From assembly GCA_965221905.1 (NCBI GenBank), contig OZ244922.1, forward strand, positions 3,382,956-3,446,955: a DNA stretch of 64,000 nucleotides, given 5' to 3'. Positions 1 through 64,000 of the stretch are shown here, one piece after another (the stretch's first letter is position 1; every line of letters starts with the position of its first letter). The notes under the pieces were generated by a model. It searched no databases, was not told the origin of the DNA, and worked only from the letters and a program-made list of their open reading frames with translations. The position numbers and the translations under genes were made by a program. This stretch comes from Chloroflexota bacterium (GTDB lineage: Bacteria; Chloroflexota; UBA11872; VXOZ01).

Positions 1-131
1 GCATCAATTGGATTGACGAATTTGTCAACGAATTAGTCAACACTTACAGGAATGACAAGAGAGAGCCGGCTCAATGTTACCGGTAGGAGGCATGGAGACT
101 GTGACAAAGCGTACTAAAGGCAATTCCTGCT

Positions 132-560
132 ATGCCGAAAGATAAGAAAGAGAGCGTCGAAGGGCCCTCGCCGCACATTCAGCACTACCGGCGCCTCGCC
201 TGGGCACTGATGCTCCTCTGGACCTTTGTCTGGGGCATTTTGGGTGTCGGTCCCTGGGTAGGTATTCCCGATCTCCCGCAGGATAGCCTCGCCGTACACC
301 TTATACCGGTGGGCATAGGGATTGCCGGCGGCCTAGCCACACGTCGTCATCCGGTTGCAGGCGGTGTGTATTGGCTGATCGCCGGGTTCTTACTCTCTTC
401 GCTGCTCGTGGTGCGCATGCAAAGCGTTGCGGACATGCTCATCTGGTGTCTCGCCGCTCTTCCCGCGCTCATCACGGGTGTCCTCCTCATCGTCAACCTA
501 ACGCCGGCAGAGCGCGCGGCACTGCTGTCTTCGACAAAATCGCAGAAACGCAAGCGCTGA
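132..560 (+). CDS. hypothetical small membrane protein (about 4 predicted TM helices)
   Basis: 142 aa ORF with several hydrophobic helices (LAWALMLLWTFVWGILGV, LIPVGIGIAGGLA, VYWLIAGFLLSSLLVV, LAALPALITGVLLIV); no overlapping better ORF; no recognisable family. Confidence 0.35.
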   Translation: MPKDKKESVEGPSPHIQHYRRLAWALMLLWTFVWGILGVGPWVGIPDLPQDSLAVHLIPVGIGIAGGLATRRHPVAGGVYWLIAGFLLSSLLVVRMQSVADMLIWCLAALPALITGVLLIVNLTPAERAALLSSTKSQKRKR

Positions 561-919
561 GAAGGGCACGGAGATCGCTGTCGTCGGTGCAAATTGGGAC
601 ACTTGACCGCTATGTACAGCGCGCGGTCAGGGTGGTCACTCCCGCGCACACGGGAATCCATCTTCTCTGCATCACGTCAGTTCGTCATCGCCTAGAAGAG
701 GGACAAGCCCCCGCGTTACGTAACTCCGCCGATAGGGGTGCAGGTTTGAAACCTGCATCTACCCGGACTAGAGACGAATTAAGGGGTTGCCCAGCCTTTC
801 ATTTCCCGTCTTCCACACACTGCATAGAGACTTTGCTCTTTCAGGCACAGGGAACCGCGGCGGGTATTGCCGAGAAAAGCACTCAGGGTTGCAACTAGCG
901 CCCTTCAGCAAGAAGCCGG

Positions 920-2740
920 CTATTCGAGCGATGACTCTTGTGTTGCCGGAGAGGCAGAAGGGGCGGGAAAATTCGTCGGCTCTACTATACCTAAGCGTCT
1001 TAGGCGATTGCTGGCTGACGCTATCACGTTTTCCATCCAGCCTGGATCGATTGGGATTACGGCGGGATCATCGCGGTGTTGGTACACCCACTGCAGCACA
1101 AAGTGGCGAATCGTATCCGCTGACGCCGCGCTATCGGGCAGCGAGAGGTAGTGAGCAAAGAATGATTCGAGCTTCTCTTCGCATACCGCTTCTGAAGCCG
1201 GCCCCAGCGTCTCCTGCCCCAAAATCTGGCCGTTGCGAACGAAGAAGAGATGCACCTTGCCCGGTGGATCTGCCGGATAGATCAGCAGGATGGTGTGTCC
1301 GGCGAATCCTCCTGATATCGGGCGGTGGTGCGCCCGGAGACGGCGCAGAATCTGCGGAACCGCGTCGGTTGCCGGCAGTCCCCGCTCTTGCCAATGACTC
1401 AAAACTGCGTCCGGCCCCTCGGATAAGAACTGAAACACGAGGTTCGCCTGGTCTTGTGGCCAAAGGTCTGCCGTAACATCCAGTAGTCGGCGTGCCACGC
1501 GGGCATTCCAGCTAGCCGCCGCGCGGTTGCTGTATGGCCCAAAATACGCTGAATCATCCGGCCGCAACCGACTGCTCGTCCGTACTTTGATGCCCGCTTC
1601 CTGGCTGCGCCAAACCCGGACGTACGGCTGCATGGGGCGATACTGCTGTTGCACGTTGTAGACCGGCTGCAGTTCCTGGATCATCCGCGCTTCGCGGAGC
1701 AGGGCTTCAAACTCGGAGCCGGTGACTTCCACGTCAATGCGGTCAAGCCGCTCTATCAGGCCGTCGAAGAGTCGATCGGGGTCCGAGAGGTGACTGCGCA
1801 CCCTGCGCTGGAGCGACTTGGACTTGCCTACATAGAGCACAGCGCCCTCGCTATCGCGAAAGGTGTAGATGCCGGGAAGCGCGGGAAGAAGCCGCACTTG
1901 CGCTTGCAGTGCCGTGCGGTGGGCGGGCAGGCGTTTCCCCTGGCCGTCCAACCACGCCAAGAACGACTGCATGCTTGTGCTGTGCTCGGCGGGAACCCGG
2001 TCGAGCAATCTGGCAAAGCACTGTGCGGTCACGCGCGCGTCGATGAGGGCTCGGTGTTTTGGCGCATCGTTCAGACCGAAATGCCGCGCCAAGCGTTCCA
2101 GGCTTGGCCTCTTCAATTCCGGAGTGAGCCGCGTGCTGAGAAGCACGGTGTCTATAGTGGCGTTTGTAAGCGGTCGGCGTTTTGTCCACAGCGCCTCATT
2201 GCGCAAGAAGCTGAGGTCCGAGGCAATATTGTGACCCACGACCGGTACGTGGGCGACAAAGGCATAGAAATCGTCGAGCACCGGCCCGGCCGGCGGCGCA
2301 TCGATTAGCATGTCGTCGCTAATACCGGTGAGCTGCCAGATGCGCTTGCCCACCGGTTGTCCGGGGTTAACCAGAGAGTTGAAACGTGCGATTTCCTCAC
2401 CGTTGCAGACCCGCACGGCGCCAAGTTCGATGATGCGGTGGCGGCCCGCAATGCCGCCGGTGGTCTCGACGTCCAGTACTACGAATACCTGGGAAGCAAG
2501 CAGCTCTTCAGCATTCTGCTGCCATTGCTCCAAACCCCAAAGCCCCACGGCACTTTGGGTAAAGCGGCCGTCGGCGATAAGCCTCTCTTCAACGAGGTGC
2601 AGCAAGGCGGCGGGGAGTTCACCATTCATCTGCATTGCGGCACGCGCAAGCGCCGCAATACTCATATCGCTGCCGCTCTGCTCCAAGATTAAATAGGCTC
2701 GTTGGACGAGAACCTGGCGTTCGAATGCTGGGAGTGCCAT
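920..2740 (-). CDS. DnaQ-like 3'-5' exonuclease (DEDDh) fused to GIY-YIG nuclease domain; Cho/UvrC-like excinuclease
   Basis: Exo motifs VVLDVETTGG (Exo I), VVGHNIASDLSFL (Exo II), HRALIDARVTAQ (Exo III, H-x4-D); GIY-YIG motif GIYTFRDSEGAVLYVGKSKSLQRRVRSH; 606 aa with an extra C-terminal region of about 270 aa. Confidence 0.8.
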   Translation of the reverse strand: MALPAFERQVLVQRAYLILEQSGSDMSIAALARAAMQMNGELPAALLHLVEERLIADGRFTQSAVGLWGLEQWQQNAEELLASQVFVVLDVETTGGIAGRHRIIELGAVRVCNGEEIARFNSLVNPGQPVGKRIWQLTGISDDMLIDAPPAGPVLDDFYAFVAHVPVVGHNIASDLSFLRNEALWTKRRPLTNATIDTVLLSTRLTPELKRPSLERLARHFGLNDAPKHRALIDARVTAQCFARLLDRVPAEHSTSMQSFLAWLDGQGKRLPAHRTALQAQVRLLPALPGIYTFRDSEGAVLYVGKSKSLQRRVRSHLSDPDRLFDGLIERLDRIDVEVTGSEFEALLREARMIQELQPVYNVQQQYRPMQPYVRVWRSQEAGIKVRTSSRLRPDDSAYFGPYSNRAAASWNARVARRLLDVTADLWPQDQANLVFQFLSEGPDAVLSHWQERGLPATDAVPQILRRLRAHHRPISGGFAGHTILLIYPADPPGKVHLFFVRNGQILGQETLGPASEAVCEEKLESFFAHYLSLPDSAASADTIRHFVLQWVYQHRDDPAVIPIDPGWMENVIASASNRLRRLGIVEPTNFPAPSASPATQESSLE

Positions 2741-2786
2741 TGCGCGAAAACCAAAACTGTAGGGGTGCTAGTACGAACCAACTACG

Positions 2787-3926
2787 TCATGCTTGTTCCG
2801 ACAGCGTGATACCCGTTTGGGCGGAGAGTTGCCTGAGATCGGCGAGCACGGCCGAGTCAATTGGCACGCCGTTTGCTCGGCGGTCTTGCAAGTGTTCCGC
2901 TTCGATCTCGCCGGGCAGAGCAATCCGGTCGAATCCCGGTGCCAGCGGCAGCCCACGCATCTCCATCAATAGGGCCTCCAGCCGTTCCTTGAATGACTCG
3001 ATTTCCACGAATGCCGCAATGTCAATTGCAATGAAGAGGTGCGCCACGTCGGCGGGCCGGCTCATATCGCTAAAGAACCCTGCGGAATGCACACCCAAAG
3101 TCGCGCCGGTGAGCAGTGACGTGAAAATCTCGATCATCAGGGCGAGACCGGAGCCCTTGTAGTCTGCCAACGGGCGCGCTCCGCCCTGCCTGGCCAGTGT
3201 GGGATCAGTCGTGGGCAGGCCGTCAGGCCCGACTGCCCATGTGTCGGGAATAGACTGTCCCCGCTTCTCAGCCAAGACCACGTGCCCCATGGCCACAACA
3301 CTTGTCGCCATATCCAGAATGAGCGGTTCGTTGTGGGTTGGCGCGCCAAAGCAGATGGGGTTAGTGCCCAGGAATTTCTTTGCCGCGCCCCAAGGCACCA
3401 TGGCCGGGCTCGAATTCGTCGTAACAATGCCGAGGCATCCGGCATCGGCCATTTGCAGCGCGTAATCGGCCGCCATACCGAAGTGGTTGCTATTGCGAAC
3501 GCCTACGGTGGCAATGCCCTGATCTCCGGCGAGCCGAATCGCCAGTTGCGTAGCATATGTGCTCACCGGCACGCCTAGCCCGTTATCACCGTTCACCAGG
3601 GCAGAGGCGGCGCGTTGGCGCTCGACGTGGATGTTCGCGCCGGCGTTCACGACACCGTTGCGGATGCGCTGCGCCAGCGCGGAGAGGCGTGTGATACCGT
3701 GGGTTTCGACACCACGGAGGTCGCACAGCACAAGGTGGCGGGCCGACTGCGCCGCATGCTCCAGCGGGATGCCCGCATGCATGAGCACCTCGCACGCGAA
3801 TTGCTCCAGCCGTGGCGCGGGAATGCGCTGCGCAGCGGCAGGTGAAGCGTGCGGCGTGTTCCCGCCTATTCTAGGCGTGTTCCCGCCTTTGCTCGGAGTG
3901 CTGGCGCCTTCGCTAGGCGCGCTCAC
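2787..3926 (-). CDS. Ldh_2 family malate/L-lactate (ureidoglycolate/sulfolactate-type) dehydrogenase
   Basis: LRGVETHGITRL, VRNSNHFG, TTNSSPAMVPWG, FLGTNPICFGAPT and PTTDP are typical Ldh_2 (YbiC/AllD/ComC) blocks; N-terminus is low complexity and overlies short direct DNA repeats (GGCGTGTTCCCGCCT x2), so the true start is uncertain; overlaps the stop of the upstream gene by 4 nt. Confidence 0.8.
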   Translation of the reverse strand: MSAPSEGASTPSKGGNTPRIGGNTPHASPAAAQRIPAPRLEQFACEVLMHAGIPLEHAAQSARHLVLCDLRGVETHGITRLSALAQRIRNGVVNAGANIHVERQRAASALVNGDNGLGVPVSTYATQLAIRLAGDQGIATVGVRNSNHFGMAADYALQMADAGCLGIVTTNSSPAMVPWGAAKKFLGTNPICFGAPTHNEPLILDMATSVVAMGHVVLAEKRGQSIPDTWAVGPDGLPTTDPTLARQGGARPLADYKGSGLALMIEIFTSLLTGATLGVHSAGFFSDMSRPADVAHLFIAIDIAAFVEIESFKERLEALLMEMRGLPLAPGFDRIALPGEIEAEHLQDRRANGVPIDSAVLADLRQLSAQTGITLSEQA

Positions 3927-4813
3927 GCCTTTGCTACCTCTACCTTGGCAAGCTCTTCCAGCGGCTTGACCACGGCCGTCTGGTCTTCGTCGGCCAGTCC
4001 CTGCGCGATTGCCTCTTCATAGACGAGTTGCGTGAGGTTGCTGATAAGCAGCCGTACGCTGGCCTGCTGACCGAGCTGGGTGGCCAGACGCAAGTCTTTC
4101 ACGAGGAGCTTGATGGCGAAGGCCGGGTCAAAATTGCGTTTCAGAATGAAGTCCGGCATTGCGCGGTGCAGCATGCGGCTGTCGCCCATGGCGGTGCCGA
4201 GCACTTTGTAAGACACTTCGGGATCTACCCCGTTCTTGGCCCCCAGCACCATTGCTTCCGCAATGCCCGCCAGATTGATGCCCACGAGCAGTTGGTTCTG
4301 GAGCTTTACCACCGAGCCGGCGCCAAGGGGCCCGACGTGGAATATGTTCTCGCCCATAGCCTGAAACAGTGTCTCCGCTTTAGCAAATGCGTCAGCCTCG
4401 CCGCCGGCCATGATCGCAAGCGTACCGGCCTCAGCTCCCATGGGGCCGCCGCTGATGGGGGCATCGATGAATTGGACCTGCTTTTCTGCCAGCGTGGCAC
4501 CCACGCGCTGGGCCGTTGCCGGGTCAATAGTGCTGTGGTCTACGAAGACTTGTCCCGGTCGCGATCCGTGGATAGCGCCGGCATCTCCTAAGAAGACTTC
4601 CTCGACGTCTTCCGGCATCGAGATGCAGGAGAGCACGAAGTCTGCCTGCTCTGCCGCTTCTCGGGGGCTCTCCACGAGTGTGCCGCCGGCGGTGACGAAC
4701 GCTTCCGCTTTGCTGCGCGTGCGGTTATAGACATAGACGTCATGGTCTGCCTTGCGGAGGTTGACCGCCATATGCATACCCATTGTGCCGAGACCGATAA
4801 AGGCAACCTTCAT
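3923..4813 (-). CDS. NAD-binding 3-hydroxyisobutyrate dehydrogenase / 2-hydroxy-3-oxopropionate reductase family
   Basis: MKVAFIGLGTMGMHMAVNL Rossmann motif plus 6PGDH-like C-terminal domain; 4-nt overlaps with both neighbours, so an operon. Confidence 0.85.
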   Translation of the reverse strand: MKVAFIGLGTMGMHMAVNLRKADHDVYVYNRTRSKAEAFVTAGGTLVESPREAAEQADFVLSCISMPEDVEEVFLGDAGAIHGSRPGQVFVDHSTIDPATAQRVGATLAEKQVQFIDAPISGGPMGAEAGTLAIMAGGEADAFAKAETLFQAMGENIFHVGPLGAGSVVKLQNQLLVGINLAGIAEAMVLGAKNGVDPEVSYKVLGTAMGDSRMLHRAMPDFILKRNFDPAFAIKLLVKDLRLATQLGQQASVRLLISNLTQLVYEEAIAQGLADEDQTAVVKPLEELAKVEVAKA

Positions 4814-5400
4814 TTCACATGTAGCTCCTCTTGTGTTGTTTGTGTTTTGGAATTTTGTGACCGGGCGCTATTCACGTCCCGTATTTTGCGAATACCGCTA
4901 TACACGTACTCCGCTCCGGAGTAGACCGTCAGGATCAAGGCAAGCCAGAGGAGTATATCACTCACGAGGCTCTGCCAAAGGATGAGGACGAGGAGGGCGA
5001 TAAAGGTGACGGCAGTCTTGAGCTTGCCGGCGCGACCCGCCGGTATTGAGACGCCCTTTTCCGCTGCCTGCACTCGCAGGCCGGTTACCGCCATCTCGCG
5101 ACTAACGACCACCGCCGCCCACCAGCCCGGTAAAAGTCCTACCTGCACGAGCGCGATCAATACCACTGTAACGAGGATTTTGTCGGCTACCAAGTCGAGC
5201 GATGCCCCAACCGCTGAGACGGTATCGCTGCGGCGAGCCACGAAGCCATCGAGCCAATCCGTTGCCGCCGCTACCGCGAGCAATGCTGCTGCCAGCCAAT
5301 ACAACTCCGTCTTGCCCTCGCCCCAGATGACAAGAAACATGATGAGGGGGGCAAGCACTATGCGCACGAGTGTCAACTGGTTGGCAATGCCAACGGGCAT
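4810..5400 (-). CDS. pgsA: CDP-diacylglycerol--glycerol-3-phosphate 3-phosphatidyltransferase (CDP-alcohol phosphatidyltransferase)
   Basis: NQLTLVRIVLAP N-terminus and CDP-OH transferase motif DWLDGFVARR...GASLDLVADKILV; conserved linkage downstream of a rodZ-like gene, as in Bacillus ymfM-pgsA. Confidence 0.85.
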   Translation of the reverse strand: MPVGIANQLTLVRIVLAPLIMFLVIWGEGKTELYWLAAALLAVAAATDWLDGFVARRSDTVSAVGASLDLVADKILVTVVLIALVQVGLLPGWWAAVVVSREMAVTGLRVQAAEKGVSIPAGRAGKLKTAVTFIALLVLILWQSLVSDILLWLALILTVYSGAEYVYSGIRKIRDVNSARSQNSKTQTTQEELHVK

Positions 5401-5959
5401 GAAGAAATCCTCTAGCAGTGCGGCACTCTGCCGCTCGCCGCATGGTTCTATCCTGGCTTCTCACGATACCGCTATTGAGGCGGCACGGCAACCCCGCGAG
5501 TGGGCGTGAGCGATCAGCGGCGCGTGTTTGGGCAACCGATAAGTCGCCAGGGCTCGGAATTCGCAACATCTCCGCACTGGCGCCAACCCGGTCGGCACGG
5601 CAAGCGCAAGGGGTGCAGGAGTTTCTTACTCACACACTTCGTAGGCAGGAGGCAATTTGGCTTTTGCTTATTCTCCGGTACCGGAGACACGGATTGGGAC
5701 GATTTCGCGAGCGAACGCTACTGGCACCGGCAAGGGAACTCGGCAAGTCAGCACTCTCGGTCCAATAGATGCGCTGAACGGTTCGGAACATAGATGTGCA
5801 GAATGCGGACGGCGTCAGCATGACAACGCCATTTGTCTATATGAGCGAGCAATGTCTAGCGGCGCGTGCGCTTCTCATCCATTCCTGCCCGCATCACCGT
5901 GCCAGTCTGCTCGAAACTCGCAGTCATCCTTTTGCCAGGCGCTCTCTGACGCGCGGCCG

Positions 5960-6808
5960 CTATGGCGAGTATGGAACTAGCGTATCATTTATTCTGACGG
6001 TGAATTCTATTTCCCCATCTTCGGTCTCAACCGCCTCAAACAGCACCGGGTCTTCGCTTTCTACCAATGGAGCAAGGTCCTGCTCGTTTACGGAGATTTC
6101 AACGCCGCCGGTGCGCCCAAAGAGTATGCCAATACCCTCCTCGGCGTTCCATGTCAGCGGATCCGTTCCCTGATCGGTTTCCGGCCCGATTATACCTACG
6201 AAGACGATAATGGCGTCGACGGTTACTTGGACCCAGACCTCCTGGTTTGTCGACCGCAGTGTTAAGTTAACTCCGGTGATGGGGCTGGGCGTTGGCAAAG
6301 GTGTCGGCGACGGGGTAGGAACCGGGGACGGGGTAACGAGCGGCGGTAGCTCGATCGACTGCTTCTCAGTGCTCGTTGGTGCCGCTTCGGTCTCATTCTC
6401 CGAGGCCACAGGCGCCGGCCCTGCCGACAAGAACTCCTGCCAGACGAAATTAAGGATTATGCCAAGCGCAATTACGAGCACTATCGACCACAAGAGTTTG
6501 GAACTGAATATAGATGAATGTCGGCCCGGTTCATCCTGCGGGGCTGCAATTGAAAACTCGGTGCCTGCACGCTGTTGGTGGTCGAACTCTTCCAGAATCT
6601 CTTCTGGAATCAGTCCCAGGTACCGGGCGTAATTGAGCAGGAAGCCACGCGTGTAGACGGCTGCAGGAAGCGTATCGAAATCGTCATTTTCCAACGACTG
6701 CAAGGCAGAGCGGCGGATGCGCGTGGCCGCGGCAGCCTCTTCAAGCGAGACGCCTTTGGCTAAACGCGCCGCGCGCAGCCTATCGCCTAATCGCCGCGGC
6801 TCTTCCAT
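5960..6808 (-). CDS. rodZ: RodZ-like cytoskeleton protein (N-terminal XRE HTH, one TM, Pro/Thr-rich linker, C-terminal domain)
   Basis: HTH LGDRLRAARLAKGVSLEEAAAATRIRRSALQSLEND, TM LLWSIVLVIALGIILNFVW, linker PSPVPTPSPTPLPTPSP; position upstream of pgsA. Confidence 0.7.
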   Translation of the reverse strand: MEEPRRLGDRLRAARLAKGVSLEEAAAATRIRRSALQSLENDDFDTLPAAVYTRGFLLNYARYLGLIPEEILEEFDHQQRAGTEFSIAAPQDEPGRHSSIFSSKLLWSIVLVIALGIILNFVWQEFLSAGPAPVASENETEAAPTSTEKQSIELPPLVTPSPVPTPSPTPLPTPSPITGVNLTLRSTNQEVWVQVTVDAIIVFVGIIGPETDQGTDPLTWNAEEGIGILFGRTGGVEISVNEQDLAPLVESEDPVLFEAVETEDGEIEFTVRINDTLVPYSP

Positions 6809-7557
6809 GAACTTGCTCCACTATGGACCGGAAGCGCGCGCAACCGAGGTTCAGTTGCAGCGCTTTCGCTCCTATCGCCTAAGGATCATCAAGCCCTAGG
6901 ACGATTCGTACCTTCCCCATCTTTATTGTACGAAATCTAGCCACTCTATGAACTTGCTCTCTGGCCTCAAAGTCGAAAAAACCGCAGGAACCACTACCCT
7001 TGCAACGCTGCACGGCGCCGGTTTTGAATCCCGGCCCAGCAACTCGTCCGCAATGGAAGGAGGCGTAACCGATGTGCCGAAAGCCTCCAAATTCTACATA
7101 AGGCACAAAACGGTATAATTTCAAAGGGTCCTGGAAAGTCCGAACGCCTGGCATCTGCCTCACTCAACTGCGCCGCACGTGATACCTCTAACGGCAAGAT
7201 ATCCTTATGGAGTTTTGCAACGTGCTGCCTCACAAAAGGATAGCAGACTTTTACAACTGTTGCGTAGGAATCGCCCTGTAGCCTAGCGAGCATGTAACGG
7301 CCCTGCCGCAGGCCGGGAGGTAGTGTGGTTTGAAAGTATCCCACTTCTTCGATCCTAGCGGACTCACACAGCGCCACTTGTTAAATCATCAGGAACTAGC
7401 AGCGCGCCCATGAATAAACGTCGGCCCCATTGTTTCGACTTAGGTTCTTAATGGCATTCACACGTACAGGACACTTAACGAGCGCGCAGTTGATTTTTCT
7501 TTCTATTGCAATATTACCGTATATTACTTAGAGAAACGTGAAAAGGAGTGCGGCACT

Positions 7558-8406
7558 ATGGGCCCAATAGTTGACACCTGGATGCAACTTCCCACAGAGA
7601 AACTGCAGCGGGAAGCGAAGGTGCCCGTGCGCATCGTGCCTGACCGCCCGGCCCTCTACGCTGCCTTTGCCCGCGAAATTGCCGACGAGATAAAGGCCCA
7701 TAACGCCGCCGGAAAGCCGACAGTCCTCATCTTGCCCGTGGGGCCGATCGGCCAGTTCTCGGTGCTTGCCGATATCTGCAACCGCGAGCGTATCTCATGG
7801 CACAATGTATGGACGTTCAACATGGACGAGTATTGTGATTGGGAAGGGCGCTCGATTCCGCTCGACCATCCGCTAAGCTTCGAGGGGTACATGCGCGGAA
7901 AATTCTTTGCACGGCTCGACCCCGACTTGCGCATACCGGACGACCATGTTTTCTTTCCACGCATCGAGCGCATCGACGAGGTAAGTAATACCATCGCCGG
8001 GCTCGGCGGCGTGGACTCCTGCTACGGCGGGATCGGCATCCACGGCCACGTGGCCTTCAATGAGCCGCCCATCAGCCGCTTCTACCAGGTCACGCTGGAG
8101 GAATTTCGCCAATCGCGCACCCGCGTCCTGCCCCTGGCCCCGGAGACGATGGTGATGAATTCCATCCGCCGCATGGGCGGCAACTTCTATACCTTCCCAC
8201 CCATGGCAATTACTCTCGGCATGAAGGACATCCTGGAGTCGCGCCGCATCCGCCTCTACTGCGACGGCGGCGACTGGCAGAAAGCCATCCTGCGCATCTC
8301 CCTGCTCGGCGAGGTCTCCACCCACTACCCGGTCACGCTGCTCCAAGAACACCCGGACGCCCTAATCACCGCCGACGCCGAGACTGCTGCTCCGCTGGCA
8401 ATCTAG
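7558..8406 (+). CDS. glucosamine-6-phosphate deaminase/isomerase family protein (NagB/6-phosphogluconolactonase superfamily)
   Basis: VLILPVGPIG, WTFNMDEY (cf. NagB TFNMDEY), GIGIHGHVAFNEP (cf. GVGNDGHIAFNEP); RBS-like AAAGGAG upstream. Confidence 0.8.
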   Translation: MGPIVDTWMQLPTEKLQREAKVPVRIVPDRPALYAAFAREIADEIKAHNAAGKPTVLILPVGPIGQFSVLADICNRERISWHNVWTFNMDEYCDWEGRSIPLDHPLSFEGYMRGKFFARLDPDLRIPDDHVFFPRIERIDEVSNTIAGLGGVDSCYGGIGIHGHVAFNEPPISRFYQVTLEEFRQSRTRVLPLAPETMVMNSIRRMGGNFYTFPPMAITLGMKDILESRRIRLYCDGGDWQKAILRISLLGEVSTHYPVTLLQEHPDALITADAETAAPLAI

Positions 8407-8445
8407 GGTGTGTCTGCGCCGCGTACTAAACTGGTCTGGTGGCAG

Positions 8446-9063
8446 CTATTGTCCGCTTATCCTTTCAAGCTCATTGAGAAAGCGGGCCGCGTAGGGAGAC
8501 TTACAGCGCACCTTTACTGGATTTAGTTCTGCTAGTATTTCGAAACTGTGTTTACCCTTGTTTTTGTAATACCCGCCTTTCTTAGTATCGCGAGTAGCCT
8601 GCTCTAATCTATTCTCGATGTCTCGTTTAGAAACTTGCTCAATTCTCTGATTCTTTGGAAGCACGTCTATGCGGAAGTCCTTGCCATAATACGACTTGAG
8701 CGCTTCCGGATCTGCCAGAAGCCAGGATTCCATCACTTGCACCATCAAATGACATTGATGATCGGTTGCAACTCTAGGACGATTCCAGTTGTCAGGTGCT
8801 TCTTTCAGATGTTGCCATGGCTTGGCTCTTGTTGCCGGTGCCTTTACTGGTCTCTCGGCATCAACTAGCAGAAATGCAACGCAGTCCCTATCAGCGAGAC
8901 CAGCCTTGAAGTCTTCAAGAGCGTCCGTGCGTCTGCCACACGGAACAATCTCAAACTTTCTTCCGTCTAATCCAGCTTCCTCAAGAAACTTCCGAAAACT
9001 TCTGCGACACGTCGGGTTCAGCGCCTTGCTACCGCCACCTTCTACGAAAACTCGGACTTTCAC
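8446..9063 (-). CDS. DUF4276-like protein (putative TOPRIM-like nuclease partner of the AAA ATPase)
   Basis: N-terminal VRVFVEGGGS resembles the hVEGxTE opening of DUF4276/OLD-type TOPRIM; central MVQVMESWLLAD block; likely starts at a GTG (V12 of the ORF), immediately after the stop of the upstream ATPase; region visibly lower in GC. Confidence 0.5.
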   Translation of the reverse strand: MKVRVFVEGGGSKALNPTCRRSFRKFLEEAGLDGRKFEIVPCGRRTDALEDFKAGLADRDCVAFLLVDAERPVKAPATRAKPWQHLKEAPDNWNRPRVATDHQCHLMVQVMESWLLADPEALKSYYGKDFRIDVLPKNQRIEQVSKRDIENRLEQATRDTKKGGYYKNKGKHSFEILAELNPVKVRCKSPYAARFLNELERISGQ

Positions 9064-10379
9064 CAAAGGTTCCCTCCGAGTTGTCCCCGCGTCCAAAGTT
9101 CGCCAAGACGGTATTTCTCCAGCCAGACTTGGAGGTCGTCTGCATCAAGGCGCCGCAGTTGTGTCGCCCCATCGACCCTTTCACAAATCACCACTGCCTC
9201 AGGTGTTTCAGAAAGTGCATCCACGAGGACGTCGGAATGGGTCGTGACGACAATCTGACTGCGCTCAGATGCTTCGACTAGCAGTTTCGCCAAACCAGGT
9301 ATTACATCAGGGTGTAGGCCCATTTCCGGTTCTTCGATACAGACAATTGGCGGTGGCTCTGGGTGACACAGTACAGCAAGTAAGCAAAGATACCTAAGTG
9401 TACCATCGGACATTCGTGTTGCTGGCACTGTTTCGTGCAGGTCTCTCTCATGAAGGGACACTTGTACTAACCCGCCTCGCACGACAGAGACAATGTCTCT
9501 TACCGTAGGACAGAAATCCTGCAAGTGCATCAGGATTGTCTCTTTTGTGCGCGGACGGTCCAGTAGATCGCTCAAGACCACTGCAAGATTGGAAGCATCC
9601 TCAGCCAGGAAGTCCTGAGGTAGGTCGGCGGGCTGCGGCTGCCGTGGCCGCGCATTGTGACCGAGCTGAAACTCTCGATACAAGCGTATACGCTCAAATT
9701 GCTTAGCTAAGTGCGTCAACTCGGGGTATGACCTTGGATCCCTTCTCTGGGACAAGATGGACTGGTCGTGCCTTACATCTTCCACCCGCACCAGGCCTTG
9801 TTCAGCTAGGTCCTCATACCTTCCGTCTATCGTCCTTGGAAGAGATTGTCGTTCTTCCTTGGGCCGTTGTTCATTGTCGTCATTCTCGGAATCGTTATCT
9901 TCGGTATCGACGTGGACTTTTATGGCTGGATAGCCGCCCCGATAGCTGTAATGGCAAGGGGTGACTTGACTCTCTGGCCACCACACCGGTGTGTGGGCCT
10001 CTTCGTCTCTTAAGTCAAACCGTGCTCTGACCTCGGAAAAGGACAGCCAGTACTTTAGTGGACTAGGCCTTGCAGGCATGACTACTGGGCCGCCGAAGGC
10101 TACTTCCGGGTATTCGACCAGAACTTCGATGGTTGCAGTTGGTGGGTATTGGGTACCCTTCCAAAGCCACTCATGGACACCTCCTGTCTCATGGAATGGA
10201 GACTGAAGATCCCGGGGTGCTGCGTGAAGTAAAGACAACGCCTCAATGAGGTTCGACTTTCCAGAAGCGTTCGGTCCTACCAACACATTCAGTGGTTCTA
10301 GTTTGAACGAGGAGGAGTCCGGGCCGTAGGAGAGGATATTCTCCAGACGAATTGAATACAAGAACCTTCTGCCGTTCAT
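9060..10379 (-). CDS. AAA family (ABC/SMC-like, AAA_21-type) ATPase
   Basis: Walker A LVGPNASGKSNLIEAL; signature/Walker B/D-loop region CIEEPEMGLHPD...VVTTHSDVLVDAL; acidic insert HVDTEDNDSENDDNEQ; contiguous with the downstream DUF4276-like gene. Confidence 0.8.
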   Translation of the reverse strand: MNGRRFLYSIRLENILSYGPDSSSFKLEPLNVLVGPNASGKSNLIEALSLLHAAPRDLQSPFHETGGVHEWLWKGTQYPPTATIEVLVEYPEVAFGGPVVMPARPSPLKYWLSFSEVRARFDLRDEEAHTPVWWPESQVTPCHYSYRGGYPAIKVHVDTEDNDSENDDNEQRPKEERQSLPRTIDGRYEDLAEQGLVRVEDVRHDQSILSQRRDPRSYPELTHLAKQFERIRLYREFQLGHNARPRQPQPADLPQDFLAEDASNLAVVLSDLLDRPRTKETILMHLQDFCPTVRDIVSVVRGGLVQVSLHERDLHETVPATRMSDGTLRYLCLLAVLCHPEPPPIVCIEEPEMGLHPDVIPGLAKLLVEASERSQIVVTTHSDVLVDALSETPEAVVICERVDGATQLRRLDADDLQVWLEKYRLGELWTRGQLGGNLW

Positions 10380-10772
10380 GTGGTTAGCCTTTGCTTATTC
10401 ATCGATATGAACGACCCCAAATGGAGTACTGAATTCTGGCAATAGAATTGCTATCCTATTCGCTCATCTAATGGAACAGTGCCATGTGCCCTATGTCAAG
10501 AGGAGGCGATTCACTTCAGGATGTGAATTGCAGTGAAAGTGCAATTGAACAGCTCTTGCCGGGTAGGTAGATAGACTCGAAGCTGCATTTCCTTTGTTTT
10601 GCCATCTTTTGACTACGGGATTTCAACCTACGGACGCAAATCGACTAAAGCGGTTCAAGCCGTTTGGTAGAATTGTACTTGTGAATACGAGATCGTGCCT
10701 CTAACTGCAATTTGGCAGTTAGTCTCAAAAAAACAAGCGTATCAAACGAATATTTGAGGAGGATATAATCCC

Positions 10773-11780
10773 ATGGCAGTGCAACAGGATCCGATTAGGT
10801 TTGGCATTATCGGTTTAGGAGTGGGCAAGTCGCGGGTTAAGCAGGCGGCGAACACGGCAGGGGCGCAGTTGGTGGCAGTTTGCGATTTGCAGGAATCGCT
10901 CGCCACGGCGCAGGCGGCGGAATACGGCTGCGACTGGCACACCGACCACCGCGCGTTGCTGGAGCGGCAGGACATCGACGCGGTAGGCATCTTCACGCCC
11001 AGCGGCACCCATGGCGACCTCGCTATCGAAAGCCTCCAGGCGGGCAAGCACACCTTTACGACCAAGCCCATGGACGTCACCACAGCGAAGATAGACCAAG
11101 TGCTTGCCGCCGCGGAGGAGAGCGGCCGCTTGCTGGCCGTGGACTTCCAACGCCGTTATGAGCTGACCACGCGCCTGATTAAGCAGGCAATAGACGCGGG
11201 CAGGATCGGCCGCCCGATATTTGGCGACTTCCGGCTGAAGTGGTACCGCGCCGACAGTTACTTTGCCGGAGGGAATCCGCCCGGGTGGCGCGGCACCTGG
11301 AAATACGACGGCGGCGGCTCGGCGGCAAACCAGGGCATTCACGGCATCGACCAGACTCTTTGGTTCATGGGGCCGGTGCAGAGCGTGCGTGCGCGCATCA
11401 ATATCTTTAACCATGACATTGAGACCGAAGACGCCTTGGAGGCACTGGTTACCTATGCGTCCGGCGCGTGGGGCATCATTCAGACAACGACAACCGTCTA
11501 CGGTGGCCTAGGGCACGAGCATGAGATTCACGGCACCGACGGCACCATCCAGATGCGGCAAGAGGGTATCACAACGTGGGAATTTCTCGACAGCCCTGAC
11601 GGCGGCATGCCCGACCCCGCAGAGCTTCCGCCCGGCCCCAAGAACATCATCGAAGATATGATCCAAGCGTTAGTAGACGGCAAGCCGACGGCGTGCACCG
11701 GCCCGGAAGGCCGCAGATCCGTTGAGTTGCTGGAAGCCATGTACACCTCGGCGCGCGAGGACCGCGAAGTTACGCTCTAG
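10773..11780 (+). CDS. Gfo/Idh/MocA family NAD(P)-dependent oxidoreductase
   Basis: N-terminal Rossmann IRFGIIGLGVGKSRV...VAVCDL; GAGGAGG RBS; family-typical length. Confidence 0.85.
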   Translation: MAVQQDPIRFGIIGLGVGKSRVKQAANTAGAQLVAVCDLQESLATAQAAEYGCDWHTDHRALLERQDIDAVGIFTPSGTHGDLAIESLQAGKHTFTTKPMDVTTAKIDQVLAAAEESGRLLAVDFQRRYELTTRLIKQAIDAGRIGRPIFGDFRLKWYRADSYFAGGNPPGWRGTWKYDGGGSAANQGIHGIDQTLWFMGPVQSVRARINIFNHDIETEDALEALVTYASGAWGIIQTTTTVYGGLGHEHEIHGTDGTIQMRQEGITTWEFLDSPDGGMPDPAELPPGPKNIIEDMIQALVDGKPTACTGPEGRRSVELLEAMYTSAREDREVTL

Positions 11781-11936
11781 AGTGGCCTCGGGATTTTTCG
11801 TGGTCTGCTCGGATTCCAAGGCGCGCAATATGCGGGCGCGCCTTGCGCACCATTAGCCATAGATCTGCCGTATGGCAGGCAACGTGGTACCATTGCCGCT
11901 AAGAAATAGACTTCGGCAGTCAAGGATTTGTGATCT

Positions 11937-12773
11937 ATGGCATTCCGTTATGCGTTCTGCAATGAAGCCTTCACGGACTGGGATTTTGCGCGCATCTGCG
12001 ATTACTTGGCGGAGCACGGGTATCAGGGCGTCGAGGCGGCGCCGTTTACGTTTGAACAGTCGGTCTTCGACATTTCCGCAGAGCAGCGGGCGTCTGCACG
12101 TCAGGCGGCAGCGAACGCCGGACTGGAAATCGTGGGGCTGCACTGGCTTCTCGTCGGGCCCGATGGTCTGCATCTCACGCACCCCGATTCGGCCGTGAGG
12201 CAAAGGACTGCTGACTACCTGCGGGGGCTCATTGCTTTCGGCCACGACCTAAATTCTCCCTACCTCGTCTTCGGCTCACCCAACCAGCGCAACTTGCCGG
12301 AGGGCGTGAGCTTCGAGCAGGGCATGGGGTATGCCACGGAAGTATTCCAGAGCGTCTGCGACGAAGCGCAACAGGCCGGTACCATCATTGCCATCGAACC
12401 GTTGGCGCCGCCGCTGTGCCAGTTCATCACCACCGCGGCGGAAGGCGCGGACCTCGTGCGCCGGGTCAACCACCCGAACTTCAAGCTGCACCTCGACGTG
12501 AAGGCGATGGAGACAGCGGAAGCTGAGCCATCTGCCGACATCATCCGGGCCCACGTGGACGAGTTCCCCCACTTTCACGCCAACGACTTCAATCTAAAAG
12601 CGCCCGGCTTCGGCGATACCGACTTTGTTCCCATCATGCGCGCCTTGCACGAAACCGGCTACGACGGCTACGTCTCTATCGAGATTTTCGAGTTCGAGCC
12701 GCACGCGGAAGTACAAGCACGCGACGGCATTCGCCATCTTCGTGAGTGCGCGGCGCAGATCGGGGGCGACTAA
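11937..12773 (+). CDS. sugar phosphate isomerase/epimerase (xylose isomerase-like TIM barrel)
   Basis: AFRYAFCNEAFTDW...GYQGVE and IEIFEFEP blocks typical of the AP-endo2/xylose-isomerase-like TIM barrel family. Confidence 0.75.
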   Translation: MAFRYAFCNEAFTDWDFARICDYLAEHGYQGVEAAPFTFEQSVFDISAEQRASARQAAANAGLEIVGLHWLLVGPDGLHLTHPDSAVRQRTADYLRGLIAFGHDLNSPYLVFGSPNQRNLPEGVSFEQGMGYATEVFQSVCDEAQQAGTIIAIEPLAPPLCQFITTAAEGADLVRRVNHPNFKLHLDVKAMETAEAEPSADIIRAHVDEFPHFHANDFNLKAPGFGDTDFVPIMRALHETGYDGYVSIEIFEFEPHAEVQARDGIRHLRECAAQIGGD

Positions 12774-12941
12774 CCTGCCACGCCGCTGCCTCTGGATTGC
12801 GCTGTGCTTTTCAAAGCGTTGGCTCGCTGGATCTAGACGCAGGTTACAAACCTGCGCTACCGGATGCCAAAGTACACTTTCTAATGGGCAAGTCAACCGC
12901 CATCCATGGTTGCTCGCCAGCGCTTGGCTTATGTCCCAAAC

Positions 12942-13754
12942 CTACGCTTCGAGAGCCCCTTCCAGATAGCAGCGAAAGGCCTCCGGCGTGAAGACCAGCG
13001 CATTGATCTCCATTGAAGGCAGGCGGTAGGGGTCGGAATCGCGTGTGATGTAGCGCGCGGCGTGAGGCGGGCCGCCGTCCGCTTCGTCCGTTCCAGGCAC
13101 ACCAACGAGGTCCGCGTAGCGGGTTTTCTTGCCGTCAACCTGGTACTCCGCACCGACGATCCATAAGCGCCCAAAGCGGTAACGCGCCTTTACTTCGCGC
13201 TCGGCGCTGCTGCTCCAGCTCGTGCCGGTGAAGGCAAAGTCCTGCGGCGTGATGCCGAGATGCTCCTTGATCGTAGCGTCGCACTGCTCGAGTTCGGCAC
13301 GCAGCTTCTCGCCGGTGGGGTCTTCCTGGCTGAGCTGCGAGAGGTTGGGGTGCGTGACCGTGTGCGCGCCTATCTGCCAACCGGCCGCGGCCAGTTCGCC
13401 GGCCTCTTCCCAGAGCAAGAACTGCCGCTCGGCAAAGTCCGGCACGCCCGTACGGTACATGTCATCCATCAAGCCGGTGTTGATGAAGAGGTTCGCCGTG
13501 TACCCGTAGCGCTGGAGCACCGGCAAGACCTCGTGGCGCATGGACTTCATGGGATGGTCGAAGTCGAACATGATCGGCCGCTCCGGCAGACTGCCGTCCT
13601 GCCACATCCATGCTGCTAAGTCGTCGTAGCTGATGGACTGGAAACCCAGTTCGCGGGCTATCGCAACGAGTCGGGCGAAGTGTTCCTGCGTCAGCGGGTT
13701 GCGCTTACCCGGTATCTGGTCGGTGCCGTGCGACATCGTAATCGGTATCTTCAC
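12942..13754 (-). CDS. polysaccharide deacetylase (NodB homology) family protein
   Basis: IMFDFDHPMKSMRHEVLPVLQRYGYTANLFINTG is typical of NodB-type carbohydrate esterase family 4. Confidence 0.65.
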   Translation of the reverse strand: MKIPITMSHGTDQIPGKRNPLTQEHFARLVAIARELGFQSISYDDLAAWMWQDGSLPERPIMFDFDHPMKSMRHEVLPVLQRYGYTANLFINTGLMDDMYRTGVPDFAERQFLLWEEAGELAAAGWQIGAHTVTHPNLSQLSQEDPTGEKLRAELEQCDATIKEHLGITPQDFAFTGTSWSSSAEREVKARYRFGRLWIVGAEYQVDGKKTRYADLVGVPGTDEADGGPPHAARYITRDSDPYRLPSMEINALVFTPEAFRCYLEGALEA

Positions 13755-13819
13755 GGGTCCGATCTCCTCGGCTCCTAAAGTTTACGTCTCCGTTCAGTGT
13801 ACCGGAGAAGTCGGAGACA

Positions 13820-14790
13820 CCGTTCGTGCTGAGCCCGTCGAAGTACGAGTGAAGGGGTGAGAATTGCGGAGTTCCCGTTCACCTTTCGACAAGCTCAAGG
13901 CGAACGGTGTGGTTGGCGTTTTGTGAGGCTCCAGGCGAACGGTGAGGATGGCTTTTTGTGATGCTCCGGTCGAACGGTTGAGTGAGGGGGCATTGCGACG
14001 CTGAATGCAAACTTTCGTGTGGTGAAGTGGCCGCGGCTCCGTTCGTGCTGAGCCTGTCGAAGCACGGGCGAATGGGTGCGAGTTGTGGAGTTCCCGTTCA
14101 CCTTTCGACAGGCTCAAGGCGAACGGGAAGGTTGGTGTATCGTGAGGCTCAAGGCGAACGGTGAGGATGGCGCTTTTTGATGCTCCGGTCGAACGGTTGA
14201 GTGGGGGCATTGCGACGCTGAATGCGAACTTTCGTGTGGTGAAGAGGCCGTCGCTCCGTTCGTGCTGAGCCTGTCGAAGTACGAGCGAAAGGGTGCGAAT
14301 TGCGGAGTTTCCGTCCACCTTTCGACAAGCTCAAGGCGAACGGAAAGGTTGGTGTATCGTGAGGCTCCAGGCGAACGGTAAGTATGGGACTTTGTGAGGC
14401 TCAAGGCGAACGGTGAGGATGGCGCTTTTTGATGCTCTGGTCGAACGGTTGAGTGGGGGCATTGCGACGCTGAATGCTAACTTTCGTGTGGTGAAGAGGC
14501 CGCGGCTCCGTTCGTGCTGAGCCTGTCGAAGCACGGGCGAATGGGTGCGAGTTGTGGAGTTCCCGTTCACCTTTCGACAAGCTCAAGGCGAACGGTAAGG
14601 TTGGCGTTTTGTGAGGCCCCAGCGAACGGTAAGTATGGGACTTTGTGAGGCTCAAGGCGAACGGTGAGGATGCGCTTTGTGATGCTCCGGTCGAACGGTT
14701 TAGCGGGGGGCATTGCGAGGCTGAATGCGAAATTTCGTGTGGTGAAGAGGCCGTGGCTCCGTTCGTGCTGAGCCTGTCGAAGTATGAACG
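13820..14790. repeat. tandem array of about 220-260 bp composite units (4 full copies plus a partial), built from short palindromic modules (CCGTTCGTGCTGAGCCTGTCGAAG, CCGTTCACCTTTCGACAAGCTCAAGGCGAACGG)
   Basis: unit starts at about 13820, 14039, 14257, 14518 and 14759; ORFs across it read as repetitive peptides (FALSLSK..) on both strands. Confidence 0.85.
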
Positions 14791-15006
14791 TGATTAGTAC
14801 CCGTCAGGAGTGGGACCGGCCCCTTTTCGCGGGCGGATGCCATCGTGCGCAAGGCCTCCTCGCCGATGAACCCCAGGGGTTGTGCGGCATCATGATTTCT
14901 CAGTAGCGTGCCTTCCCCTTTCCTTGCCAATGGGTCGCAGCGCCGCACAGTGTATAATCACTTCTAATTGAGCAGAAGCAGCGTTCATGAAGAGAAGGAC
15001 CACGTT

Positions 15007-16167
15007 ATGCCAATAAAGAAACTCATAGTTCATGCAGGGAATCACGACCGCAATGAGTGCCCGGTTTGGGCAGCAGCCGACGGGCTGGACGCCGGGGCAA
15101 GCTACGTTGTGCGCGACGACACCGGCGCTGAATTGCCCGCGCAGGTTGTGCCGTCCGCCTCCGGCGCGCATCTGGTGTGGGTAGTGCCTGCCCTGGCGGC
15201 GGGTGCTTCGCGCATCTACTCCGTGCAGGAAGGATCGGCGGCAGGCGGTGTGTCGGTTACCGACGGCGAGCACGGTATCGATGTCAGTTTCGGCGGCGCA
15301 CTCTTCACCACCTATCGGTATGCGTCGCCGGTGGTGAAGCCGTATCTTTACCCCGTGATCGGGCCTACCGGCGAGGGCATGACACGCAATTATCCTATGA
15401 TCCCGGATGTGCCGGGCGAGAAACACGATCACCCGCACCATAAGTCCATCTACGTCTCGCACGGTGAAGTGAGCGGCGCCGACGTGTGGAGCGAAACTCC
15501 CGGCCACGGCTTCCAGCGGCACCTGGAGTTCTTGCCGGCCTACGGCAATTGCGGTGGGCACGTCAGCGGTCCGGTGCTGGGCGCCATTCGCTCAACCAAC
15601 GATTGGGTCGGGTCCGATGAGCAGAAAGTGGTGGAAGACGAGCGGCGGTTCACTTTCTATCCCTTGGCTTCCGGCGCGCGGTTGATTGACGTGGAAATCA
15701 CGTTCCGCGCCACGGCGGGTCCGGTGCACTTCGCCGACACGAAAGAAGGCGGCATCCTCTCGCTGCGCGTGGCAACCAGCATGGACGCCTCCGGTGACGG
15801 TCGCATGGAGAACGCTGTTGGCGGCATAGGCGAAGCGGAGTGTTGGGGCAAGCGGGCCCAGTGGCTTGACTATACCGGCCCGGTGGAGGGACAGACAGTG
15901 GGTTTCGCCGTCTACGACCACCCAACCAGCTTTCGCCACCCCACCTACTGGCACGCGCGAAACTACGGCCTCTTTACCGCCAACCCGTTCGGACTGCACG
16001 ACTACTACGCCAATCCTGGTGTGGACGGCAGCCATGTGCTACCCGAGGGCGGCCTGCTGCGTTTCAAGTACCGCATCTACGTCCACGCCGGGGATACGGC
16101 CTCCGCCCAGGTCGCGCAGCGATATCATGACTACATCACCCCGCCGGAGGTTACTGAGGCGGAGTAG
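15007..16167 (+). CDS. hypothetical protein, possibly PmoA/DUF6807-like
   Basis: 388 aa; segment VVKPYLYPVIGPTGEGMTRNYPM and His-rich block HDHPHHKSIY recall the PmoA-family proteins often found beside Gfo/Idh/MocA and TIM-barrel isomerase genes (both present upstream); family call is from memory, not verified. Confidence 0.4.
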   Translation: MPIKKLIVHAGNHDRNECPVWAAADGLDAGASYVVRDDTGAELPAQVVPSASGAHLVWVVPALAAGASRIYSVQEGSAAGGVSVTDGEHGIDVSFGGALFTTYRYASPVVKPYLYPVIGPTGEGMTRNYPMIPDVPGEKHDHPHHKSIYVSHGEVSGADVWSETPGHGFQRHLEFLPAYGNCGGHVSGPVLGAIRSTNDWVGSDEQKVVEDERRFTFYPLASGARLIDVEITFRATAGPVHFADTKEGGILSLRVATSMDASGDGRMENAVGGIGEAECWGKRAQWLDYTGPVEGQTVGFAVYDHPTSFRHPTYWHARNYGLFTANPFGLHDYYANPGVDGSHVLPEGGLLRFKYRIYVHAGDTASAQVAQRYHDYITPPEVTEAE

Positions 16168-16404
16168 GTCGGAAGTCGTATGGGTCTCATGCGAAAACTC
16201 TGCAGGCTTCTCACAAGTGTGGGCGCTGCCGCAACTGTCAGCCGCTTGCGCTGATAGTTGCCGCGTTGTGGTTCTTAGGTGGGTTGATTAAGAGCGAGTG
16301 GTAGGGGAGCTTCCAGGAGACTGTCCGCCGTACACGCCCTGCTAATTGGCGCTCAATTTTCGTGGTTGGCAACCAATTGGACCGTGTGGGTCTGAAGTGG
16401 GTAG

Positions 16405-17715
16405 ATGAGAATACCAGTGCTTACACTCTTACGGCGAGCCGATATTGTCGCTGTCTTTGCGCACCGTAGCTATCGCTACCTGGCTGCCGCATACATCATC
16501 AGTATCGTGGGCGACGCGGTTTACTTTGTTGCCGTTCCCTGGCATGTGCTTAACGAACAGGGACTTGGCGAGTCCTTAAGTTTTGGCTCGGCCGCAAGTC
16601 TTGTGCTAACAGCGGCCACGATTCCGATCCTCATCATGCCGCCGTTGGCTGGTGTGCTGGCAGACCGCATGGACCGCAAGTTTCTCATGCTCTTTTCGCA
16701 CGTGGTGCGGATGTTGATATTGGCAGTGCTCATCATACTGGGGCACGTGGGGGAACTGAATACGCTGGTCCTTGCTGTAGCCGCGTTCTTGCTCACGGCA
16801 GCCGGACAGCTATTCTACCCGGCTCGCGCGGCTATGCTGCCGAATCTGTTGCCGAGGAATGAACTGGTAGCAGGAAACGCGGCGATGGCGGCAGGATTTC
16901 AACCTATTGACATTGCCGAAAGAGCCGCAGTGGGATTCCTCATCGCCGCTGTGGGAGGGCTGAATGCTCTTGGTGTCGCTCTCGTCATGTACGGCCTCGC
17001 AGCGTGGTTGCTTAGCAGAATTGAAGCGCCTGAGCAAATCGGAAACCAGAGCATGGCCGGCAAGGATGCCAAGCCGCACGCATGGCCGCTTGAGATGGTG
17101 AAAGTCGGGACTCGCGACCTGGCATACTCGGTGTACTTCTTAGTTAGACACCCTCTACTTCGTGCGATTGCCATTGCCGGGCTGACGCTCAGTGCGTTGC
17201 AAAGTACCGCAATTCTCATAGCGATTCATATGTATTTCAGGGATGTCCTAAGCGAGGGACCGGAGTCGGTGGGTACGTTTACTGCGATTAAGTCGGTCGG
17301 GATGCTTCTTGCTTTGCTTGCGGTGCCGTGGCTTGCAAGACGATTCGGCGACGGCAAGATTAGTTTACTTGCGCTATCAGCCATGGGTGTGCTTGTCGGT
17401 GGGTTGGCCGGTGTGGGGCAGCTTTGGCAAGGTTTAGCTGTTGCAGCCCTTATGGGTGTCCTGACCGCCGGGATGTTACCCCTTGGGAGTATCGTGCAAG
17501 CGGAGACTCCCGATCACCTGCGTGGGAGAGTGGTAGCAGTTCTTGCCACGATCAACATTTTGGTTGCGATCTGCTTCGCGCTATTGTTTTCGGCTCTCAT
17601 TGAATTTACGGGGCCAAGGTTCATCCTCCTCGCTACTGGAACCGTGATTGTTCTTTCAGGCGTTGCGCTCCTGAAAGTGAAAGAGGTTCGGCTGGCGCGC
17701 CTCGCCACGCTCTAG
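16405..17715 (+). CDS. MFS transporter
   Basis: 436 aa, about 12 hydrophobic helices; N-terminal YRYLAAAYIISIVGDAVYFVAVPW resembles the MFS_3/EntS-like subfamily. Confidence 0.75.
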   Translation: MRIPVLTLLRRADIVAVFAHRSYRYLAAAYIISIVGDAVYFVAVPWHVLNEQGLGESLSFGSAASLVLTAATIPILIMPPLAGVLADRMDRKFLMLFSHVVRMLILAVLIILGHVGELNTLVLAVAAFLLTAAGQLFYPARAAMLPNLLPRNELVAGNAAMAAGFQPIDIAERAAVGFLIAAVGGLNALGVALVMYGLAAWLLSRIEAPEQIGNQSMAGKDAKPHAWPLEMVKVGTRDLAYSVYFLVRHPLLRAIAIAGLTLSALQSTAILIAIHMYFRDVLSEGPESVGTFTAIKSVGMLLALLAVPWLARRFGDGKISLLALSAMGVLVGGLAGVGQLWQGLAVAALMGVLTAGMLPLGSIVQAETPDHLRGRVVAVLATINILVAICFALLFSALIEFTGPRFILLATGTVIVLSGVALLKVKEVRLARLATL

Positions 17716-17898
17716 CAAGCGCACAGCGCAACCAATCAAGGCGGACCTCTCACTACTAGTGGCGAATGTGAAGGTTGTTTCGCTGAGCGCTATGGACTTG
17801 GCACACCACTTTGTCGCAGCAACTTCTACGCAGCGCTGTCTTGATAACTGGCTGGGCAGTCGTGGGCATGTGTACCTCGTGGTAGCGCCCGGAAGCAA

Positions 17899-19389
17899 CT
17901 AATCTGTTGCCCAGGACCGCGCGCGTTCGACGGCGCGTTGCCAGGTGGTGTAGCGCGATTCTCGCTCGTCGGCGCTGATTTGGGGTTCGTAGCGCCGGGC
18001 AACGCGCCACTGCGCCGCTACGGCGGCAGCGTCCGGCCAAAAGCCCACGCCAAGCCCGGCCAGATACGCCGCGCCGAGCGCTGTGGTCTCCGCAACTGCG
18101 GGTACCACCACCGGGATGCCGAGCAGATCGGCTTGGGTCTGCATCAGAAGCGCATTTGCCACCGCGCCGCCGTCCGCCCGGAGTTCTTGCAGCGCAACGC
18201 CCGATTCCTGCTGCATCGTCTCTACCACGTCGCGTGCCTGCAACGCTATTGCTTCCAGGGTGGCGCGGACCACATGGGCTTTGGTCGAGCCCAGCGTCAA
18301 GCCAAGAATGGCGCCGCGTGCCTGTGGGTCCCAGTAGGGCGTGCCCAAACCGGTGAACGCGGGCACCACGACCACACCGCCCGAATCGGGGACCTGACGG
18401 GCAAGCGTTTCGCTCTCCGCTGCCGTGGCGATGACGCCTAGCTTGTCCCGCAACCACTGTACGGCGGCGCCTGCCACGAAAACCGATCCTTCCAACGCAT
18501 AGGCGGGGCCTTTCGGCGACGCCGCCACCGTGGTGAGCAAACCGGCGTGTGACGCCGTAGCCTGAGCGCCGGTGTGCGAAAGCAGGAAGCAGCCGGTGCC
18601 GTAGGTGTTCTTGGCGTGACCGGGCTCCCAGCAGGTTTGGCCGAACAGCGCCGCTTGCTGATCGCCCGCGATTCCGGCAATCGGAACGGCGGCGCCAAAC
18701 ACCGCCGGATCAGTGTTTTCTATAACCCCTGATGAGGGCACCACTCGCGGTAAGGCCTCCCGTGGGATGCCAAAGAGCGCGAGCAGGTCGTCGTCCCAGG
18801 CGTGCGCGTGGATGTCGTAGAGCATGGTGCGTGAGGCGTTGGTGGCGTCGGTCACATGCTGGGCGTGTCCCGTGAGCTTAGCGATGAGCCAGGCGTCTAC
18901 GGTGCCCAGGCAGAGGTCGTCCTGGGCGGCAAGCTCCCTGGCGCGCGGGACGTTCCGCAAAATCCACTCGAACTTCGGGCCTGAGAAGTAGGCGTCCAGC
19001 ACCAGGCCGGTTTTCTGCCTTACTGTATCGGCCAGGCCCCGCGCCTCTAGTTCTTGGCAGCGGGCCGCTGTACGGCGGCACTGCCAGACAATGGCGTTAC
19101 AGAGCGGCTCGCCGGTCGAGCGTTGCCAGGCAACAGCAGTCTCCCGTTGATTGGCGATCCCAAGCGCCACAATCTGAACGGGCGCAACACCGGACTTTTC
19201 TAGCAACGCCTGGATAGAATCGCGCTGAGTATTCCAAATAGCGTTGGGGTCGTGTTCCACCCAGCCTGCTTGCGGGTATATTTGCGGTAATTCCCGGCCG
19301 GCGCTCGCGACGATCTGCCCGGCGGCGTCAAAGAGAATAGCCCGCGAGGAAGTGGTGCCCTGGTCGAGGGCGAGAATGTAATTACTCAC
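17899..19389 (-). CDS. glpK: glycerol kinase
   Basis: Near-collinear with E. coli GlpK blocks: YILALDQGTTSSR, GWVEHDP, NAIVWQCRRTA, GIAGDQQAALFGQ, NTYGTGCF, ALEGSVFVAGA; start set to a GTG after a REP element (the upstream ATG lies inside the repeat). Confidence 0.93.
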   Translation of the reverse strand: MSNYILALDQGTTSSRAILFDAAGQIVASAGRELPQIYPQAGWVEHDPNAIWNTQRDSIQALLEKSGVAPVQIVALGIANQRETAVAWQRSTGEPLCNAIVWQCRRTAARCQELEARGLADTVRQKTGLVLDAYFSGPKFEWILRNVPRARELAAQDDLCLGTVDAWLIAKLTGHAQHVTDATNASRTMLYDIHAHAWDDDLLALFGIPREALPRVVPSSGVIENTDPAVFGAAVPIAGIAGDQQAALFGQTCWEPGHAKNTYGTGCFLLSHTGAQATASHAGLLTTVAASPKGPAYALEGSVFVAGAAVQWLRDKLGVIATAAESETLARQVPDSGGVVVVPAFTGLGTPYWDPQARGAILGLTLGSTKAHVVRATLEAIALQARDVVETMQQESGVALQELRADGGAVANALLMQTQADLLGIPVVVPAVAETTALGAAYLAGLGVGFWPDAAAVAAQWRVARRYEPQISADERESRYTTWQRAVERARSWATD

Positions 19390-19505
19390 TGTATCCCCAC
19401 TCCCGCTCCGGGCACCAAAGCGCTTCCTCCCATCATTCCGGCGCAAGCCGGAATCCAGCAAAGCTGGAGATGTATGAGGAAACGCTTCTTAGGCAGGCGC
19501 ACAGA

Positions 19506-20594
19506 TTACGCATTTTCCGCGGCGCTAACCCGTACTTCCTGCCCGTCGGCCACAGCCATAGTAAACCGTATGCGGCCTTCCGCAAGCGCTGTCACTCCGG
19601 CCACCGGCGCGCCGTCGCTGGTAACTTGCGAACGCTGCCACGCGCGCGGCGTATCCAGGGTGAAAGTGATCTCCCGGTGCCGGACTCGCTCCGGGATTCG
19701 GGGCGCTTCCATGTGAAACGTGATGGCCTCATCCGTAGTGAGGAGAGCGCGTGGATGGGCGGCGCGGCGCATCAGAATGTAGTCAATCACTTCGTCCGGC
19801 GTCGCGCGCCACACGTCGCCAACTTCCGCTACCTTCTCGAAGCGTTCGGCAAGCAGCGCGGGCGTAATGTTGCGTTCTGGGTCTGCCGGACTCTCGGAAA
19901 CAACCCGGGCGCTGTCCACCAGCCAGCCGCCGGTATCCCACGCCTGATGCAGCCGCCAGTAAGGATCGTACACGCGTAGCGGCAGCACAGTGCTTTCCAC
20001 GGTGTACATCGCTGCTCGCCCTAGCGCGTTCAAGTCCTCATCGACGTGATTGTAGTTCAGGCGGTCTTCAAGCGTAAAGACACTAAGGTATCCGGCTTCC
20101 TGTATCTCCTCGGGCGTGAAGCCGTGATGATGGTCTTGCCGCGAGACCACGAGAGCCGTAATCGGCGTTCCCACGAGTTCCTCAAGTGTTTGCGAAGTCA
20201 GCACCGTAGGGGCACCCCTCGTGGGCGCCCGATCACCATCGCGCGCTTGTTCGCGTGTCGGGCCCAGACCGGCAACACTCCAGCCGTGGCGTTGCAGCTC
20301 TCGGACCTCGTTCAGGTTGAGGTAGCGTCCGTGCTCACCTTCGTTCGCGTCTTGCCGGTGCTCTTCACCGTCTGCAATGCGTTCTGCATCCAGCGCTACC
20401 GTGCCTGGCATGGCGTGTTTTCGGTGTAGCGGCAAGGCATGCTGCAGCAGCGTGGGCACCCCTTCGTCATACGTGACGGAATATACCCAACGCCAACCGT
20501 ACTTCCACGTCTCAACTCGCAGCACGAGGTTTTTCCTTTGTCTAATTGCAGCGGACTTTGAGGTGATTATAGAGCCACCTCCCTTGACTATCAA
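19506..20594 (-). CDS. hypothetical protein
   Basis: 362 aa ORF with codon-usage-consistent high GC; no family confidently recognised. Confidence 0.4.
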   Translation of the reverse strand: MIVKGGGSIITSKSAAIRQRKNLVLRVETWKYGWRWVYSVTYDEGVPTLLQHALPLHRKHAMPGTVALDAERIADGEEHRQDANEGEHGRYLNLNEVRELQRHGWSVAGLGPTREQARDGDRAPTRGAPTVLTSQTLEELVGTPITALVVSRQDHHHGFTPEEIQEAGYLSVFTLEDRLNYNHVDEDLNALGRAAMYTVESTVLPLRVYDPYWRLHQAWDTGGWLVDSARVVSESPADPERNITPALLAERFEKVAEVGDVWRATPDEVIDYILMRRAAHPRALLTTDEAITFHMEAPRIPERVRHREITFTLDTPRAWQRSQVTSDGAPVAGVTALAEGRIRFTMAVADGQEVRVSAAENA

Positions 20595-20790
20595 TTTAAG
20601 TGCTACTTTAGAGTAGCGTCCGACGCTGGGAGACGTGAAGGGGGTTCAATGGGCGGGCTAACAGGAAGAGCTGTAGTATAACCGGTAAGATAGAGCGTGA
20701 GTGCGCAGCAGATTGTGTAGGTTTCAGAAGAGAGCAGGCGGCACTCTGTGAGTGAGGCCAAGACGGTGGGAAGAGAGACACTGCCGGCCC

Positions 20791-20824
20791 GTCATTCCCG
20801 CGCAAACGGGAATCCATCTTCCCG
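20791..20824. repeat. REP-like palindromic element, family A (GTCATTCCCGCGAAAGCGGGAATCCATCTTC)
   Basis: stem-loop TCCCGCGnnnCGGGA; at least 10 copies in the window (e.g. 640-676, 19432-19462, 24709-24903, 36566-36600, 52303-52352, 56337-56372, 56420-56480, 58023-58056, 58201-58236). Confidence 0.85.
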
Positions 20825-20979
20825 GAGACACGTGGACACTCCCGCGAAAGTGGCAGTGACGACAGGGAGGCTGCGGGTTTCGCTTTGTTGACACCTGAAC
20901 TCAACAGGATTCCCCTGCTCATTCTTCACCTGAAAGACTAGAGGACTGCTGCCATCCTCAAAACTGAGGGAGGTCCCAA

Positions 20980-21786
20980 ATGACGAACCTAGAACTCACC
21001 GTGCGTTTTCTGATTCACGAGCCGCGTGCGCCGGGCCTGCCGTACCGGGAAGAGCACTTTGGCTTCAAGCACAATCCCGTGAGCATTCCGCCAACCCAAG
21101 CCGCCATTGTGCTCGTGGACTGCTGGGACGAGCCGACCATCGAGAGTCACGGCGAGCGCTCCTCCCAGATCTGCCGTGACCTCATTCGGCCTCTGCTGGA
21201 CGTGTGCCGCGCGCTGGGAATTGCGGTGATCCATGCGCCGTCGCCGCCGGTGGCGCAGAAGTTTCCCCAGTGGTTGCGTTACGCGGGTGATAGCGAGCTC
21301 TTTCCGCAGCAGAAGCCTGCGGCGGACTGGCCGCCGCCGGACTTTGCGCAGCGCCAGGGAGAATGGGCGAACCTGGAGGCGCACTACAGTGACGAGTGGC
21401 TGCCTCTCCGGCAACAGCACAATGCGGTGCGCTCGATTGACTGCTCGGTATGGCCGGCGGACGAGGACTACGTGATCGCGACCGGCGAGCAACTGCACCG
21501 TCTATGTCGAGACAGGAACCTACGCTACCTCTTCTACGCCGGCTTTGCTACCAACTACTGCGTGCCGCACCGCGACTACGGCGTCTTCGCCATGCGCGAG
21601 CGCGGCTACTGCATCATGGTGCTGCGGGACTGCACGACCAGCATCGGCGCGCCCGGCCTGCCTCACAATCTCTGCACAGAGGAAGTATTTCATCACCTTG
21701 AGTCGCGCAGTCTTGCGGGTTCGATCACCTCGGAGGAATTTACCGAGGCTTCCACCCTTGTGACGGGATCAGCCAAGGAGACTTAA
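20980..21786 (+). CDS. isochorismatase-family cysteine hydrolase
   Basis: AIVLVDCWDE (cf. family block ALLVIDMQND) and downstream YAGFATNYCVPHRDYGVFAMRERGYCIMVLRD. Confidence 0.55.
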   Translation: MTNLELTVRFLIHEPRAPGLPYREEHFGFKHNPVSIPPTQAAIVLVDCWDEPTIESHGERSSQICRDLIRPLLDVCRALGIAVIHAPSPPVAQKFPQWLRYAGDSELFPQQKPAADWPPPDFAQRQGEWANLEAHYSDEWLPLRQQHNAVRSIDCSVWPADEDYVIATGEQLHRLCRDRNLRYLFYAGFATNYCVPHRDYGVFAMRERGYCIMVLRDCTTSIGAPGLPHNLCTEEVFHHLESRSLAGSITSEEFTEASTLVTGSAKET

Positions 21787-21907
21787 CGCGCTGGAGGGAG
21801 GCAACGCCCCCGTGCCTCCCTCCTCGATGAGTTTCTGTGCTTTTCTACGCTCACAGGCTTCGGCTGATGCTACCACAGCCCAGGTGTGTGCACAGCCAAT
21901 CTGTAGC

Positions 21908-23281
21908 TTACTGGTTCTCCGCCTTCCAGTCCGCAATAGCCTGCTCGAGCGCCGCGAACGAGTTATCCACCGCCTCTTCCGACGTCAGATTGTCCTCCTC
22001 CCGGAAGTGCGGCCGCAGGTGCGTATTGAGGGCGCCAGTGAAATTTCTGTACGCCGGGTGCGGCCAGAACGGCGTAGCATAGCCCGCGCTGCGAGCGAAT
22101 GACAACTGGTTGGCTGGGCGCGGATCGTCTTCCGGGGGGCCGAAGGCATGCTGCGAGGGAATATGAACCGGAATGGCGTCGCCGCGATTGCCCATCCACT
22201 GCTGAAAGTTCGGCTTCGCAAACCATACGACGAGTGTCTCGGCATCCGGATTGGTGCTGCTCTCCAGGACGAAATGTTCCTCCTGGCCCATGAAGGCGCC
22301 CCTCGTGCGTCCGCCGCCGATTTGAAGATAGGGCGGCTCGAAGGAATCGAACTTGAGCTCGGCCTGATCGCGTGATGGCACGATGCCCCAGGTGCCGAAG
22401 ATTACCTGGCTGAGTTGCTGGTTGCCGAACGCATTGATGGCAAAGCCGCTCAGATCGATGTCGTCGTTGTTTGGCCCCGGCGCCGCCTGCCGCCTGACCC
22501 ACGCATCCTTGATCATGAGCACCATTTGCAAGGCGATTTCGCGGTCGGCAGCCAGTTCACCGTCTTCGTCGAGCATGCCCGCATAGACGAACGGCAAGTA
22601 TTGCGGAATATAGGAACTGGTGCTGATACCCCAAGCAGTATTCTTCTCCTGCCCCTGGTTGAGGGAAGCCGTCAGCTTCTCCGCATCGTCGAGGACCTGC
22701 TCCCAAGTTGTGTCGTCCGTGGGATAATTCAGCCCGGCCGTATCGAAGTGCTGCTTGTTGTAGAAGAGGCTCGTCGTGTTCAGACCGTACGGCACGCCGA
22801 GCAGCTTGCCCTGCCAGGTATTGCCCTTAACCACCGGCTCGACAAACTCGCTGATATCGATGCCGTGCGCCTTCAGAATCGGGCGGTGGTCCCTGACTAA
22901 GTCGGCCACTTGATGCGGGGCTACGCCCCACCAGCAGACGTCCGGCGGGGAGCCGGCTGCCAAGAGCGGCGGCAACTCTCGCGGCGGGTAGCCCAACTTC
23001 CAGGCAACATCGACCTCCGGATGGTCCAGATCGAATTGCTCCAGCGTGGCCGCAGTCTTCGCAATCGTGCTCTCGCGCTGACTGATCAGCAGAGCCACCA
23101 CCGGCGCGTGTTCCACGACCGTCGGCTGACTTGCTTCTTCCTTCGGGGCGTCTGCTGCCTGCTCCATCGGCGCTCCCGTGGTCTGTACTTGCCCGCACGC
23201 CGCCAAGACCAGCCCGGCGGAGCCGACGGCTGCCGACGAACCAAGCAGACTGCGCCGTGATAGGCGATGGACGTTTTTCAT
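21908..23281 (-). CDS. ABC transporter extracellular solute-binding protein (family 1, sugar-type) with Tat/lipoprotein signal
   Basis: start set at MKNVHRLSRRSLLGSSAAVGSAGLVLAACGQ (twin-arginine motif plus lipobox Cys); about 450 aa mature domain typical of SBP_bac_1. Confidence 0.75.
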   Translation of the reverse strand: MKNVHRLSRRSLLGSSAAVGSAGLVLAACGQVQTTGAPMEQAADAPKEEASQPTVVEHAPVVALLISQRESTIAKTAATLEQFDLDHPEVDVAWKLGYPPRELPPLLAAGSPPDVCWWGVAPHQVADLVRDHRPILKAHGIDISEFVEPVVKGNTWQGKLLGVPYGLNTTSLFYNKQHFDTAGLNYPTDDTTWEQVLDDAEKLTASLNQGQEKNTAWGISTSSYIPQYLPFVYAGMLDEDGELAADREIALQMVLMIKDAWVRRQAAPGPNNDDIDLSGFAINAFGNQQLSQVIFGTWGIVPSRDQAELKFDSFEPPYLQIGGGRTRGAFMGQEEHFVLESSTNPDAETLVVWFAKPNFQQWMGNRGDAIPVHIPSQHAFGPPEDDPRPANQLSFARSAGYATPFWPHPAYRNFTGALNTHLRPHFREEDNLTSEEAVDNSFAALEQAIADWKAENQ

Positions 23282-23796
23282 CGTTGCTCTCCTTTGTGCT
23301 ATTGCTCTCTCATCGGGAACGGCTTTGGATCCTTCCCAGCCAATTTCCACTGTGGCTAAGAGTGTACTTCTCAATATTGCACACTGTCAAGGCAACGCTA
23401 GGATTCTGGGACAGCCCCATCACATTACTTTCAGGGAGTTTCCTGCAATACCTGCGGCAAGTAAATGAGAGAAGAGACATGCAAGTGAAGAGAAAAATAG
23501 ACCGAGCAAACTTGGCCCTGACCCCTATTGAGAGGCTAATCCGCATGTCATTTCGAGCGAAGCGAGAAATCTAGAGCCCAAGCAAAGTAGATTCTTCGTC
23601 GCGGAGTCTATCCTGAGCTTGTCGAAGTGCTCCTCAGAATGACGGGCCAAAGGGCGAGGCTGCGCGGCGGTTGGCAAATTGCCCAGTATCTTGAGACCGA
23701 CTACGTCCAAAGCCACTAGTTGCGGTGAGAATAGCTTAGTCGGCGGGCTTCGCACAGCAGCGGAGCCGGGCGACAAGGATCGCAGAAGTTCCCTGG

Positions 23797-24648
23797 CTAC
23801 GCTTTTCGCACAGCCAGGATACGTTCCATGTTGCCGCCCATGATGAGCGCGCGCTGCTCTTCTGTCAGTCCCGCTGCCCTAATCTTGCCAACACCGGCGG
23901 TAAAAGACGTATCGCAGCCGAAGAGCACGCGCTCCGCGCCGACGACGCGCACAGCCGTCTCCACCATGCCGCTATCGAAAACGCTGCCGCTAGTATCCAG
24001 GTAGAGGTTTGGCGTAGCGCGCGCCGCTTTGACGGTCCACTCCCAGTCACCGCCGCCGCCGATGTGGGCGACTATCAGCACTGCTTCGGGGTAGCGCGCT
24101 GCCAGTGTTGCCAGGTCGCCGCTGTCTGAGATGTTGGGCTGCTTGGGTATCGGCCGGTGCGGATGTCCGGCGTGATGCAGAATAGGCACGCCGAGTTCGA
24201 TAGCCAGTTCAATGATGGGAAAGAGGATGGGATCGGTGCACTTGTATTCGTTGTAGAGCTTCACGCCGATGAATCCTTGCTCTTCCACGTAGTAACGAAT
24301 CTCGCTCAGCGCTTCCCGCGTGTAGCCGGGATTCACATAGCAATACCCTCGCACCGCGGTGGGGTAGCGCCGGGTCGCGGCGGCCAGTTGCCGGTTGCAT
24401 TCTTGGAAGTCCTCGAGTGGGGCGGGCATTGCGGTGGTCAGAATTGAAGCACAGCTCATGCCGATGCCCACCCGCTCTGCCGCCTCAATCAGGGCGGCGT
24501 CGCTGGACCCCCAGATCCGCGTGATACCGGTGTGCTCACCGGTCAGGTGAGCGTGACAGTCAATTATCATCGGTAGTACCTCGTACCTAGACCTTTCGTC
24601 CGCACTTTCCAATTCTCCCGCGCTGTTTGCCACCGCCCCGACAGTCAC
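23797..24648 (-). CDS. amidohydrolase-2 family metal-dependent hydrolase (TIM barrel)
   Basis: N-terminal IIDCHAHL metal-binding HxH motif; paralogous to the genes at 25240 and 28214. Confidence 0.7.
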   Translation of the reverse strand: MTVGAVANSAGELESADERSRYEVLPMIIDCHAHLTGEHTGITRIWGSSDAALIEAAERVGIGMSCASILTTAMPAPLEDFQECNRQLAAATRRYPTAVRGYCYVNPGYTREALSEIRYYVEEQGFIGVKLYNEYKCTDPILFPIIELAIELGVPILHHAGHPHRPIPKQPNISDSGDLATLAARYPEAVLIVAHIGGGGDWEWTVKAARATPNLYLDTSGSVFDSGMVETAVRVVGAERVLFGCDTSFTAGVGKIRAAGLTEEQRALIMGGNMERILAVRKA

Positions 24649-24708
24649 TTCCGGCCGCCCTAACCACCACTATTCTCCACGCCGACCGTCACGTTCGACC
24701 GCCCTATC

Positions 24709-24903
24709 CGTCACTCCCGCGAAAGCGGGAGTCCAGGGTTCTTGGAGAAGATGGATTCCCGCCCCGAATCAAGTACGGGACAAGCTATCGCGGGAACTGT
24801 AAATGTTGAGTAGTTCGTTGACAGAGTTTTCAATCCAGTTAATGTCATGGAAAGTTGAGGACGTTCACCTCCGTCATTCCGGCGAAAGCCGGAATCCATC
24901 TTC
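24709..24903. repeat. cluster of three family-A REP elements (one inverted)
   Basis: CCGTCACTCCCGCGAAAGCGGGAGTCCAG; inverted GAAGATGGATTCCCGC; CCGTCATTCCGGCGAAAGCCGGAATCCATCTTC. Confidence 0.8.
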
Positions 24904-25239
24904 ACTGCACCCGCTACACTCCGGCTCCGAATCAATCTGGAGGCAGGCTATGCGCCGGAGTTGCGGTTTTTGTGCCGCCTACCATGTTCGTTCTTAATGC
25001 CTGCGTTGTCTTTGCTCGTTACAAAAAAACCCATTGGGTAAGGTAGCTGATTGGTAGCCCAAAATTCCTGCCGTATCATGCTCCCATTCTGTCAACGAGT
25101 CTCCTGACACTTACAGGAATGACGGACTATAGAGCGCCTTTCTACTCGATCCCGCCATGCCTGCAATCCAAGCGTCCCCGCGCTACGGTTCATGACAAGC
25201 GAGAGACAGTTACCCGGTGCCATGATCCGCCAAACACGT

Positions 25240-26019
25240 TTACTCTTCGCCCAGCAGACGACTCGCATTCTGCCATCGAATCCGATCTTTCACCGTTTCC
25301 GGCACGTCGAGGACCTCCAGCTTGTAGAGCGGCACTTCAGCCGATGTGAGCGGCATGCCGCTGCCAAAGACCAGCCGCTCCGGTCCCAGGTCCGTGAGGA
25401 GCGTGGGCAGCTCTTCCTTTACGAAAACCGAGAGCCGCGAGATATCCAGGCCGTAGTTGGCTTGCACGGCGCCACGTACGCCAAGGGGAGTTTCCGTGAA
25501 GCCCAAGCCGTAGTGAAAGACGAAGCGCCCGTCTGGATGCGCTTGCGCCAGTGCTGCCATGTCCGCTATCGGCACAATGCCGGGTTGGGCAATGAGCCAC
25601 GACCGCTCGCGGTCATCCTCGACCCAATGGGGCACGGAAATCACCAAGTTTCGGGCAATGGCCGCTTCCACAAGTTCACGGCAGGCGGGATCGCGCAAGG
25701 TGTAGCGATGGTAAGGCGGGTAGAGCCGTACGCCCCGACACCCGAATTCCTCTTGGCAGACCGTTAGGTCGTGCTCCCAATCGGCATATGTCGGGTTGAT
25801 GACGGCAAAAGGTACCAGGCGATCATGGTGCTGACGCACCTCGGCGTGGAGCTCCTCGTTCCCCGCATGAGCATTGCGGTAGAGGATTGAGCTCGCAGAC
25901 GATACCCACGCCTGGTCGATGCCGTGACTGTCCATGGCGCGCAATAGGCCGCTGGCTGAGCGCCACTGCAAGGGACGAAACCCCCAGTGACCAACGTGAA
26001 CATGTGTATCTATCAGCAT
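25240..26019 (-). CDS. amidohydrolase-2 family metal-dependent hydrolase
   Basis: MLIDTHVHVGHWGF N-terminal HxH motif; 259 aa. Confidence 0.7.
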   Translation of the reverse strand: MLIDTHVHVGHWGFRPLQWRSASGLLRAMDSHGIDQAWVSSASSILYRNAHAGNEELHAEVRQHHDRLVPFAVINPTYADWEHDLTVCQEEFGCRGVRLYPPYHRYTLRDPACRELVEAAIARNLVISVPHWVEDDRERSWLIAQPGIVPIADMAALAQAHPDGRFVFHYGLGFTETPLGVRGAVQANYGLDISRLSVFVKEELPTLLTDLGPERLVFGSGMPLTSAEVPLYKLEVLDVPETVKDRIRWQNASRLLGEE

Positions 26020-26190
26020 CAGCCTACCCGATCACGTTTGATGTCTACCTGCCTGTTAGCCGCACGAAAGAGGCGATCAGCAACTTGAAGAAAACTAGAG
26101 ATTCCGCCATGTGCCCAACCCTCGTCACGATTCCGGCTGGATAGTGAGTGTGTACAGCGCATTATTAGTGACACTACATGTGAAATTTTA

Positions 26191-26264
26191 GGTGACCCGC
26201 CAGGGACTCGAACCCCGAACCCACTGATTAAGAGTCAGTTGCTCTGCCATTGAGCTAGCGGGCC
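26191..26264 (-). tRNA. tRNA-Lys (anticodon CTT)
   Basis: minus-strand GGCCCGCTAGCTCAATGGCAGAGCAACTGACTCTTAATCAGTGGGTTCGGGGTTCGAGTCCCTGGCGGGTCACC: 7-bp acceptor stem (one G-U), anticodon stem ACTGA/TCAGT with loop CTCTTAA, T-arm GGTTCGAGTCC; CC encoded, terminal A not encoded. Confidence 0.9.
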
Positions 26265-26578
26265 GTTACCGTGCTGTGGACTTGCATGCATTGTAGCATT
26301 CGATTATGGACACGGACAAGATAGCATACTGTTTTGCGGCCGTTCGTGCTGGGCATTTCGCCAGGCTTAGCATAGGCTTGTCGATGCATGAACGGCGTTA
26401 GCTGCACTGTGTTCGTGGTGCAATCGTTCGCCCTGAGCCTGTCGAAGGGTGAACGATTGCCAATCGCGCGAAAGAATCTTCACAGAAGGACTGCCGAGAC
26501 GCCCCAGTGCCGGACCGTCCTTGCATTGCTTCTCACCATACTCCTGGAGTTTGTTCCACTGAGCCTCGTGGTTTCGGA

Positions 26579-27259
26579 TCACTGCTCTGAAGCGTCTCCC
26601 GATATTGCTATCTCACGCTCGAAGTGCGGCTCGGTGCGTTCGCCGCGATGCCAGGCGAACGCCTGGGGCACGCGGTCGCGGGCGCCGGGCGTGAGTTGCG
26701 GCAGCGCGTCTTCGGAGTAGTACCCCACGTCCAGGGCTTCACTCGTCGGGTGCGGTGTGCCTGAAACGTATGAGCACATGAAGCCGACCATATAGACCTG
26801 AAACGGCGCTCGGCCTCCGTATGCCCGGTTGTCATAGATGCCAAGCAGGCGCTCGGCGCGCACGTGCACGCCGGTCTCTTCCCAAAATTCCCGTTCCGCC
26901 GCCTGGGCCGCCGTTTCGCCAACTTCCACCATGCCGCCCGGCATTGCCCATAGACGGTTGTCCGACCGCTGCATGAGCAACACGCGACCCTGTGCGTCGA
27001 ACAGCGCGCCAAAGGCCGCTACTTTCGGCGTCTGCACGCCGATGTCTCCGTTGTAAAGCGCCAGAATCTCCTCTGCTGAGCGTGTATCGGTGTGCGCAAA
27101 GAGCCGCGCCGCCAACGCCAATACCCGCTCGTAACGGGCAATTTCGTACTCATCATCCTCCCGCCGCGCGTAAAAGAGCCCGGTCTGCCCAATAGCCCGC
27201 AACTGGTCGGCAATATCCTGCAAATCTTCGCGTATCACGTTGTTTTCTTCATTAGCCAT
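26579..27259 (-). CDS. NUDIX hydrolase
   Basis: Nudix box GGMVEVGETAAQAAEREFWEETG; start set at MANEENN, 8 nt downstream of the RraA-like gene stop. Confidence 0.8.
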   Translation of the reverse strand: MANEENNVIREDLQDIADQLRAIGQTGLFYARREDDEYEIARYERVLALAARLFAHTDTRSAEEILALYNGDIGVQTPKVAAFGALFDAQGRVLLMQRSDNRLWAMPGGMVEVGETAAQAAEREFWEETGVHVRAERLLGIYDNRAYGGRAPFQVYMVGFMCSYVSGTPHPTSEALDVGYYSEDALPQLTPGARDRVPQAFAWHRGERTEPHFEREIAISGDASEQ

Positions 27260-27266
27260 GTGGTAC

Positions 27267-27953
27267 TTACCCCAGCATTGCTTTCTTGAACTTCTCCAAC
27301 GAAAACGCCGGATCGGCGAGGGCCTCGAGGAGTCCGGATTCGTCCTGGCGGACTTCATCGGCTTTAGCGGCGACTTCGCCTGCGATGGCGGCGGGAATTT
27401 GGACGACGCCATTCAGGTCGGCGTGGAGCAAGTCACCTTGGTTGACGGTGAGGCCCGCGACGGTCACGGGCGTGGCAAAAGATTCTACCGTTACCTGGCC
27501 GTGCGAAACGATCACGCCGGAGGCAAAGTACTGCAAGCCGAGGGCGCGCACTTCGTTGACGTCGCGCACGGCGCCATCGGTGATTACGCCCACAAATTCG
27601 AGGCGCTTGAGCAACGTGCACATGATCTCGCCAAAGAGCGCCGCCGGCACATCCGGCGAGGCGTCATGGGCCACCATGATGCGCGGCGTGGGCACTTCAG
27701 CGGCGTGTTCCAAGGCGTTGACCCACTGCTGGCGCATGGGCGGATCCTGCGGCTCACGATTCTTGAATGTAATGGTAAAGGCGTAGCCCACGATTTCACC
27801 AAGTTCAGGATAGAGGCAGCGGATAGAGCTATCCATGTATCCCGCGCGACGGTCGCGTGCGTCGAACTCTTCGATGGCATTTGCAATGGTTGGGCTGTCG
27901 ATGGCGCGCAGTGCAGCCAGTTGCGCCGTAGTTAAGTGTGCCAAATCGGACAA
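27267..27953 (-). CDS. RraA family protein (regulator of RNase activity A / 4-hydroxy-4-methyl-2-oxoglutarate aldolase-like)
   Basis: GDLLHADLNGVVQIP (cf. family block GDVIVADDDGVVVIP) and GVITDGAVRDV. Confidence 0.7.
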   Translation of the reverse strand: MSDLAHLTTAQLAALRAIDSPTIANAIEEFDARDRRAGYMDSSIRCLYPELGEIVGYAFTITFKNREPQDPPMRQQWVNALEHAAEVPTPRIMVAHDASPDVPAALFGEIMCTLLKRLEFVGVITDGAVRDVNEVRALGLQYFASGVIVSHGQVTVESFATPVTVAGLTVNQGDLLHADLNGVVQIPAAIAGEVAAKADEVRQDESGLLEALADPAFSLEKFKKAMLG

Positions 27954-28213
27954 GGCAAAACTCCTTAGTCGATTGATTGAAATACTTTAGTACACGTAGC
28001 GGGCGCTGGCGTGGTCCAATTCTACTTCTAAAATCCCATCGTAATTCCACCAAGTGAGTTGGATTGGGCTGAATTGCCAATGATTCACCCTCACCCTTAC
28101 CCTCTCCCTCAATGGAGAGGGGATTCTGCGCCTCCGAGCCAAGTCAAAGTAGGGTCATTCCTGGAAAGGCAAGCTTGTCCGATGGAAATGCGTCGAGCTC
28201 GCTCCTATGGTAC

Positions 28214-28996
28214 CTAAGCCAGACAACCATCGAGGAGACGCTGCAAGCTTGCTCCCGCGATCCCTGCGCGCGCTTTGGCATCTAAACCGCTGTAAGAAAG
28301 CGTTGTAATGGGAAGTGAAGGCTCAAAGGTCGGCAGGCCGGTGCCGAATATGAATCGCTCGGCGCCCCACCGCTCTACGAGTTCCAACAAGGAGCTGTGC
28401 CCGCCGAGATATGAGGTCTCGACGTAGAGGTTTGGCGAACGGTCGAGCAGCGGGAAGAGCACGCGAAAGTCAGCGTGGGACTGGCGCAAGAGGATAACCG
28501 GCAGGTCTGGAAATGCGGCCAAGAGCCAGGCAATGAAGTCCCAGTGGCGCGGCTCGCTATAGTGCGCGTTGTCGAAGTCGAGCAGCATAGGTACTCGCTT
28601 CTCGGCGAGCGCCTCCGCGAGTGGTTCGATCACCCACGGTTCCAGCACGAGAAAATGAGCTACCGGACATAGCCGCGCGGCGCGCGCGCCTGCTGCCAGC
28701 AACTGCTCCACCTGTTCCCGTTCCGGCGGTACTTCGCGCGTGGCAGCGGGCATCACGACCCAACAAGGGGCAAGGCGCGGCTCGTCGGCAATTGCTTGCA
28801 GCAACCGCTCGTTGCCGGTCGTGGGATCGTGCCACTTGGCTGCGGTATGCGTGACCAGCGCTTGCGCAATGTCGTAAGAATCCAGTAGCTCCAGCAATTC
28901 CGCGGCGTCCGCAGGCGCCCCCGGTGGGCGGTGTGGGAACGGGCCAAGCGAAACGTTCACGTCGAAGAGTTTTGGACGCCCATTTGCTTCCGCCAT
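28214..28996 (-). CDS. amidohydrolase-2 family metal-dependent hydrolase
   Basis: LFDVNVSLGPF N-terminus and RFIFGTGLP C-terminal block; third paralogue in the cluster. Confidence 0.6.
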   Translation of the reverse strand: MAEANGRPKLFDVNVSLGPFPHRPPGAPADAAELLELLDSYDIAQALVTHTAAKWHDPTTGNERLLQAIADEPRLAPCWVVMPAATREVPPEREQVEQLLAAGARAARLCPVAHFLVLEPWVIEPLAEALAEKRVPMLLDFDNAHYSEPRHWDFIAWLLAAFPDLPVILLRQSHADFRVLFPLLDRSPNLYVETSYLGGHSSLLELVERWGAERFIFGTGLPTFEPSLPITTLSYSGLDAKARAGIAGASLQRLLDGCLA

Positions 28997-29250
28997 TGCC
29001 AGAATCTCCCATTTTGTGATTCAACTTTGTTGCCGGCCTACCCGGACGCATCCGGATGAGTGCCCCGCGAACGGCCAAGACACGCTGTATTCTTTTCTCA
29101 TATGCTAGACTACCCGGCTGCGTTCCGCAGACTTCGCTCGCGTGCGCAGTCTCCCTCGGTCAAGTGCCTACGCTCTCGCTCTGGTCCCACTTTGCCTTCC
29201 TTCGCGTGTAAGGAGAACCTGGTGCAAAGCTTCCGCGCAACCGGTGGCCG

Positions 29251-31833
29251 TTACATCTTACTGCCACCGGACGCTGCTTGCCTAGCAGATTGGGACTTGG
29301 GCGGCAGGCCGCGAAGGTGCAGGAGCGTGCCCGCTAGAAGTGCCAGCAATCCAAGTGCCGCAAGACGCAACCCGAGTGCAAATCCCGGCGGCGTGTAGCG
29401 AATCTCAACCCGCTGCGACTCCGCAGTGATCGGCACCGCCATGCCGAGCACATTCGCCGGGATGATTTTCGCCGGTTGGCCGTCTACGTGCGCTGTCCAC
29501 CCATCTAGGGGCGCTTGGAGCCAGACCAGTAGGCCCGCGCCGTCGGTTCGCACCATAATCTCGGCGTGATGGTTACCCAAATTAGCGACACGCACCGTTG
29601 AGCCGGACGGCGTCAGGCGAGAGCCTAATGCAAGGTCTGGCTCGCGTTCAAGCACAAGCCCCTCCGCGCCGAGGATGGATAACGACTCGTCCAGACCGCC
29701 GGCAACCGCGTATTCTCCCGCGAGAAAGAGCAGTGGCGCGGCTTTTTCAAGTCTATACGTGTACACCGTGATCTGCCCGCCCGTCAGTGGAATGGTCTCC
29801 AGTGCAATCAGGGTGAGCAAGGGCGAATCGAGCACTTCCAGGGATGTGATGAAGCGCACTCCCAGCTTTGCCAGTACCGGCAGGCGGCTGAGGAAAATCT
29901 CGCGTTTTGCGGCAGCATCGCGCGTGGAGTCGCCCACAAAACCGGGCGTATGGGCTCGTTCGCTCCCAATGAAGTTCAGTACTGCGTCCTGACTAGCCGT
30001 CATCAAGTTCTCGTATCCATCCAGGCTCGGAATACCGTACGCAACACTGCGGTTGGGAGCCAGCGCCGCAATGGTTGTCCGGTACTGTAACGAGAAGTAA
30101 TCAGCGCCTGTGGGATCAAGGCTCTGCGAATTCTCGAGTTCATGGCGGAGTCCGCCCAGTCGCCATCCGAAGATTCGTCCCGGTGCGGCGTCTGCACGCA
30201 CGGCCTCCACCGCCGCGGGCAAGGTATTCATGAAGCTGCGCGATACGCTGGGCACGAGATTTCGATTGCCCACCAGCAGCGTGCCGGCCGCCACGACGAC
30301 TACTAAGATGATCGGGAGCATGTGGTTCTGGCGGCGGCGCAGCCACAGCAGGGCCAGACCCGCGCCCAGGAGCGAGAGAGCATAGAACGGCACTAGGGGT
30401 TCGTCGAGGCGCACCGACCGGCCGACCGCGGCGATCTCGTTCGCCATTGTGTTGTAATAGAACGCCGGGCTCTGTAGTTTCGTTGGGTCGGTGAGTACAA
30501 CGCGGTCGACATACGAACGGCCTGCCGCCGCAATCTGCGTATCGAACAGTCTGAAAGCGAGGGTGGCAAGGAGACCGCCAAGCGCGAGAAGAGCGGATAA
30601 CACAATGAACGCACGCTGGGAATAGCGGACTATGCGTCCCGCAAGCAGTGTGGTGTCAGCAAACAGCCTATCTACACCAAAGGCCGCGAGCAAGGCGATA
30701 CTCGCATTCACGGTGACAACGGCGCGATGCGGATCGCGGAAGAAGCTGAATCCAGGGACCTGCTGGAGAAGGCCGTAGACCGGCGTATACGCGCCAAGTG
30801 CCATGATAGCGCTGGCGGTAAATGTGACTACGAAGGCGCGCACCGGCAAGCTGGACCGCCAGCCGGTAGCGCCGACAATTGCAAAGATAACCGGAAGTGC
30901 CCCCACGAATAGCAGCCCTTGCGCGGTGAGCAGACGCGGAATATGAAAATCGAGAAAGACAAACCCAAGGAGGAAAGACCAAGGCGCCACTGAGACTCCA
31001 CTAGCAGAATCCCCACCGCTGCGGGCAGATTCCGCAAGCAGCGCGAGGGTGGGGAGCCAGCGGATTAGGCTAATCGCACCGCCAACTGCGAAAGCAGTTC
31101 CGAGCGAGAGTGCAAGGCGCAGACCGTGCAGGCGGCTAAGCCGCATCGCCGCTGCGATTCGTGCAAGCGCGTACACTCCCGGCACAGCGAAGAGATAACC
31201 AAAGAGTTGTGGGTGACCGCCCAGGAGCGCCAGGGCAATCGTAATGCCTAAGAGCGGCCACCCCCACCAGCGCCGGTCGCTGAGACTTTGGACACCCAGC
31301 AACGCCAACGGCATCAATGCGATTAGAGGAGAAATATTATCGAAGTGCAGGGTGCCGAGCGTGAAGGTATTCAGCGCATAGACGCTTCCTCCCAGATAGG
31401 CCGCGACCGGACGAATGCCCAACACGCGCAAAAAAGTGTATAGTCCCAATGCGCCGATGCAGAGGTGGACTATCATTGAGACTGCGTAGCCCGTGGACGA
31501 GGGCAGCAGCAGGAGAAAAGGCCAGTGCAACGGGTAAAACCACGAATACTCGCTGAAGGCGATGGGAAAGCCCCCCAGGATGTCTGACGTCCAGAAAGGG
31601 AATTCGCCGCTGCGAATGTGCTTTGCCAGCCACTCGGCCCAAACCTGGTGCGCAAGAATCAGGTCGCCATTCAGCCAGTGCTCACCCAGCGCCAGCAGAC
31701 GCCAAAACGGCCACAGACAAAGGAGCACAAGCGCCACAACGGCGTAGCGGTCCGCGTTGCCCTTGCCGCTGAGGCGCTGCAGGAGAAGCTCGATTCTTTG
31801 CGTCACGAGTGGGAGTGAAGCTGGCTGCCGCAT
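29251..31833 (-). CDS. YfhO family polytopic membrane protein (putative envelope glycosyltransferase)
   Basis: 860 aa; N-terminal DLILAHQVWAEWLAKHIRSGEFPFWTSDILGGFPIAF matches the YfhO opening motif; more than 12 TM helices and a large C-terminal extracytoplasmic domain. Confidence 0.6.
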   Translation of the reverse strand: MRQPASLPLVTQRIELLLQRLSGKGNADRYAVVALVLLCLWPFWRLLALGEHWLNGDLILAHQVWAEWLAKHIRSGEFPFWTSDILGGFPIAFSEYSWFYPLHWPFLLLLPSSTGYAVSMIVHLCIGALGLYTFLRVLGIRPVAAYLGGSVYALNTFTLGTLHFDNISPLIALMPLALLGVQSLSDRRWWGWPLLGITIALALLGGHPQLFGYLFAVPGVYALARIAAAMRLSRLHGLRLALSLGTAFAVGGAISLIRWLPTLALLAESARSGGDSASGVSVAPWSFLLGFVFLDFHIPRLLTAQGLLFVGALPVIFAIVGATGWRSSLPVRAFVVTFTASAIMALGAYTPVYGLLQQVPGFSFFRDPHRAVVTVNASIALLAAFGVDRLFADTTLLAGRIVRYSQRAFIVLSALLALGGLLATLAFRLFDTQIAAAGRSYVDRVVLTDPTKLQSPAFYYNTMANEIAAVGRSVRLDEPLVPFYALSLLGAGLALLWLRRRQNHMLPIILVVVVAAGTLLVGNRNLVPSVSRSFMNTLPAAVEAVRADAAPGRIFGWRLGGLRHELENSQSLDPTGADYFSLQYRTTIAALAPNRSVAYGIPSLDGYENLMTASQDAVLNFIGSERAHTPGFVGDSTRDAAAKREIFLSRLPVLAKLGVRFITSLEVLDSPLLTLIALETIPLTGGQITVYTYRLEKAAPLLFLAGEYAVAGGLDESLSILGAEGLVLEREPDLALGSRLTPSGSTVRVANLGNHHAEIMVRTDGAGLLVWLQAPLDGWTAHVDGQPAKIIPANVLGMAVPITAESQRVEIRYTPPGFALGLRLAALGLLALLAGTLLHLRGLPPKSQSARQAASGGSKM

Positions 31834-32047
31834 GTCTGTAATTATGACACGATAGATTCAGGAAGTTGAATTAGACCTACCCCTTCATGAGGTTCCGCCG
31901 CGTCCGCGCACAGCGCTAAGCGCGCTTTACGGGCAACGAAGGGGTTTCCCAATACGAGCCTGAACGTTGAGCCGCAGCATTGAGATAGCTTATAGTATTA
32001 GTCAGTACAGATGAATAATTGAGATAACGAATTAAGGACCCATTGCG

Positions 32048-32332
32048 ATGGGAGTGAGAGTATATATTCCGACGCCCTATCGTCGTTTCACCGGCAACCA
32101 ATCGCGAGTGGAAATTGAAGCGACAACGGTAGAACAGCTTCTCCAGGAACTGGAGCGACAATTTCCCGGCATCGGCGCACAGATCGCAGACGAAAACGGT
32201 GACATTCCCGGCTACCTCAACGTCTACGTAAACACTGAAGAAGTGCGCACCCTCCAAGGCAAAGACACAGCCCTCGCGGACGGCGACGAAATCTCGGTGA
32301 TCCCCGCCATGGCGGGGGGAGCAAGAGCGTAG
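32048..32332 (+). CDS. MoaD/ThiS-family ubiquitin-like sulfur-carrier protein with Gly-Gly plus 3-residue C-terminal tail
   Basis: 94 aa beta-grasp-like protein ending ...ISVIPAMAGGARA (GG followed by ARA). Confidence 0.55.
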   Translation: MGVRVYIPTPYRRFTGNQSRVEIEATTVEQLLQELERQFPGIGAQIADENGDIPGYLNVYVNTEEVRTLQGKDTALADGDEISVIPAMAGGARA

Positions 32333-32638
32333 CATCAGCTATTTGCTTCCGTTGCGCTTGCACAGAGGCCAATGAATATCGGCTCCAAGTGGATGCTTGT
32401 GTGGAGCCATAGCATTCTCGTTCGCTAACCAGAAACGCGTGGATGTCACTGATTCCTGGTTTGGTGGGCTGCAATTGAAATTCAACTCATGCTTTCGGCC
32501 TTTTCTCGCACTGCCTTCTTGTGCAAGGGTTGGCTCCACGTAGATCTAATCGACGGCGCTTTGCTATAAAAGACAACCGGCTTCTTGCGGCGCCGCACAT
32601 CGCTGCTCACTGCTACTTAGACCCACAAGAGACCTGGA

Positions 32639-34924
32639 ATGAGTGCCAAGGGCTTTAATCCTATGCGCCGACAGTTCTATTCACTCAAGCTGGCGCACGC
32701 ACTCTTCGTGTCACTGCCAAATTGGATGGCAGCTGGAATAAGTTCTCTGCGCAATGAGACCGTGAAATGGGCCTTCCTTCTGGGAGGCGCGGCATTTCTG
32801 TTGTCATCGCTCTTTGTCTTCCTCGTCGCGCAGCCAACGATCGATGTGGTGGATGGCCCAATCTACCACACGATTGGCTACCACTTGGCGCAAGAATTTC
32901 AGTACAACGGGGGAGCGTATCCTTATCCGCTCTACCCCATCTTTCTCGCGGTCATCTATGCGCTGGGGGGAGCCTACTTCGCCGTCTATCTTGTGCAAGG
33001 ACTGCTTCTTGCTCTAACTGTCGGTCTTAGCTACTGGTTGGCACGTCACCTGGCCGGCCACGGCGCCGGATTGTTTGCTGCGCTGCTTGTAACGCTCGAT
33101 GCGACGTTGTTGGGAAACGTCGGACTGATTGCTACCGAGAATCTGCAAACACCGCTGCTTTTGTTGGCGGTGATTCTTTCTCTTCATTCGTTGGGTCAAG
33201 AGAGGGCACGCTACCACATAGGAGCGGGAGTTCTATGGGGTATAGTGACCCTGGTAAAACCCGCAACGCTTCTCTGGCCGCCTTTACTCTTGCCGGTTTA
33301 CCTTGTCACTAGAGGTCGCCTCGGATGGCGGCCATGGCTCTTACTTGTGCTTGCTTTCATGCTGACTCTTTCGCCTTGGCTGCTGCGGAACCAGCTTGCA
33401 TCGGATGCGACGGAAACGGGCCAATTCTACAATCTCAACAAAGAGGGCTATTCTACCCTGTTAATGCACATTGCTGACGAAGGTGAGGTGAAGTATGACG
33501 CGAATCAGTTGTGGCCAAAGCTACAAGCTATGGTCGAGGAGGCGCGAGCACAAAGTATTGAGCCCGGATCTACGGAGTTTGAACTCTATACACTGCGTCT
33601 ACTTTGGCAACGGATTGGGCATTCACCGAGAGCGTATTTCGGGCATCTATGGAGTAACTTTTCATACTTCTGGACAGAGCCGCCGATAGTTTGGGTAGTT
33701 TCGGTTAACAACCATCGCTTTTTGCATGGGTATCGGCAAACGCCTGGTTACGGCGAACACGCCCGATTACATATGGCTTTAGCGCTAATGGGGCTTCTCT
33801 CAATATTGCTTCTGTACCGACAAAGACCGCGTGCAGCTTTATGTATCACAGCCTTTCTCCTCTACTATGCACTCTTTTACACCATGTACATAGTGGAGCC
33901 TCGTTTCAGTGTGCCCGTAATGCCACTGACGCTCGTTTGCGCGGCAGTGTGTCCCACATTGGCGGTCAATGCCCTCAAGGAAAGATTTGAAGGTCTTCGA
34001 GTACTTGGCAACGTGTGCTTGGCAGCGATCGCCGTGGGGCTTGTGACCGGCGTGGCAGTCCATCAGATTCTGCAAAGACCGAACTATATTCAGGGGGACT
34101 CTTTTGAGACACCCCAAGCGGAGGAGGAATGGGTGTTTGTGGAACAGCTTGGTGAACCCAGAGCCCCGCTGGTAGTGGATCCTTATCACGCGCGTGATGG
34201 CTTTCAGTCTGCCGTGTTGCACATTGGTCCAAATGAGCGTGGTGCCGAGACACGGTTCTTTCAAGAGGCAATCGTTTGGTTCGATACGAATTATCGGCTT
34301 AAGTTTTCCTATCTCGTTACTGAGGGTAAACCGCAGTTTTACGTCCTGGTGCTGGAATGGGACGCTTTCAAGGAGGGATGGAAGGAGGTGGGGAAGGAAT
34401 TTCTACCAGTGGTATCGAACATATGGTCGGAGTATGAGTACGAATTCGAGGTCAGCGGTTCGGCGCGGATGGTTTCGGTGTTTTTTGGACTATATATCGA
34501 GCCGGGCACGGTATTGATAGATAACGTTAGTCTGGAACTAGCCGAGCCGATCGGCGAGATAGCGCGGCGACAGTATTTATTGACTGATCCGATGACAGTC
34601 AATCGGTTTAACTACTTGCCGTTGGAGATGTGGGTAAATACGCAACCTGAAGAGAATCGGACCTTCCTGCTCAACAATCCAAATGTCTCACAAGAGAACG
34701 GCTGGCGGGGCAGTGATGCGGGACTTGAGAGAGTGCCGTACATTGTAGGCGCGGTAGTGATGGTAGTTTGGGTCTTTGTGTCGATGCTGTTCATTCGACT
34801 GCAGGTGATTAGGTTGATTGTAAATAGGGGGCTGCTGGATTTGGCCAAGATGGGCGTCATAGTTGTGATAGTGGCAGCACAAGCTGCGACATGTTATCTG
34901 CTGCTCTTTAGTCGCCCCCAATAG
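32639..34924 (+). CDS. glycosyltransferase family 39 (ArnT/PMT-like) membrane protein with large C-terminal domain
   Basis: N-terminal TM region with YHTIGYHLAQEF...YPYPLYPIFLAVIYALGG typical of GT39/PMT_2; 761 aa; C-terminal half visibly lower in GC. Confidence 0.55.
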   Translation: MSAKGFNPMRRQFYSLKLAHALFVSLPNWMAAGISSLRNETVKWAFLLGGAAFLLSSLFVFLVAQPTIDVVDGPIYHTIGYHLAQEFQYNGGAYPYPLYPIFLAVIYALGGAYFAVYLVQGLLLALTVGLSYWLARHLAGHGAGLFAALLVTLDATLLGNVGLIATENLQTPLLLLAVILSLHSLGQERARYHIGAGVLWGIVTLVKPATLLWPPLLLPVYLVTRGRLGWRPWLLLVLAFMLTLSPWLLRNQLASDATETGQFYNLNKEGYSTLLMHIADEGEVKYDANQLWPKLQAMVEEARAQSIEPGSTEFELYTLRLLWQRIGHSPRAYFGHLWSNFSYFWTEPPIVWVVSVNNHRFLHGYRQTPGYGEHARLHMALALMGLLSILLLYRQRPRAALCITAFLLYYALFYTMYIVEPRFSVPVMPLTLVCAAVCPTLAVNALKERFEGLRVLGNVCLAAIAVGLVTGVAVHQILQRPNYIQGDSFETPQAEEEWVFVEQLGEPRAPLVVDPYHARDGFQSAVLHIGPNERGAETRFFQEAIVWFDTNYRLKFSYLVTEGKPQFYVLVLEWDAFKEGWKEVGKEFLPVVSNIWSEYEYEFEVSGSARMVSVFFGLYIEPGTVLIDNVSLELAEPIGEIARRQYLLTDPMTVNRFNYLPLEMWVNTQPEENRTFLLNNPNVSQENGWRGSDAGLERVPYIVGAVVMVVWVFVSMLFIRLQVIRLIVNRGLLDLAKMGVIVVIVAAQAATCYLLLFSRPQ

Positions 34925-35163
34925 GCTTCCGAACGAGGGTTGTTTGAGAAGTGTCATTCATGACAGGTGTCTGCTTCCGGAGCTTCCCCTTCAAAATTCG
35001 TCTACTCTCCTAATTGTCCTAGAGTACTGATTCATTCGCTAGCGCATCGATTGTTTCGCCGAGACAACGTTGGACAGGCCTCGGCCCTTCTCCTAGAATG
35101 GCAAGTGGATCAGCAGATTCCCTATTGCTCGTGTGACAGTTGCAGGATTTAAGTAGCGCATCG

Positions 35164-36459
35164 ATGATTCCCCGGTATACCCGCCCCGCAATGGGCACAA
35201 TTTGGTCGGAGGAGCACAAGTTTGCCACCTGGCTCCAGGTAGAGCTTGCCGTGTGTGAAGCGTGGTCGGAGCACGGTAGGGTGCCGGCAGATGACATGGC
35301 GAAGCTACGGAAGGCTCGGCCCCCGTCCATGAAACGCATTGCGGCGATCGAGCGGGAGATCGACCACGACCTGAACGCTTTTCTCATGGCGGTAGCGGAG
35401 CAATTGGGCGACGAGAGCCGGTTTCTCCACCTGGGCTTGACCTCCTACGACGTGGAAGACACGGCGACCGGTATGCGTTTGCGGGACGCCGCCGATCTGC
35501 TGCTGGAAGGTATCGCCGCGCTGACACAAGTGCTGGAAGAAGCAGCGGTTGCCTACAAAGACGTGCCGCAGATAGGGCGCACCCACGGCGTGCAGGCCGA
35601 GCCGATTACGTTTGGCTATAAGCTGCTCGTTTGGGTGGATGAGATGCGCCGCAACCGGCGGCGGCTGGAAGTGGCGCGGGCGCAGGTGGCGGTGGGCAAG
35701 GTTTCCGGCGCGGTGGGCACCCACGCCAACGTGCCGCCGGAGATCGAGGACCGCGTGTGCGCCATGCTCGGCCTGGCGGTTGCGCCCACCTCGACGCAGA
35801 TTATCCAAAGGGACCGCCATGCTGATTTCGTCACCACGCTGGCGGTGATTGCCGCCTCACTTGAGAAGTTTTCCACCGAAATTCGCAACCTGCAGCGCAC
35901 CGAGATCTTGGAGGTGGAAGAACCCTTCGAGCGCGGACGCGTAGGCTCCTCCGCTATGCCGCACAAACGAAACCCCGCCCGCTGCGAGCGTATTTCCGGC
36001 CTGGCGCGCTTGATGCGGTCCTATGCGCTCACGGCGCTGGAGAACGTGGCGCTCTGGCACGAACGGGACATTACCAACTCCGCTCCCGAGCGCGTCATCC
36101 TGCCCGATTCGTGCACTATCCTCGACTATATGCTCGATCTATTCACCCGCGTCATGGCGGATCTCCGCGTGTACCCCGAGAATATGGCAAGGAATATCGA
36201 GCAGACTCGCGGTCTCGTCTTTAGCGAGGCGGTGCTCTTGGCGCTGATCGACCACGGACTCACGCGGCAGAATGCCTACGCCATTGTGCAGGAACACGCC
36301 ACTGCGGCGTGGGAGACGGGCGCGGACTTCGCCGCCCTCCTGAAAGGCGATCCGCGGGTACGCGTGCACCTGGATGAGGCTGAGATCGACGCGCTCTTTG
36401 ACGCGCGCCACCACCTGCGCCACATCGATGCGTCATTTGAGCGCATGGGGTTGTCCTAG
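35164..36459 (+). CDS. purB: adenylosuccinate lyase
   Basis: MIPRYTRPAMGTIWSEEHKFATWLQVELAV (cf. PurB MIERYTRPEM...), fumarate-lyase signature GSSAMPHKRNP; start moved to the ATG at 35164. Confidence 0.93.
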   Translation: MIPRYTRPAMGTIWSEEHKFATWLQVELAVCEAWSEHGRVPADDMAKLRKARPPSMKRIAAIEREIDHDLNAFLMAVAEQLGDESRFLHLGLTSYDVEDTATGMRLRDAADLLLEGIAALTQVLEEAAVAYKDVPQIGRTHGVQAEPITFGYKLLVWVDEMRRNRRRLEVARAQVAVGKVSGAVGTHANVPPEIEDRVCAMLGLAVAPTSTQIIQRDRHADFVTTLAVIAASLEKFSTEIRNLQRTEILEVEEPFERGRVGSSAMPHKRNPARCERISGLARLMRSYALTALENVALWHERDITNSAPERVILPDSCTILDYMLDLFTRVMADLRVYPENMARNIEQTRGLVFSEAVLLALIDHGLTRQNAYAIVQEHATAAWETGADFAALLKGDPRVRVHLDEAEIDALFDARHHLRHIDASFERMGLS

Positions 36460-36514
36460 TAATCGCTGTCGCGCGGGGTAAAGTACTCTGAGTCCGATGC
36501 CGCTTGTCGGCCGC

Positions 36515-36700
36515 GATTGGCGATGGCTTCCCGGCGGGGGACAAGCCTCCGCGCTACGGTCTCAGATACGTCTTTCCCGCGAAAGCAGGAATCCATCTTC
36601 TCTGCGCCACCTACCACCGACCCCGGCGGGGGACAAGCCCCCGCGCTACAGGCTTACTTTGAGTTGAAGTAGCACATCTACCGTTCGTGCTGAGCCTGTC
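36515..36700. repeat. mosaic of REP families C-A-C-D (GGGGACAAGCCCCCGCGCTACGG; TCCCGCGAAAGCAGGAATCCATCTTC; CCGTTCGTGCTGAGCCTGTCGAAG)
   Basis: direct reading of four different repeat modules back-to-back downstream of purB. Confidence 0.8.
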
Positions 36701-36964
36701 GAAGTACGAACGGCATGACGGGCTCAACACGAGCGGCAAAGTAGGCTTGGCACGTACGGCAAGTCAGGCTCAATACGAACGAAAAAAGAACGCGCCAAGA
36801 ACGGTAAAAAGGCTTCAGCACGCACCGCAACTAGCAACCCACCAAGAACTGCATGATGGGTTTGACGCGGACTTCAGAATACGGTGTAAAGCCAACGTCA
36901 AGAAGGGAACGACCCGAATTGCAAAACGGGAATCACACCCTTAATCGGGTCTCCATATCTCGGC

Positions 36965-37759
36965 CTATTCGTCGTGAGGCGCCGGCTCGATGATGGTGCA
37001 ATAGGCCCCTTGCGGATCGCAGATGAATGCGAATTGCCCCACGCCATCCACCGCCATGGCAGGGGAAATCTTTTGCCCGCCGAGGCTTTGCAATTTCTCT
37101 AGTGAAGCGTCCAAGTTGGCAACAGCGAGGTAGATAGACCAATTGGGGGGAATCGGTCCCCATTCCTCCCGAATCGCCATCATGCCCGCAGCCGGTCTAT
37201 CGCCAAGACTAAACAGATTATACTCGCTGCCGTCGCCGCTCTGCGTCTTCTCCACCGACCAGCCGAAGAGGCTCGTGTAGAACTGCGCAGCGGCTGCGGT
37301 GTCGCGAGTATACAGTTCGTTCCACGCCAGCGCGCCCGGCTCGCCAAAGACCTCGGCGCCGATCTGGTTGAGAGGCTGCCACACCGAAAACCCGGCGCCG
37401 GTGGGGTCCTGGGCGACGAGCAGCCGTCCCGCGTCCATGACGTCAACCGGCTCCTGCGCCACCGTGCCGCCCAGCTTCTTGACTGCGGCCGACGTTTCGT
37501 CGGCGCTCTCCACCGTGAAGTAGCTCTGCCACACCGGCCGGCCGCCGGTCATCTGCTTCATCTCTGCCGGCATCGTGTAGAGCGAAAAGACGTTCTTGCC
37601 TCGCTTCCGGAGCATGCAGAAATCCACGCCGTTGGGAAGCGGCATGACGTTTGCTTCTAGGTCCAGAAACGCCGTATAGAATTGCTTGGAGCCTGCAAAA
37701 TCGGGCGTTCCCAAATCCGCCCAACTGAACATGCCGGGTTCATGCTTCGTTACGTCCAT
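36965..37759 (-). CDS. VOC (glyoxalase/bleomycin-resistance/dioxygenase) family protein, two-domain
   Basis: start at MDVTKHEPGMFSWADLGTPD; two repeats of the VOC-like fold (FSWADLGT.., ..LAWNELYT..). Confidence 0.6.
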   Translation of the reverse strand: MDVTKHEPGMFSWADLGTPDFAGSKQFYTAFLDLEANVMPLPNGVDFCMLRKRGKNVFSLYTMPAEMKQMTGGRPVWQSYFTVESADETSAAVKKLGGTVAQEPVDVMDAGRLLVAQDPTGAGFSVWQPLNQIGAEVFGEPGALAWNELYTRDTAAAAQFYTSLFGWSVEKTQSGDGSEYNLFSLGDRPAAGMMAIREEWGPIPPNWSIYLAVANLDASLEKLQSLGGQKISPAMAVDGVGQFAFICDPQGAYCTIIEPAPHDE

Positions 37760-37871
37760 CGTCACCTCGTTTTGGTAGTGCGTGTCACTGTGTGAACTGG
37801 TTAATCCCACACAGTATATAGTAGAACCTGAAGATTGAGACGGGCAACAAGACTGGAGAATTTGGCTCAAT

Positions 37872-38753
37872 ATGGATGACGTAATTCTGGAAACGGCGCT
37901 CCCCATACCCCTGTTCGCGCGCGGGAAAGTGCGCGACATGTACGATCTCGGCGACCGGTTGCTGATCGTCACGACCGATCGCATTTCGGCCTTTGACGTG
38001 GTGCTGCCGTTGGGGATTCCTGAGAAAGGCCGGGTGCTCAATCAACTCTCTGCATTTTGGTTCCAGCGCATGGGACACCTCATCCCAAACCACCTCATCA
38101 CCACAGACGTAGCGGCATACCCGGCTGCACTGCAGGCCGACCGTGAAATGCTGGCGGGGCGCAGCATGCTAGTGCGCAAAGCAGAGCGGATCGATGCCGA
38201 GTGCGTGGTGCGGGGCTATCTCGCGGGTACCGGCTGGCGCGACTACGTACGCACCGGTGAAGTCTGCGGCCACAAACTGCCACCGGGTATGGTGGAGAGC
38301 CAGGAGTTTTCTGAGCCCATCTTTACGCCCGCTGCTAAGGCCGAGACCGGCCACGACGAGAACATTTCGCGCACAGAACTGGCCTCGTGTATCGGCACGG
38401 AGCTCGCGGCACGCCTCGAAGAGGCATCGCTTGCCATCTACAACTTCGGGCGCGCAGAGGCCCGAAAGGCCGGCCTGATCGTGGCTGATACGAAATTCGA
38501 GTTCGGCCTGTGCGGAGACGAGCTAATTCTGATCGACGAGGCATTTACGCCGGATTCGTCGCGCTACTGGGATACTGACATCTACGAGCCCGGTCGTCCC
38601 CAGCCGAGCTACGACAAAGAATTCGTGCGTGAGTGGCTGCGCCAGAGCGGCTGGAACATGGAACCCCCGGCCCCCATGCTACCGGACGAAATCGTGCAGA
38701 AGACGAGCGAGAAATACCAAGAAGCCCTGCGCCGCATCACGGCGATTCCCTAG
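37872..38753 (+). CDS. purC: phosphoribosylaminoimidazole-succinocarboxamide synthase (SAICAR synthetase)
   Basis: GKVRDMYDLGDRLLIVTTDRISAFD, ADTKFEFG, WDTD blocks of PurC. Confidence 0.93.
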   Translation: MDDVILETALPIPLFARGKVRDMYDLGDRLLIVTTDRISAFDVVLPLGIPEKGRVLNQLSAFWFQRMGHLIPNHLITTDVAAYPAALQADREMLAGRSMLVRKAERIDAECVVRGYLAGTGWRDYVRTGEVCGHKLPPGMVESQEFSEPIFTPAAKAETGHDENISRTELASCIGTELAARLEEASLAIYNFGRAEARKAGLIVADTKFEFGLCGDELILIDEAFTPDSSRYWDTDIYEPGRPQPSYDKEFVREWLRQSGWNMEPPAPMLPDEIVQKTSEKYQEALRRITAIP

Positions 38754-38783
38754 AGCAACCAGACATACAATTCTGGTCAATCG

Positions 38784-39239
38784 TTACAGAATGTGTAATC
38801 TGCGCATTGTCCACTTACAAATTGAGTGCCAGACGTATTTCCACAATACCGGTGATGTTGCGTCTTTCACTATGCAAGTGCCCAGGCCAATGACTCCGCC
38901 AAATTCCTCTGCCTTCTTGTAGCGGTCCTGGATTCGTATTCTTGTGATCCGCTCTTCAGACATGGCTGGTGCCCACTCAACCTTATTGCGTTTGATCCAG
39001 TAGTGGGATCGACACGCAATGCTCCAGTTACCAATTGACGGCTGAAGAGAAACGGACTTGCCGTCGAAGGTCATTTGCCAGTCAGTAGGGTCTAGGGGCG
39101 TGACTACTTCGATCCCGCAACCGCAACAACACTTGTGGACTACTGTTGCGAAAGGAATTGACACGTACAGTACACCCTCGACTAGGTCTTCAGGGATGAA
39201 ATGAACGAACTCGTGGAAGAGAGAGTTGATTCGAGTCAC
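38784..39239 (-). CDS. Cys-cluster protein of unknown function (HKCCCGCG), third gene of the Ubl-E2/E1 operon
   Basis: 151 aa; GTG start overlaps the stop of the upstream gene (GTGA); Cys/His candidates VVHKCCCGCG...SIACRSHYW...WHSIC; no HxH JAB motif, no HNH motif; low GC. Confidence 0.55.
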   Translation of the reverse strand: MTRINSLFHEFVHFIPEDLVEGVLYVSIPFATVVHKCCCGCGIEVVTPLDPTDWQMTFDGKSVSLQPSIGNWSIACRSHYWIKRNKVEWAPAMSEERITRIRIQDRYKKAEEFGGVIGLGTCIVKDATSPVLWKYVWHSICKWTMRRLHIL

Positions 39240-40408
39240 GTTTGGTTCTCGTTGATCAGACTGTTACCATCTATCTCGTAATAGCAAGAGTGCTCACTCT
39301 CTAGGTCTGTATAGAATCCCATGAGCTTTTTCCACTTGATCACAGCCAAAGCTGCATTCAAAGCGTTGAGATCGGCAATCTGAATGTTGCGTAAGTATTC
39401 ATTCTCGCCATTTTCATCTGAGAACGGTATGGTCGAGTGAATGTGGCTGCGTTCGTCAACTGTACTTGTTGTAACTCTCAACACGCCAAGCAGTGAACCG
39501 TCTACTTCGTTCACCCCCATCCCTGCATCTATGAATGGCACGCCGAACTCACACAGCTTCTCAACCACGAGTCTCCTGCTAAATCCCCTATCGACCGCTA
39601 GAAAGACAAAATCCATATTGCGAAGCCTATCAATTGTCGATTCTTCAAGGAAGTCATGGGCGAAAATGCGGTTCCGCATCTGAGAATAAACGTTGCAAAA
39701 GTACTCGGCTTTCTGTGGCGCCTTTACCAGGGTCTCCAAAGACGGCGCTCCGGGTGAGCGAAACGCGTTATGCTGCCCAAACCTGTCACCATCGAATAGA
39801 TGGATTTCTTTCACGGGCGTCTTAGCTACTAGGTCAAGAATGTATGAGCCAGTGCCCCCCAGTCCAACAATCGCTACTGCGCCGATGGCAAGTTTATCGG
39901 TCACAGCGACGATGCCAGATCGGCTCGACGCCGTATCAATATACTTAAACACCGAGTCGTCACCTTGAGGCTCGACAATCGAGAAGGTTTGGATCTTCAA
40001 GTTAGGATTGATGGATAGAGCGGGCCCAGAAACGATATGCGCGTAGGTGGTCATCTTCTCGTAATAGTCGTGGTACCCTTCACTTGGCTTGCTTGAAAAC
40101 GTATGGTCAATCACTAGACCACTAGCTAGCTCCCTGCGGGTGCTGGAGTTATGGATCTGCGTTAGTGGACGTCCCTCTTGGTCGCAAGGCATCTCTCCGG
40201 CGAACATCACAACATGAGTACTCGGTCTTGCTGTGACATTGCCTGCTAACGACAATTCTGCAACCAAAGTGCCTCGGGAAATGTTGCGCTCGCTCGTGAC
40301 GTAAGGGATGCCTCTTAATAGAAGATGGCCGGATCGGATCTCAACTTCGTGCCCTTCGCCTTGAAGCCGACTGAGGTCCGGGCTAAGACTTATCAGTGAT
40401 TGTGACAT
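39236..40408 (-). CDS. E2-like N-terminal domain fused to E1-like ThiF/MoeB adenylyltransferase domain (Cap2/BubCD-like architecture)
   Basis: C-terminal half has ThiF motifs VAIVGLGGTGSYILDLVAKTPVKEIHLFDGDRFGQHNAFR (GxGxxG nucleotide loop, D-x-D...N-x-x-R); N-terminal about 170 aa has a single Cys in HVVMFAGEMPCDQEG, compatible with a UBC-like catalytic centre; overlaps the upstream Ubl gene by 26 nt. Confidence 0.65.
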   Translation of the reverse strand: MSQSLISLSPDLSRLQGEGHEVEIRSGHLLLRGIPYVTSERNISRGTLVAELSLAGNVTARPSTHVVMFAGEMPCDQEGRPLTQIHNSSTRRELASGLVIDHTFSSKPSEGYHDYYEKMTTYAHIVSGPALSINPNLKIQTFSIVEPQGDDSVFKYIDTASSRSGIVAVTDKLAIGAVAIVGLGGTGSYILDLVAKTPVKEIHLFDGDRFGQHNAFRSPGAPSLETLVKAPQKAEYFCNVYSQMRNRIFAHDFLEESTIDRLRNMDFVFLAVDRGFSRRLVVEKLCEFGVPFIDAGMGVNEVDGSLLGVLRVTTSTVDERSHIHSTIPFSDENGENEYLRNIQIADLNALNAALAVIKWKKLMGFYTDLESEHSCYYEIDGNSLINENQT

Positions 40409-40637
40409 TAAAGATTGTTCCTTTCTGAATCTTTACCTTTTGGTCAGGAAAGAGCCGCCCATTTGGTGGTCTACCCGCGCCGTCGCGATAGGTGACAGTT
40501 ATCTCGATATACGGACCCGATGGCACTGGATCGTAGGCGAGTAAGACGACGACGTCGAAAGATATTTCATCAGAATTGACTACCTTCTTGCGGCCGTTCA
40601 CGATAATCTGTACTTTTTCCTTTTCGTCAATCATCAT
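40383..40637 (-). CDS. small beta-grasp (ubiquitin-like / multiubiquitin-type) protein, no C-terminal Gly
   Basis: 84 aa, no Cys, alternating beta-strand-like segments (KVQIIVNGRKKVV, FDVVVLLAY, YIEITVTY, KVKIQKGTIFNVTI); AAGGAG RBS 6-7 nt upstream; ends ...TITDKS. Confidence 0.5.
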   Translation of the reverse strand: MMIDEKEKVQIIVNGRKKVVNSDEISFDVVVLLAYDPVPSGPYIEITVTYRDGAGRPPNGRLFPDQKVKIQKGTIFNVTITDKS

Positions 40638-40645
40638 TAGACTCC

Positions 40646-40754
40646 TTGCAATGTTGCAAAAACAATTATCAGTACCATATGTGGTACACTTTCAATCTAC
40701 ACTGTGCGTACTGCCCGTGTCAACCCAAAATGGTACTTGTACCGTTTTAAGTAC
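40646..40754. promoter_or_regulatory. divergent promoter/operator region with GTAC-core palindromes
   Basis: TTGCAATGTTGCAA (40646-40659); perfect 16-bp palindrome GTACCATATGTGGTAC (40672-40687); AAAATGGTACTTGTACCGTTTT (40727-40748, one mismatch); lies between the divergent Ubl operon and the XRE gene. Confidence 0.55.
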
Positions 40755-40764
40755 AGGAGGTTTT

Positions 40765-41235
40765 ATGGCTGCAGGTAAGATAGAGCTTGGTGACCTAGGC
40801 CGTCTTGTCGCGGCTGAGCGGGATCGACGCGGCCTAAGTCTTCGCGAAGCGGCAAGTGCGATTGGAATTCCCTTCAACACCCTGGCGCGAGTGGAAAAGG
40901 GACACGTGCCTGACCTTCCAAAGTTCAAGAGGCTCGTGGAGTGGTGTGGTGCCGATATAAACCAGTTCTTTGAATGGCAGGAGAAAGCTGCGTCGACAAC
41001 AGACATTATCGCTGAACACCTTCGATCTGATCCAAGTCTGCCTGCTGCCGCTGCTGACCAAATCTCAAGAATCGTTAACGAACTCTATCAAGCTCTAGCA
41101 GTTCCGCAAGAGTTTTCTGCAGCGCATCTACGGGCAGCAACCACTTTCAAGCCAGAAGCGGCGCGCGCGCTCGGGACACTCTTACAGGACTTGAATGAAG
41201 CGCTTCTGAAGGAAACTGAACATGGCTCTGCGTAG
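40765..41235 (+). CDS. XRE-family helix-turn-helix transcriptional regulator (CapH-like)
   Basis: AGGAGG RBS 7 nt upstream of the ATG; HTH LSLREAASAIGIPFNTLARVEKGH; 156 aa with C-terminal helical domain. Confidence 0.75.
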   Translation: MAAGKIELGDLGRLVAAERDRRGLSLREAASAIGIPFNTLARVEKGHVPDLPKFKRLVEWCGADINQFFEWQEKAASTTDIIAEHLRSDPSLPAAAADQISRIVNELYQALAVPQEFSAAHLRAATTFKPEAARALGTLLQDLNEALLKETEHGSA

Positions 41236-41776
41236 AGGGTTTAAGTCTGAGGCGGAGAGAATTGCGGAGGGCATCCGAAGAGAACTCGGACTGAGTTCCG
41301 CTGAATCGGTTTCGCCCGATGCAATTGCCGAACTTCAGGGTGTACAAATCGTGGCAGGCGACGAATTGATCCCCCGTCAACGATTTGTTGAGCTTGAAAA
41401 TATACAAACAGGAGCCTTTTCAGCATGCACATTACGACCTTCTCCCGATCGCGTTGTCATTGTGTTCAACCCTCTATCAGCCGAGTCCCGCCGCAAAAGC
41501 GATCTAGCCCATGAACTTGCACACCTACTCCTCAACCACAAGTTGAGTCGGATTGAGAGGCTCGGTGAGATTTCCTTTCTAACATGCGATTCGGTTCAAG
41601 AGGCGGAGGCTTCCTGGCTATCAGGCTGCTTACTGCTACCTCGAGCGTTGCTATTGTCGGAGGTCCGCAGGGGTTTGAGTTCTGTTGAAATTGCCGAGAA
41701 ATGTGGTGTGAGTGAACAGATGGTGCGTTACAGAACTAATGTTACTGGTGTGCTAAGGCAGAGCCAGGCCCGCTGA
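41222..41776 (+). CDS. ImmA/IrrE family zinc metallopeptidase (CapP-like)
   Basis: HEXXH motif in DLAHELAHLLLNH typical of DUF955/ImmA; overlaps the XRE gene by 14 nt. Confidence 0.75.
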   Translation: MALRRGFKSEAERIAEGIRRELGLSSAESVSPDAIAELQGVQIVAGDELIPRQRFVELENIQTGAFSACTLRPSPDRVVIVFNPLSAESRRKSDLAHELAHLLLNHKLSRIERLGEISFLTCDSVQEAEASWLSGCLLLPRALLLSEVRRGLSSVEIAEKCGVSEQMVRYRTNVTGVLRQSQAR

Positions 41777-42168
41777 AAGTTGAGGCGCGCCACGGTTTAA
41801 TGTAAGTGGCTTCGGCTAAAGCATGCGTTGTACCGTGAAAGTCAACGACTATTCTTGATCCTAGATTCTGGTTGGCTGGTCAATAAAGGGGGAGCTAATT
41901 CCTATGACAGGCTTCTGTGTACGCCGCCAGGGTGGGTTCGGCGATGCGGAGCCATGAGAAGCCGCGGGCGAAGCGTAGGGCGTCGCCGTAAGCCCACCTA
42001 TGGATTAGATGGTCACGTTACCCCATTCTTGAAATCGCATCCCGCGCTCCGTTATAGTGAAGTATGGAAGAAAACGTGATCTTCCTCAAATACATTTTCT
42101 CAATTGCGTGCCAAGCGCCGGTCATAGCAGCTTGTCCGAGTAACACGTAGCGGACAGGGTTAGTATTT

Positions 42169-42329
42169 GGTGACTAGCACATGCTGTTTCAGTGAATCGA
42201 TATTTTCGTGAAACAGCGCCTGTGTGAAACAGCATCTGCGTTTCAGCGAGATAGCATCTTCGTTTCAAGGAAACGGCGACTTTGTTTCAGGGAAACAGCA
42301 TCTTCGTGAAACGGCATCTGCTAGTCACT
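42169..42329. repeat. array of 4 consecutive GUUUC/GAAAC-stem hairpins flanked by 10-bp inverted repeat GTGACTAGCA / TGCTAGTCAC, in the pnp 5' region
   Basis: nine GTTTC/GAAAC pentamers in 140 bp, arranged as GCTGTTTCA..TGAAACAGC, TGAAAC..GTTTCA, CGTTTC AAG GAAACG, TGTTTC AGGG AAACA. Confidence 0.6.
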
Positions 42330-42378
42330 AACCACACGGCGGGCCGGGTGTGGGGCACGGGAAGGATTTTTCCGTCGT

Positions 42379-44721
42379 ATGATTCACAAGGTAGAGGCAG
42401 ACCATGCCGGTCGTGCGTATAGCATCGAGACCGGGCGGTTTGCCGAGCAGGCCAGTGGTGCGGTAACGATCCGTTGCGGCGACGCGATACTTCTGGTCAC
42501 GGTCACGGGCTCTAAGCCTCGCGAGGGGATCGATTTCTTTCCTCTTTCCGTTGACGTGGAAGAGAAGTACTACGCCGTAGGCAGGATTCCCGGTGGGTAT
42601 TTGCGGCGCGAGGGCAGGCCGAGCGACGATTGCGTGCTGGCGGCGCGGCTTTGCGACCGCCCGTTGCGTCCGCTCTTCCCCAAGGACTATCGTAATGAAG
42701 TCCAGGTTATCATCACCATTCTCAGCGCCGACCAAGAGAATTCCACCGACGTGATGGGCATTGTTGGGGCATCGGCGGCGCTCTGCATCTCGGATATCCC
42801 CTTTGGCGGACCGATTGGCGCGGTGCGCGTGGGGCGCATCAACGGTGAGTTCGTCATCAATCCGCTCATGTCGCAATTCGCGGAGAGCGATCTTGATTTG
42901 GTCATCGTGGGCACCCGCGACGCCGTGATGATGGTGGAAGCCGAGGCAGGCCAGCTACCCGAGACGGAGATGGTCGCCGCGCTGGAGCGCGGTCACGAGG
43001 CCTTGCAGGAGACCATCGCCATGCAGGAAGAGCTCATCAGCAAGGTGAGCAAAGCGAAGCATGAATACGTCCCCCACGGCCCGTCGGACGATCTCGTCGC
43101 GCAGGTTCACGAGCGCGTCGCAGAGCCCTTGGCCGCGGCATTTGGGGCACCGGATAAGGCCGCGCGCGAGGCGCAATTGGCCGAGATTACGGCAAAAACC
43201 GTGGAAGATCTCGGCGAACAGTTTGACGAATCGCACGTAAAAGACGCCGTGCAGTCCGCCGTCAAAGCGCATGTGCGAAACGAAATCTTGCATGAGAACA
43301 AGCGGCCCGATGGACGCGGAAAAGCGGAAATTCGCTCGTTGTCCGCGGAAGTCGGCGTATTGCCGCGCACCCACGGCACCGGTCTCTTCCAGCGCGGACA
43401 GACCCAGGTGCTGAGCATCACCACCCTCGGCTCTGCCGGCGACGCGCAGCCGCTCTACGGACTTGAAATCGCCGACTCTAAGCCGTTTATTCACCACTAC
43501 AACTTTCCGCCCTTCAGCACCGGTGAAACCGGACGGCTGGGGTCGCCCCGCAGGCGGGAGATCGGCCACGGCCGTCTCGCCGAGCGCGCCGTCGCGCAGG
43601 TGCTGCCCACCCGGGAGGAGTTTCCTTACACCATTCGGATAGTCTCCGAAGTGCTCTCTTCTAACGGCTCCACCAGCATGGCATCGGCCTGTGGGAGTTC
43701 GCTGGCGCTCATGGATGCCGGCGTACCGATCAAAGCGCCGGTGGGCGGTATTGCGATGGGTTTGGTGATGGGCGATGAAGGCGAGTACGCGATACTCACC
43801 GACATTCAGGGCATCGAGGACGCCCTGGGCGATATGGACTTCAAGGTGGCGGGCACCACGAAGGGCATCACCGCGTTGCAGATGGATATCAAGGTCAAGG
43901 GAATTACGTTCTCCATCATGGAACAGGCGCTCGCACAGGCGCGCGACGCCCGCATGGCAGTGCTGGACGTGATGGTAGACGCGATTGCCGAGCCTCGTAC
44001 CGAGCTATCCGACTTTGCGCCGCGGCTTGTTTCCGTCAAGATCAATCCGGAAAAGATTGGCGAGGTAATCGGCCCCGGCGGCAAGATAATCCGCAAGATT
44101 CAGGAAGAAACTGAATCGAAGATTGATATCTCCGATGACGGCACCATCGTCATAACCGGCGAGTCCAAGGATGGTGTCGAAAAGGCTGCAGAGACTATTC
44201 GCGCTATGACGACGGAACTCGAGGTCGGCGCGATCTTTACCGGCACAGTATCCCGCATTATGAATGCCGGCGTATTCGTGAACCTGCCGGATGGACGGCG
44301 TGAGGGCCTGGTGCGCATGGGCGAACTGGCGGAAGACTACGTCGAACGCGCCGAAGACGTTGCGGATGTGGGCGATGAGGTCATGGTCATGGTCATCGAG
44401 ATCGACTACCAAGGCCGTGTGAACCTCTCTCGACGCGCGGTTTTGGAGGGATCGAGTCCTGCCGATCGAGCCGGATCGGGACGCGGCGAGCGCAGCGAGC
44501 GCGGCGGTTACAACCGCGGACGCGGTCCTTCATCGGATCGTCGCAGCGGCCCGCCTCGGGGCGGCCGGGGACCTCGGCGTGACGACCGCGACCGCGCGCC
44601 TGTGGCGTCCGACCGCGCGCCCGCGGCGACCGAAACAGACGGCGACCGGAGCAGCCAGCCCGATTCGTCGCAAGATGATAGTCAAGGTAAGACGCCTGAA
44701 AGCTCTGGCAGAAAGTGGTAA
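42379..44721 (+). CDS. pnp: polyribonucleotide nucleotidyltransferase (PNPase) with extended Arg/Gly/Asp-rich C-terminal tail
   Basis: N-terminal RNase PH blocks (FFPLSVDVEEKYYAVGRIPGGYLRREGRPSD; LRPLFP), KH GPGGKIIRKI, S1 domain, then about 90 aa low-complexity RG/RD-rich tail. Confidence 0.95.
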   Translation: MIHKVEADHAGRAYSIETGRFAEQASGAVTIRCGDAILLVTVTGSKPREGIDFFPLSVDVEEKYYAVGRIPGGYLRREGRPSDDCVLAARLCDRPLRPLFPKDYRNEVQVIITILSADQENSTDVMGIVGASAALCISDIPFGGPIGAVRVGRINGEFVINPLMSQFAESDLDLVIVGTRDAVMMVEAEAGQLPETEMVAALERGHEALQETIAMQEELISKVSKAKHEYVPHGPSDDLVAQVHERVAEPLAAAFGAPDKAAREAQLAEITAKTVEDLGEQFDESHVKDAVQSAVKAHVRNEILHENKRPDGRGKAEIRSLSAEVGVLPRTHGTGLFQRGQTQVLSITTLGSAGDAQPLYGLEIADSKPFIHHYNFPPFSTGETGRLGSPRRREIGHGRLAERAVAQVLPTREEFPYTIRIVSEVLSSNGSTSMASACGSSLALMDAGVPIKAPVGGIAMGLVMGDEGEYAILTDIQGIEDALGDMDFKVAGTTKGITALQMDIKVKGITFSIMEQALAQARDARMAVLDVMVDAIAEPRTELSDFAPRLVSVKINPEKIGEVIGPGGKIIRKIQEETESKIDISDDGTIVITGESKDGVEKAAETIRAMTTELEVGAIFTGTVSRIMNAGVFVNLPDGRREGLVRMGELAEDYVERAEDVADVGDEVMVMVIEIDYQGRVNLSRRAVLEGSSPADRAGSGRGERSERGGYNRGRGPSSDRRSGPPRGGRGPRRDDRDRAPVASDRAPAATETDGDRSSQPDSSQDDSQGKTPESSGRKW

Positions 44722-44727
44722 GGAGCC

Positions 44728-45540
44728 ATGGCAGCAACGCGGGCAGAACCCCTCCGTGTCGCAGTGTGCGGCATCTTCGGGCGCGTGGGCACGACAGTCG
44801 CAAACGCAGTAGCGCGTGAGGATGACCTCACGCTCGTCGGCGGCGCTGACATTATCGCCTCAAGCGACGGCTTTGCCGCGGCTACCGGCCAATCGGTAGT
44901 CACTGAGACCGATTTGCCGACGTTGCTGGCAGATACGAAGCCTGAGGTCCTGATTGACTTTACTCGTGCCGATGCCGCCCGGGTGAACGTGCGCACTGCA
45001 CTTGAAAACGGGGTGCATGCCGTGGTTGGCACGACGGGGATGGAATTGGCGGAGATCGAAGCGCTGGGAGCGGTTGCGGCGCGCCACGACGTCGGTCTAG
45101 TCGTGGCGCCGAACTTTGCGCTCAGCGCGGTACTCATGGTCCATGTAAGCAAAATTGTCGGTAAGTACATGGACTACTGCGATATCGTAGAGTATCACCA
45201 CGAGCGCAAGATCGATGCCCCTTCCGGCACCGCGTTGCAAAGCGCCCTCGACATTCGGGAGGCGCGGGGCAGCGACTTCATCTCCGTCCCCACGGAGAAG
45301 GAGACGCTCGTCGGCACCCGCGGCGGCGTGCATGGGGGTATCAACGTCCATGCCGTGCGGCTGCCGGGGATGGTGGCCCATCAGCAGATTGTGTTTGGTG
45401 GTTTGGGGCAAACCCTCACCATCCGCCAGGACTCCACTAGCACGGAATCCTTCATACCCGGCGTGCTCATGGCCGCGCGCGCAGTACCGGAGCTCAAAGG
45501 CCTCACCCACGGCCTGGACGCCCTGCTCGGCCTGAATTAG
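44728..45540 (+). CDS. dapB: 4-hydroxy-tetrahydrodipicolinate reductase
   Basis: LRVAVCGIFGRVG N-terminus and DapB signature EIVEYHHERKIDAPSGTAL; 7 nt after pnp. Confidence 0.9.
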   Translation: MAATRAEPLRVAVCGIFGRVGTTVANAVAREDDLTLVGGADIIASSDGFAAATGQSVVTETDLPTLLADTKPEVLIDFTRADAARVNVRTALENGVHAVVGTTGMELAEIEALGAVAARHDVGLVVAPNFALSAVLMVHVSKIVGKYMDYCDIVEYHHERKIDAPSGTALQSALDIREARGSDFISVPTEKETLVGTRGGVHGGINVHAVRLPGMVAHQQIVFGGLGQTLTIRQDSTSTESFIPGVLMAARAVPELKGLTHGLDALLGLN

Positions 45541-45565
45541 ACGCACAGTAAGTTTGGGCGAACTG

Positions 45566-45602
45566 GTAGCACAGGTTGCAAACCTGTGCTACTTTGTTAT
45601 TG
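45566..45602 (+). terminator. Rho-independent terminator after dapB (REP family B hairpin)
   Basis: GTAGCACAGGTT-GCAA-AACCTGTGCTAC (12-bp stem, GNRA loop) followed by TTTGTTATTG; other family-B copies (12836-12863, 57987-58010, 58161-58186) lack the T-run. Confidence 0.6.
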
Positions 45603-45751
45603 ACAGCGTGTTCTGACATGGGGGTGCTTGGCTTCAATCGCTGCATTCGCTGATAAGACCAACAGCGGAGGGGGCACACGGCCCTCCGAAGCGAAGTATC
45701 TTTCTGGGATAAACGCCTTGCGTACAGTAGGGATTGTAGAGGAGCACACAC

Positions 45752-46363
45752 GTGGCGACGCTTGTAGAACCGCCCGTCGGACAAATCGCATTACGTCCCT
45801 TTAGTCTTGAAGACTACCACTGGCTGATTGAACATGGATTCTTCCATGAAGATGAGCGCGTGGAGCTTATCCAAGGAGTCCTGCATCAAATGAGTCCTAA
45901 AGGTCTGCGCCACGCTGCCTGTCTTACGCGCGGCCTACGCATCTTCAATGCCGCCTTAAGCGATCGTGCTTGTATGAGAGCGCAGGACCCTATCACTCTG
46001 CCAGGCAGCAACTCAGAACCGGAACCCGATCTTGTTGTGGCCCAGTGGCGGGAAGATGATTATGCCACCCATCATCCGCTCCCGGAAGACGTGCTCCTTG
46101 TGATTGAAATTGCTGATTCAAGTTTGGATTATGACCGGCGCGTCAAAGTTCCTCTTTATGCGGCTTCAGGAATTTCCGAATTCTGGCTGGTAAACTTGCA
46201 AGAAGACAAGATAGAGGTGTATCGAGAGCCAACCAGTCCGGCCGTAGGTACGCCATACTATCGCCAGCACCAGATTACTTCCGTACAAGACACTGTTACT
46301 CCCACTCGTTTCCCCGATTGCGCTATTTCGGTGGAGGGCCTGCTCCCCCCGAAGCGTGACTAG
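45752..46363 (+). CDS. Uma2-family (DUF820) putative restriction-endonuclease-like protein
   Basis: EPDLVVAQW...VLLVIEIADSSLDYDRRVKVPLYAASGISEFWLVNLQEDKIEVY (PD-(D/E)xK-like Uma2 core). Confidence 0.8.
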   Translation: MATLVEPPVGQIALRPFSLEDYHWLIEHGFFHEDERVELIQGVLHQMSPKGLRHAACLTRGLRIFNAALSDRACMRAQDPITLPGSNSEPEPDLVVAQWREDDYATHHPLPEDVLLVIEIADSSLDYDRRVKVPLYAASGISEFWLVNLQEDKIEVYREPTSPAVGTPYYRQHQITSVQDTVTPTRFPDCAISVEGLLPPKRD

Positions 46364-46603
46364 CATCGCGCCCCTACCACTTGTTCTGCACTTCGTTTGC
46401 CGCAACAGGTAGCGGTATCGGACACATGGCAGTTGCTCCGGCCGGCAAAGTGCTCCCACGCCTAACGCAGCGTTTCAAGACTGCAATACCGCCCTCCATA
46501 ACCGCGCTTGATGGCCCGTAAGCCAATGGTCTTGGTATGATGGTGAGAGTACTCTCTAATTGAGCAGTCACGAGCAACGGCTAGTAAGACGTAGGACAAA
46601 GGC

Positions 46604-47671
46604 ATGGCAAATAGCGGCGGTTACAACGTAGGTGTTCTCGGCGCCACCGGCATGGTGGGGCGTCTCCTTCTCGATATCCTTGTAGAGCGGGCATTCCCAT
46701 TGAAGGACCTGCGCCTCTTCGCTTCAGCAAACTCGCAGGGAAAGAAAATACAGTTTGGCGGCCAGTCGTATACCGTTGAGGAGACGACGGAGGATTCGTT
46801 CGAGGGCTTGGACATTCTCTTTGCCTCCGCCGCCACCGGTGCCAACCGCCACTTCTCGCCAATCGCCGCCCGCGCGGGCGCCACGGTTGTGGATGACTCT
46901 GCGGCATTCCGCATGGATCCTGACGTGCCTTTGGTCATCGCGGGCGTAAACGACGACGATTTACTTCAGCACAATGGCATCATCGCCGGGCCGAATTGCT
47001 CCACGATACAGCTCGTGCTGGCGATCAATCCCATTCATCAGGTCAATCCCATCTGCCGCATGGTGGTTGATACCTACCAAGCGGTATCCGGCTGGGGGCG
47101 AGACGCCATGGTGGAGTTGGACGACCAGATCAAGGCCAAGGCTGCCGGCAATCATGATGAGCTCCCGCGGCAAATCTTCCGCCACGAGATTCTGGGCAAT
47201 GTGCTGCCGGAAGTCGATTCGTTCCTCGAGGATGGGTACACCAAAGAGGAATGGAAAGTCATCCACGAGACTCGCAAGATCATGCACGCGCCGGAGATGA
47301 TGATTACGTGCACTGCGGTGCGGGTTCCCGTGGCCGTCGGCCACTCCGAGGCCGTGCATATGGAGCTCACCCGACCCATGACCGCCGACGCTGTCCGCGA
47401 GGTGCTCGCAGGCGCGCCGGACGTGCGCGTGGTGGATGATCCCAGCCGGGGGCTCTACCCGGTTGCCACCGACGCGGCCGGCACGGACGACGTGCTGATC
47501 GGCCGCATCCGCAACGACGTCTCCCACGAGAACGGTATCGCCCTGTGGGTGGTGGCCGATAACTTGCGCTGCGGCGCGGCTACAAATGCGGTGCGTATTG
47601 CCGAGATGCTGATCGAGCGCGACCTGCTGCACGGCTCGGCTGCAACGGCGGCAAGCAGAAGTAGCGATTGA
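46604..47671 (+). CDS. asd: aspartate-semialdehyde dehydrogenase
   Basis: VGVLGATGMVGR, active-site NCSTIQLV, HSEAVHMEL blocks. Confidence 0.92.
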   Translation: MANSGGYNVGVLGATGMVGRLLLDILVERAFPLKDLRLFASANSQGKKIQFGGQSYTVEETTEDSFEGLDILFASAATGANRHFSPIAARAGATVVDDSAAFRMDPDVPLVIAGVNDDDLLQHNGIIAGPNCSTIQLVLAINPIHQVNPICRMVVDTYQAVSGWGRDAMVELDDQIKAKAAGNHDELPRQIFRHEILGNVLPEVDSFLEDGYTKEEWKVIHETRKIMHAPEMMITCTAVRVPVAVGHSEAVHMELTRPMTADAVREVLAGAPDVRVVDDPSRGLYPVATDAAGTDDVLIGRIRNDVSHENGIALWVVADNLRCGAATNAVRIAEMLIERDLLHGSAATAASRSSD

Positions 47672-47953
47672 CCTCAAGTGCCTCAGCGACATGCCGACTG
47701 CGCCAAATGAGCATTATCCGACTTTCTGTCGAGCATGGTATCCACTTCAAGGCCGGTCTGATTGACTTTGGTCCTGAGGTTGCAGGGCCGATCAGCCGTG
47801 CCGGTACCGTCGGACTCCAATTCTGCGTGCACGGGTAATCTACCCACAAGTGCTTGGACACTCGCTCTGTTTGTAGCTCGGCGCGTGCCTGCAAAGGGCA
47901 CAGCGACAACAGTCCTCCAATCAGGACCTCAGGTCTTAGACGACGCACACCGC

Positions 47954-48202
47954 CTACTCATATACTGCGACGAGTACGGCGTCGTGAGGGTTCTGTAAAT
48001 CGTTGAAGACGACGATGCAGCGTTTGCTCACCGTGATGGCTGTGGCGTTGAGGCCGCGATTTACGGCAATGCCGTTGAGGAAGGTGGGAAACGAGCCGGT
48101 AATCTGCACGTCCGCCAGCCAATTCGGGGCGTCGAATGCCCTGATGATGCCGCTCAAGGCATAGCCGGGCGCGATCCCGCCGGAGAACTCTGATTGTGCC
48201 AT
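47954..48202 (-). CDS. hypothetical protein (prophage-associated?)
   Basis: 82 aa ORF at the left edge of the phage-like block. Confidence 0.25.
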   Translation of the reverse strand: MAQSEFSGGIAPGYALSGIIRAFDAPNWLADVQITGSFPTFLNGIAVNRGLNATAITVSKRCIVVFNDLQNPHDAVLVAVYE

Positions 48203-48356
48203 GGTTTCTTGTTCCTTCGGATAAGGGCAGTTTTCTTGCCCTATGACAAATGTGCGTCTGCCCTACGAACAATCGACTCTATAGGGTGTGGGACTTCCGG
48301 TCAGTTTTGCATGGACAAGCCCCCGCGCTAGGATTGCTTGCAATGACGCGAGTCTC

Positions 48357-49526
48357 TTAGGCCTCATCCAGGTCCCCACACTGCAGAACCATCGTGTAGT
48401 CCGCGTCGTGGGGTGTGTAGCGGTGGCTGATCCGCGCAATGCGCAGCTTGCCGTGGGCAAAGCCCGTGGTTTGAAAGTCGACCACGTCGCCGATTTGGAG
48501 CGTGGGATTGTAGGGCACGTCTACGGCATACGCGTTGCTATCGCGGCGGACGCCCGCCAGCACCGCTTCCGCGCGGCCCTGGCAGTCTGCGGCCTGCGTC
48601 AATTGGGTGTCGGTGACAAGGACTGTTTGCTCGCTGCCGTGCGTTCGCACTGCATCCCAATCCCAGGCCTCGCCCAACACACCCTTGCCCTGCACCAACA
48701 CGTGATTTATTCCGTTGCGCTGCTGCCATGCGCCGACGAATTCCTGGCCGGTGTACGTCCACGTCGTCTCATCCGTCTGTGGAAACTCACAATGTACCGT
48801 ACCGTCCGCTTCCACCCGCCACTGGAGCGCATTGAGCGCCACCAGGCGGTCTATCATCGTTTGCCACGGTTGACCGGCATGCAGGGCAAAAGCAGGCAAG
48901 GCGCGGTCAAAGCGGCTATCGCCGTCGTCGGTCATACGCAGCGCTCCGGCGCGGTACCACGCCTCGGCAAGCAACGCGCGCACAGTATACCCATTGTACG
49001 ACCACGTCTGCGAGACGCGGCGGCGCGCCTGCACGCTCACGTCGGCGGCCTCCACACGCACCGTGCGATTCGGTAAGAGCGTAATGCCCTGCACAACGAG
49101 CTCGGCCATCGGCGCCGTTTCGATACCACCATCGGTTACATATCCGGCGCGCACATCAAGGGTCGCGCCCGCCCGCAATGTCTTGCCAAGCCTGCCATTG
49201 AGCGCGTCGTCCGCGTTGTCCAGGAGCAGGCGTGCTGTGCTCGTCTCGTTCGTTTGCTCTTCCCACTGGAATTCCAGCACGCGGCTGGATACGTCTTGGA
49301 ACTGGTCCGGGTTTGTGGCCGCATAGCCCTCGTAGCGGTGAGCGGTCTCATGGTTTAACAGCCAGTAGTGGCGGGCATCCTGCCGCAGCCACGAGAATCC
49401 GGCGTAAGACTCATCTTCCACCGGCGTCCCCTCGGCAAAAGTGCCCCAGGCGTGGGCCGTACAGTAACGCCAGCGCCCGAAGTTGAGACCGGAGACCACG
49501 CCGTAGTCCCGTTCCAGGTATGCCAC
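48357..49526 (-). CDS. hypothetical protein, possible phage structural (tail/baseplate-like) protein
   Basis: 389 aa, co-directional and nearly contiguous with the downstream BNR gene; no motif recognised. Confidence 0.35.
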   Translation of the reverse strand: MAYLERDYGVVSGLNFGRWRYCTAHAWGTFAEGTPVEDESYAGFSWLRQDARHYWLLNHETAHRYEGYAATNPDQFQDVSSRVLEFQWEEQTNETSTARLLLDNADDALNGRLGKTLRAGATLDVRAGYVTDGGIETAPMAELVVQGITLLPNRTVRVEAADVSVQARRRVSQTWSYNGYTVRALLAEAWYRAGALRMTDDGDSRFDRALPAFALHAGQPWQTMIDRLVALNALQWRVEADGTVHCEFPQTDETTWTYTGQEFVGAWQQRNGINHVLVQGKGVLGEAWDWDAVRTHGSEQTVLVTDTQLTQAADCQGRAEAVLAGVRRDSNAYAVDVPYNPTLQIGDVVDFQTTGFAHGKLRIARISHRYTPHDADYTMVLQCGDLDEA

Positions 49527-49539
49527 GCGAAACGCCTGC

Positions 49540-50325
49540 TCAAACCCACTGTTCTACCGTGGGTTTGAGCAGGTCTCGCTGCGCCGTGCTGTCATCCACC
49601 CGTGCGACGGGCGTGAGCGGCTCCCAGATCGCGCCGTCGGTGCGGCAGCCCATAATAGAGGTACCGGTCGTGCCCGGCACGCCGCCCCATAACGACAGGG
49701 CAAGATGCCACGCCGTGCCGTCCCACGTGCCGCCAATACCGCCGCATGCCGAAAAGGCGCCGTGGGACCATTCGTCTGCCTGCCAGCCTTGACCGGAGTC
49801 ATAGAGCCGGAAGACGGTCACGCCACCGCCGGACTTATCAACCGCCAAGAAGATGCTGCCGTTGCCGCCGTAGCAGAGCGCGCGCACGATCTGACGGGCA
49901 TTCCAAAGAGTCTCCGGGCTGCCCCACGTGGCTCCGCCGTCGGAGCTCGTCCGGCGATAGACTGTGGTGAACGTGACATAGACCGCCATCACGTCGCCAT
50001 TGGGCAACACACCCGCGGCAACGCCCGCAGCGCCGGTGACGCGGGTTTGCAGAGTTGACCAAGCGGTCCATTGGCTTGCCTGGCTGGGGTCGGCAATGCG
50101 CTGATACGAAACGGTGGCTGAACGCACGCCCCGCTCCGGCGAGACGTCCACGCGCCAGAGCGCGCCGCCGGTGTCTACGAAACAGGCGCTGGCGGCAGCG
50201 GAGCGCGGGTCGGTACGATAGAGTTCGTAGTGGTGCTCACCATCGCGCAATGTAAACTGCATTGCCGGTTGCCGTGCCGGTGCGTCTACGGCTGCGGCCA
50301 GGGTGTCGGATAACGTGCGTGCCAT
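49540..50325 (-). CDS. BNR/Asp-box repeat (sialidase-like beta-propeller) protein
   Basis: Asp-box SSDGGATWGSP plus additional S/T-x-D-G-x-x-W-like repeats. Confidence 0.5.
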   Translation of the reverse strand: MARTLSDTLAAAVDAPARQPAMQFTLRDGEHHYELYRTDPRSAAASACFVDTGGALWRVDVSPERGVRSATVSYQRIADPSQASQWTAWSTLQTRVTGAAGVAAGVLPNGDVMAVYVTFTTVYRRTSSDGGATWGSPETLWNARQIVRALCYGGNGSIFLAVDKSGGGVTVFRLYDSGQGWQADEWSHGAFSACGGIGGTWDGTAWHLALSLWGGVPGTTGTSIMGCRTDGAIWEPLTPVARVDDSTAQRDLLKPTVEQWV

Positions 50326-50327
50326 TG

Positions 50328-50765
50328 CTAGACCTCCCGCAACACTACGTGCGTTTCCCACTCCAGCAGCCATAGCCGCTCTTTACCAAAGGGAATTACC
50401 CGATCCTCGCAGGCAGCGAAACGCACCGTATAACTATCCTCCAAGGGATCGACGAACGCATGGTCCTCGTTCAACTGTCGATAGAATTCCCAGAGCCAGT
50501 CGTGCCACTGCCGCGCCTTGGTGGCGTTCGTCGTGCCGTCGAGATTACGCACGTTACTGCGGCACATGACGACGAAACCAAACTCGCGCTTTCCTAAGCC
50601 GCTCTCGACGTACGAAATCGAGCCTGCCGCTGTCCGACGCGCCTGCGCGAGACGCGGTTGGGTCATAGTAAATGTGCCGGGCTTTACGAAGAATCCCACC
50701 GGCACGCCGCCGTTCACGTTGGCGTTGGCCAGCGTCACGTTGCAGTCCATCCCTATGGTTGCCAT
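50328..50765 (-). CDS. hypothetical protein, paralogue of 51338..51745
   Basis: MATIGMDCNVTLANANVNGGVPVGFFVKPGTFTM vs MPTVGEDCSVILDGHGYFVKPGSYRV, similarity along the length. Confidence 0.4.
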   Translation of the reverse strand: MATIGMDCNVTLANANVNGGVPVGFFVKPGTFTMTQPRLAQARRTAAGSISYVESGLGKREFGFVVMCRSNVRNLDGTTNATKARQWHDWLWEFYRQLNEDHAFVDPLEDSYTVRFAACEDRVIPFGKERLWLLEWETHVVLREV

Positions 50766-50892
50766 ATGGTCAATACTCCCCTCTCATGTCGGTATTCCAA
50801 GAGAACTTCAAAAGGATGCACAATCGGAACTCCGGCGATGCAATCCCAAAACTCGCGATGCAATCGGAAATCTCACAAGGACGCCACTCTTC

Positions 50893-51270
50893 CCGTTCGC
50901 CCTGAGCCTGTCGAAGGGCTCTTCATGGCGCGAACCTCTTTTCCGTTCGCCCTGAGCTTGTCGAAGGGTCGTTGGGTCGAAGAGCCCTCCTTGGCGCGGA
51001 CCCTTTATTCCGTTCGCCCTGAGCCTGTCGAAGGGCCGATGGGCCCTCCACGGCGCGAACCCTCTTTCCGTTCGCCCTGAGCTTGTCGAAGGGTCGAAGG
51101 GCCCTCCACGGCTCCAACCCTCTTTTCCGTTCGCCCTGAGCTTGTCGAAGGGTCGATGGGCCCTCCACGGCGCGAACCCTCTTTCCGTTCGCCCTGAGCT
51201 TGTCGAAGGGCCGATGGGCCCTCCACGACGCGATCCTCTTTTCCGTTCGCCCTGAGCTTGTCGAACGGCA
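50893..51270. repeat. tandem array, about 58 bp x 7 (TCTTTTCCGTTCGCCCTGAGCYTGTCGAAGGGYCGATGGGCCCTCCACGGCGCGAACCC)
   Basis: copies start at 50893, 50943, 51010, 51068, 51127, 51185 and 51243; inter-core segments are near-identical, so these are not CRISPR spacers. Confidence 0.9.
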
Positions 51271-51337
51271 GGCATCCGGTACAAACACCTATTTACCCTC
51301 GCCATGACGACCCGTTTGCGCTACCGGCCCACGCCCT

Positions 51338-51745
51338 TCACGCCTCGACCAGCGATACCGCGATCTCCCACTCCGGCTGCTCCCAGAATCCCGCTGCCTC
51401 CGACACGCGTTCTTCCAGACTCAACGTGTGTACGCTGTGCTCTGTACCCAGCCGGTCCGTAAAGCGCAGCGCCTCGGCCTTGGCGTAGGACGCCCGCAGG
51501 CGTGTACGGAAGGCAGCGGCAGCAGTAGGGTTAATTGTGCCGTTGCGGTTGAGGTGGTTGGCGAATGCGAGAACGGTGAAGTGCCAGACCTGCTTGCCCG
51601 CGCCAAGGTCAACTGCCGCGGGACCGGCCGCTGCCTCCGGCGCCGCGGCCAGAACTTTAGGAATCTCTACGCGATAGGACCCGGGCTTAACGAAATAGCC
51701 GTGTCCGTCCAGAATCACCGAGCAATCCTCACCAACGGTTGGCAT
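51338..51745 (-). CDS. hypothetical protein, paralogue of 50328..50765
   Basis: see paralogue; the two copies flank the 58-bp tandem array. Confidence 0.4.
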   Translation of the reverse strand: MPTVGEDCSVILDGHGYFVKPGSYRVEIPKVLAAAPEAAAGPAAVDLGAGKQVWHFTVLAFANHLNRNGTINPTAAAAFRTRLRASYAKAEALRFTDRLGTEHSVHTLSLEERVSEAAGFWEQPEWEIAVSLVEA

Positions 51746-51751
51746 GGGTCA

Positions 51752-52126
51752 TTACCTTATCTCTACGAGTTTGACGACAATGCGGTTGGGCATGCCGGTC
51801 AACCCCAAACTGAGGCGTTCCTGCACGCGGTACGTGCGGACGCTCGCGACTTGTGCGCTGTCCGGCGTATCGGCAATCGCAACCACACCGGATAGGTCTA
51901 CGTCCGGAGCGAACTCTGCCGTGGCATCCGGCCCATGACTGCGCCTGCGATTGCCGGGGTTTGCCGCGCCGGAGGATTCGTTTCGCTCCTCCTTCCACGT
52001 ACACTGCGCCGCCGCGTACGCGGTGGCGCCGCCGTCATTCCGGATCAGAGTGACCGTACGCAGCCGCCCGTGGCGGATCTGCTCACGGTTTGCCAACACC
52101 TGCGCGGCCTGCTTGCTATCGAGCAT
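51752..52126 (-). CDS. hypothetical protein (phage-like block)
   Basis: ORF shortened to the internal Met (MLDSKQAAQVL...); 7 nt upstream of the next gene. Confidence 0.3.
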   Translation of the reverse strand: MLDSKQAAQVLANREQIRHGRLRTVTLIRNDGGATAYAAAQCTWKEERNESSGAANPGNRRRSHGPDATAEFAPDVDLSGVVAIADTPDSAQVASVRTYRVQERLSLGLTGMPNRIVVKLVEIR

Positions 52127-52467
52127 TGCAATTCTCCGTTCGTTCTTTGCACGTTGCTTTCTGCTGTTCCGCTGTGGCCTTGGACGCAGCACCAGAGTTA
52201 GTGCAGGGGAAAGTCGTCTGGCGGGCACCCGTTTCGACGCTTACTCAGAGCCTCGCCCATTCGCGATTCCGGCCAACAAAACTATGCGAATAGGCGCGAT
52301 CCAATCCGTCATTCCCGCGGAAAGCTTGCCCCGTACCTGATACGGGGCGGGAATCCATCTTCTCTGCGCAACCTGCCCACTTCCCCAGGCCGGGGACAAG
52401 CCCCCGTGCTACGGTCTAGCGCGAATGCAGGGCTTGCCAGGGCGGCCATGCGGAACGACTTTCGCAA

Positions 52468-53136
52468 TCATCGCGCCATGTCCGCGCCATCTACCGTCCA
52501 CGCTACGCTCCCCCGCGTTTGCTGCGCCCGTTCCTGCCGCAGCACGTCAAGCTCCTTCTCAAACGATTCACGCGCCGTGCTGCCCTTCTCCCACCACGCT
52601 CCGCTCACCATGCTCGTATCCACGCCGGCCCCTTGTTGGCCGTCTTGGTAGCGGAAGTTATCTGACTTTGGGGTCGCGTAGGCCAAGCACGCGTGAGCGT
52701 ACGCGCCGGTCGTCAGCAGACCGGTATACGGGCCAGGCAGCGTCCACAGGCTGTCGCTGGCGACGTGCTTGGTGCCCCAGCGCACACGCACCGCATCGGC
52801 GGCGCTAGGCGCTTCCGGCACGAGCAGAAAGACGAATCCCGGCGCGCCCTCGCTCGTAGGCAGCACCATGAAGGTGCAAAGCTTCGGAGGGTAGCAACCC
52901 GTGGGCCACTCCACCTCCTCCACGCTCCACACCTCCACGAGGCTGCTCAAGTCCACCAGCCGCGAATCCGCACTGGTGCTCAACGTGGCGTCGCGCGACC
53001 AGGGCAAAGCCCGCGATAGCTCGGCCAGGGCGCGGTCGATGGCGTGATCGAGGGCCGCGTCGCTGAAACGCGGTTCGGCGTCCGCCGGATCGAACAACTC
53101 GTTGCGCAACGAGCTGCGAAATTCGCTCAGTGTCAT
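52468..53136 (-). CDS. hypothetical protein, possibly phage head-tail connector (gp6-like)
   Basis: N-terminus MTLSEFRSSLRNELFDPADAEPRFSDAALDHAIDRALAEL resembles the gp6-like DNA-packaging/connector N-terminal helices. Confidence 0.3.
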   Translation of the reverse strand: MTLSEFRSSLRNELFDPADAEPRFSDAALDHAIDRALAELSRALPWSRDATLSTSADSRLVDLSSLVEVWSVEEVEWPTGCYPPKLCTFMVLPTSEGAPGFVFLLVPEAPSAADAVRVRWGTKHVASDSLWTLPGPYTGLLTTGAYAHACLAYATPKSDNFRYQDGQQGAGVDTSMVSGAWWEKGSTARESFEKELDVLRQERAQQTRGSVAWTVDGADMAR

Positions 53137-53435
53137 AGGTAATCCTCAAGTGTCAGTTGCTACGATGATGTCCGGCGCAACGAGATGCCGCGCTCAATTG
53201 AAGCTCATTACTAGAAGGCTCCCGTGGCGCGGCGAACTCAGGCCGCGCCAAGGCTTTGTTGAACATTAATGGTCAAACGGGGAACGTGATCCCCTCTTTC
53301 AGGGCGTAGGGGCACGACTTGTCGTGCCCCTACAGGAACATCCCTTTTCCCACCGGGGGGAGGGCTGGGGTGGGGGTCTCCCCTCACCCCGCAACGATGC
53401 ATCAAGCACCCCATTGCCCCCAGCACACACAGGAC

Positions 53436-55430
53436 CTACGCTACTTCAGCCCAGTAAGCGCCCCGGTAGTCCAGCCAGCCGCCGCCAAACTCCCAGCGCA
53501 TCTTGTAGCTGATCGCGTCGTTGGTAAAGACCGATCCGGCGGTTGGGTTATCCTGCACCAGCAGTTCCGGCGTCTCCTGACCGTTGATGAAACCGACCTC
53601 CAGGCTCTCGATCTGCGCCGGGTCCGCCATCAGGTAGTAGTCCTTGGCATCGCTGAACTGCGGCACCACGATCGGCTCCAGCATGCCTTGCAGCGGATTA
53701 GCGTCGTTATTCTGGCTGCCGGGCAGCAGCGTGCTGTTGAGAATCGTCACAGCCGTCCAATACAGATCCGGCGGCAGCAAGAGTTACCGGGGCTTGATGC
53801 CCAGGCGCTTATCCGCGCTATTGGTCTGCTTCATCATCCGCGTAATCGCAGACTGTAGCGCCGTGGCCGCCAGCGCCGCGGTGCCGCGATTCTTGTGCGA
53901 GGTCTGGGTGCCGTCGTCGAAGACCTTCGTGCTGTCGGCGAGCGCAGGATTGCTTGTAAAGAGGCCGTACACGAACTCATTGATGGTCGTGGCCGCCGCG
54001 ATCGCGAGCTTGGTAGGAATGCGTCGGATAGCTTCCAGGTCGTCGTTGAGTATCGCCTCGCGGGTGACCACCACCAGGTTGCCACGCTTGGCGGGCGTGT
54101 AGGTCTCTCGCGTGTCGTCCCACGCAAGGTTCGTGTAGGCCGCGTTCTCGTTGACCGTGCCAAGTGCCCCGAAATCATGCAGCAGCACCCGGTACTGGGG
54201 CTTGTAGTCGCGAATCGAGCGGATCGCGCAGAATTTCTTCCAGTCCTGGGGCTGCGCGCCGTAGTCCTGGACGAGACGCTTCGTAATGGCGTTGGCGAGC
54301 GCGTGGTTGAGCACGCTCGTGGTGACCTCGTTGGCCTCGCGCACGGTCGAGAGCTCCAGATTCAGGGTGCCCCGGATTTCGGTATCGCCCGTGATCTGCA
54401 CGTATGCCTCTCGAATGCTGGACCACGCAGGAATAGGCTCTTCAGAGGCAACGTCCCGCACGCCCAAGAGTCGCGCCAAGCCGGCCTCGGCCGCGGCTAA
54501 ACCCCAGCTTGCTCCGGCGCCGCCCATGCTGATGCGCGCCTTCTCCGCGCCCACGCCCCGCACGGCGTGCGCAGAACCCGTGAGCGCGCGCACGGTCTCT
54601 ACCTCTTCCTGAACGGCCTGTTCCAAGACGGCAGTGGTAAAGGTCTGCCCTTCAAAGCGGCGGCGCAGCTTGCCCTTGATCGCGGCGGGCAGAGCCACGG
54701 TATCGAGCCGCTCGTGGAGAGCGGTCATGCAGGCGAGTTTCCCTTCTGCCTCGGCGAGACGGGCATCTACCGTCATCGTGGCAGTATCTTCCATGAGTAC
54801 CTCCTCGGTATGTGGTGAATCTGTTGACTCCGCCCCGGCATGGGGCTCGACGTTTGCTGTGTCGGTACGTTGGTCTCCTTGCATAGCGTTCTCCTTGTCT
54901 GTGCTGAAAATCTCTTGCGCTGCCAAGACGCGCTCGAACGCGCCGCCGGCCGCGGCCCGCGTGACCACGTCGCAGGAGCGCAACACCGGGATGCGTTCCA
55001 CTACTTGGATGCTCTTGCCGTTCTGCTGCTGGGTGCGCACCGACGCCAGAGAGTCAATCGAGAGACCCAGCACGTCAGGGCGTCCCATTTCCACAGCTTC
55101 CTGCACCAAACTCCAGAGCCAGTCGGCGCTGCTAAAGATATGGAGGGTGGCCCGCACGCGGTCACCCTCCAGCCGGGGTTCGCGATAGAACCCCACCACG
55201 TCGCGGACGCTCCGTGGCTTGTGGATGCTGTCGCCGGCGGGCGACGGATGGTCGGCAAAGGCTTTGAGGCCGTCGATCTGCTGCGCCACGTCCTGCAACG
55301 CTTGGGGCGTGAAGTAGCGGCCGTTCCGCGACATGCCTTGCCGGAGCACGGTTACGGCTACATCGCGTTGCGGCGCGTCGAGCTGCGCCTCCTGTAACGG
55401 TACGAGCAGCGCCAGGTGTTCGGGTTTCAA
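53436..55430 (-). pseudogene. phage prohead protease - scaffold - HK97-like major capsid fusion, interrupted by an in-frame TAA (53784-53786)
   Basis: N-terminal HK97-type prohead protease-like block (VLRQGMSRNGRYFTPQALQDV...LKAFADHP), central coiled region, C-terminal capsid-like region ending YKMRWEFGGGWLDYRGAYWAEVA; the two ORFs (53784..55430 and 53436..53780) are in the same frame separated only by TAA + CTC. Confidence 0.45.
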
Positions 55431-55636
55431 TGCGTCATCCTCCCTTCGATGTAATGCGATATTTCTTGTCCTGCTTCAACGACCCGTTGGGCGGGTTTGC
55501 AACCTGCGTCCACCCGCCTGCGCATGGCACAACCGGATAGATGTCTTTGTGAAATCCTCTTTCCAAACAGTGAAAGGGCCCTCCTGAATGCGCTGACGTC
55601 TCATGCCGGTGCGTGGACATTGGTACAATAGCCAGC

Positions 55637-56218
55637 ATGAACCTACACAAACCCCCTTCCCCCACTGCGTCGCTCACCGTTGTCGTCGCGCCTTCTCAAG
55701 CCGGCGGCTACTGGGCAGACCTGCCGACTCTCCCCGGCTGCGTCGTACAGGGGGAAACCGTTGACGCCGTGATTGCCGACCTCACGATGACGGCGGAGAT
55801 GCACTTGGCGCAGGAAGACCCGCCCGCCGACACCCTCGCTTTGCACAACGTCGCCGTTGACATGGCCGATGTGACGTACCGCCTTACGGCCGTTACCTGG
55901 CACGGCGAGCGACGAGCTTGTGCGGTTGCGATACCCCTCCACGACCGGGTGGCGCACGGAGAGACCGTGGAAGAGGCCCTGGCGCAACTCCGCCGGCTGC
56001 TCCCAACCTGGATCGTCGCCGATCTCGCCGAAGGCGAGCCCGTGCCGATAGTCGCGGTCGCGGAGACGGCAATTATTCATCCGCGTGTGGGCCAAGCCAC
56101 CGGCGCGCCCCTTTCCCAATCCGAGGCCCTCAAGCCTGAAGTCGTCCTGGTTCTGCTCCGCGCGGCGGGTATGACCAAAGAGCAACTGAGCGAGATGCTG
56201 GATTACGACCCAGAGTGA
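55637..56218 (+). CDS. tandem HicB-like (UPF0150) antitoxin-fold protein
   Basis: two repeats of the HicB-like pattern (YWADLPTLPGCVVQGETVDAV...; AVAIPLHDRVAHGETVEEALAQL). Confidence 0.5.
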   Translation: MNLHKPPSPTASLTVVVAPSQAGGYWADLPTLPGCVVQGETVDAVIADLTMTAEMHLAQEDPPADTLALHNVAVDMADVTYRLTAVTWHGERRACAVAIPLHDRVAHGETVEEALAQLRRLLPTWIVADLAEGEPVPIVAVAETAIIHPRVGQATGAPLSQSEALKPEVVLVLLRAAGMTKEQLSEMLDYDPE

Positions 56219-56549
56219 CTGAATCTGCTCGGCAACCCCCTCTCCCTCGAGGGAGAGGGCCGGGGTGAGGGGGAATCTTGTCAGCCCAGCCTCGCCTTTT
56301 TGGCATGACTGCAACCCTTTGGAATGCAACTGTGATCCGTCATTCCCGCGAAAGCGGGAATCCATCTTCTCCGTTTGCACCTTGAACACCGGCCCCGTAC
56401 TCGATACGGCGCATCGACGCGATACGGCGCCGGAATTCATCCGACCAGCCCCCGTATACTCCCGCTTTCGCGGGAGTGACGGATTGAGTTCCCATTCAAG
56501 TGACCTGAGATTCGGCAGATAGCACGTGGCAGTCCAGTGGCGCATCCCT

Positions 56550-57788
56550 TTACTCCTCTTCAGCCAAGAAGCGACGGAAGAGACGCGCGGCGTCCTCAGC
56601 TTCCAACCAGCCCTCTGTTTGAGCGAGTTGCAGCGACCGCGCGAACGACTCGGCGTGCGGGCCCGCCACGTGGGCAACGTCCGGCTGGAGTTCCTGAAAG
56701 ACCACGCGAAAGGCCGTATCAACATTCGCATCGAGCGCTCCGGCGTCTTGTTTCCCCTGAATCGCTCGTGCTACGAGACGACGCAGGTAGCGGCCGAAGA
56801 GTTCCTGGCGGCGTTGGAAGCGCCGCAGCGTCGGCAGGCCCATCTCGGCCGCCGTCGCCCGGTTGACGTGCCCGCCTTCGGCGAGGTAGTGCTCCGGCAA
56901 GCCTGCGCCCGCCGCTATCATCAGCTTGAGCGCGCGACCGTCTGCGGCGACGTCATCAGCGCCAATGGAGGGCTGCACCGGCTGCCAGTTCTCCGCTTCG
57001 TTATGGAAAACCACGGTGCCGGGCGCCGGCGGCTGGGCGTAGGCCGCCATCTTGGCCAGCAGGTCGTTCCGCGTTGCGCCCCGTACGGTCACGTCGTAGA
57101 TGAAGCTGCCTTTGAGGCGGTTAATCCGCGCACGGTCCACCAGCCAATCTCGATAGCGTTTGAGCCACGGCAGCAGCGCTGCCAAGTCGCTGCGCCCGCG
57201 CAACGCGTTTGACACTCGATTGATGGTAAGGTGCTCCATTTCCGCTGCCGCTACCCAGTAGCCCGGGTCATTGCCGACTCCTCGCACGCGGTACCGGTGC
57301 ACCTGCTCGATGTCTTCTGCCGCGGTCTCAATGCGTTCGATGAGCAGCGGATCGAGCTGTCGCAGCCTGATTTCGCCCGTAAGCGGATCGGTGAATACGC
57401 GCACGAACTGCTCGCCGTAGAGGGAAAGCTCCGTGTAGAGGCTATAGATGCGCGTGTCCATGGTGTTGTCCGGGTGCCGCCAGAAGGCATCCACCACCTC
57501 CTGCACCGCCGCACTCGCGCACGCGATGCGCACGCCCCCGCCCAGCACGAAATTGGCCTGAATGTCGATCACGGCATACGCCAATGGGTTGGTGACGTAG
57601 GCTTCGTAGACCTCCCGCAGCAGTCGCTGGTGGTCCCAGAGCGCGTCGTCCCGCGTCTCCGAGGCCCCGGTCACCTGGCGGTAGCCGATGTCTTCAGCCG
57701 CCACCGCCTCCTGCACGCGCGTCTGGATGAGATCGCCAAAGAGGCGCTCGCCCAGGCGTTGCCACCACTCACTAGTCTGTATTGCCAT
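56550..57788 (-). CDS. phage portal protein (putative)
   Basis: about 410 aa; position between the capsid/protease and terminase genes; portal-like blocks (SLYGEQFVRVF, NFVLGGGVRI); not verified. Confidence 0.4.
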   Translation of the reverse strand: MAIQTSEWWQRLGERLFGDLIQTRVQEAVAAEDIGYRQVTGASETRDDALWDHQRLLREVYEAYVTNPLAYAVIDIQANFVLGGGVRIACASAAVQEVVDAFWRHPDNTMDTRIYSLYTELSLYGEQFVRVFTDPLTGEIRLRQLDPLLIERIETAAEDIEQVHRYRVRGVGNDPGYWVAAAEMEHLTINRVSNALRGRSDLAALLPWLKRYRDWLVDRARINRLKGSFIYDVTVRGATRNDLLAKMAAYAQPPAPGTVVFHNEAENWQPVQPSIGADDVAADGRALKLMIAAGAGLPEHYLAEGGHVNRATAAEMGLPTLRRFQRRQELFGRYLRRLVARAIQGKQDAGALDANVDTAFRVVFQELQPDVAHVAGPHAESFARSLQLAQTEGWLEAEDAARLFRRFLAEEE

Positions 57789-58019
57789 TGCGCTCGCTTT
57801 CTGTGTGTTGTCATGGCTCTTGTCGCATCGGGAAGCTTGATTGAACGGCAAGCATCCGACTCACCGTTCGCCCTGAGCCTGCCTATCCTGAGCTTGTCGA
57901 AGGGTCAAAGGGCGCCCGTTCATGGTTCGACAGAGCCTGTGCAGAGCCTGCCGAAGTGCTCACCACGAACGGATTTGCAAACATTCGGTAGCGCAGGTTT
58001 GCAACCTGCGATCCTAGCC

Positions 58020-58290
58020 CATCTAGCCCGTCATTCCCGCAAGTGCGGGAATCCATCTTGGCTGTGTCAACAATCCCTCCCCTACAGGGCACAAGTCCCC
58101 GCACTGCGTCGCAATTCGTAGTCTTTCTCTTTGGCTGCGTGGAAAACCGGTGGCCCTCTTCCGGTAGCGCAGGTTTGTAACCTGCGTTTCTAGCCCGTCT
58201 AGCCCGTCATTCCCGCGCAAGCGGGAATCCATCTTCTACGCGCACATCCTGGACTCCGGCTTTCGCCGGTGTGACGGATGGTAGTCCGAC
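58020..58290. repeat. mosaic of REP families A-B-A between the portal and terminase genes
   Basis: CCCGTCATTCCCGCAAGTGCGGGAATCCATCTT; GGTAGCGCAGGTTTGTAACCTGCG; CCCGTCATTCCCGCGCAAGCGGGAATCCATCTTC. Confidence 0.8.
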
Positions 58291-58341
58291 GGACCGATGG
58301 CAACACGGTCTGTGCGGAACCAGAAGAAAGCAGATTCATCA

Positions 58342-59920
58342 TCAGTACCCCTCCGTTTGCAATTCCTGCGGCGGAAGCGCGACCGAAACGGCTGGCGGCG
58401 CGCCGCCCTCCACGGTGCGTGTGAGCAGGGCCAGAGCCATCACATAATCATCGTGTCCCTGACTGGCGGGCACATGGAAGGCGATCCGATTGCCCGGATG
58501 CAATGCCATTCGGCACCGCCGCACCTGCCGCCAGCACTCCCGGTACTCCGGCGACCCGTCGTCCGCCCACAGTTGCAGGCGTCCGCCGCCGACCAAGGCG
58601 CGCACGTCGTAGCCCAGCGCGCTCTTCGACTGCGCCGTGAAGGTAAACGGTTCGATGCGGTCGTGGCCCAACCGCGCGCTCAAGAAACGCGCGAGCGCGT
58701 CGCCCATGCCGGTGGCGTCTATGCTTGCTCTTTGGACTCGCCACTCCTCGCCCAGCAGGCGCACGAGGCGCGCGTATTGCTCGGTGGTGGGCATAACCGG
58801 TCCACTGGTAGGCGTTTACGATCGCGACCGCGGGCAGGGCAAAGCCGAGCACCGGGTCGTGCCGCCAGACCCGCTCGCCGATCAAGACCACCGTGCTATC
58901 GCGCCGGGACCGACCGGCTTCCCGGTTACCGGCGGCGGTCTCTTCGCCGGCCACGTCCACGGCTGCGACGTAATGCGCATCCGAGCGGGGTTGCTGCTGC
59001 CGGACGTGTGTGCCCTGCAACGCCGCTTGCAACGGCGGCGTGAAGAAGCCGGTGGCGTCGTCCACCTCTTCCAAGCGGTACTGGGTACGGATGACCAAGT
59101 CATCCTCGCCGCGCTGGCGAATCTGCGCCTTTACCGCCGCTCCGTAGCGCTGGTTTACCTGTGCCCCCACCTGCCACGGAAAGGAGAAGTGCCGCTGCTC
59201 GCCGGTGCGTTCCGCATGCACGAGATTCAGCGCCTTGTACTTAGCAAGCAGCGTGTCTTTCGTCCACGGCGTACCGTAGAGCACGATGGTGGCGTTCTGC
59301 GCCGCCGCCATCGGCAGAAACTCTTTGGCGAACTTTTCCTCATCCACGTCCTGGGCTTCGTCTACCTCCAGCAGCAAATCGGCGGTAGCGCCGACCACGT
59401 TGGACTGCTCGTGCGCCGAGAGGAACATCACGCGCGCGTTGCCTACGGTCACCATGCTGCCCTGGGTACGTTTCCAATACGGCGCCAGCCAGGGATGGTC
59501 CAGCAGCGATTCGAGGCGCAGGCGGGAGATGAGGGTCTGCGGGGTCAGCGTGGGGGCGCACTTCACAATCGTGCCACCGCGCCGTTGATAGCGGTACAGG
59601 AGATAGGCTTCGAGATGCGCCGAAAGCTCATTCTTGCCCATCTGCCGCGCCATCTCCACGGTGAAAATAGCCCCTTGCCGCCGCCGCACACTCGCGAGCA
59701 CCGGCCGCGCCACCGCCAACTGGTAGGACCGCAGCGGACGCCCCACAAGCACACGCGAAAAGTGCGCAATGTCGTTGAGGGTATAGCGGAAGAAGGTGCG
59801 GGCGATTTCATTCCCGTCTTCCCCGTGCGGGACGGGCGACAAGTGAGAAGCGCCGGTCTCCGCGTCTCTCTTCTGTGTGTCTGCAACGTTCGTTTTCATT
59901 GAATGCTCGTTACTACTCAT
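58342..59920 (-). pseudogene. phage terminase large subunit, frameshifted near 58790-58800
   Basis: N-terminal ATPase part in the frame of ORF 58448..59920 (Walker A-like FTVEMARQMGKNE), which then runs into an Arg-rich out-of-frame tail; the RNaseH-like nuclease domain (IDATGMGDALARFL ... HDDYVMALALL) is in the frame of ORF 58342..58794. Confidence 0.5.
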
Positions 59921-60201
59921 TCCGGCAGGTCATCGGAGGCGCATGCGATTCTGCGCCCCGTGTTCCCATCTACTGCCCCGGCACGATGCGCAGGAGGCCG
60001 TTGAGGAAAGCGGCGGCAAACGGCGAAGCGAAGATGCCGATCAGGATGACGTTGATCTTCGCTTCCAGCCGGGCGTAGTCCTCCCGCGTGTTCTCGGCCA
60101 ACTCGCGCGTCACCTGACCGAAGGCGCAACCGTGTTGCGCCAGGCGGTCCGCCAGGTCTTGGTGGCGCGCGTCGTGCTTCCTCGGCGTGTGCGTGTTTGA
60201 T

Positions 60202-60609
60202 TCATTCAGCATGGTGTTTTTCCTGAGTGCTTTCTTCCTGCTGCTCCCGCACCTCGATCTCCGCAATCACCTGGCGCATCGCCTCGGTCAGGTTGTCTTC
60301 GGCTCGGGGCGAAAGTTGAGCGCGCGCTTTCAGGGCGTTGAGAAGAATGTCCGTCAGGTCCTTTACCGCCTTGATCTTGTCCGCCGGTGCGCGCTCGTCG
60401 TCTTCGGCATTGAGCATCTGGGCTGCGATGCGGCGAATGAGCATGCGCAGCAGTCCGATCTCGTCCTGGAGCAGCGGATTATCGGCGGTCCGCTCCAACG
60501 CCGACAGCTCATGTTCGGCGAAGAGGTCGGCGTAGAGACTTCTAGGTTGCTTCTTGCGTTGGGTCACTGGGTTGTTTTCCTTTTCGTCATGGCTATGCGC
60601 TTCGTGCAT
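60202..60609 (-). CDS. hypothetical protein (possibly terminase small subunit or phage regulator)
   Basis: 135 aa helical/charged ORF immediately upstream of the terminase. Confidence 0.25.
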   Translation of the reverse strand: MHEAHSHDEKENNPVTQRKKQPRSLYADLFAEHELSALERTADNPLLQDEIGLLRMLIRRIAAQMLNAEDDERAPADKIKAVKDLTDILLNALKARAQLSPRAEDNLTEAMRQVIAEIEVREQQEESTQEKHHAE

Positions 60610-60826
60610 GGCAGGAATAGTGTTCTGTGCAGTGCCTTTCCCGCCGTTCCTCCTGTTTTTGGTCGGCGCGCCGTAGAGTTACAGCGGGGACACCTCGCGG
60701 CATGGCGCGGCCTTTGCCAAGCGTTACAGGGAGGGCATCGATGGCACTGTGTGGTACTCGTCCATAGTTTTGGGGCTGCATAAAGGTACATTCAAAAATA
60801 ATATAAAACTTAAGGGGTAAAAGGGG

Positions 60827-60855
60827 TTGTATTTTTACTAAATATTTACTATACT
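60827..60855 (+). promoter_or_regulatory. sigma70-like promoter in an AT-rich islet (-35 TTGTAT, 17-bp spacer, -10 TATACT)
   Basis: direct reading; about 100 bp at less than 30% GC in an otherwise GC-rich stretch. Confidence 0.3.
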
Positions 60856-60999
60856 GGGAAAAACACGGTGCAGAGTATGAGAACACAGGAGGTTTAGCAG
60901 GTGCCGTGGCTGTGCGAACAGACTGGATCGCTGCGCCAACAGACTGGATTGGCACTGACGAAGAGGGGTCTTTTGATTACTTGGCCGGCGCCAATTTTA

Positions 61000-61190
61000 C
61001 CGTTCGCCCTGAGCCTGTCGAAGGGTGAACGGATGTGCTGAGCACAGGTGGTGTTCCTTTACCGTTCGCCCTGAGCCTGTCGAAGGGTGAACGGATGTGG
61101 CACTGAGAGAACCGCAGTACATGCGCACACTGTCGTTCATACTTCGACCCTTCGACAGGCTCAGGGCAGGCAGGCTCAGCACGAACGGTT
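61000..61190. repeat. family-D repeats: two direct 62-bp copies plus an inverted copy upstream of lexA
   Basis: ACCGTTCGCCCTGAGCCTGTCGAAGGGTGAACGGATGTG x2, then CCCTTCGACAGGCTCAGGGC...CTCAGCACGAACGG. Confidence 0.85.
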
Positions 61191-61354
61191 TTCACAGACT
61201 GCACAAACACCCAAGAAGAGAAAGAAAGCGCCGGGTTGCGGTTTACGAATGGGTCTTCATTTAAGCAGCAAGCACGGCGACAGACCCTGCACGCAAGAAG
61301 CCCGGTGGCAGATTTACCGCTTAGTAGCGTCTAGCGACGGAGAGGAAGGCGCAC

Positions 61355-61993
61355 ATGAAAGAAACACCTATGGGTAAGAAACTTACCAGTAAGCTGCTTA
61401 CCCATAAGCAACGGCAGGTGCTGACGTTTCTCACGCGCGTACAGCAAGAGGGACGCTGGCCCACCTTGGAAGAGATTGCCCGGTGCATCGGCGCGCGCTC
61501 ACCGGCGGCGGCGCACCACCATCTGAAGCGCTTGGAAATCAAAGGGCACCTGCGCCGCACGGCCTGGGGCACCTACGAGCTTACGCCCCAGGTGCAGATG
61601 TTGGAGGGCTTGGGAGTAGCGCGCGTACCGGTGCGCGGCACGATTGCCGCCGGTACCGGCGTGGAGGCGGTGGAGGCAGTGGAAGACTGGCTCACCGTGG
61701 ATAGCGTCTTCGCGCGTCATCCCGATGTCTACGCGCTGCGCGTGCAGGGCGACAGCATGGTGGATGCCTGCGTCTGCAACGGCGACCACGTGCTCATTCG
61801 CCCCCAGCCCGCTGCGGAGAACGGCGAGATGGTGGCGGCCTTGCGCGAAGACGGCACCGCCACGCTGAAGTACCTCCGCCGCGACGACGGGCAAGTATTC
61901 CTTGTACCCGCCAACCCGTATTACCCTACGCTCCCCGGCAACAACATCACCATTCTCGGCAAGGTGGTCGGCGTGATCCGCGTATTCGCATGA
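61355..61993 (+). CDS. lexA: LexA repressor (S24 peptidase)
   Basis: LTHKQRQVLTFL...WPTLEEIA wHTH; cleavage-site region VPVRGTIAAGTG; catalytic LRVQGDSM (Ser) and later Lys. Confidence 0.9.
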   Translation: MKETPMGKKLTSKLLTHKQRQVLTFLTRVQQEGRWPTLEEIARCIGARSPAAAHHHLKRLEIKGHLRRTAWGTYELTPQVQMLEGLGVARVPVRGTIAAGTGVEAVEAVEDWLTVDSVFARHPDVYALRVQGDSMVDACVCNGDHVLIRPQPAAENGEMVAALREDGTATLKYLRRDDGQVFLVPANPYYPTLPGNNITILGKVVGVIRVFA

Positions 61994-62013
61994 GAACTGT
62001 AGGGGCGCTTGCT

Positions 62014-62041
62014 GTAGGGGCGCTTCGCGAAGCGCCCCTAC
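62014..62041. repeat. perfect 28-bp palindrome GTAGGGGCGCTTCGCGAAGCGCCCCTAC after lexA (terminator-like hairpin, no U-run)
   Basis: preceded by a partial direct copy TGTAGGGGCGCTTGC and followed by GTAAAAAAC. Confidence 0.5.
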
Positions 62042-62105
62042 GTAAAAAACGACCCAACGTTACATACCAGATACCGTTCCAGCTAACGAAGGAGAGGAAA
62101 GAGCA

Positions 62106-62774
62106 ATGGCAGCAACAATGCCCTTAATGAATGCGACGCCGTTGGCGAAAGCAACGCCTGTGGCGAAAGAGCCGACGCCCGCACGGCCGCCTGACGAACT
62201 GCTCGTCACGGTGCAGGCGGCAAAGCAGGGCAATACCACCGCCCAGATGCTGCTCATGGACCGCTTGCGCCTGCCGATGGAGCGTCAGATACGGCGTCTC
62301 AGGCGGAGCTTCCGGCCTTCGGAGGCTGAAGACGCCCGCCAAGAGGTGCAGCGCCTCTTTCTGGAGCTGCTCTACGAGTATGACTATACGCGCAACGGCA
62401 ACTTCGAAGCCTACATGTGCACCATGCTCAAGTGGCGCGTACACAACTTCGGCCGCACCTCCCGGCGTACTGCGCCGCCGGACCCCGCCCATAATCAGTC
62501 GCTCAGCAATGAGATTACGGCCTATCTCGCCGAGCAGCGCTTGCGCGCAGGCACGCCCACGGCGGAACCGGCAGTCCACGTCGAGCTCGATCAAGCCCTG
62601 CGGATGCTCACGCCCAAGCAGAAGACGGTGCTCTACGCGATCTACTGGCAAGACCGTCGTGTGGTGGACATCGCCGCGCGCATGGGCGTAAGCCCGCAAG
62701 CTGTGCGCGCTATCCGCCAACGGGCGGAAAAAATCCTCCGCCAGCGCCTGGAAGCCTCCGGCGCCGCGCCTTAG
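62106..62774 (+). CDS. sigma-70 family (ECF-type) RNA polymerase sigma factor
   Basis: region-2-like LFLELLYEYDY and region-4 HTH LTPKQKTVLYAIYWQDRRVVDIAARMGVSPQAVRAIRQRA. Confidence 0.75.
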   Translation: MAATMPLMNATPLAKATPVAKEPTPARPPDELLVTVQAAKQGNTTAQMLLMDRLRLPMERQIRRLRRSFRPSEAEDARQEVQRLFLELLYEYDYTRNGNFEAYMCTMLKWRVHNFGRTSRRTAPPDPAHNQSLSNEITAYLAEQRLRAGTPTAEPAVHVELDQALRMLTPKQKTVLYAIYWQDRRVVDIAARMGVSPQAVRAIRQRAEKILRQRLEASGAAP

Positions 62775-63066
62775 ACCGATTCACAGTCACGGACGCCGCA
62801 ACACAGCTAACAATCTGGTGAAGGAGCGTGAACGCATAGCGAACCGAGGACACAGTACCGCGCCTAAAGTGGCTGAGAGCAGGCTCGTACTGCGGACAAT
62901 CTAAAACAGAAAACCAATCTGCTCGACACGACAGACAATATTGTGTAACATCCTCCCAAACCAGTATGAACTGCGACATCTACTCAAATTATGACGCCGT
63001 GTAGGATGCGCCTTCGCGCCCACCACCGACGGTAGTCGCAACGTTACCAAGAAACGATACAATGGC

Positions 63067-63825
63067 ATGCAGGGGAAGGAGCAACGCATGACCGCAACTA
63101 CCGTGCTAAATGTATCTGAAGAGCGGACACGAACCAAGAAGCCACATCGCATGGTGCAAAACGGTTTGCCAACCAATGAGCTTGTATTCAGCGCCCATGT
63201 TGGGGGAAATGAGGACATTTTCCCGCAGATTCTATCCCTATACGTACCGAAGTCGAGCGTCATTGCAGATGTAACGTATGGCGAGGGCGTATTTTGGCGC
63301 AACATTCCTGAAAATCAATATAAAGTTCTCGGCACTGACATTCAGAATGGAGTCGATTGCCGCGAATTGCCCTATCCTGACGGTGAGATCGATTGCGTAG
63401 TTCTTGACCCACCGTATATGCATTCCCCAGGCGGCACTGCCCATCGCAGCCAAAGCGCGTTCGAGAAGCACTATCGAAATAACGGAACAGGCAATAGAAC
63501 TACAAAGAAGTACCATGATGCAGTATTGGCACTGTATGAAGAGGCCGGTGTAGAGGCTCACAGAATTCTTCGAGATCGAGGAGTCTTTATCGTCAAGTGC
63601 CAAGATGAAGTGTGCTCCAATCGTCAACACTTCACTCATGTAGAGATCATGCAGTCGTACATTGGACTAGGCTTCGTCGCGGAAGATATGTTCGTCGTAG
63701 TAAGAAACAACCGACCCGGTGTGAGTCGTACTGTCAGGCAAGTCCACGCGAGAAAGAATCATTCCTATTTCCTTGTATTTTGGAAACAAGGTGCTACTGG
63801 AAAGATTTGGGAGCCCCCCAAGTGA
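63067..63825 (+). CDS. DNA methyltransferase (N6-adenine/N4-cytosine type, DPPY motif)
   Basis: motif I-like ADVTYGEGVFW and motif IV VVLDPPY; lower GC than flanks. Confidence 0.65.
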   Translation: MQGKEQRMTATTVLNVSEERTRTKKPHRMVQNGLPTNELVFSAHVGGNEDIFPQILSLYVPKSSVIADVTYGEGVFWRNIPENQYKVLGTDIQNGVDCRELPYPDGEIDCVVLDPPYMHSPGGTAHRSQSAFEKHYRNNGTGNRTTKKYHDAVLALYEEAGVEAHRILRDRGVFIVKCQDEVCSNRQHFTHVEIMQSYIGLGFVAEDMFVVVRNNRPGVSRTVRQVHARKNHSYFLVFWKQGATGKIWEPPK

Positions 63826-64000
63826 ACGCCGTGGGCTTGTTGGTCACCATCATTCGAGAACACGCGCCAAAAGACATCTGGCAAGACTCTCCGCTTATAG
63901 GCTATCGAATGCTAGGCAATACGAATAGAGGCGAAATAGGTGAGACGTTTATTCGGCGTTACTTGGAACTGAACAATATCCCGGTTGGAAACGGAAGTCG
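63822..64000 (+). CDS. partial ORF overlapping the methyltransferase stop (GTGA); possible cognate restriction endonuclease or R-M accessory protein
   Basis: VNAVGLLVTIIREHAPKD... continues to the window end; 4-nt translational coupling. Confidence 0.3.
   Translation, partial: MNAVGLLVTIIREHAPKDIWQDSPLIGYRMLGNTNRGEIGETFIRRYLELNNIPVGNGS

Follow-up and report, generated by a model that had tools for sequence, protein, structure and literature searches.

The window analysed here, a 64,000-nucleotide stretch of a Chloroflexota genome, carries on its minus strand two overlapping genes that encode an ABC-type ATPase and a small DUF4276 protein. The pair, its junction and the region upstream are listed below, with the basis for each assignment in brackets.

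8446..9063, minus strand: HEC-01B, a 205-aa DUF4276 protein, a Toprim-like predicted metal-dependent nuclease (Pfam, PADLOC, AF2, Foldseek)
9060..10379, minus strand: HEC-01A, a 439-aa ABC-type (SMC/Rad50/PtuA/OLD-like) ATPase, Pfam AAA_21 (Pfam, PADLOC, AF2, Foldseek)
9060..9077, minus strand: translational-coupling junction, GGAGG + GTG + TGA (read from the sequence)
10380..10772, no strand assigned: divergent, AT-rich (GC 0.43) intergenic region 5' of the ATPase gene, presumed promoter, allele-specific (GC; alignment to locus L081)

The longest frame of the small gene is the ORF at 8446..9096 (minus strand); read from the GTG at 9063..9061 it yields 205 aa with the N-terminus MKVRVFVEGGGS, and an identical 205-aa product is present as a public gene call (P0001). 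The original prediction held that the stop of the ATPase gene abuts the start of its partner, and the two in fact share a 4-nt overlap, GTGA, formed by the ATPase TGA stop (9062..9060) and the DUF4276 GTG start (9063..9061), with a Shine-Dalgarno sequence, GGAGG, at 9077..9073 ahead of that start. The lower-GC patch that it described is equally real: the GC content of the pair is 0.516 versus 0.589 for the window, within the lowest 5% of same-size windows, and GC3 is 0.46/0.53 for the two genes versus 0.76-0.81 in the adjoining ones.

As originally described, the pair sits between a nagB-like (glucosamine-6-P-isomerase-like) gene, which adjoins it divergently at 7558..8406 (plus strand), and a sugar-oxidoreductase cluster with a GFO/IDH/MocA oxidoreductase, a xylose-isomerase-like TIM barrel and a polysaccharide deacetylase. 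The neighbourhood as a whole comprises MFS, DUF6807, deacetylase, TIM barrel, MocA, nagB-like, RodZ-like and CDP-OH transferase genes, and the pair lies on the strand opposite to both its nagB-like and MocA neighbours. Within the window, no other recognised defence gene adjoins it, and its surroundings contain neither a reverse transcriptase nor other diversification machinery. Scans for promoter and terminator consensus sequences gave nothing useful, with no sigma-70 consensus in 10380..10772, and Rfam returned no RNA family within or near the cassette.

The ATPase

The larger protein matches Pfam AAA_21 over the whole profile (1.1e-38) and the PADLOC model HEC-01A (PDLC04177) with an E-value of 1.5e-154 and 512.7 bits (protein residues 5-439, model positions 3-393 of 393). 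Its AF2 model (pTM 0.81, with low confidence at residues 98-102 and 159-186) retrieves the SMC head 4i99 (3.5e-12), PtuA (8sux, 8ee4, 9nnb), OLD 6p74 and Rad50 in Foldseek. The features of interest, with conservation among 55 homologues, are as follows.

10254..10277, minus strand: Walker A (P-loop) GPNASGKS, G35-S42 (invariant)
9705..10154, minus strand: hypervariable beta-rich insert, aa 76-225 (column identity, dN, AF2)
9402..9416, minus strand: ABC signature-like motif RMSDG, R322-G326 (R322, S324, D325 and G326 invariant)
9324..9341, minus strand: Walker B CIEEPE, C347-E352, then the D-loop GLHPD (E349, E350, P351 and E352 invariant)
9237..9239, minus strand: H-loop histidine H381, in VTTHSD (T379, T380, H381 and S382 invariant)

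Both the Walker A sequence and the C-terminal motif on which the original prediction relied are present, the latter in the H-loop stretch VVTTHSDVLVDAL, and all of the ATPase motifs are intact. Variation is concentrated in the insert: among 11 slot alleles (defined below), column identity across aa 76-225 is 0.00-0.53 versus 0.86-0.94 in the nucleotide-binding core, and the dN of the insert is 0.57. The window allele carries about 40 extra residues there, with two insertions unique to it at about aa 91-105 and about aa 151-195, the second of which is acidic (DTEDNDSENDDNEQRPKEERQ). Its closest relative among 5.8 billion proteins is 60% identical. This pattern of variation points to residues 76-225 as the likely specificity determinant of the protein.

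The DUF4276 partner

The small protein is a DUF4276 member by Pfam (6e-23, whole profile covered) and matches the PADLOC model HEC-01B (PDLC04201; E 3.4e-71) over positions 2-198 of 202. Its AF2 model is confident (pLDDT 93.3) and shows an alpha/beta fold with four parallel strands, as in known Toprim domains, in the strand and helix order b1-a1-b2-a2-b3-...-b4; the only meaningful PDB match in Foldseek is the Toprim region of Burkholderia OLD (BpOLD, 6nk8; probability 0.99, TM 0.54/0.55, E 1.3e-2). Three sets of acidic residues are conserved among 60 homologues or in the family alignment.

9040..9042, minus strand: Toprim-type glutamate E8 at the end of beta-1 (VEGGG; model strand E2-7), invariant in 60 homologues
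8854..8862, minus strand: D68-A69-E70 right after beta-3 (LLVDAE; model strand E61-67), with D68 and E70 invariant in 60 homologues
8710..8730, minus strand: further invariant acidic residues E112 (MESW) and D118 (alignment A1)

The predicted likeness to TOPRIM domains thus stands for the fold and the invariant acids and fails for sequence profiles: the Toprim, Toprim_OLD, DUF4435 and RloB profiles are matched by none of the 60 family members, even at E<=10, and no solved structure related to the protein is detectable by sequence. The acidic motif after beta-3 is DxE rather than the canonical DxD found in the OLD family, and we take D68-A69-E70 as its putative equivalent. Since the Toprim assignment comes from fold and motif, we regard the protein as a predicted nuclease whose modelled Toprim fold appears to hold a complete acidic metal-binding set. 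Published work likewise places DUF4276 in the Toprim superfamily, as a homologue of Mad4 (PMC12065111), and describes HEC-01 as the pairing of an ABC ATPase with a TOPRIM protein whose metal site is conserved (10.1101/2024.01.29.577857), a conservation also reported elsewhere for the family (PMC12065111).

Family identity and relation to known systems

The suggestion that the two genes form a defence candidate is strengthened by the PADLOC search, which names them HEC-01A and HEC-01B. By these profile matches the pair belongs to HEC-01 (Hma-embedded candidate 01; PADLOC-DB v2; Payne et al. 2024, 10.1101/2024.01.29.577857), a published candidate defence family with mixed experimental results. 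The representative tested by Payne et al. did not protect against BASEL or classic coliphages (10.1101/2024.01.29.577857), and in another study E. coli B carrying a HEC-01 representative resisted one or more of T4, T5 and T7 (PMC12881386), so the defence phenotype of the family rests on one positive report. Both models are matched at full length, and the gene order and the combination of an ABC ATPase with a Toprim-like DUF4276 protein are the same. The pair here stands alone between metabolic genes, without an Hma, BREX or DISARM operon, although such embedding is the discovery context of HEC-01 and its profile-based definition does not require it.

MADS, the methylation-associated defence system of Pseudomonas aeruginosa, has in Mad3-Mad4 the same succession of an AAA_21-type ABC ATPase and a DUF4276 protein, both of which its defence needs. 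The ATPase nevertheless scores 89.2 bits against the MAD3 equivalog NF047739, whose cut-off is 420, and the other mad genes (including the mandatory mad6, mad7 and mad8) are absent from the neighbourhood, as is a methyltransferase, so that the methylation-based self/non-self logic of MADS is absent here. MADS defence drops when mad3 or mad4 is deleted, and cells survive the loss of mad5 only if mad2 or mad3 is removed as well (10.1101/2023.03.30.534895).

The pair had been likened to OLD, PARIS and Gabija, and the shared architecture is real, whereas membership is not: it belongs to none of these three, nor to MADS. PARIS shares the layout, with an ABC ATPase (AriA) and a separate Toprim effector (AriB) encoded by two genes, and in it, as here, the ATPase shows little conservation of its recognition surfaces. 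Among PDB entries, the best sequence-profile match of the window ATPase is the AriA structure 8ux9 (5.8e-7), over 63 residues only, and the PADLOC AriA model PDLC02980 (2.2e-36) hits the same coordinates as the generic AAA_21 match and far more weakly than HEC-01A does. The effector, however, is a DUF4276 and not a DUF4435 protein, its only matches being HEC-01B in PADLOC and DUF4276 in Pfam. The OLD family (P2 Old in class 1, GajA in class 2 and retron Eco8 in class 3) combines an ABC ATPase with a Toprim nuclease in one polypeptide, whereas the two parts are separate, unfused genes here. Gabija was rejected in addition because no UvrD-like helicase GajB is adjacent, with GajA matched weakly and in motif regions (8sm3, 8.8e-4), and retron Eco8 differs in its reverse transcriptase, which has no counterpart at this locus. 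Septu and retron PtuA-PtuB are again two-gene systems of an ATPase and a nuclease, and PtuA is among the best fold matches of the ATPase, but PtuB is an HNH nuclease rather than a Toprim protein and the NCBIfam PtuA model scores 22.7 bits against a cut-off of 500, so that membership in Septu is rejected as well. The locus adds no new kind of system; what is new is the comparative pattern at the site that it occupies.

A fixed slot in Chloroflexota relatives

In 12 related Chloroflexota loci the pair lies between the same nagB-like and MocA genes. Of 13 related loci, 12 have this slot filled; in L167 it is empty, with the nagB-like and MocA genes directly adjacent, and L168 holds a decayed allele, so that loss is evidently tolerated. 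The module is accessory in this lineage. The slot is also lineage-specific: in a metagenome scan with a nagB-like probe, used as a control, the pair is missing from all 80 more distant nagB-like loci (no match above 65% identity). Homology between the empty and the occupied sites does not extend past the coding borders, the intergenic DNA being unrelated; the slot shows no target-site duplication, integrase or tRNA.

A constant position in 12 related loci might suggest that the pair works together with the adjoining sugar-metabolism cluster as one of its parts. Its strand, however, is opposite to that of both neighbours, which stay adjacent in L167 without it, the more distant nagB-like loci lack it, and its neighbours are unrelated in more than 70 loci of other phyla. 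We count this explanation as refuted, and the treatment of the pair as something other than part of a metabolic operon holds.

Divergence and exchange of slot alleles

Among the slot loci the flanks reach 95-99% protein identity while the ATPases are 51-57% identical. Against its nearest relative, L081, the window has flanks with 95-98% protein identity and a dS of 0.06-0.20, whereas in the ATPase identity falls to 57%, dS is saturated and dN/dS is about 0.12, and the intergenic region at 10380..10772 is unalignable (33-48% identity). The divergent tract can be delimited as follows.

8700..10750, no strand assigned: apparent exchanged cassette tract relative to L081 (sliding DNA identity, dS)

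Sliding DNA identity to L081 is at least 0.87 outside this tract and 0.10-0.80 inside it, and both edges are sharp, the left at about 8700, inside the DUF4276 gene, and the right at about 10750, just before the MocA start codon (10773). In all 45 genome pairs the cassette exceeds the flanks in four-fold-site divergence, and the two values are uncorrelated (rho 0.12). The two halves of the cassette can also disagree, as in L166 and L165, whose ATPases are 84% and DUF4276 proteins 50% identical. Read together, these sequence comparisons indicate that the slot alleles are ancient, far older than the host genomes carrying them, that homologous recombination in the conserved flanks has moved them from genome to genome, and that recombination has occurred within the cassette as well. 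The allele genealogy is a neighbour-joining tree of p-distances among MAG sequences, and the saturated dS gives no dates. AriA and AriB, unlike the ATPase and nuclease of the slot with their discordant relationships, reportedly co-evolve without frequent swapping.

An improbable alternative is that the cassette diverged by accelerated evolution in place, through hypermutation or positive selection, rather than by exchange of old alleles. Such acceleration would be compatible with the slot alleles forming a single clade whose topology roughly agrees with the flank relationships, and with variation concentrated in the putative recognition insert. Yet the cassette is under purifying selection, with a dN/dS of about 0.10-0.16 and not above 1, and its synonymous and non-coding sites have reached saturation although flanks 100 bp away retain 90-98% identity; in-situ positive selection is rejected because of this low ratio together with the saturated synonymous sites. 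The sharp breakpoints, one of them within a gene, the discordance between ATPase and DUF4276 relationships, the lack of a reverse transcriptase or other diversification machinery near the pair and a GC3 that has not ameliorated toward the host value speak against acceleration in place too.

Distribution and defence context

Beyond the slot, the ATPase lies directly upstream of the DUF4276 gene in 80 of 80 loci, co-oriented and with gene ends touching in nearly all, across Chloroflexota, Gemmatimonadota, Acidimicrobiia, Proteobacteria, Acidobacteriota and Planctomycetota. The distances of the two partner proteins are correlated (r=0.71), and the GC content of the pair is below that of its flanks in 88% of 59 loci. 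BrxC lies directly upstream of the pair in five loci, and L171 has the order BrxF-BrxC-[pair]-PglX-HEC-02; this BREX embedding is seen only in distant relatives of the window pair. Apart from lineage synteny and the occasional BrxC, no third gene recurs across the 80 loci, and we therefore reject the idea of a three-gene system.

PARIS is often phage- or satellite-borne, whereas the HEC-01 family is near-absent from phage, plasmid and viral collections, which are themselves biased towards cultured hosts. The one match among phages was an ATPase of 27% identity in phage RCS47, annotated recF, the plasmid collection gave no match to the pair, and the one contig retrieved from IMG/VR is really a BREX locus. 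Carriage by phages, satellites or plasmids in the manner of PARIS is accordingly rejected for this subfamily, and no exchange vehicle was found.

The recF annotation of the phage match raises the question of whether the pair serves DNA repair, as a housekeeping or accessory module resembling RecF-RecR that would act on host lesions and not on invaders. The ATPase matches SMC_N, its fold is like that of SMC and Rad50 heads, and RecR has a Toprim domain. The match to the RecF equivalog TIGR00611, however, is far under the cut-off (28.6 versus 172 bits), which led us to reject a RecF/RecR assignment; furthermore, a pair that is accessory, hypervariable, compositionally foreign and decoupled in its history from the host is unlike core repair genes, and relatives embedded in BREX are hard to reconcile with host repair. 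We consider this role very unlikely.

Discussion

Membership in HEC-01, the predicted folds, the intact motifs, the pairing in 80 of 80 loci and the BREX-embedded relatives all support the original reading of the locus as a defence pair. It is a self-contained, translationally coupled HEC-01 module that likely serves in defence against phages or other mobile elements and is represented by ancient, exchanged alleles, a reading to which we would give a probability of about 0.65. By analogy with PARIS, OLD, Gabija and Mad3-Mad4 of MADS, we infer a defence role for the window allele, a division into sensor and effector, and a nucleic-acid substrate. According to this model, an oligomer of the ATPase would be the sensor and regulator, with the beta-rich hypervariable insert between Walker A and the Q-loop recognising an infection cue. 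Binding or hydrolysis of ATP might then license or release the Toprim partner, which, once freed, would cut nucleic acid (DNA or tRNA) and thereby stop the infection.

A selfish addiction module of the toxin-antitoxin type, in which the ATPase restrains a toxic Toprim nuclease and the pair is kept because its loss is harmful, is an unlikely explanation that nevertheless accounts for several of the same facts. Pfam labels AAA_21 a 'putative AbiEii toxin, Type IV TA system', the slot is filled in 12 of 13 related loci, purifying selection (dN/dS about 0.1) goes together with a foreign composition, and one study saw no defence phenotype for HEC-01. It leaves unexplained the variation in the surface insert of the ATPase, the embedding of relatives in BREX and the single positive phage assay, and it sits poorly with the empty slot and the decayed allele. 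Many abortive-infection systems are themselves toxin-antitoxin-like, so that addiction overlaps with the defence reading and does not exclude it.

If the pair is indeed a defence module, the slot may be one innate-immunity locus with a balanced polymorphism of long standing, in which phage-driven, frequency-dependent selection maintains deeply diverged alleles older than their host species, recombination through the flanks moves them between genomes and the two halves are re-assorted. We put this forward tentatively, as a possibility somewhat short of probable. Re-assortment of the ATPase (sensor) and the Toprim protein (effector), if true, suggests a conserved interface between them and a recognition insert, aa 76-225, that is free to diversify. 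A balanced polymorphism would also provide a natural set of alleles with which to map the recognition targets of ABC-ATPase/Toprim defence systems. The slot is in any case a clean natural experiment, with near-identical genomes that differ almost only in their HEC-01 allele, plus an empty and a decayed slot, and the pattern of variation yields testable chimeras and mutants for the HEC-01 family.

Standalone HEC-01 pairs outside defence operons thus appear to behave as exchangeable immune cassettes. Close relatives of the HEC-01A ATPase number at least 7,900, and few candidate defence families are as abundant in environmental genomes as HEC-01. One further protein, P0185, is a 605-aa ATPase-DUF4276 fusion that looks like a frame fusion at the overlap.

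Gene layout and family assignment

The two genes lie, as the original prediction held, in a low-GC patch between a nagB-like gene and a sugar-oxidoreductase cluster, the neighbours being assigned from Pfam and homologue names.

The pair and its divergent neighbour (first two entries from ORF calling on the window; third from Pfam below the gathering score and homologue names)
9060..10379, minus: ATPase (HEC-01A), ATG start, 439 aa
8446..9096, minus: DUF4276 protein (HEC-01B), longest frame
7558..8406, plus: glucosamine-6-phosphate-isomerase-like (nagB-like) gene

GPNASGKS, VVTTHSDVLVDAL and VRVFVEGGGS, the peptides on which the prediction drew, are all present in the sequence. The ATPase ends ...G-G-N-L-W-TGA, with its stop at 9062..9060, and the junction in the window DNA reads ...GGAGGGAACCTTTGGTGAAAGTC...; a GTG at 9063..9061 overlaps that stop as GTGA (9063..9060), bearing out the proposed abutment of the genes, and a GGAGG Shine-Dalgarno sequence lies 9 bases upstream of the overlap. 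From GTG 9063 the DUF4276 protein is 205 aa long with N-terminus MKVRVFVEGGGS, identical to a public gene call (P0001). The GC content of the pair is 0.516 against 0.589 for the window (within the lowest 5% of equal-sized windows), its GC3 is 0.46 and 0.53 against 0.76-0.81 in neighbouring genes, and the intergenic region upstream (10380-10772) has a GC content of 0.43. Other neighbours encode a GFO/IDH/MocA oxidoreductase, a xylose-isomerase-like TIM barrel and a polysaccharide deacetylase. The nagB-like protein belongs to a divergent subfamily: it scores 21.8 bits against Pfam Glucosamine_iso, under the gathering threshold of 27, and over 1,400 homologues reach E<=1e-60, many of them named glucosamine-6-phosphate deaminase (JGI).

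The ATPase matches the whole of Pfam AAA_21 (1.1e-38) and of PADLOC HEC-01A (PDLC04177, E 1.5e-154). The small protein had been likened to DUF4276, and it matches that whole Pfam profile (6e-23) and PADLOC HEC-01B (PDLC04201, 3.4e-71), with zero matches in NCBIfam. On every profile-based criterion the pair agrees with HEC-01, a PADLOC candidate defence family to which, by identity, it almost certainly belongs; the reading as a defence pair is supported, and the finding is real. In architecture it resembles OLD, Gabija, PARIS, MADS, Septu and RecF/RecR and belongs to none of them, since their defining features are absent. The domains are fused in OLD classes 1-3, whereas here they are two genes; Gabija requires the helicase GajB, which the pair lacks; the effector of PARIS is a DUF4435 protein and the partner in Septu an HNH nuclease, in contrast to DUF4276 here; and the ATPase scores 89 bits against a MAD3 cut-off of 420, with no other mad genes nearby, and 28.6 bits against a RecF cut-off of 172. 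The window pair thus represents an already catalogued candidate family and has low novelty as a system. What is new is comparative: a fixed slot that appears to hold ancient HEC-01 alleles that recombine and whose variation centres on the ATPase insert.

Conserved sites of the two proteins

Invariant ATPase motifs (54 homologues aligned)
Walker A: G35-x-N37-x-S39-G40-K41-S42
Q-loop: Q211 (SILSQRRD)
Signature-like motif: R322-x-S324-D325-G326
Walker B: C347-I348-E349-E350-P351-E352
D-loop: GLHPD
H-loop: T379-T380-H381-S382

The AlphaFold model of the ATPase (pLDDT 78, pTM 0.81) resembles ABC heads, namely the SMC head 4i99 (E 3.5e-12), Septu/retron PtuA, Thermus OLD 6p74 and Rad50. Among solved structures, sequence profiles place the ATPase nearest to AriA of PARIS (8ux9, 5.8e-7), OLD, retron-Eco8 OLD, PtuA, SMC and GajA, with matches confined to the motif regions.

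DUF4276 residues invariant in 60 homologues
E8: end of beta1 (VEGGG)
D68 and E70: directly after beta3 (LLVDAE)
E112: MESW
D118

The DUF4276 model is confident (pLDDT 93.3, pTM 0.89) and runs beta1 (2-7), alpha1, beta2 (37-41), alpha2, beta3 (61-67), ..., beta4 (104-106), then a helical C-terminal half. Its sole meaningful relative in a Foldseek search of the PDB, the rest being noise, is 6nk8 (probability 0.99, TM 0.54/0.55, E 1.3e-2), the Toprim-containing C-terminal region of Burkholderia pseudomallei OLD. The acidic residues appear to follow the Toprim arrangement, with a Glu after beta1 and an acidic pair after beta3, but as DxE rather than DxD. None of the 60 DUF4276 members reaches even E<=10 against Toprim, OLD-Toprim, DUF4435 or RloB profiles, and no solved structure related by sequence is detectable; the link to Toprim is structural only. 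Two papers reached the Toprim assignment independently (10.1101/2024.01.29.577857, PMC12065111): Payne et al. called HEC-01B TOPRIM-like and noted conservation of the BpOLD metal site, and the Menshen study placed DUF4276 and RloB in the Toprim superfamily, Mad4 of MADS being a DUF4276 protein.

Pairing and distribution

A genome-wide scan for DUF4276 relatives yielded 80 loci spanning Chloroflexota/Dehalococcoidia, Gemmatimonadota, Acidimicrobiia, Myxococcota, Planctomycetota, Acidobacteriota and several proteobacterial classes. Some record names among them (Spongiisociaceae, Palauibacter, SB0662_bin_44) may point to a sponge-symbiont origin. An ATPase homologue lies directly upstream of DUF4276 in 80/80, and in nearly all of them it stops where DUF4276 starts. 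Pairwise distances for the two proteins correlate (Pearson 0.71), and clustering of all neighbouring ORFs at the 80 loci revealed no third family travelling with the pair, which is an obligate, autonomous, translationally coupled unit. A database protein of 605 aa (P0185) joins ATPase and DUF4276 in frame exactly at the overlap (…GGNT-LVSVRLYVEGGG); it may be a rare fusion that arose naturally, comparable to the merged AriAB in PARIS, or, because it is a singleton, the product of an indel error in the 4-nt overlap.

Among non-syntenic neighbours only BrxC recurs, immediately upstream of the pair in five loci (PADLOC BrxC, E = 0). The one IMG/VR contig with the subfamily, which is also the sole viral-collection match (L171, 507-10932), is a BREX operon in which two distinct ATPase-nuclease candidates are embedded next to each other, BrxF-BrxC-[HEC-01A-HEC-01B]-PglX-[HEC-02A-HEC-02B]. 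Sequenced phages almost entirely lack the subfamily (one ATPase match at 27%), and plasmids give zero matches. GC of the pair is below that of the flanks in 88% of 59 full-length loci, by a mean of -5.7 points.

Slot occupancy

In relatives with flanking genes of 83-99% identity, the pair occupies the same place, between nagB-like and MocA genes.

State of the slot in comparison loci
Intact pair: L001, L002, L003, L010, L081, L164, L165, L166, L169/L170
Pair with three transposase genes inserted beside it: L082/L083
Pair with DUF4276 called at only 97 aa (decaying copy): L168
Empty: L167 (nagB-like stop 7849, MocA start 8073)

The 223 bp of the empty slot are unlike the intergenic DNA of any occupied one, and 0/80 more distant nagB-like loci (<=65% identity) have the pair. 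Given these states, the pair is an accessory cassette of this lineage, and we reject its membership of the sugar cluster. In L168 (8046-8669) the ATPase is intact and tblastn aligns DUF4276 residues 20-203 across the region, so that the nuclease gene is probably decaying through a frameshift. In L082/L083 (9105-11861), DDE_Tnp_1_4, HTH_23/29 and DDE_3 transposase genes and a 188-aa ORF separate the pair from the nagB-like gene; the slot is thus a target for IS elements too. In L169 (13767-14340), a PIN + PhdYeFM toxin-antitoxin pair is found a few kb away from the slot.

Divergence of the slot alleles

The comparison genomes are all MAGs. Flanking proteins of the window and L081 share 95-98% identity, against 57% for the ATPase and 72% for DUF4276; relative to L164, MocA is 99% and the ATPase 51% identical.

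DNA identity to L081 along the window (sliding comparison)
Up to ~8700: >=87%; flank and last third of the DUF4276 gene
8700-9750: 50-80%; remaining DUF4276 and ATPase C-terminal part
9750-10150: 10-45%; ATPase insert, including a 40-aa indel
10100-10350: 63-75%; ATPase Walker A end
10350-10750: 33-48%, about random; upstream intergenic region
From ~10750: 83-91%; from 20 bp before the MocA start codon onward

Nei-Gojobori dS is 0.06-0.20 in five flanking genes and 1.25 or saturated in the cassette, saturation allowing no dating, with dN/dS of 0.10-0.16 where computable; within the DUF4276 gene the C-terminal 85 codons have a dS of 0.40 and the first 120 are saturated. Across the 45 pairs of ten genomes, differences at four-fold-degenerate sites run at 0.11-0.39 for the flanks and 0.38-0.67 for the cassette; the cassette value is the greater in 45/45 pairs and shows no correlation with the flank value (Spearman 0.12, p = 0.42). 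The two genes also give discordant relationships within the cassette.

Protein identity between slot alleles
L166 and L165: ATPase 84%, DUF4276 50%
L169 and L081: ATPase 74%, DUF4276 58%
L169 and L083: ATPase 63%, DUF4276 71%
Window and L081: ATPase 57%, DUF4276 72%

MocA (window 10773-11780) is itself mosaic, the L083 copy being 96% identical to that of L003 and 88% to the window's, while the other L083 flanks share 93-97% identity with those of the window; tracts of recombination thus seem to reach into the flanking gene. In a neighbour-joining tree on p-distances the slot alleles form one clade with very long branches. Because purifying selection is combined with saturation at silent and non-coding sites, with abrupt breakpoints and with halves that disagree, we consider it likely (a probability of roughly 0.85) that these alleles are deeply diverged, far older than the genomes that carry them, and exchanged within the lineage. 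The patterns indicate homologous recombination, through the conserved flanks and inside the cassette, as the route. Positive selection in situ or simple drift does not fit the low dN/dS, saturated silent sites, sharp breakpoints and discordant halves; a local hypermutation process is an unlikely source of the cassette divergence.

The window ATPase is an extreme case, its nearest relative apart from its own copy being 60% identical despite at least 7,943 homologues at E<=1e-10 among 5.8 billion clustered proteins. Over 11 slot alleles the nucleotide-binding core (Walker A block, aa 346-405) is 86-94% identical per column, and column identity falls to 0.00-0.53 in aa 76-225 and 0.41-0.52 in aa 271-300. 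In the AlphaFold model residues 76-225, between the Walker A helix and Q-loop, make up a region rich in beta strands (82-90, 106-117, 120-129, 142-147 and 150-154), and the window ATPase has two private insertions there (~aa 91-105 and ~aa 151-195), the second strongly acidic and of low model confidence. This region was named 'Insert 1/2' and proposed as specificity-setting (Payne et al., 10.1101/2024.01.29.577857). With variation focused on it in one slot, the HEC-01 specificity determinant is directly testable.

Role and mechanism

The ABC ATPase and the Toprim-like acidic site are both intact, and the pair behaves as an accessory, exchangeable cassette that is BREX-embedded in relatives; a role in defence is fairly likely. 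One HEC-01 representative gave zero protection in E. coli MG1655 (Payne et al., 10.1101/2024.01.29.577857); with another, E. coli B was protected from one or more of T4, T5 and T7 (PMC12881386). PARIS, AbiL and MADS3-4 are grouped in the literature as ABC-ATPase + Toprim systems. In MADS, deletion of mad3 or mad4 weakens defence, and mad5 can be deleted only with mad2 or mad3 (10.1101/2023.03.30.534895), which implicates the Mad3 ATPase module in self-toxicity. One scheme, to which we give even odds, is that an ATPase oligomer would sense an infection cue via its variable insert and, ATP-dependently, activate or release the Toprim nuclease, which would cut DNA or tRNA and so abort infection.

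Other features of the window

A second low-GC patch (38784-41776, minimum GC 0.488) holds another overlapping two-gene minus-strand module, with two genes divergent from it.

Genes of the second patch
39236..40408, minus: DUF6791 + ThiF/E1-like protein, 390 aa
38784..39239, minus: DUF6527 protein, 151 aa
40576..41235, divergent: HTH protein
41222..41776, divergent: Peptidase_M78/ImmA-like protein (PADLOC capP 1.6e-10)

It looks like a candidate E1-like defence module with regulation of the CapH/CapP type; no PADLOC system is matched in full. A tandem array at 13820-14790 (periods ~217/252 bp, 35-bp sub-repeat, 2.7 copies, 88-91% match), through which spurious ORFs run, recurs with differing copy numbers in L081, L083 and L003. 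The only Rfam match in the window is a tRNA gene at 26193-26264 on the minus strand.

What the first reader, a model, noticed from the sequence alone, without database searches (positions are those of the whole stretch)
38754..41776. Low-GC islet between purC and pnp: Ubl - E2/E1 fusion - Cys-cluster operon under a CapH/CapP-like (XRE + ImmA) regulator pair
The minus-strand trio (40637 to 38784) is tightly overlapping: an 84-aa beta-grasp-like protein, a 390-aa E2-like/ThiF-E1 fusion and a 151-aa Cys-cluster protein. The GC drop starts immediately after the purC stop codon and ends before pnp, housekeeping genes that would not normally be separated like this. The regulator pair is arranged as in CBASS CapH/CapP, which responds to DNA damage. 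An E2-E1 fusion with a small Ubl recalls Cap2 and type II Bub/Bil ubiquitination-like antiviral operons. Here there is no CD-NTase, no JAB/DUB peptidase and no recognisable effector. The third gene (HKCCCGCG motif) matches no family I can name. This looks like a compact, possibly undescribed ubiquitin-like conjugation/defence module.
Basis: partly seen in the sequence, partly recalled or inferred. Interest (0 to 1): 0.9.

Follow-up and report, generated by a model that had tools for sequence, protein, structure and literature searches.

The report
Known Type II Bub ubiquitin-like operon
The low-GC islet between purC and pnp is a real, horizontally acquired five-gene cassette, but it is an ordinary member of the already described "Type II Bub" (formerly 6E.2/DUF6527) bacterial ubiquitin-like conjugation operons with a repressor/protease regulator pair, not an undescribed system.

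Summary
Three overlapping minus-strand genes and a divergent HTH/metallopeptidase pair sit in a 3.27-kb low-GC block, window 38751-42021. That block is absent from two close relatives, where purC directly abuts pnp.

The claim that it is undescribed does not hold. The three genes match Pfam Multi_ubiq, DUF6791+ThiF and DUF6527. This is the published Type II Bub operon (6E.2): BubA (Ubl), BubBD (E2-E1 fusion) and BubE.

Every published catalytic feature that I could test is present:
- an invariant E2 Ser105 with His65 and Lys107
- adenylation Arg217
- crossover-loop Tyr338
- no conserved Cys
- a BubE Ser68/His79 dyad with a C37/C39/C41/C76 zinc site
- a BubA C-terminus (TDKS) identical to crystallised E. 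coli BubA

The family is large, with about 550 clusters at 50% identity and homologues on 127 plasmids.

One modest deviation is the regulator pair. It is CapH/CapP-like in layout but short. The peptidase has no GAF domain and the HTH protein does not match the capH model.

The biological role of Bub, anti-phage or stress response, is still unproven in the literature.

The parts
38751..42021 (.). Inserted low-GC cassette (3271 nt). It replaces 197 nt of purC-pnp spacer present in the relatives.
   Evidence: BLASTN collinearity of the window with L082/L083 breaks exactly at 38750/42022. GC is 0.502 against 0.595 +/- 0.027 elsewhere. No flanking direct or inverted repeats and no integrase or transposase.
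40383..40637 (-). bubA: single beta-grasp ubiquitin-like protein (84 aa, or 83 aa from the second Met). Its C-terminus ...TITDKS is the presumed adenylation/conjugation end.
   Evidence: Pfam Multi_ubiq E 6.6e-13. Aligns end-to-end with beta-grasp 3 of crystallised E. coli ZDHYS365 BubA (PDB 9cd2), and both end in TDKS. TDKS is kept in 20 of 23 aligned sequences; the others end TDNS, TDRS and TDKG.
39236..40408 (-). bubBD: E2-like (residues 1-160, DUF6791) fused to an E1 adenylation domain (residues 165-390). Key residues are S105, H65, K107, R217, D294 and Y338.
38784..39239 (-). bubE: DUF6527 zinc-binding Ser/His peptidase (151 aa) with a C-terminal amphipathic helical extension.
   Evidence: Pfam DUF6527 E 8.5e-26. 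C37/C39/C41/C76, S68 and H79 are invariant, including in a Type I BubE. In the AF2 model the C-terminal residues 95-150 are helical (low confidence, pLDDT 68).
40694..40723 (-). Candidate bubA promoter: -35 TTGACA (40718-40723) and -10 TAGATT (40694-40699).
   Evidence: Consensus scan, 10 of 12 matches. The number of sites in the region is no more than chance, but the TTGACA is invariant in the aligned intergenic regions of four cassettes.
40672..40687 (.). Palindrome GTACCA-TATG-TGGTAC just downstream of the -10. Candidate repressor operator on the bubA promoter.
   Evidence: GTACC-N6-GGTAC is invariant across four cassettes that are otherwise 66-72% identical in DNA.
40738..40755 (.). Palindrome TGTAC-N8-GTACA next to the capH-like RBS. 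Candidate autoregulatory operator.
   Evidence: Conserved in the four-locus alignment. Coordinates.
40765..41235 (+). XRE-family HTH repressor (156 aa), CapH-like in position.
   Evidence: Pfam HTH_31 E 2.6e-8 and HTH_3. Called as 156 aa on L001. No PADLOC capH match.
41222..41776 (+). ImmA/IrrE-type (M78) zinc metallopeptidase (184 aa). HELAH at 97-101, E127/E129, no GAF domain. CapP-like.
   Evidence: Pfam Peptidase_M78 E 1.1e-17. The PADLOC capP match is partial only, profile positions 4-143 of 242, E 1.6e-10. Motif positions.

Best explanation

Inferred mechanism, by homology to the characterised E. coli and Citrobacter systems:
1. The XRE repressor binds the two conserved GTAC-containing palindromes in the 127-nt divergent intergenic region and keeps bubA-bubBD-bubE off.
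2. A stress signal, DNA damage in the characterised CapH/CapP systems, activates the M78 peptidase. The peptidase cleaves the repressor and the operon is transcribed.
3. The E1 half of BubBD (Arg217, Asp294) adenylates the free C-terminal carboxylate of BubA (Ser84 of ...TDKS). No processing peptidase is needed.
4. BubA passes as an oxyester to the crossover-loop Tyr338, then as an oxyester to Ser105 of the E2-like half (assisted by His65 and Lys107), and finally onto a lysine of a still unknown target.
5. BubE (Ser68/His79 dyad, Cys37/39/41/76 zinc site, amphipathic C-terminal tail) cleaves BubA conjugates and so limits or reverses the modification.

Shown here: gene content, family membership, presence of every catalytic residue, the E1 fold, the insertion, and the conserved operator-like palindromes.

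Inferred only: the chemistry, the trigger, the targets and the biological role.
For: Family assignment:
- Pfam Multi_ubiq, DUF6791+ThiF and DUF6527.
- The gene set and order equal the published Type II Bub definition.
- PDB hits to E. coli ZDHYS365 BubA with an identical C-terminal TDKS.
- PDB hits to Citrobacter BubCD by sequence and by fold.

Catalytic residues:
- S105, H65, R217 and Y338 are invariant in 52 diverse homologues; K107 is in 45 of 52; there is no invariant Cys. These match the published S106/R219/Y342 and 'lysine+histidine'.
- BubE invariants have the Citrobacter S92/C99/H102 spacing once a Type I BubE is included in the alignment.

Insertion:
- An empty site in L082 and L083.
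- Extreme GC and GC3 deviation.
- The same five-gene unit sits in unrelated contexts, with homology confined to the five genes.

Regulation:
- Conserved palindromes and a conserved -35.
- The HExxH peptidase gene overlaps the repressor gene.
- A five-gene layout of the same kind, with a full-length CapH+CapP pair, is on an annotated Sinorhizobium plasmid.
- The literature reports regulators next to 31% (CapH+CapP) and 8% (CapW) of Bub operons.
Against: - The UBC/E2 fold of the N-domain could not be shown directly. E1 hits fill the fold-search lists. Profile searches against PDB, a Type I BubAB and UbcH5b were negative. Only the secondary-structure order of the confident model (N-terminal helices, a four-strand meander, the Ser loop, a long helix) and the published assignment support it.
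- The regulator pair is not a strict CapH/CapP. It has no GAF domain and no capH model hit, so the DNA-damage trigger is an extrapolation.
- The promoter call is no better than chance on its own.
- No Bub operon has yet been shown to protect against phage.
- Insertion rather than deletion rests on composition plus two empty-site relatives. The third relative, L002, is rearranged at this junction.
Confidence: 0.9

Rival explanations
1. A genuinely new, undescribed Ubl-conjugation or defence module.
For: PADLOC-DB 2023 has no model for the Ubl or the Cys-cluster protein, and only weak E1-region hits for the fusion. No name is attached to any homologue in the big protein collection.
Against: All three proteins belong to curated Pfam families. 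The operon type is defined and biochemically characterised in Ye et al. 2024. PDB entries exist for BubA and BubCD. A newer Pfam copy names PF20137 'BubE'. Every defining residue is conserved.
Confidence: 0.03
2. A sulfur-carrier or cofactor-biosynthesis pair (ThiF/MoeB with a ThiS/MoaD-like protein) that belongs to the core genome.
Against: The small protein ends in TDKS, not Gly-Gly. The E1 carries a 160-aa N-domain absent from ThiF and MoeB. ThiF/MoeB NCBIfam models score far below their cut-offs, 26 against 275 bits. The block is absent from close relatives and compositionally foreign. A DUF6527 peptidase is always attached.
Confidence: 0.01
3. A degenerate Type II CBASS or Bil remnant: a Cap2-like E2-E1 with CapH/CapP that has lost its cyclase/effector or its JAB peptidase.
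Against: The Cap2 hits cover only the adenylation core, residues about 168-290. No CD-NTase, effector or JAB gene lies in or beside the block. The block borders are clean and the ORFs are intact. The same three-gene set recurs as a complete unit in many genomes and on 127 plasmids. There is no catalytic Cys, unlike Cap2 and BilB/BilD.
Confidence: 0.02
4. The cassette is ancestral at this site and was deleted from the relatives, rather than inserted in this lineage.
For: There are no target-site duplications, terminal repeats or mobility genes. In the relatives a different 197 nt occupies the site, so the event is a replacement, not a clean insertion. L002 is rearranged at this junction.
Against: GC and GC3 are about 3.5 sd below the genome background in all five genes. 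The nearest non-conspecific BubBD is only 74% identical and sits in other contexts. Three relatives lack the cassette.
Confidence: 0.1

Closest known systems
Type II Bub operon (6E.2/DUF6527), e.g. E. coli ZDHYS365 BubA-BubBD-BubE (Ye, Gong, Chambers, Corbett, bioRxiv 10.1101/2024.11.21.623953)
   Same: Same three genes in the same order: a Multi_ubiq Ubl ending in TDKS, an E2-E1 fusion of about 390 aa with the Ser/Tyr/Arg catalytic set and no Cys, and a DUF6527 Ser/His zinc peptidase. No JAB peptidase. A divergent stress-type regulator.
   Different: BubA here has one beta-grasp domain (84 aa); E. coli BubA has three (222 aa). The published survey found a single domain in 40% of Bub Ubls. The host is a Chloroflexota MAG. 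The cassette sits between housekeeping genes rather than in a tRNA-linked mobile element.
Type I Bub operon (6E.1), Citrobacter BubAB-BubCD-BubE (PDB 9ea4, 9ea5, 9eav)
   Different: Type I fuses the Ubl to the E2 and a JAB peptidase to the E1, and it needs processing to expose a C-terminal Gly. Here the E2 is fused to the E1, there is no JAB, and the Ubl is made with its final TDKS end.
CapH/CapP regulators of CBASS (Lau et al., bioRxiv 10.1101/2022.04.27.489752) and ImmR/ImmA, DdrO/IrrE
   Same: A divergently placed XRE HTH repressor gene followed by, and overlapping, an HExxH M78 metallopeptidase gene. Palindromic operator-like sites in the shared intergenic region.
   Different: The peptidase is 184 aa and lacks the C-terminal GAF domain; the PADLOC capP match covers only 4-143 of 242 profile positions. 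The HTH protein (156 aa) does not hit the capH model. A genuine Bub-linked CapP/CapH on a Sinorhizobium plasmid hits both models (E 1.7e-53 and 2.7e-13). In size it is closer to ImmA-type peptidases.
Type II CBASS Cap2 and Bil (BilA-D) ubiquitin-like systems
   Same: Bacterial E1/E2-type conjugation machinery found in accessory genome regions. Cap2 is also an E2-E1 fusion.
   Different: Cap2 and Bil use catalytic cysteines and JAB peptidases. Cap2 conjugates a CD-NTase rather than a Ubl. None of these features is present here.

Membership tests
Type II Bub operon (6E.2) | Separate Ubl gene (BubA) with a Multi_ubiq beta-grasp domain | tested here: met
   Pfam PF14452 E 6.6e-13. Aligns to PDB 9cd2 E. 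coli BubA residues 143-222, E 6e-7.
Type II Bub operon (6E.2) | The Ubl is made with its reactive C-terminus exposed and needs no processing peptidase | tested here: met
   The ORF ends ...TDKS*, identical to the end of E. coli BubA. TDKS is kept in 20 of 23 aligned sequences.
Type II Bub operon (6E.2) | E2-E1 fusion (BubBD): the E1 adenylation domain is of the Bub type | tested here: met
Type II Bub operon (6E.2) | The N-terminal half of BubBD has an E2 (UBC-like) fold | tested here: inconclusive
   Pfam DUF6791 E 5.6e-56. The confident model shows helix, four-strand meander, Ser loop and long helix. No E2 hit could be retrieved because E1 dominates the lists, and sequence profiles find no E2.
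Type II Bub operon (6E.2) | Catalytic Ser in the E2 domain with accompanying Lys and His, and no catalytic Cys | tested here: met
   S105 in 52/52, H65 in 52/52, K107 in 45/52. The only frequent Cys (C75) is in 36/52. Published equivalent is S106.
Type II Bub operon (6E.2) | Invariant Tyr in the E1 crossover loop | tested here: met
   Y338 in 52/52, in a low-pLDDT loop (residues 331-340) between the last core strand and the C-terminal helix. Published equivalent is Y342.
Type II Bub operon (6E.2) | DUF6527 protein (BubE) with a C4 zinc site and a Ser/His dyad | tested here: met
   PF20137 E 8.5e-26. C37/C39/C41/C76, S68 and H79 are invariant, including in a Type I BubE whose S-to-C (+7) and S-to-H (+10) spacing equals Citrobacter S92/C99/H102.
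Type II Bub operon (6E.2) | No JAB/JAMM peptidase. Gene order is bubA-bubBD-bubE on one strand. | tested here: met
   ORF list and Pfam scans. The same order is seen in L084, L086, L087, L088, L089 and L091.
Type II Bub operon (6E.2) | ATP-dependent BubA conjugation through oxyester intermediates, and BubE deconjugation | not testable with these tools
   Biochemistry only. Published for E. coli and Citrobacter.
CapH/CapP regulator pair | XRE HTH repressor gene divergent from the regulated operon and followed by the peptidase gene | tested here: met
   HTH_31/HTH_3. 127-nt divergent intergenic region and a 14-nt overlap with the peptidase gene.
CapH/CapP regulator pair | The HTH protein matches the CapH family model | tested here: not met
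   No PADLOC capH hit at E <= 0.001. The positive control, Sinorhizobium Bub-linked CapH, scores E 2.7e-13.
CapH/CapP regulator pair | HExxH zinc metallopeptidase domain of the IrrE/ImmA (M78) type | tested here: met
   Peptidase_M78 E 1.1e-17. H97-E98-x-x-H101 with E127/E129. Thauera CapP has H96/E97/H100/E129.
CapH/CapP regulator pair | C-terminal GAF domain on the peptidase, as in the three-domain CapP/IrrE architecture | tested here: not met
   The protein ends at residue 184. The capP profile is matched only at positions 4-143 of 242. The control CapP (289 aa) matches 7-242 at E 1.7e-53.
CapH/CapP regulator pair | ssDNA-stimulated cleavage of the repressor | not testable with these tools
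   Biochemistry only.
Type II CBASS (Cap2/Cap3) | CD-NTase, effector, Cap3 JAB peptidase, and a Cap2 with catalytic cysteines | tested here: not met
   None of these genes is in the block. Cap2 models hit only the adenylation core. There is no invariant Cys.
Bil (BilABCD) | Separate E2 and E1 with a catalytic-Cys domain, plus a JAB peptidase | tested here: not met
   The E2 and E1 are fused, and there is no JAB and no conserved Cys.
ThiF/MoeB-ThiS/MoaD sulfur transfer | Carrier protein ending in Gly-Gly, and an E1 reaching the ThiF/MoeB equivalog score | tested here: not met
   The carrier ends in TDKS. TIGR02356 scores 26 bits against a cut-off of 275.

The most novel reading that the evidence does not exclude
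This Chloroflexota-type cassette may be a distinct regulatory subtype of Type II Bub: a minimal unit of about 3.0 kb, with a single-domain Ubl and a short, GAF-less ImmA-like peptidase paired with a long XRE repressor that fails the capH model. Such a unit would sense its trigger differently from the ssDNA-binding CapP. It also appears to move between genomes as a bare five-gene block without any mobility gene. If so, it would be a compact natural system, with isogenic empty-site relatives, for finding out what Bub conjugation is for.
Probability: 0.3. Interest if true: 0.35.

Novelty: new member of a known kind. Interest (0 to 1): 0.18.

Why it matters
The finding adds one more instance, in an uncultured Chloroflexota genome, of a family that is already defined bioinformatically and biochemically, so it does not change what is known. 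It has two modest uses. First, it documents a clean gain of the complete cassette between two housekeeping genes, with empty-site relatives. This shows that the five genes travel as one unit. Second, it shows that Bub operons can be paired with short, GAF-less ImmA-type regulators. The real open question, namely what Bub conjugation targets and whether it defends against phage, is not advanced by this sequence alone.

Tried and rejected
- The E. coli ZDHYS365 BubBD sequence could not be retrieved to map the published residue numbers exactly. The paper's supplements are not held. The correspondence of S105, R217 and Y338 to S106, R219 and Y342 therefore rests on invariance and near-identical numbering.
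- The BubE model has low confidence (pLDDT 68), so it was not used for fold searching.
- A search for terminal repeats or target-site duplications at the block borders found only short matches of the kind expected by chance.
- No tRNA or Rfam family lies near the block.
- No homologue was found in the phage collection.
- The PDB has no sequence relatives of the peptidase, and only marginal ones for the HTH protein.
- An exact look-up of the window's Pnp found no contig on record.


Full report
**1. The observation**

The ORF table confirms the five genes:
- bubE-like, 38784-39239(-), 151 aa
- a 390-aa gene, 39236-40408(-)
- an 84-aa gene, 40383-40637(-)
- an HTH gene ending at 41235(+)
- a peptidase gene, 41222-41776(+)

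The listed HTH ORF starts at 40576. The start at 40765 (156 aa, MAAGKIELG...) has an AGGAGG just upstream and is the start called on a conspecific metagenome contig.

The minus-strand genes overlap by 26 nt and 4 nt. The plus-strand genes overlap by 14 nt.

The composition is clearly deviant. The block is 50.2% GC against 59.5 +/- 2.7% for all other windows of the same length, and it is the lowest in the whole 64 kb. GC3 is 0.48-0.57 in the five genes against 0.73-0.78 in purB, purC, pnp and dapB.

**2. It is an insertion with a known empty site**

The window comes from a Chloroflexota MAG; the closest species representative is OZ244775.1.

Two contigs from a related population, L082 (3.6 Mb) and L083, are collinear with the window at about 92-95% nt identity over 27433-38750 and 42022-52000. 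In both, purC is followed directly by pnp, dapB, an Uma2-family gene and asd. Window 38751-42021 (3271 nt) stands where they have 197 nt.

The left edge cuts the last codons of purC.

There are no flanking repeats, no tRNA, and no integrase or transposase.

A conspecific contig, L001 (97% nt), carries the same block. A more distant relative, L002, lacks it but is rearranged after purC.

The same five-gene unit occurs in three other genomes in unrelated neighbourhoods: next to thyX and MFS transporter genes, next to a DDE transposase, and next to hsdM and IS genes. DNA homology to the window (66-72%) is confined to the five genes.

**3. What the genes are**

Pfam assigns the 84-aa protein to Multi_ubiq, the 390-aa protein to DUF6791 (residues 10-159, E 5.6e-56) plus ThiF, and the 151-aa protein to DUF6527 (E 8.5e-26).

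The only papers in the library that mention DUF6527 are two 2024 preprints from the Corbett laboratory. They rename the '6E/DUF6527' operons as Bub. They define Type II Bub (6E.2) as BubA (Ubl), BubBD (E2-E1 fusion) and BubE (DUF6527), typically without a JAB peptidase. That is exactly this gene set and order.

The family is large:
- at least 7992 BubBD-like proteins in the 90%-clustered collection, nearly all about 390 aa
- 550 clusters at 50% identity with E <= 1e-30
- a long-standing NCBIfam equivalog model matched over its full length
- homologues on 127 plasmids, annotated 'multiubiquitin / ThiF family adenylyltransferase / DUF6527'
- none in the phage collection

**4. Tests of the defining residues**

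[quoted passage not shown] Both proteins end in TDKS. TDKS is kept in 20 of 23 aligned sequences. The absence of a C-terminal Gly is therefore typical of this type and is not a defect. It fits the lack of a processing JAB peptidase. A single beta-grasp domain is reported for 40% of Bub Ubls.

*BubBD.* In an alignment with 51 diverse homologues (40-59% identity), S105 (motif F-S-x-K-P), H65, R217, D294 and Y338 are invariant. K107 is present in 45 of 52. No cysteine is invariant. This matches the published catalytic set for E. coli BubBD (S106, R219, Y342, plus 'lysine+histidine' beside the serine) and the oxyester mechanism.

The E2 fold of the N-domain could not be shown directly. The model has the order expected of a minimal UBC core, but I leave this feature as inconclusive.

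*BubE.* C37/C39/C41/C76, S68 and H79 are invariant, even when a Type I BubE from a Synechocystis plasmid is included. In that protein the Ser-to-Cys (+7) and Ser-to-His (+10) spacing equals Citrobacter S92/C99/H102. Type II proteins have one extra residue in the loop.

The C-terminal third is helical and amphipathic, as described for BubE extensions.

**5. Regulation**

The peptidase has Pfam Peptidase_M78 and an H97-E-x-x-H101 motif with E127/E129. This numbering is close to Thauera CapP, which has H96/E97/H100/E129.

It is, however, only 184 aa. It matches the PADLOC capP profile only over positions 4-143 of 242, so the C-terminal GAF domain of characterised CapP/IrrE is missing. The HTH protein does not match the capH model.

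As a control, a CapP/CapH pair next to a Type II Bub operon on a Sinorhizobium plasmid matches both models strongly (E 1.7e-53 and 2.7e-13).

The pair is therefore CapH/CapP-like in layout and presumably in logic, but it is not a strict member. The three related cassettes have equally short peptidases of 192-193 aa.

The 127-nt divergent intergenic region holds a TTGACA/TAGATT promoter-like pair for bubA. It also holds two GTAC-based palindromes, at 40672-40687 and 40738-40755. These are invariant in four cassettes that are otherwise only 66-72% identical. They are good operator candidates.

**6. Function**

The mechanism given in the best explanation is inferred by homology.

The biological role is open. 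The authors found no phage protection for any Bub operon, and a 2026 paper from the same group still says so. They suggest either immunity or a general stress response. The neighbourhood here is housekeeping genes, not a defence island.

**7. Verdict**

This is a new member of a known kind, with a minor regulatory variation. Interest is low.

Noticed in passing
window 40383-40408: The 26-nt bubA/bubBD overlap encodes both the conserved BubA C-terminus (...VTITDKS*) and the conserved BubBD N-terminus (MSQSLISLS). The same 26-nt overlap is present in L084, L086, L087 and the Adhaeribacter plasmid L088. This suggests translational coupling and a dual coding constraint on the Ubl's reactive end.
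   Followed up: partly
window 32320-35068: A second low-GC stretch (about 0.52) carrying a PMT_2-type glycosyltransferase gene. It is absent from the conspecific contig L001 but present in L082 and L083, so it is another strain-variable indel.
   Followed up: no
window 13820-14782, 36569-36781, 50910-51269: Arrays of a repeat of the 'CCGTTCG(C/T)(C/G)CTGAGC(C/T)TGTCGAAG' type, with periods of about 35, 58 and 217-252 nt. Copy number at 50.9-51.3 kb differs between the window and L082/L083. Copies also occur at several places in L002.
   Followed up: no
window 42150-42340: A series of GAAACAGCATCT/GTTTCA-type short repeats in the leader upstream of pnp, conserved in L082/L083. No Rfam family matches them, and no rpsO gene precedes pnp.
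   Followed up: no
window 41904-41960: 57 nt inside the right end of the inserted block match L002 11827-11883 at 91%. That position is the 3' end of a glycosyltransferase ORF downstream of purC in that relative. The origin of this stretch is unexplained.
   Followed up: no
L084 7170-7577, L087 7170-7586 (also L086): The bubE gene is present and intact but missing from the gene calls stored for these contigs. Context tables from the collection therefore under-report BubE.
   Followed up: yes
L091 (Bradyrhizobium plasmid pBb144S4c) and L088 (Adhaeribacter plasmid): Other Type II Bub operons sit between trbL and a DEAD-box helicase gene on a conjugative plasmid with no adjacent regulator, or next to a WYL (CapW-type) regulator and PDDEXK nucleases. 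This illustrates how the regulators are swapped as modules.
   Followed up: no

Follow-up and report, generated by a model that had tools for sequence, protein, structure and literature searches.

The third gene of a Chloroflexota Type II Bub operon encodes a BubE (DUF6527) family protein, a likely Ser-His deconjugating protease with a Cys4 zinc site

The small cysteine-rich protein encoded by the third gene of an E2/E1 gene cluster from a Chloroflexota bacterium, located within the 64,000-nucleotide stretch of contig OZ244922.1 that was analysed here (the window), is a typical member of the BubE (DUF6527) family and not a new kind of effector, and the locus in which it lies is a canonical Type II Bub operon that fits the published description gene for gene. 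With good though not full confidence, we assign this BubE protein a role as a Ser-His deconjugating protease with a Cys4 zinc site. Both the protein and the type of operon are already known: the protein is identified by name in a routine scan against Pfam, whilst a study from 2024 covers the family.

The operons concerned, previously listed as "6E/DUF6527", were renamed Bub by Ye, Gong, Chambers and Corbett (10.1101/2024.11.21.623953) and in a companion paper (10.1101/2024.11.21.623966). A Type II Bub operon (formerly the 6E.2 or DUF6527 operon) comprises the ubiquitin-like protein (Ubl) BubA, the E2-E1 fusion protein BubBD and BubE, and is devoid of a JAB peptidase (10.1101/2024.11.21.623953). 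In the window, genes for a Multi_ubiq protein, a DUF6791 plus ThiF protein and a DUF6527 protein follow each other in this order on the same strand, their reading frames overlap and no JAB match was obtained, and a divergent gene pair lies next to them:

38784 to 39239, minus strand: bubE, a 151-residue DUF6527/BubE protein (open reading frame call, Pfam PF20137, homologues)
39236 to 40408, minus strand: bubBD, 390 residues, with an E2-like DUF6791 domain (residues 10-159) and an E1 adenylation domain of ThiF type from about residue 170 (Pfam)
40383 to 40637, minus strand: bubA, 84 residues (83 from the second Met), a single β-grasp ubiquitin-like domain that ends in TDKS
40672 to 40743: divergent promoter region between capH and bubA, with two GTAC-type palindromes
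40765 to 41235, plus strand: capH-like gene for an XRE-type HTH repressor (Pfam HTH_31, HTH_3), divergent from bubA
41222 to 41776, plus strand: capP-like gene for an M78/IrrE-type metallopeptidase (HExxH; Peptidase_M78, E 1.1e-17), overlapping the end of capH

The bubE open reading frame begins with a GTG codon in the frame listing. On the minus strand bubBD ends with AAC CAA ACG TGA and bubE starts with GTG ACT CGA ATC, so that the four nucleotides GTGA are common to the TGA stop and the GTG start; the coupling to the E2/E1 gene that had been claimed in the preliminary description is hence real in the raw sequence, and a 4-nt start/stop overlap (ATGA, GTGA or TTGA) is also present in most related loci. 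The N-terminus of the window protein aligns to its homologues from residue 1 onwards, and deep conservation rules out that the frame is not a real gene.

The family assignment is unambiguous. Window BubE matches Pfam PF20137 (DUF6527, now named BubE) with an E-value of 8.5e-26 and a score of 90.1 bits (cut-off 23.6), the match spans profile positions 2-63 of 63, and it is the sole Pfam match of the protein. A public contig with identical proteins carries the precomputed label "PF20137:BubE", and a search gave 1056 homologues, of which every one among the matches listed carries PF20137. The statement in the preliminary description that no family could be assigned was therefore wrong, and its proposal of a candidate novel effector is unsupported, since the characterisation of the family from 2024 describes a protease with a Ser-His dyad, by which targets are freed from the Ubl of the operon. 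Two further points of that description proved correct: bubE sits at the place where related operons carry a peptidase, and neither a JAB nor an HNH family was matched in window BubE by Pfam at E ≤ 0.1. Other readings of the protein were rejected as well. Membership of the RING, U-box, zinc-ribbon or HNH groups is countered by DUF6527 being the sole Pfam match and by the lack of a PDB sequence match (nothing at E ≤ 1) or a significant fold match; the same lack of a profile or fold match applies to a JAB reading, and membership of the JAB/JAMM group (Cap3, BilC) is further opposed by the conserved histidines H35 and H79, which are not in an HxH arrangement. As Pfam detected no JAB domain in BubA, BubBD or BubE, BubE is the sole candidate peptidase of the three Bub proteins. 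The PADLOC (2023) and NCBIfam collections hold no model for BubE or BubA, and the scans with them gave no BubE match; the literature search returned nothing on DUF6791 and no further functional study of BubE from 2025 on.

The conservation of the positions that carry the proposed function was assessed in an alignment of 153 sequences, comprising window BubE, the BubE protein of Citrobacter and 151 representatives of 50%-identity clusters drawn from a search of 1.84 billion proteins. The positions are encoded as follows:

39117 to 39131, minus strand: codons of the CxCxC motif, C37, C39 and C41, three of the four proposed zinc ligands with the variable C38 between them (codon coordinates verified)
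39036 to 39038, minus strand: codon of Ser68, the proposed nucleophile, within the motif L-x-P-S-I-G-N-W
39003 to 39014, minus strand: codons of C76 to H79 (CRSH), with C76 as the fourth zinc ligand and H79 as the proposed general base

C37, C39, C41 and C76 are kept in 152, 149, 150 and 152 of the 153 sequences, respectively, and H79 in 152. C38, the middle residue of the "CCC" run, is variable (cysteine in 75/153), C122 was found in window BubE alone, and position 141 is mostly Arg or Lys. The three motifs quoted in the preliminary description are all present in the window protein (HKCCCGCG, residues 35-42; CRSHYW, residues 76-81; HSIC, residues 138-141), but they do not form one cluster: HKCCCGCG and CRSHYW are conserved far beyond chance, whilst HSIC is unconserved and lies outside the cluster in the variable tail. 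Ser68, kept in 151 of the 153 sequences, had been overlooked there. The four conserved cysteines align with C57, C59, C61 and C99 of Citrobacter BubE, and S68 and H79 with S92 and H102; these Citrobacter references, like those of E. coli used below, were machine-read from the PDF of Table S2 (10.1101/2024.11.21.623953), which entails a numbering offset of about two residues and makes identity values approximate. The cysteines of window BubE most likely form a zinc site: the earlier idea of a small zinc-binding domain, deduced from the cysteines, is in keeping with the match of C37, C39, C41 and C76 to the published C4 site. By analogy with the published work on the family, the role of the Cys4 zinc would be structural and Ser68 and H79 would form the protease dyad. 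Taken as a whole, the initial interpretation of a zinc-binding partner in the peptidase slot stands, whereas the novelty attached to it falls away, because the BubE family had already been described.

In the published account, BubE is a compact eight-stranded β-sandwich with a Cys4 zinc site, no structural relatives, an invariant Ser-His dyad and, at the N- or the C-terminus, a hydrophobic extension that does not form a membrane helix (10.1101/2024.11.21.623953). An AlphaFold2 model of window BubE, built on 93 sequences and with a mean pLDDT of 81.8, divides the protein into two parts:

38970 to 39239, minus strand: conserved BubE core, residues 1-90, with eight predicted β-strands, holding the zinc site and the Ser-His dyad
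38787 to 38969, minus strand: variable C-terminal extension, residues 91-151, predicted to be helical and containing the unconserved "HSIC"

The predicted strands (residues 8-12, 23-27, 32-36, 44-48, 55-58, 63-69, 80-83 and 86-89) equal in number those of the DUF6527 fold schematic of Ye et al. (10.1101/2024.11.21.623953), a comparison that concerns the strand count. Block-mean pLDDT in the core is 85-98, with a drop to 67 for residues 71-80, which lie between Ser68 and His79. Foldseek gave no match in the PDB at E ≤ 0.001 (best E 0.43, TM 0.17, which is chance level), and the lack of PDB fold relatives agrees with the published study (10.1101/2024.11.21.623953). Helices are predicted at residues 95-113, 115-126 and 130-149 of the tail with lower pLDDT. 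Hydrophobic residues make up 46% of this tail of 61 residues, which is basic and rich in Trp and has an amphipathic end, with a helical hydrophobic moment of up to 0.56 (residues 132-146), yet the hydrophobicity of every 19-residue segment is too low for a membrane span. Its sequence is unconserved in the alignments of BubE homologues. Thus, the hydrophobic, non-transmembrane terminal extension that is a trait of the family is also present in window BubE, at the C-terminus.

The partner proteins show the features expected of the published system. BubBD matches NCBIfam NF004805 with 556 bits, shares 42% identity with BubBD from E. coli ZDHYS365, and its E1 half matches the Citrobacter BubCD structures 9eav and 9ea4. 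S105, K107 and R217 of the window protein align with S106, K108 and the adenylation Arg of E. coli BubBD (R219 in 10.1101/2024.11.21.623953, the machine-read sequence being offset by about 2), and Y338 occupies the crossover-loop position. The residues S105, K107, R217 and Y338 are kept in 73, 70, 75 and 75 of 75 BubBD orthologues; the machine-read E. coli sequence has Val in the column of Tyr338, which we take to be a reading error, and the Tyr call is based on the 75/75 orthologues. A separate observation concerns Cys75 of the E2-like domain (codon 40184-40186, minus strand), which is part of an (M/H)-P-C motif and is kept in 71/75 orthologues; the family has been described as having no conserved catalytic cysteine. 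E. coli BubBD also carries this cysteine (EHPCH), in a motif that is reminiscent of HPN in E2 enzymes.

BubA matches Pfam Multi_ubiq (E 6.6e-13), and its residues 5-84 match residues 143-222 of PDB entry 9cd2, the multi-ubiquitin protein of ZDHYS365, with E 6e-7 and with TDKS included. The C-terminus of Type II BubA reads T-[DN]-[KR]-S before the stop codon (40383-40391 in the window, minus strand) in all 75 loci out of 75, as does that of BubA from E. coli ZDHYS365. The C-terminal residue is thus a Ser, where ubiquitin and Type I BubA have a Gly; Ye et al. mention in their main text a conserved C-terminal BubA residue, its identity as Ser not being discussed there (10.1101/2024.11.21.623953). 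Since a Ser ends all 75 BubA proteins, this conserved Ser would be the residue that is adenylated. The reading frames of bubA and bubBD overlap by 26 nt (40383-40408, minus strand), and of the loci in which both ends could be located, nearly all retain this overlap. The sequence TTCAATGTCACAATCACTGATAAGTCTTAG is dual-coding, for FNVTITDKS and the stop of BubA as well as for MSQSLISL of BubBD, and this conserved junction is unusually long.

Upstream and divergent from bubA, the capH-like gene is annotated with a length of 156 aa in the ENA contig that is identical, whilst the best defence-system match of the capP-like gene is PADLOC capP (E 1.6e-10). Both genes together are found beside 31% of Bub operons (10.1101/2024.11.21.623953). 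The intergenic region contains the palindromes GTACCAtatgTGGTAC at 40672-40687 and GGTACttGTACC at 40732-40743, with a TTGACA -35 element for bubA between them, and all 11 relatives with a close CapH have GTACC-N6-GGTAC at the corresponding position. On the basis of these patterns, the palindromes are likely candidates for CapH operators.

The context of BubE was examined in the best 80 loci, one genome per species, each of which was searched for the five proteins of the window; these loci span Chloroflexota, Acidobacteriota, Planctomycetota, Cyanobacteria, Proteobacteria, Bacteroidota and others. A BubBD match lies directly upstream of BubE in all 80, full-length in 75 and cut or partial in 5, with two or three of the latter cut by a contig end, and BubA stands in front in 75/80. 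A CapP-type match adjoins the cassette in 22/80 loci, 20 of which also have a CapH-type match. Homologues outside E1/E2 contexts, the wide occurrence of which, with a known unrelated function, would have refuted the proposal of the preliminary description, were hence not found among the 80 loci, and the constant presence of BubBD confirms a functional link, but one with an already known system. Amongst these loci, one (L060, 5882-6342) has BubE beside a BubBD remnant of 40 residues and thus represents a decayed cassette. A metagenomic protein of 543 aa (P0227) combines DUF6791, ThiF and DUF6527 in one polypeptide, which represents a BubBD-BubE fusion or, alternatively, the result of a frameshift at the 4-nt overlap; the other family representatives listed are nearly all stand-alone proteins of about 110-200 aa.

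In the window itself, the cassette is flanked by purC and pnp, and the genome is GC-rich. The GC content is about 0.45-0.55 over positions of about 38800-42300, a range that covers the five genes and a 600-nt spacer after capP, as compared to about 0.60-0.67 for the flanking purB/purC and pnp/dapB genes, which suggests that the cassette was acquired horizontally between housekeeping genes. No tRNA was found within about 12 kb of the cassette and no Rfam family in 34-46 kb of the window, so that the boundaries of the cassette are defined by the drop in GC alone. Phage origin is unsupported, with 3 relatives among 2.9 million viral contigs. The stretch of about 600 nt between capP and pnp (41777-42378) has low GC and no convincing open reading frame, the sole one encoding 83 aa from a TTG start; a promoter-like site lies at 42029-42058. 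This stretch could be a pnp leader or a remnant of an inserted element.

The mechanism that we propose is drawn from the characterised family and mapped to the window sequence, from which we infer that window BubE has the same activity. BubBD would adenylate the C-terminus of the 84-aa BubA by means of Arg217 and the ThiF-type site, would then hold BubA as oxyesters on Tyr338 of the E1 crossover loop and on Ser105 of the E2-like domain, and would finally join BubA to lysines of target proteins. [quoted passage not shown] BubE would thereby be the isopeptidase of the operon and a brake on the Bub pathway. Given that BubA ends at the conserved Ser without any extension, there is no precursor to process, and this favours a deconjugating role. 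The amphipathic C-terminal tail may put BubE at the membrane surface, a location suggested for the BubE tail by Ye et al. (10.1101/2024.11.21.623953), and repression of the cassette by CapH and CapP probably lasts until DNA is damaged or an infection sets in. The sole BubE protein to have been tested biochemically is that of Citrobacter sp. RHBSTW-00271, which belongs to a Type I operon; it is a weak, Ser-His-dependent and zinc-stimulated peptidase, and cleavage in vitro took 48 h (10.1101/2024.11.21.623953). As the only assay thus concerns one Type I orthologue and such slow cleavage, proteolysis may not be the physiological activity. Further points against this reading are that Ye et al. could not solve a structure of BubE and that none of the Bub operons conferred protection against phage (10.1101/2024.11.21.623953), as well as the drop in pLDDT between Ser68 and His79.

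It is this slow cleavage that gives room to the main rival in our ranking, in which BubE catalyses transfer in the manner of an E3 or a sortase: BubA would be loaded on Ser68, forming a third oxyester, and this transacylase would then hand it over to a specific acceptor that may lie at the membrane, with the hydrolysis seen in vitro being a slow side reaction. Oxyesters of Ser and Tyr already serve as intermediates of the Bub pathway (10.1101/2024.11.21.623953), and the acyl-enzyme of a Ser-His pair is chemically the same kind of intermediate; moreover, the targets and the phenotype of Bub were not known in that study, and the amphipathic tail could place BubE near a membrane acceptor. However, BubA-target conjugates form without BubE and are cleared in cells by wild-type BubE but not by its S92A or H102A variants, and Type II BubBD alone affords BubA-BubA conjugates in vitro (10.1101/2024.11.21.623953). 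Since a BubA~Ser68 acyl intermediate is expected for hydrolase and transacylase alike, the present data fit either, and the window sequence contains no feature that distinguishes between them; on balance we regard transfer as improbable, with an outside chance of being right. Its most specific form, in which BubE is a membrane-peripheral Ser-His transacylase that acts as the third-step enzyme of an all-oxyester Ubl cascade, on an acceptor that is possibly non-protein or membrane-associated, appears marginally less probable again.

Two further explanations are, in our estimate, both very improbable. In one, BubE is a toxic effector of small zinc-finger type: upon its release or activation by the Ubl system, its hydrophobic tail would harm the membrane. 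The last position in a putative defence operon under CapH/CapP-type control and the composition of the tail (46% hydrophobic, Trp-rich, basic and amphipathic) would suit such a role, as would the aggregation-prone nature of BubE (10.1101/2024.11.21.623953). In the other, BubE is a catalytically silent zinc-finger adaptor, that is, a recognition or scaffolding subunit for BubA or BubBD, to which the small Cys4 domain without PDB fold relatives, the tight coupling to BubBD and the occasional fusion with it lend some colour. Strict conservation disfavours both, as it falls on the catalytic and zinc residues and not on the tail: a zinc site and a Ser-His pair point to an enzyme, and a Ser68 and His79 that are near-invariant across about 150 diverged clusters are hard to explain without catalysis. 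Against toxicity there is also the lack of a predicted transmembrane segment, together with the finding that BubE was co-expressed in E. coli with loss of conjugates and with no mention of toxicity, whilst the loss of activity both in vitro and in cells upon mutation of the equivalent residues opposes a silent adaptor (10.1101/2024.11.21.623953). The deconjugating protease consequently remains our preferred reading.

The value of this locus as a discovery is small, as the 2024 study already explains the cysteine cluster (Cys4 zinc) as well as the Ser-His pair (dyad). It is, however, a clean and minimal Type II Bub cassette, with a single-domain Ubl of 84 aa, BubBD, BubE and CapH/CapP in about 3 kb, and with its recognisable candidate operator it could be convenient for experiments.

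Amongst the characterised systems, that of E. coli ZDHYS365 is also a Type II operon of BubA, BubBD and BubE. Its BubE (WP_074146335.1) shares about 39% identity with window BubE (an approximate value from the machine-read reference), likewise has its DUF6527 core at the N-terminus and an extension at the C-terminus, and carries the motifs CxCGC, LxPSIGNW and CRSHYW; the two tails are unrelated in sequence. E. coli BubA consists of three β-grasp domains (222 aa) as compared to one (84 aa) in the window, and the window cassette lies between purC and pnp and not in a tRNA-linked island, unlike the E. coli case. The Citrobacter protein resembles window BubE in its aligned Cys4 and Ser-His residues, its short β-rich core and its motifs L-x-P-S and C-R-S-H-[YF]-W, with about 40% identity over aligned columns. 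It differs in that its hydrophobic extension is N-terminal and that of window BubE C-terminal, in having one residue fewer between the Ser and the fourth Cys, and at the position of H35, a residue that all the close Type II relatives examined share, where Citrobacter BubE has Phe. Furthermore, a JAB peptidase fused in BubCD processes the BubAB precursor in the Citrobacter operon, whereas the window operon has neither. The JAB/JAMM enzymes Cap3 (Type II CBASS) and BilC (Bil) are like BubE in being proposed peptidases that are encoded with E1/E2 proteins, reverse conjugation and share a similar operon position and translational coupling. JAB enzymes, in contrast, depend on a catalytic zinc, whilst BubE is proposed to be a Ser-His hydrolase with a structural zinc and has an unrelated fold: the likeness of Cap3 and BilC to BubE is thus one of functional analogy alone and not of family membership.
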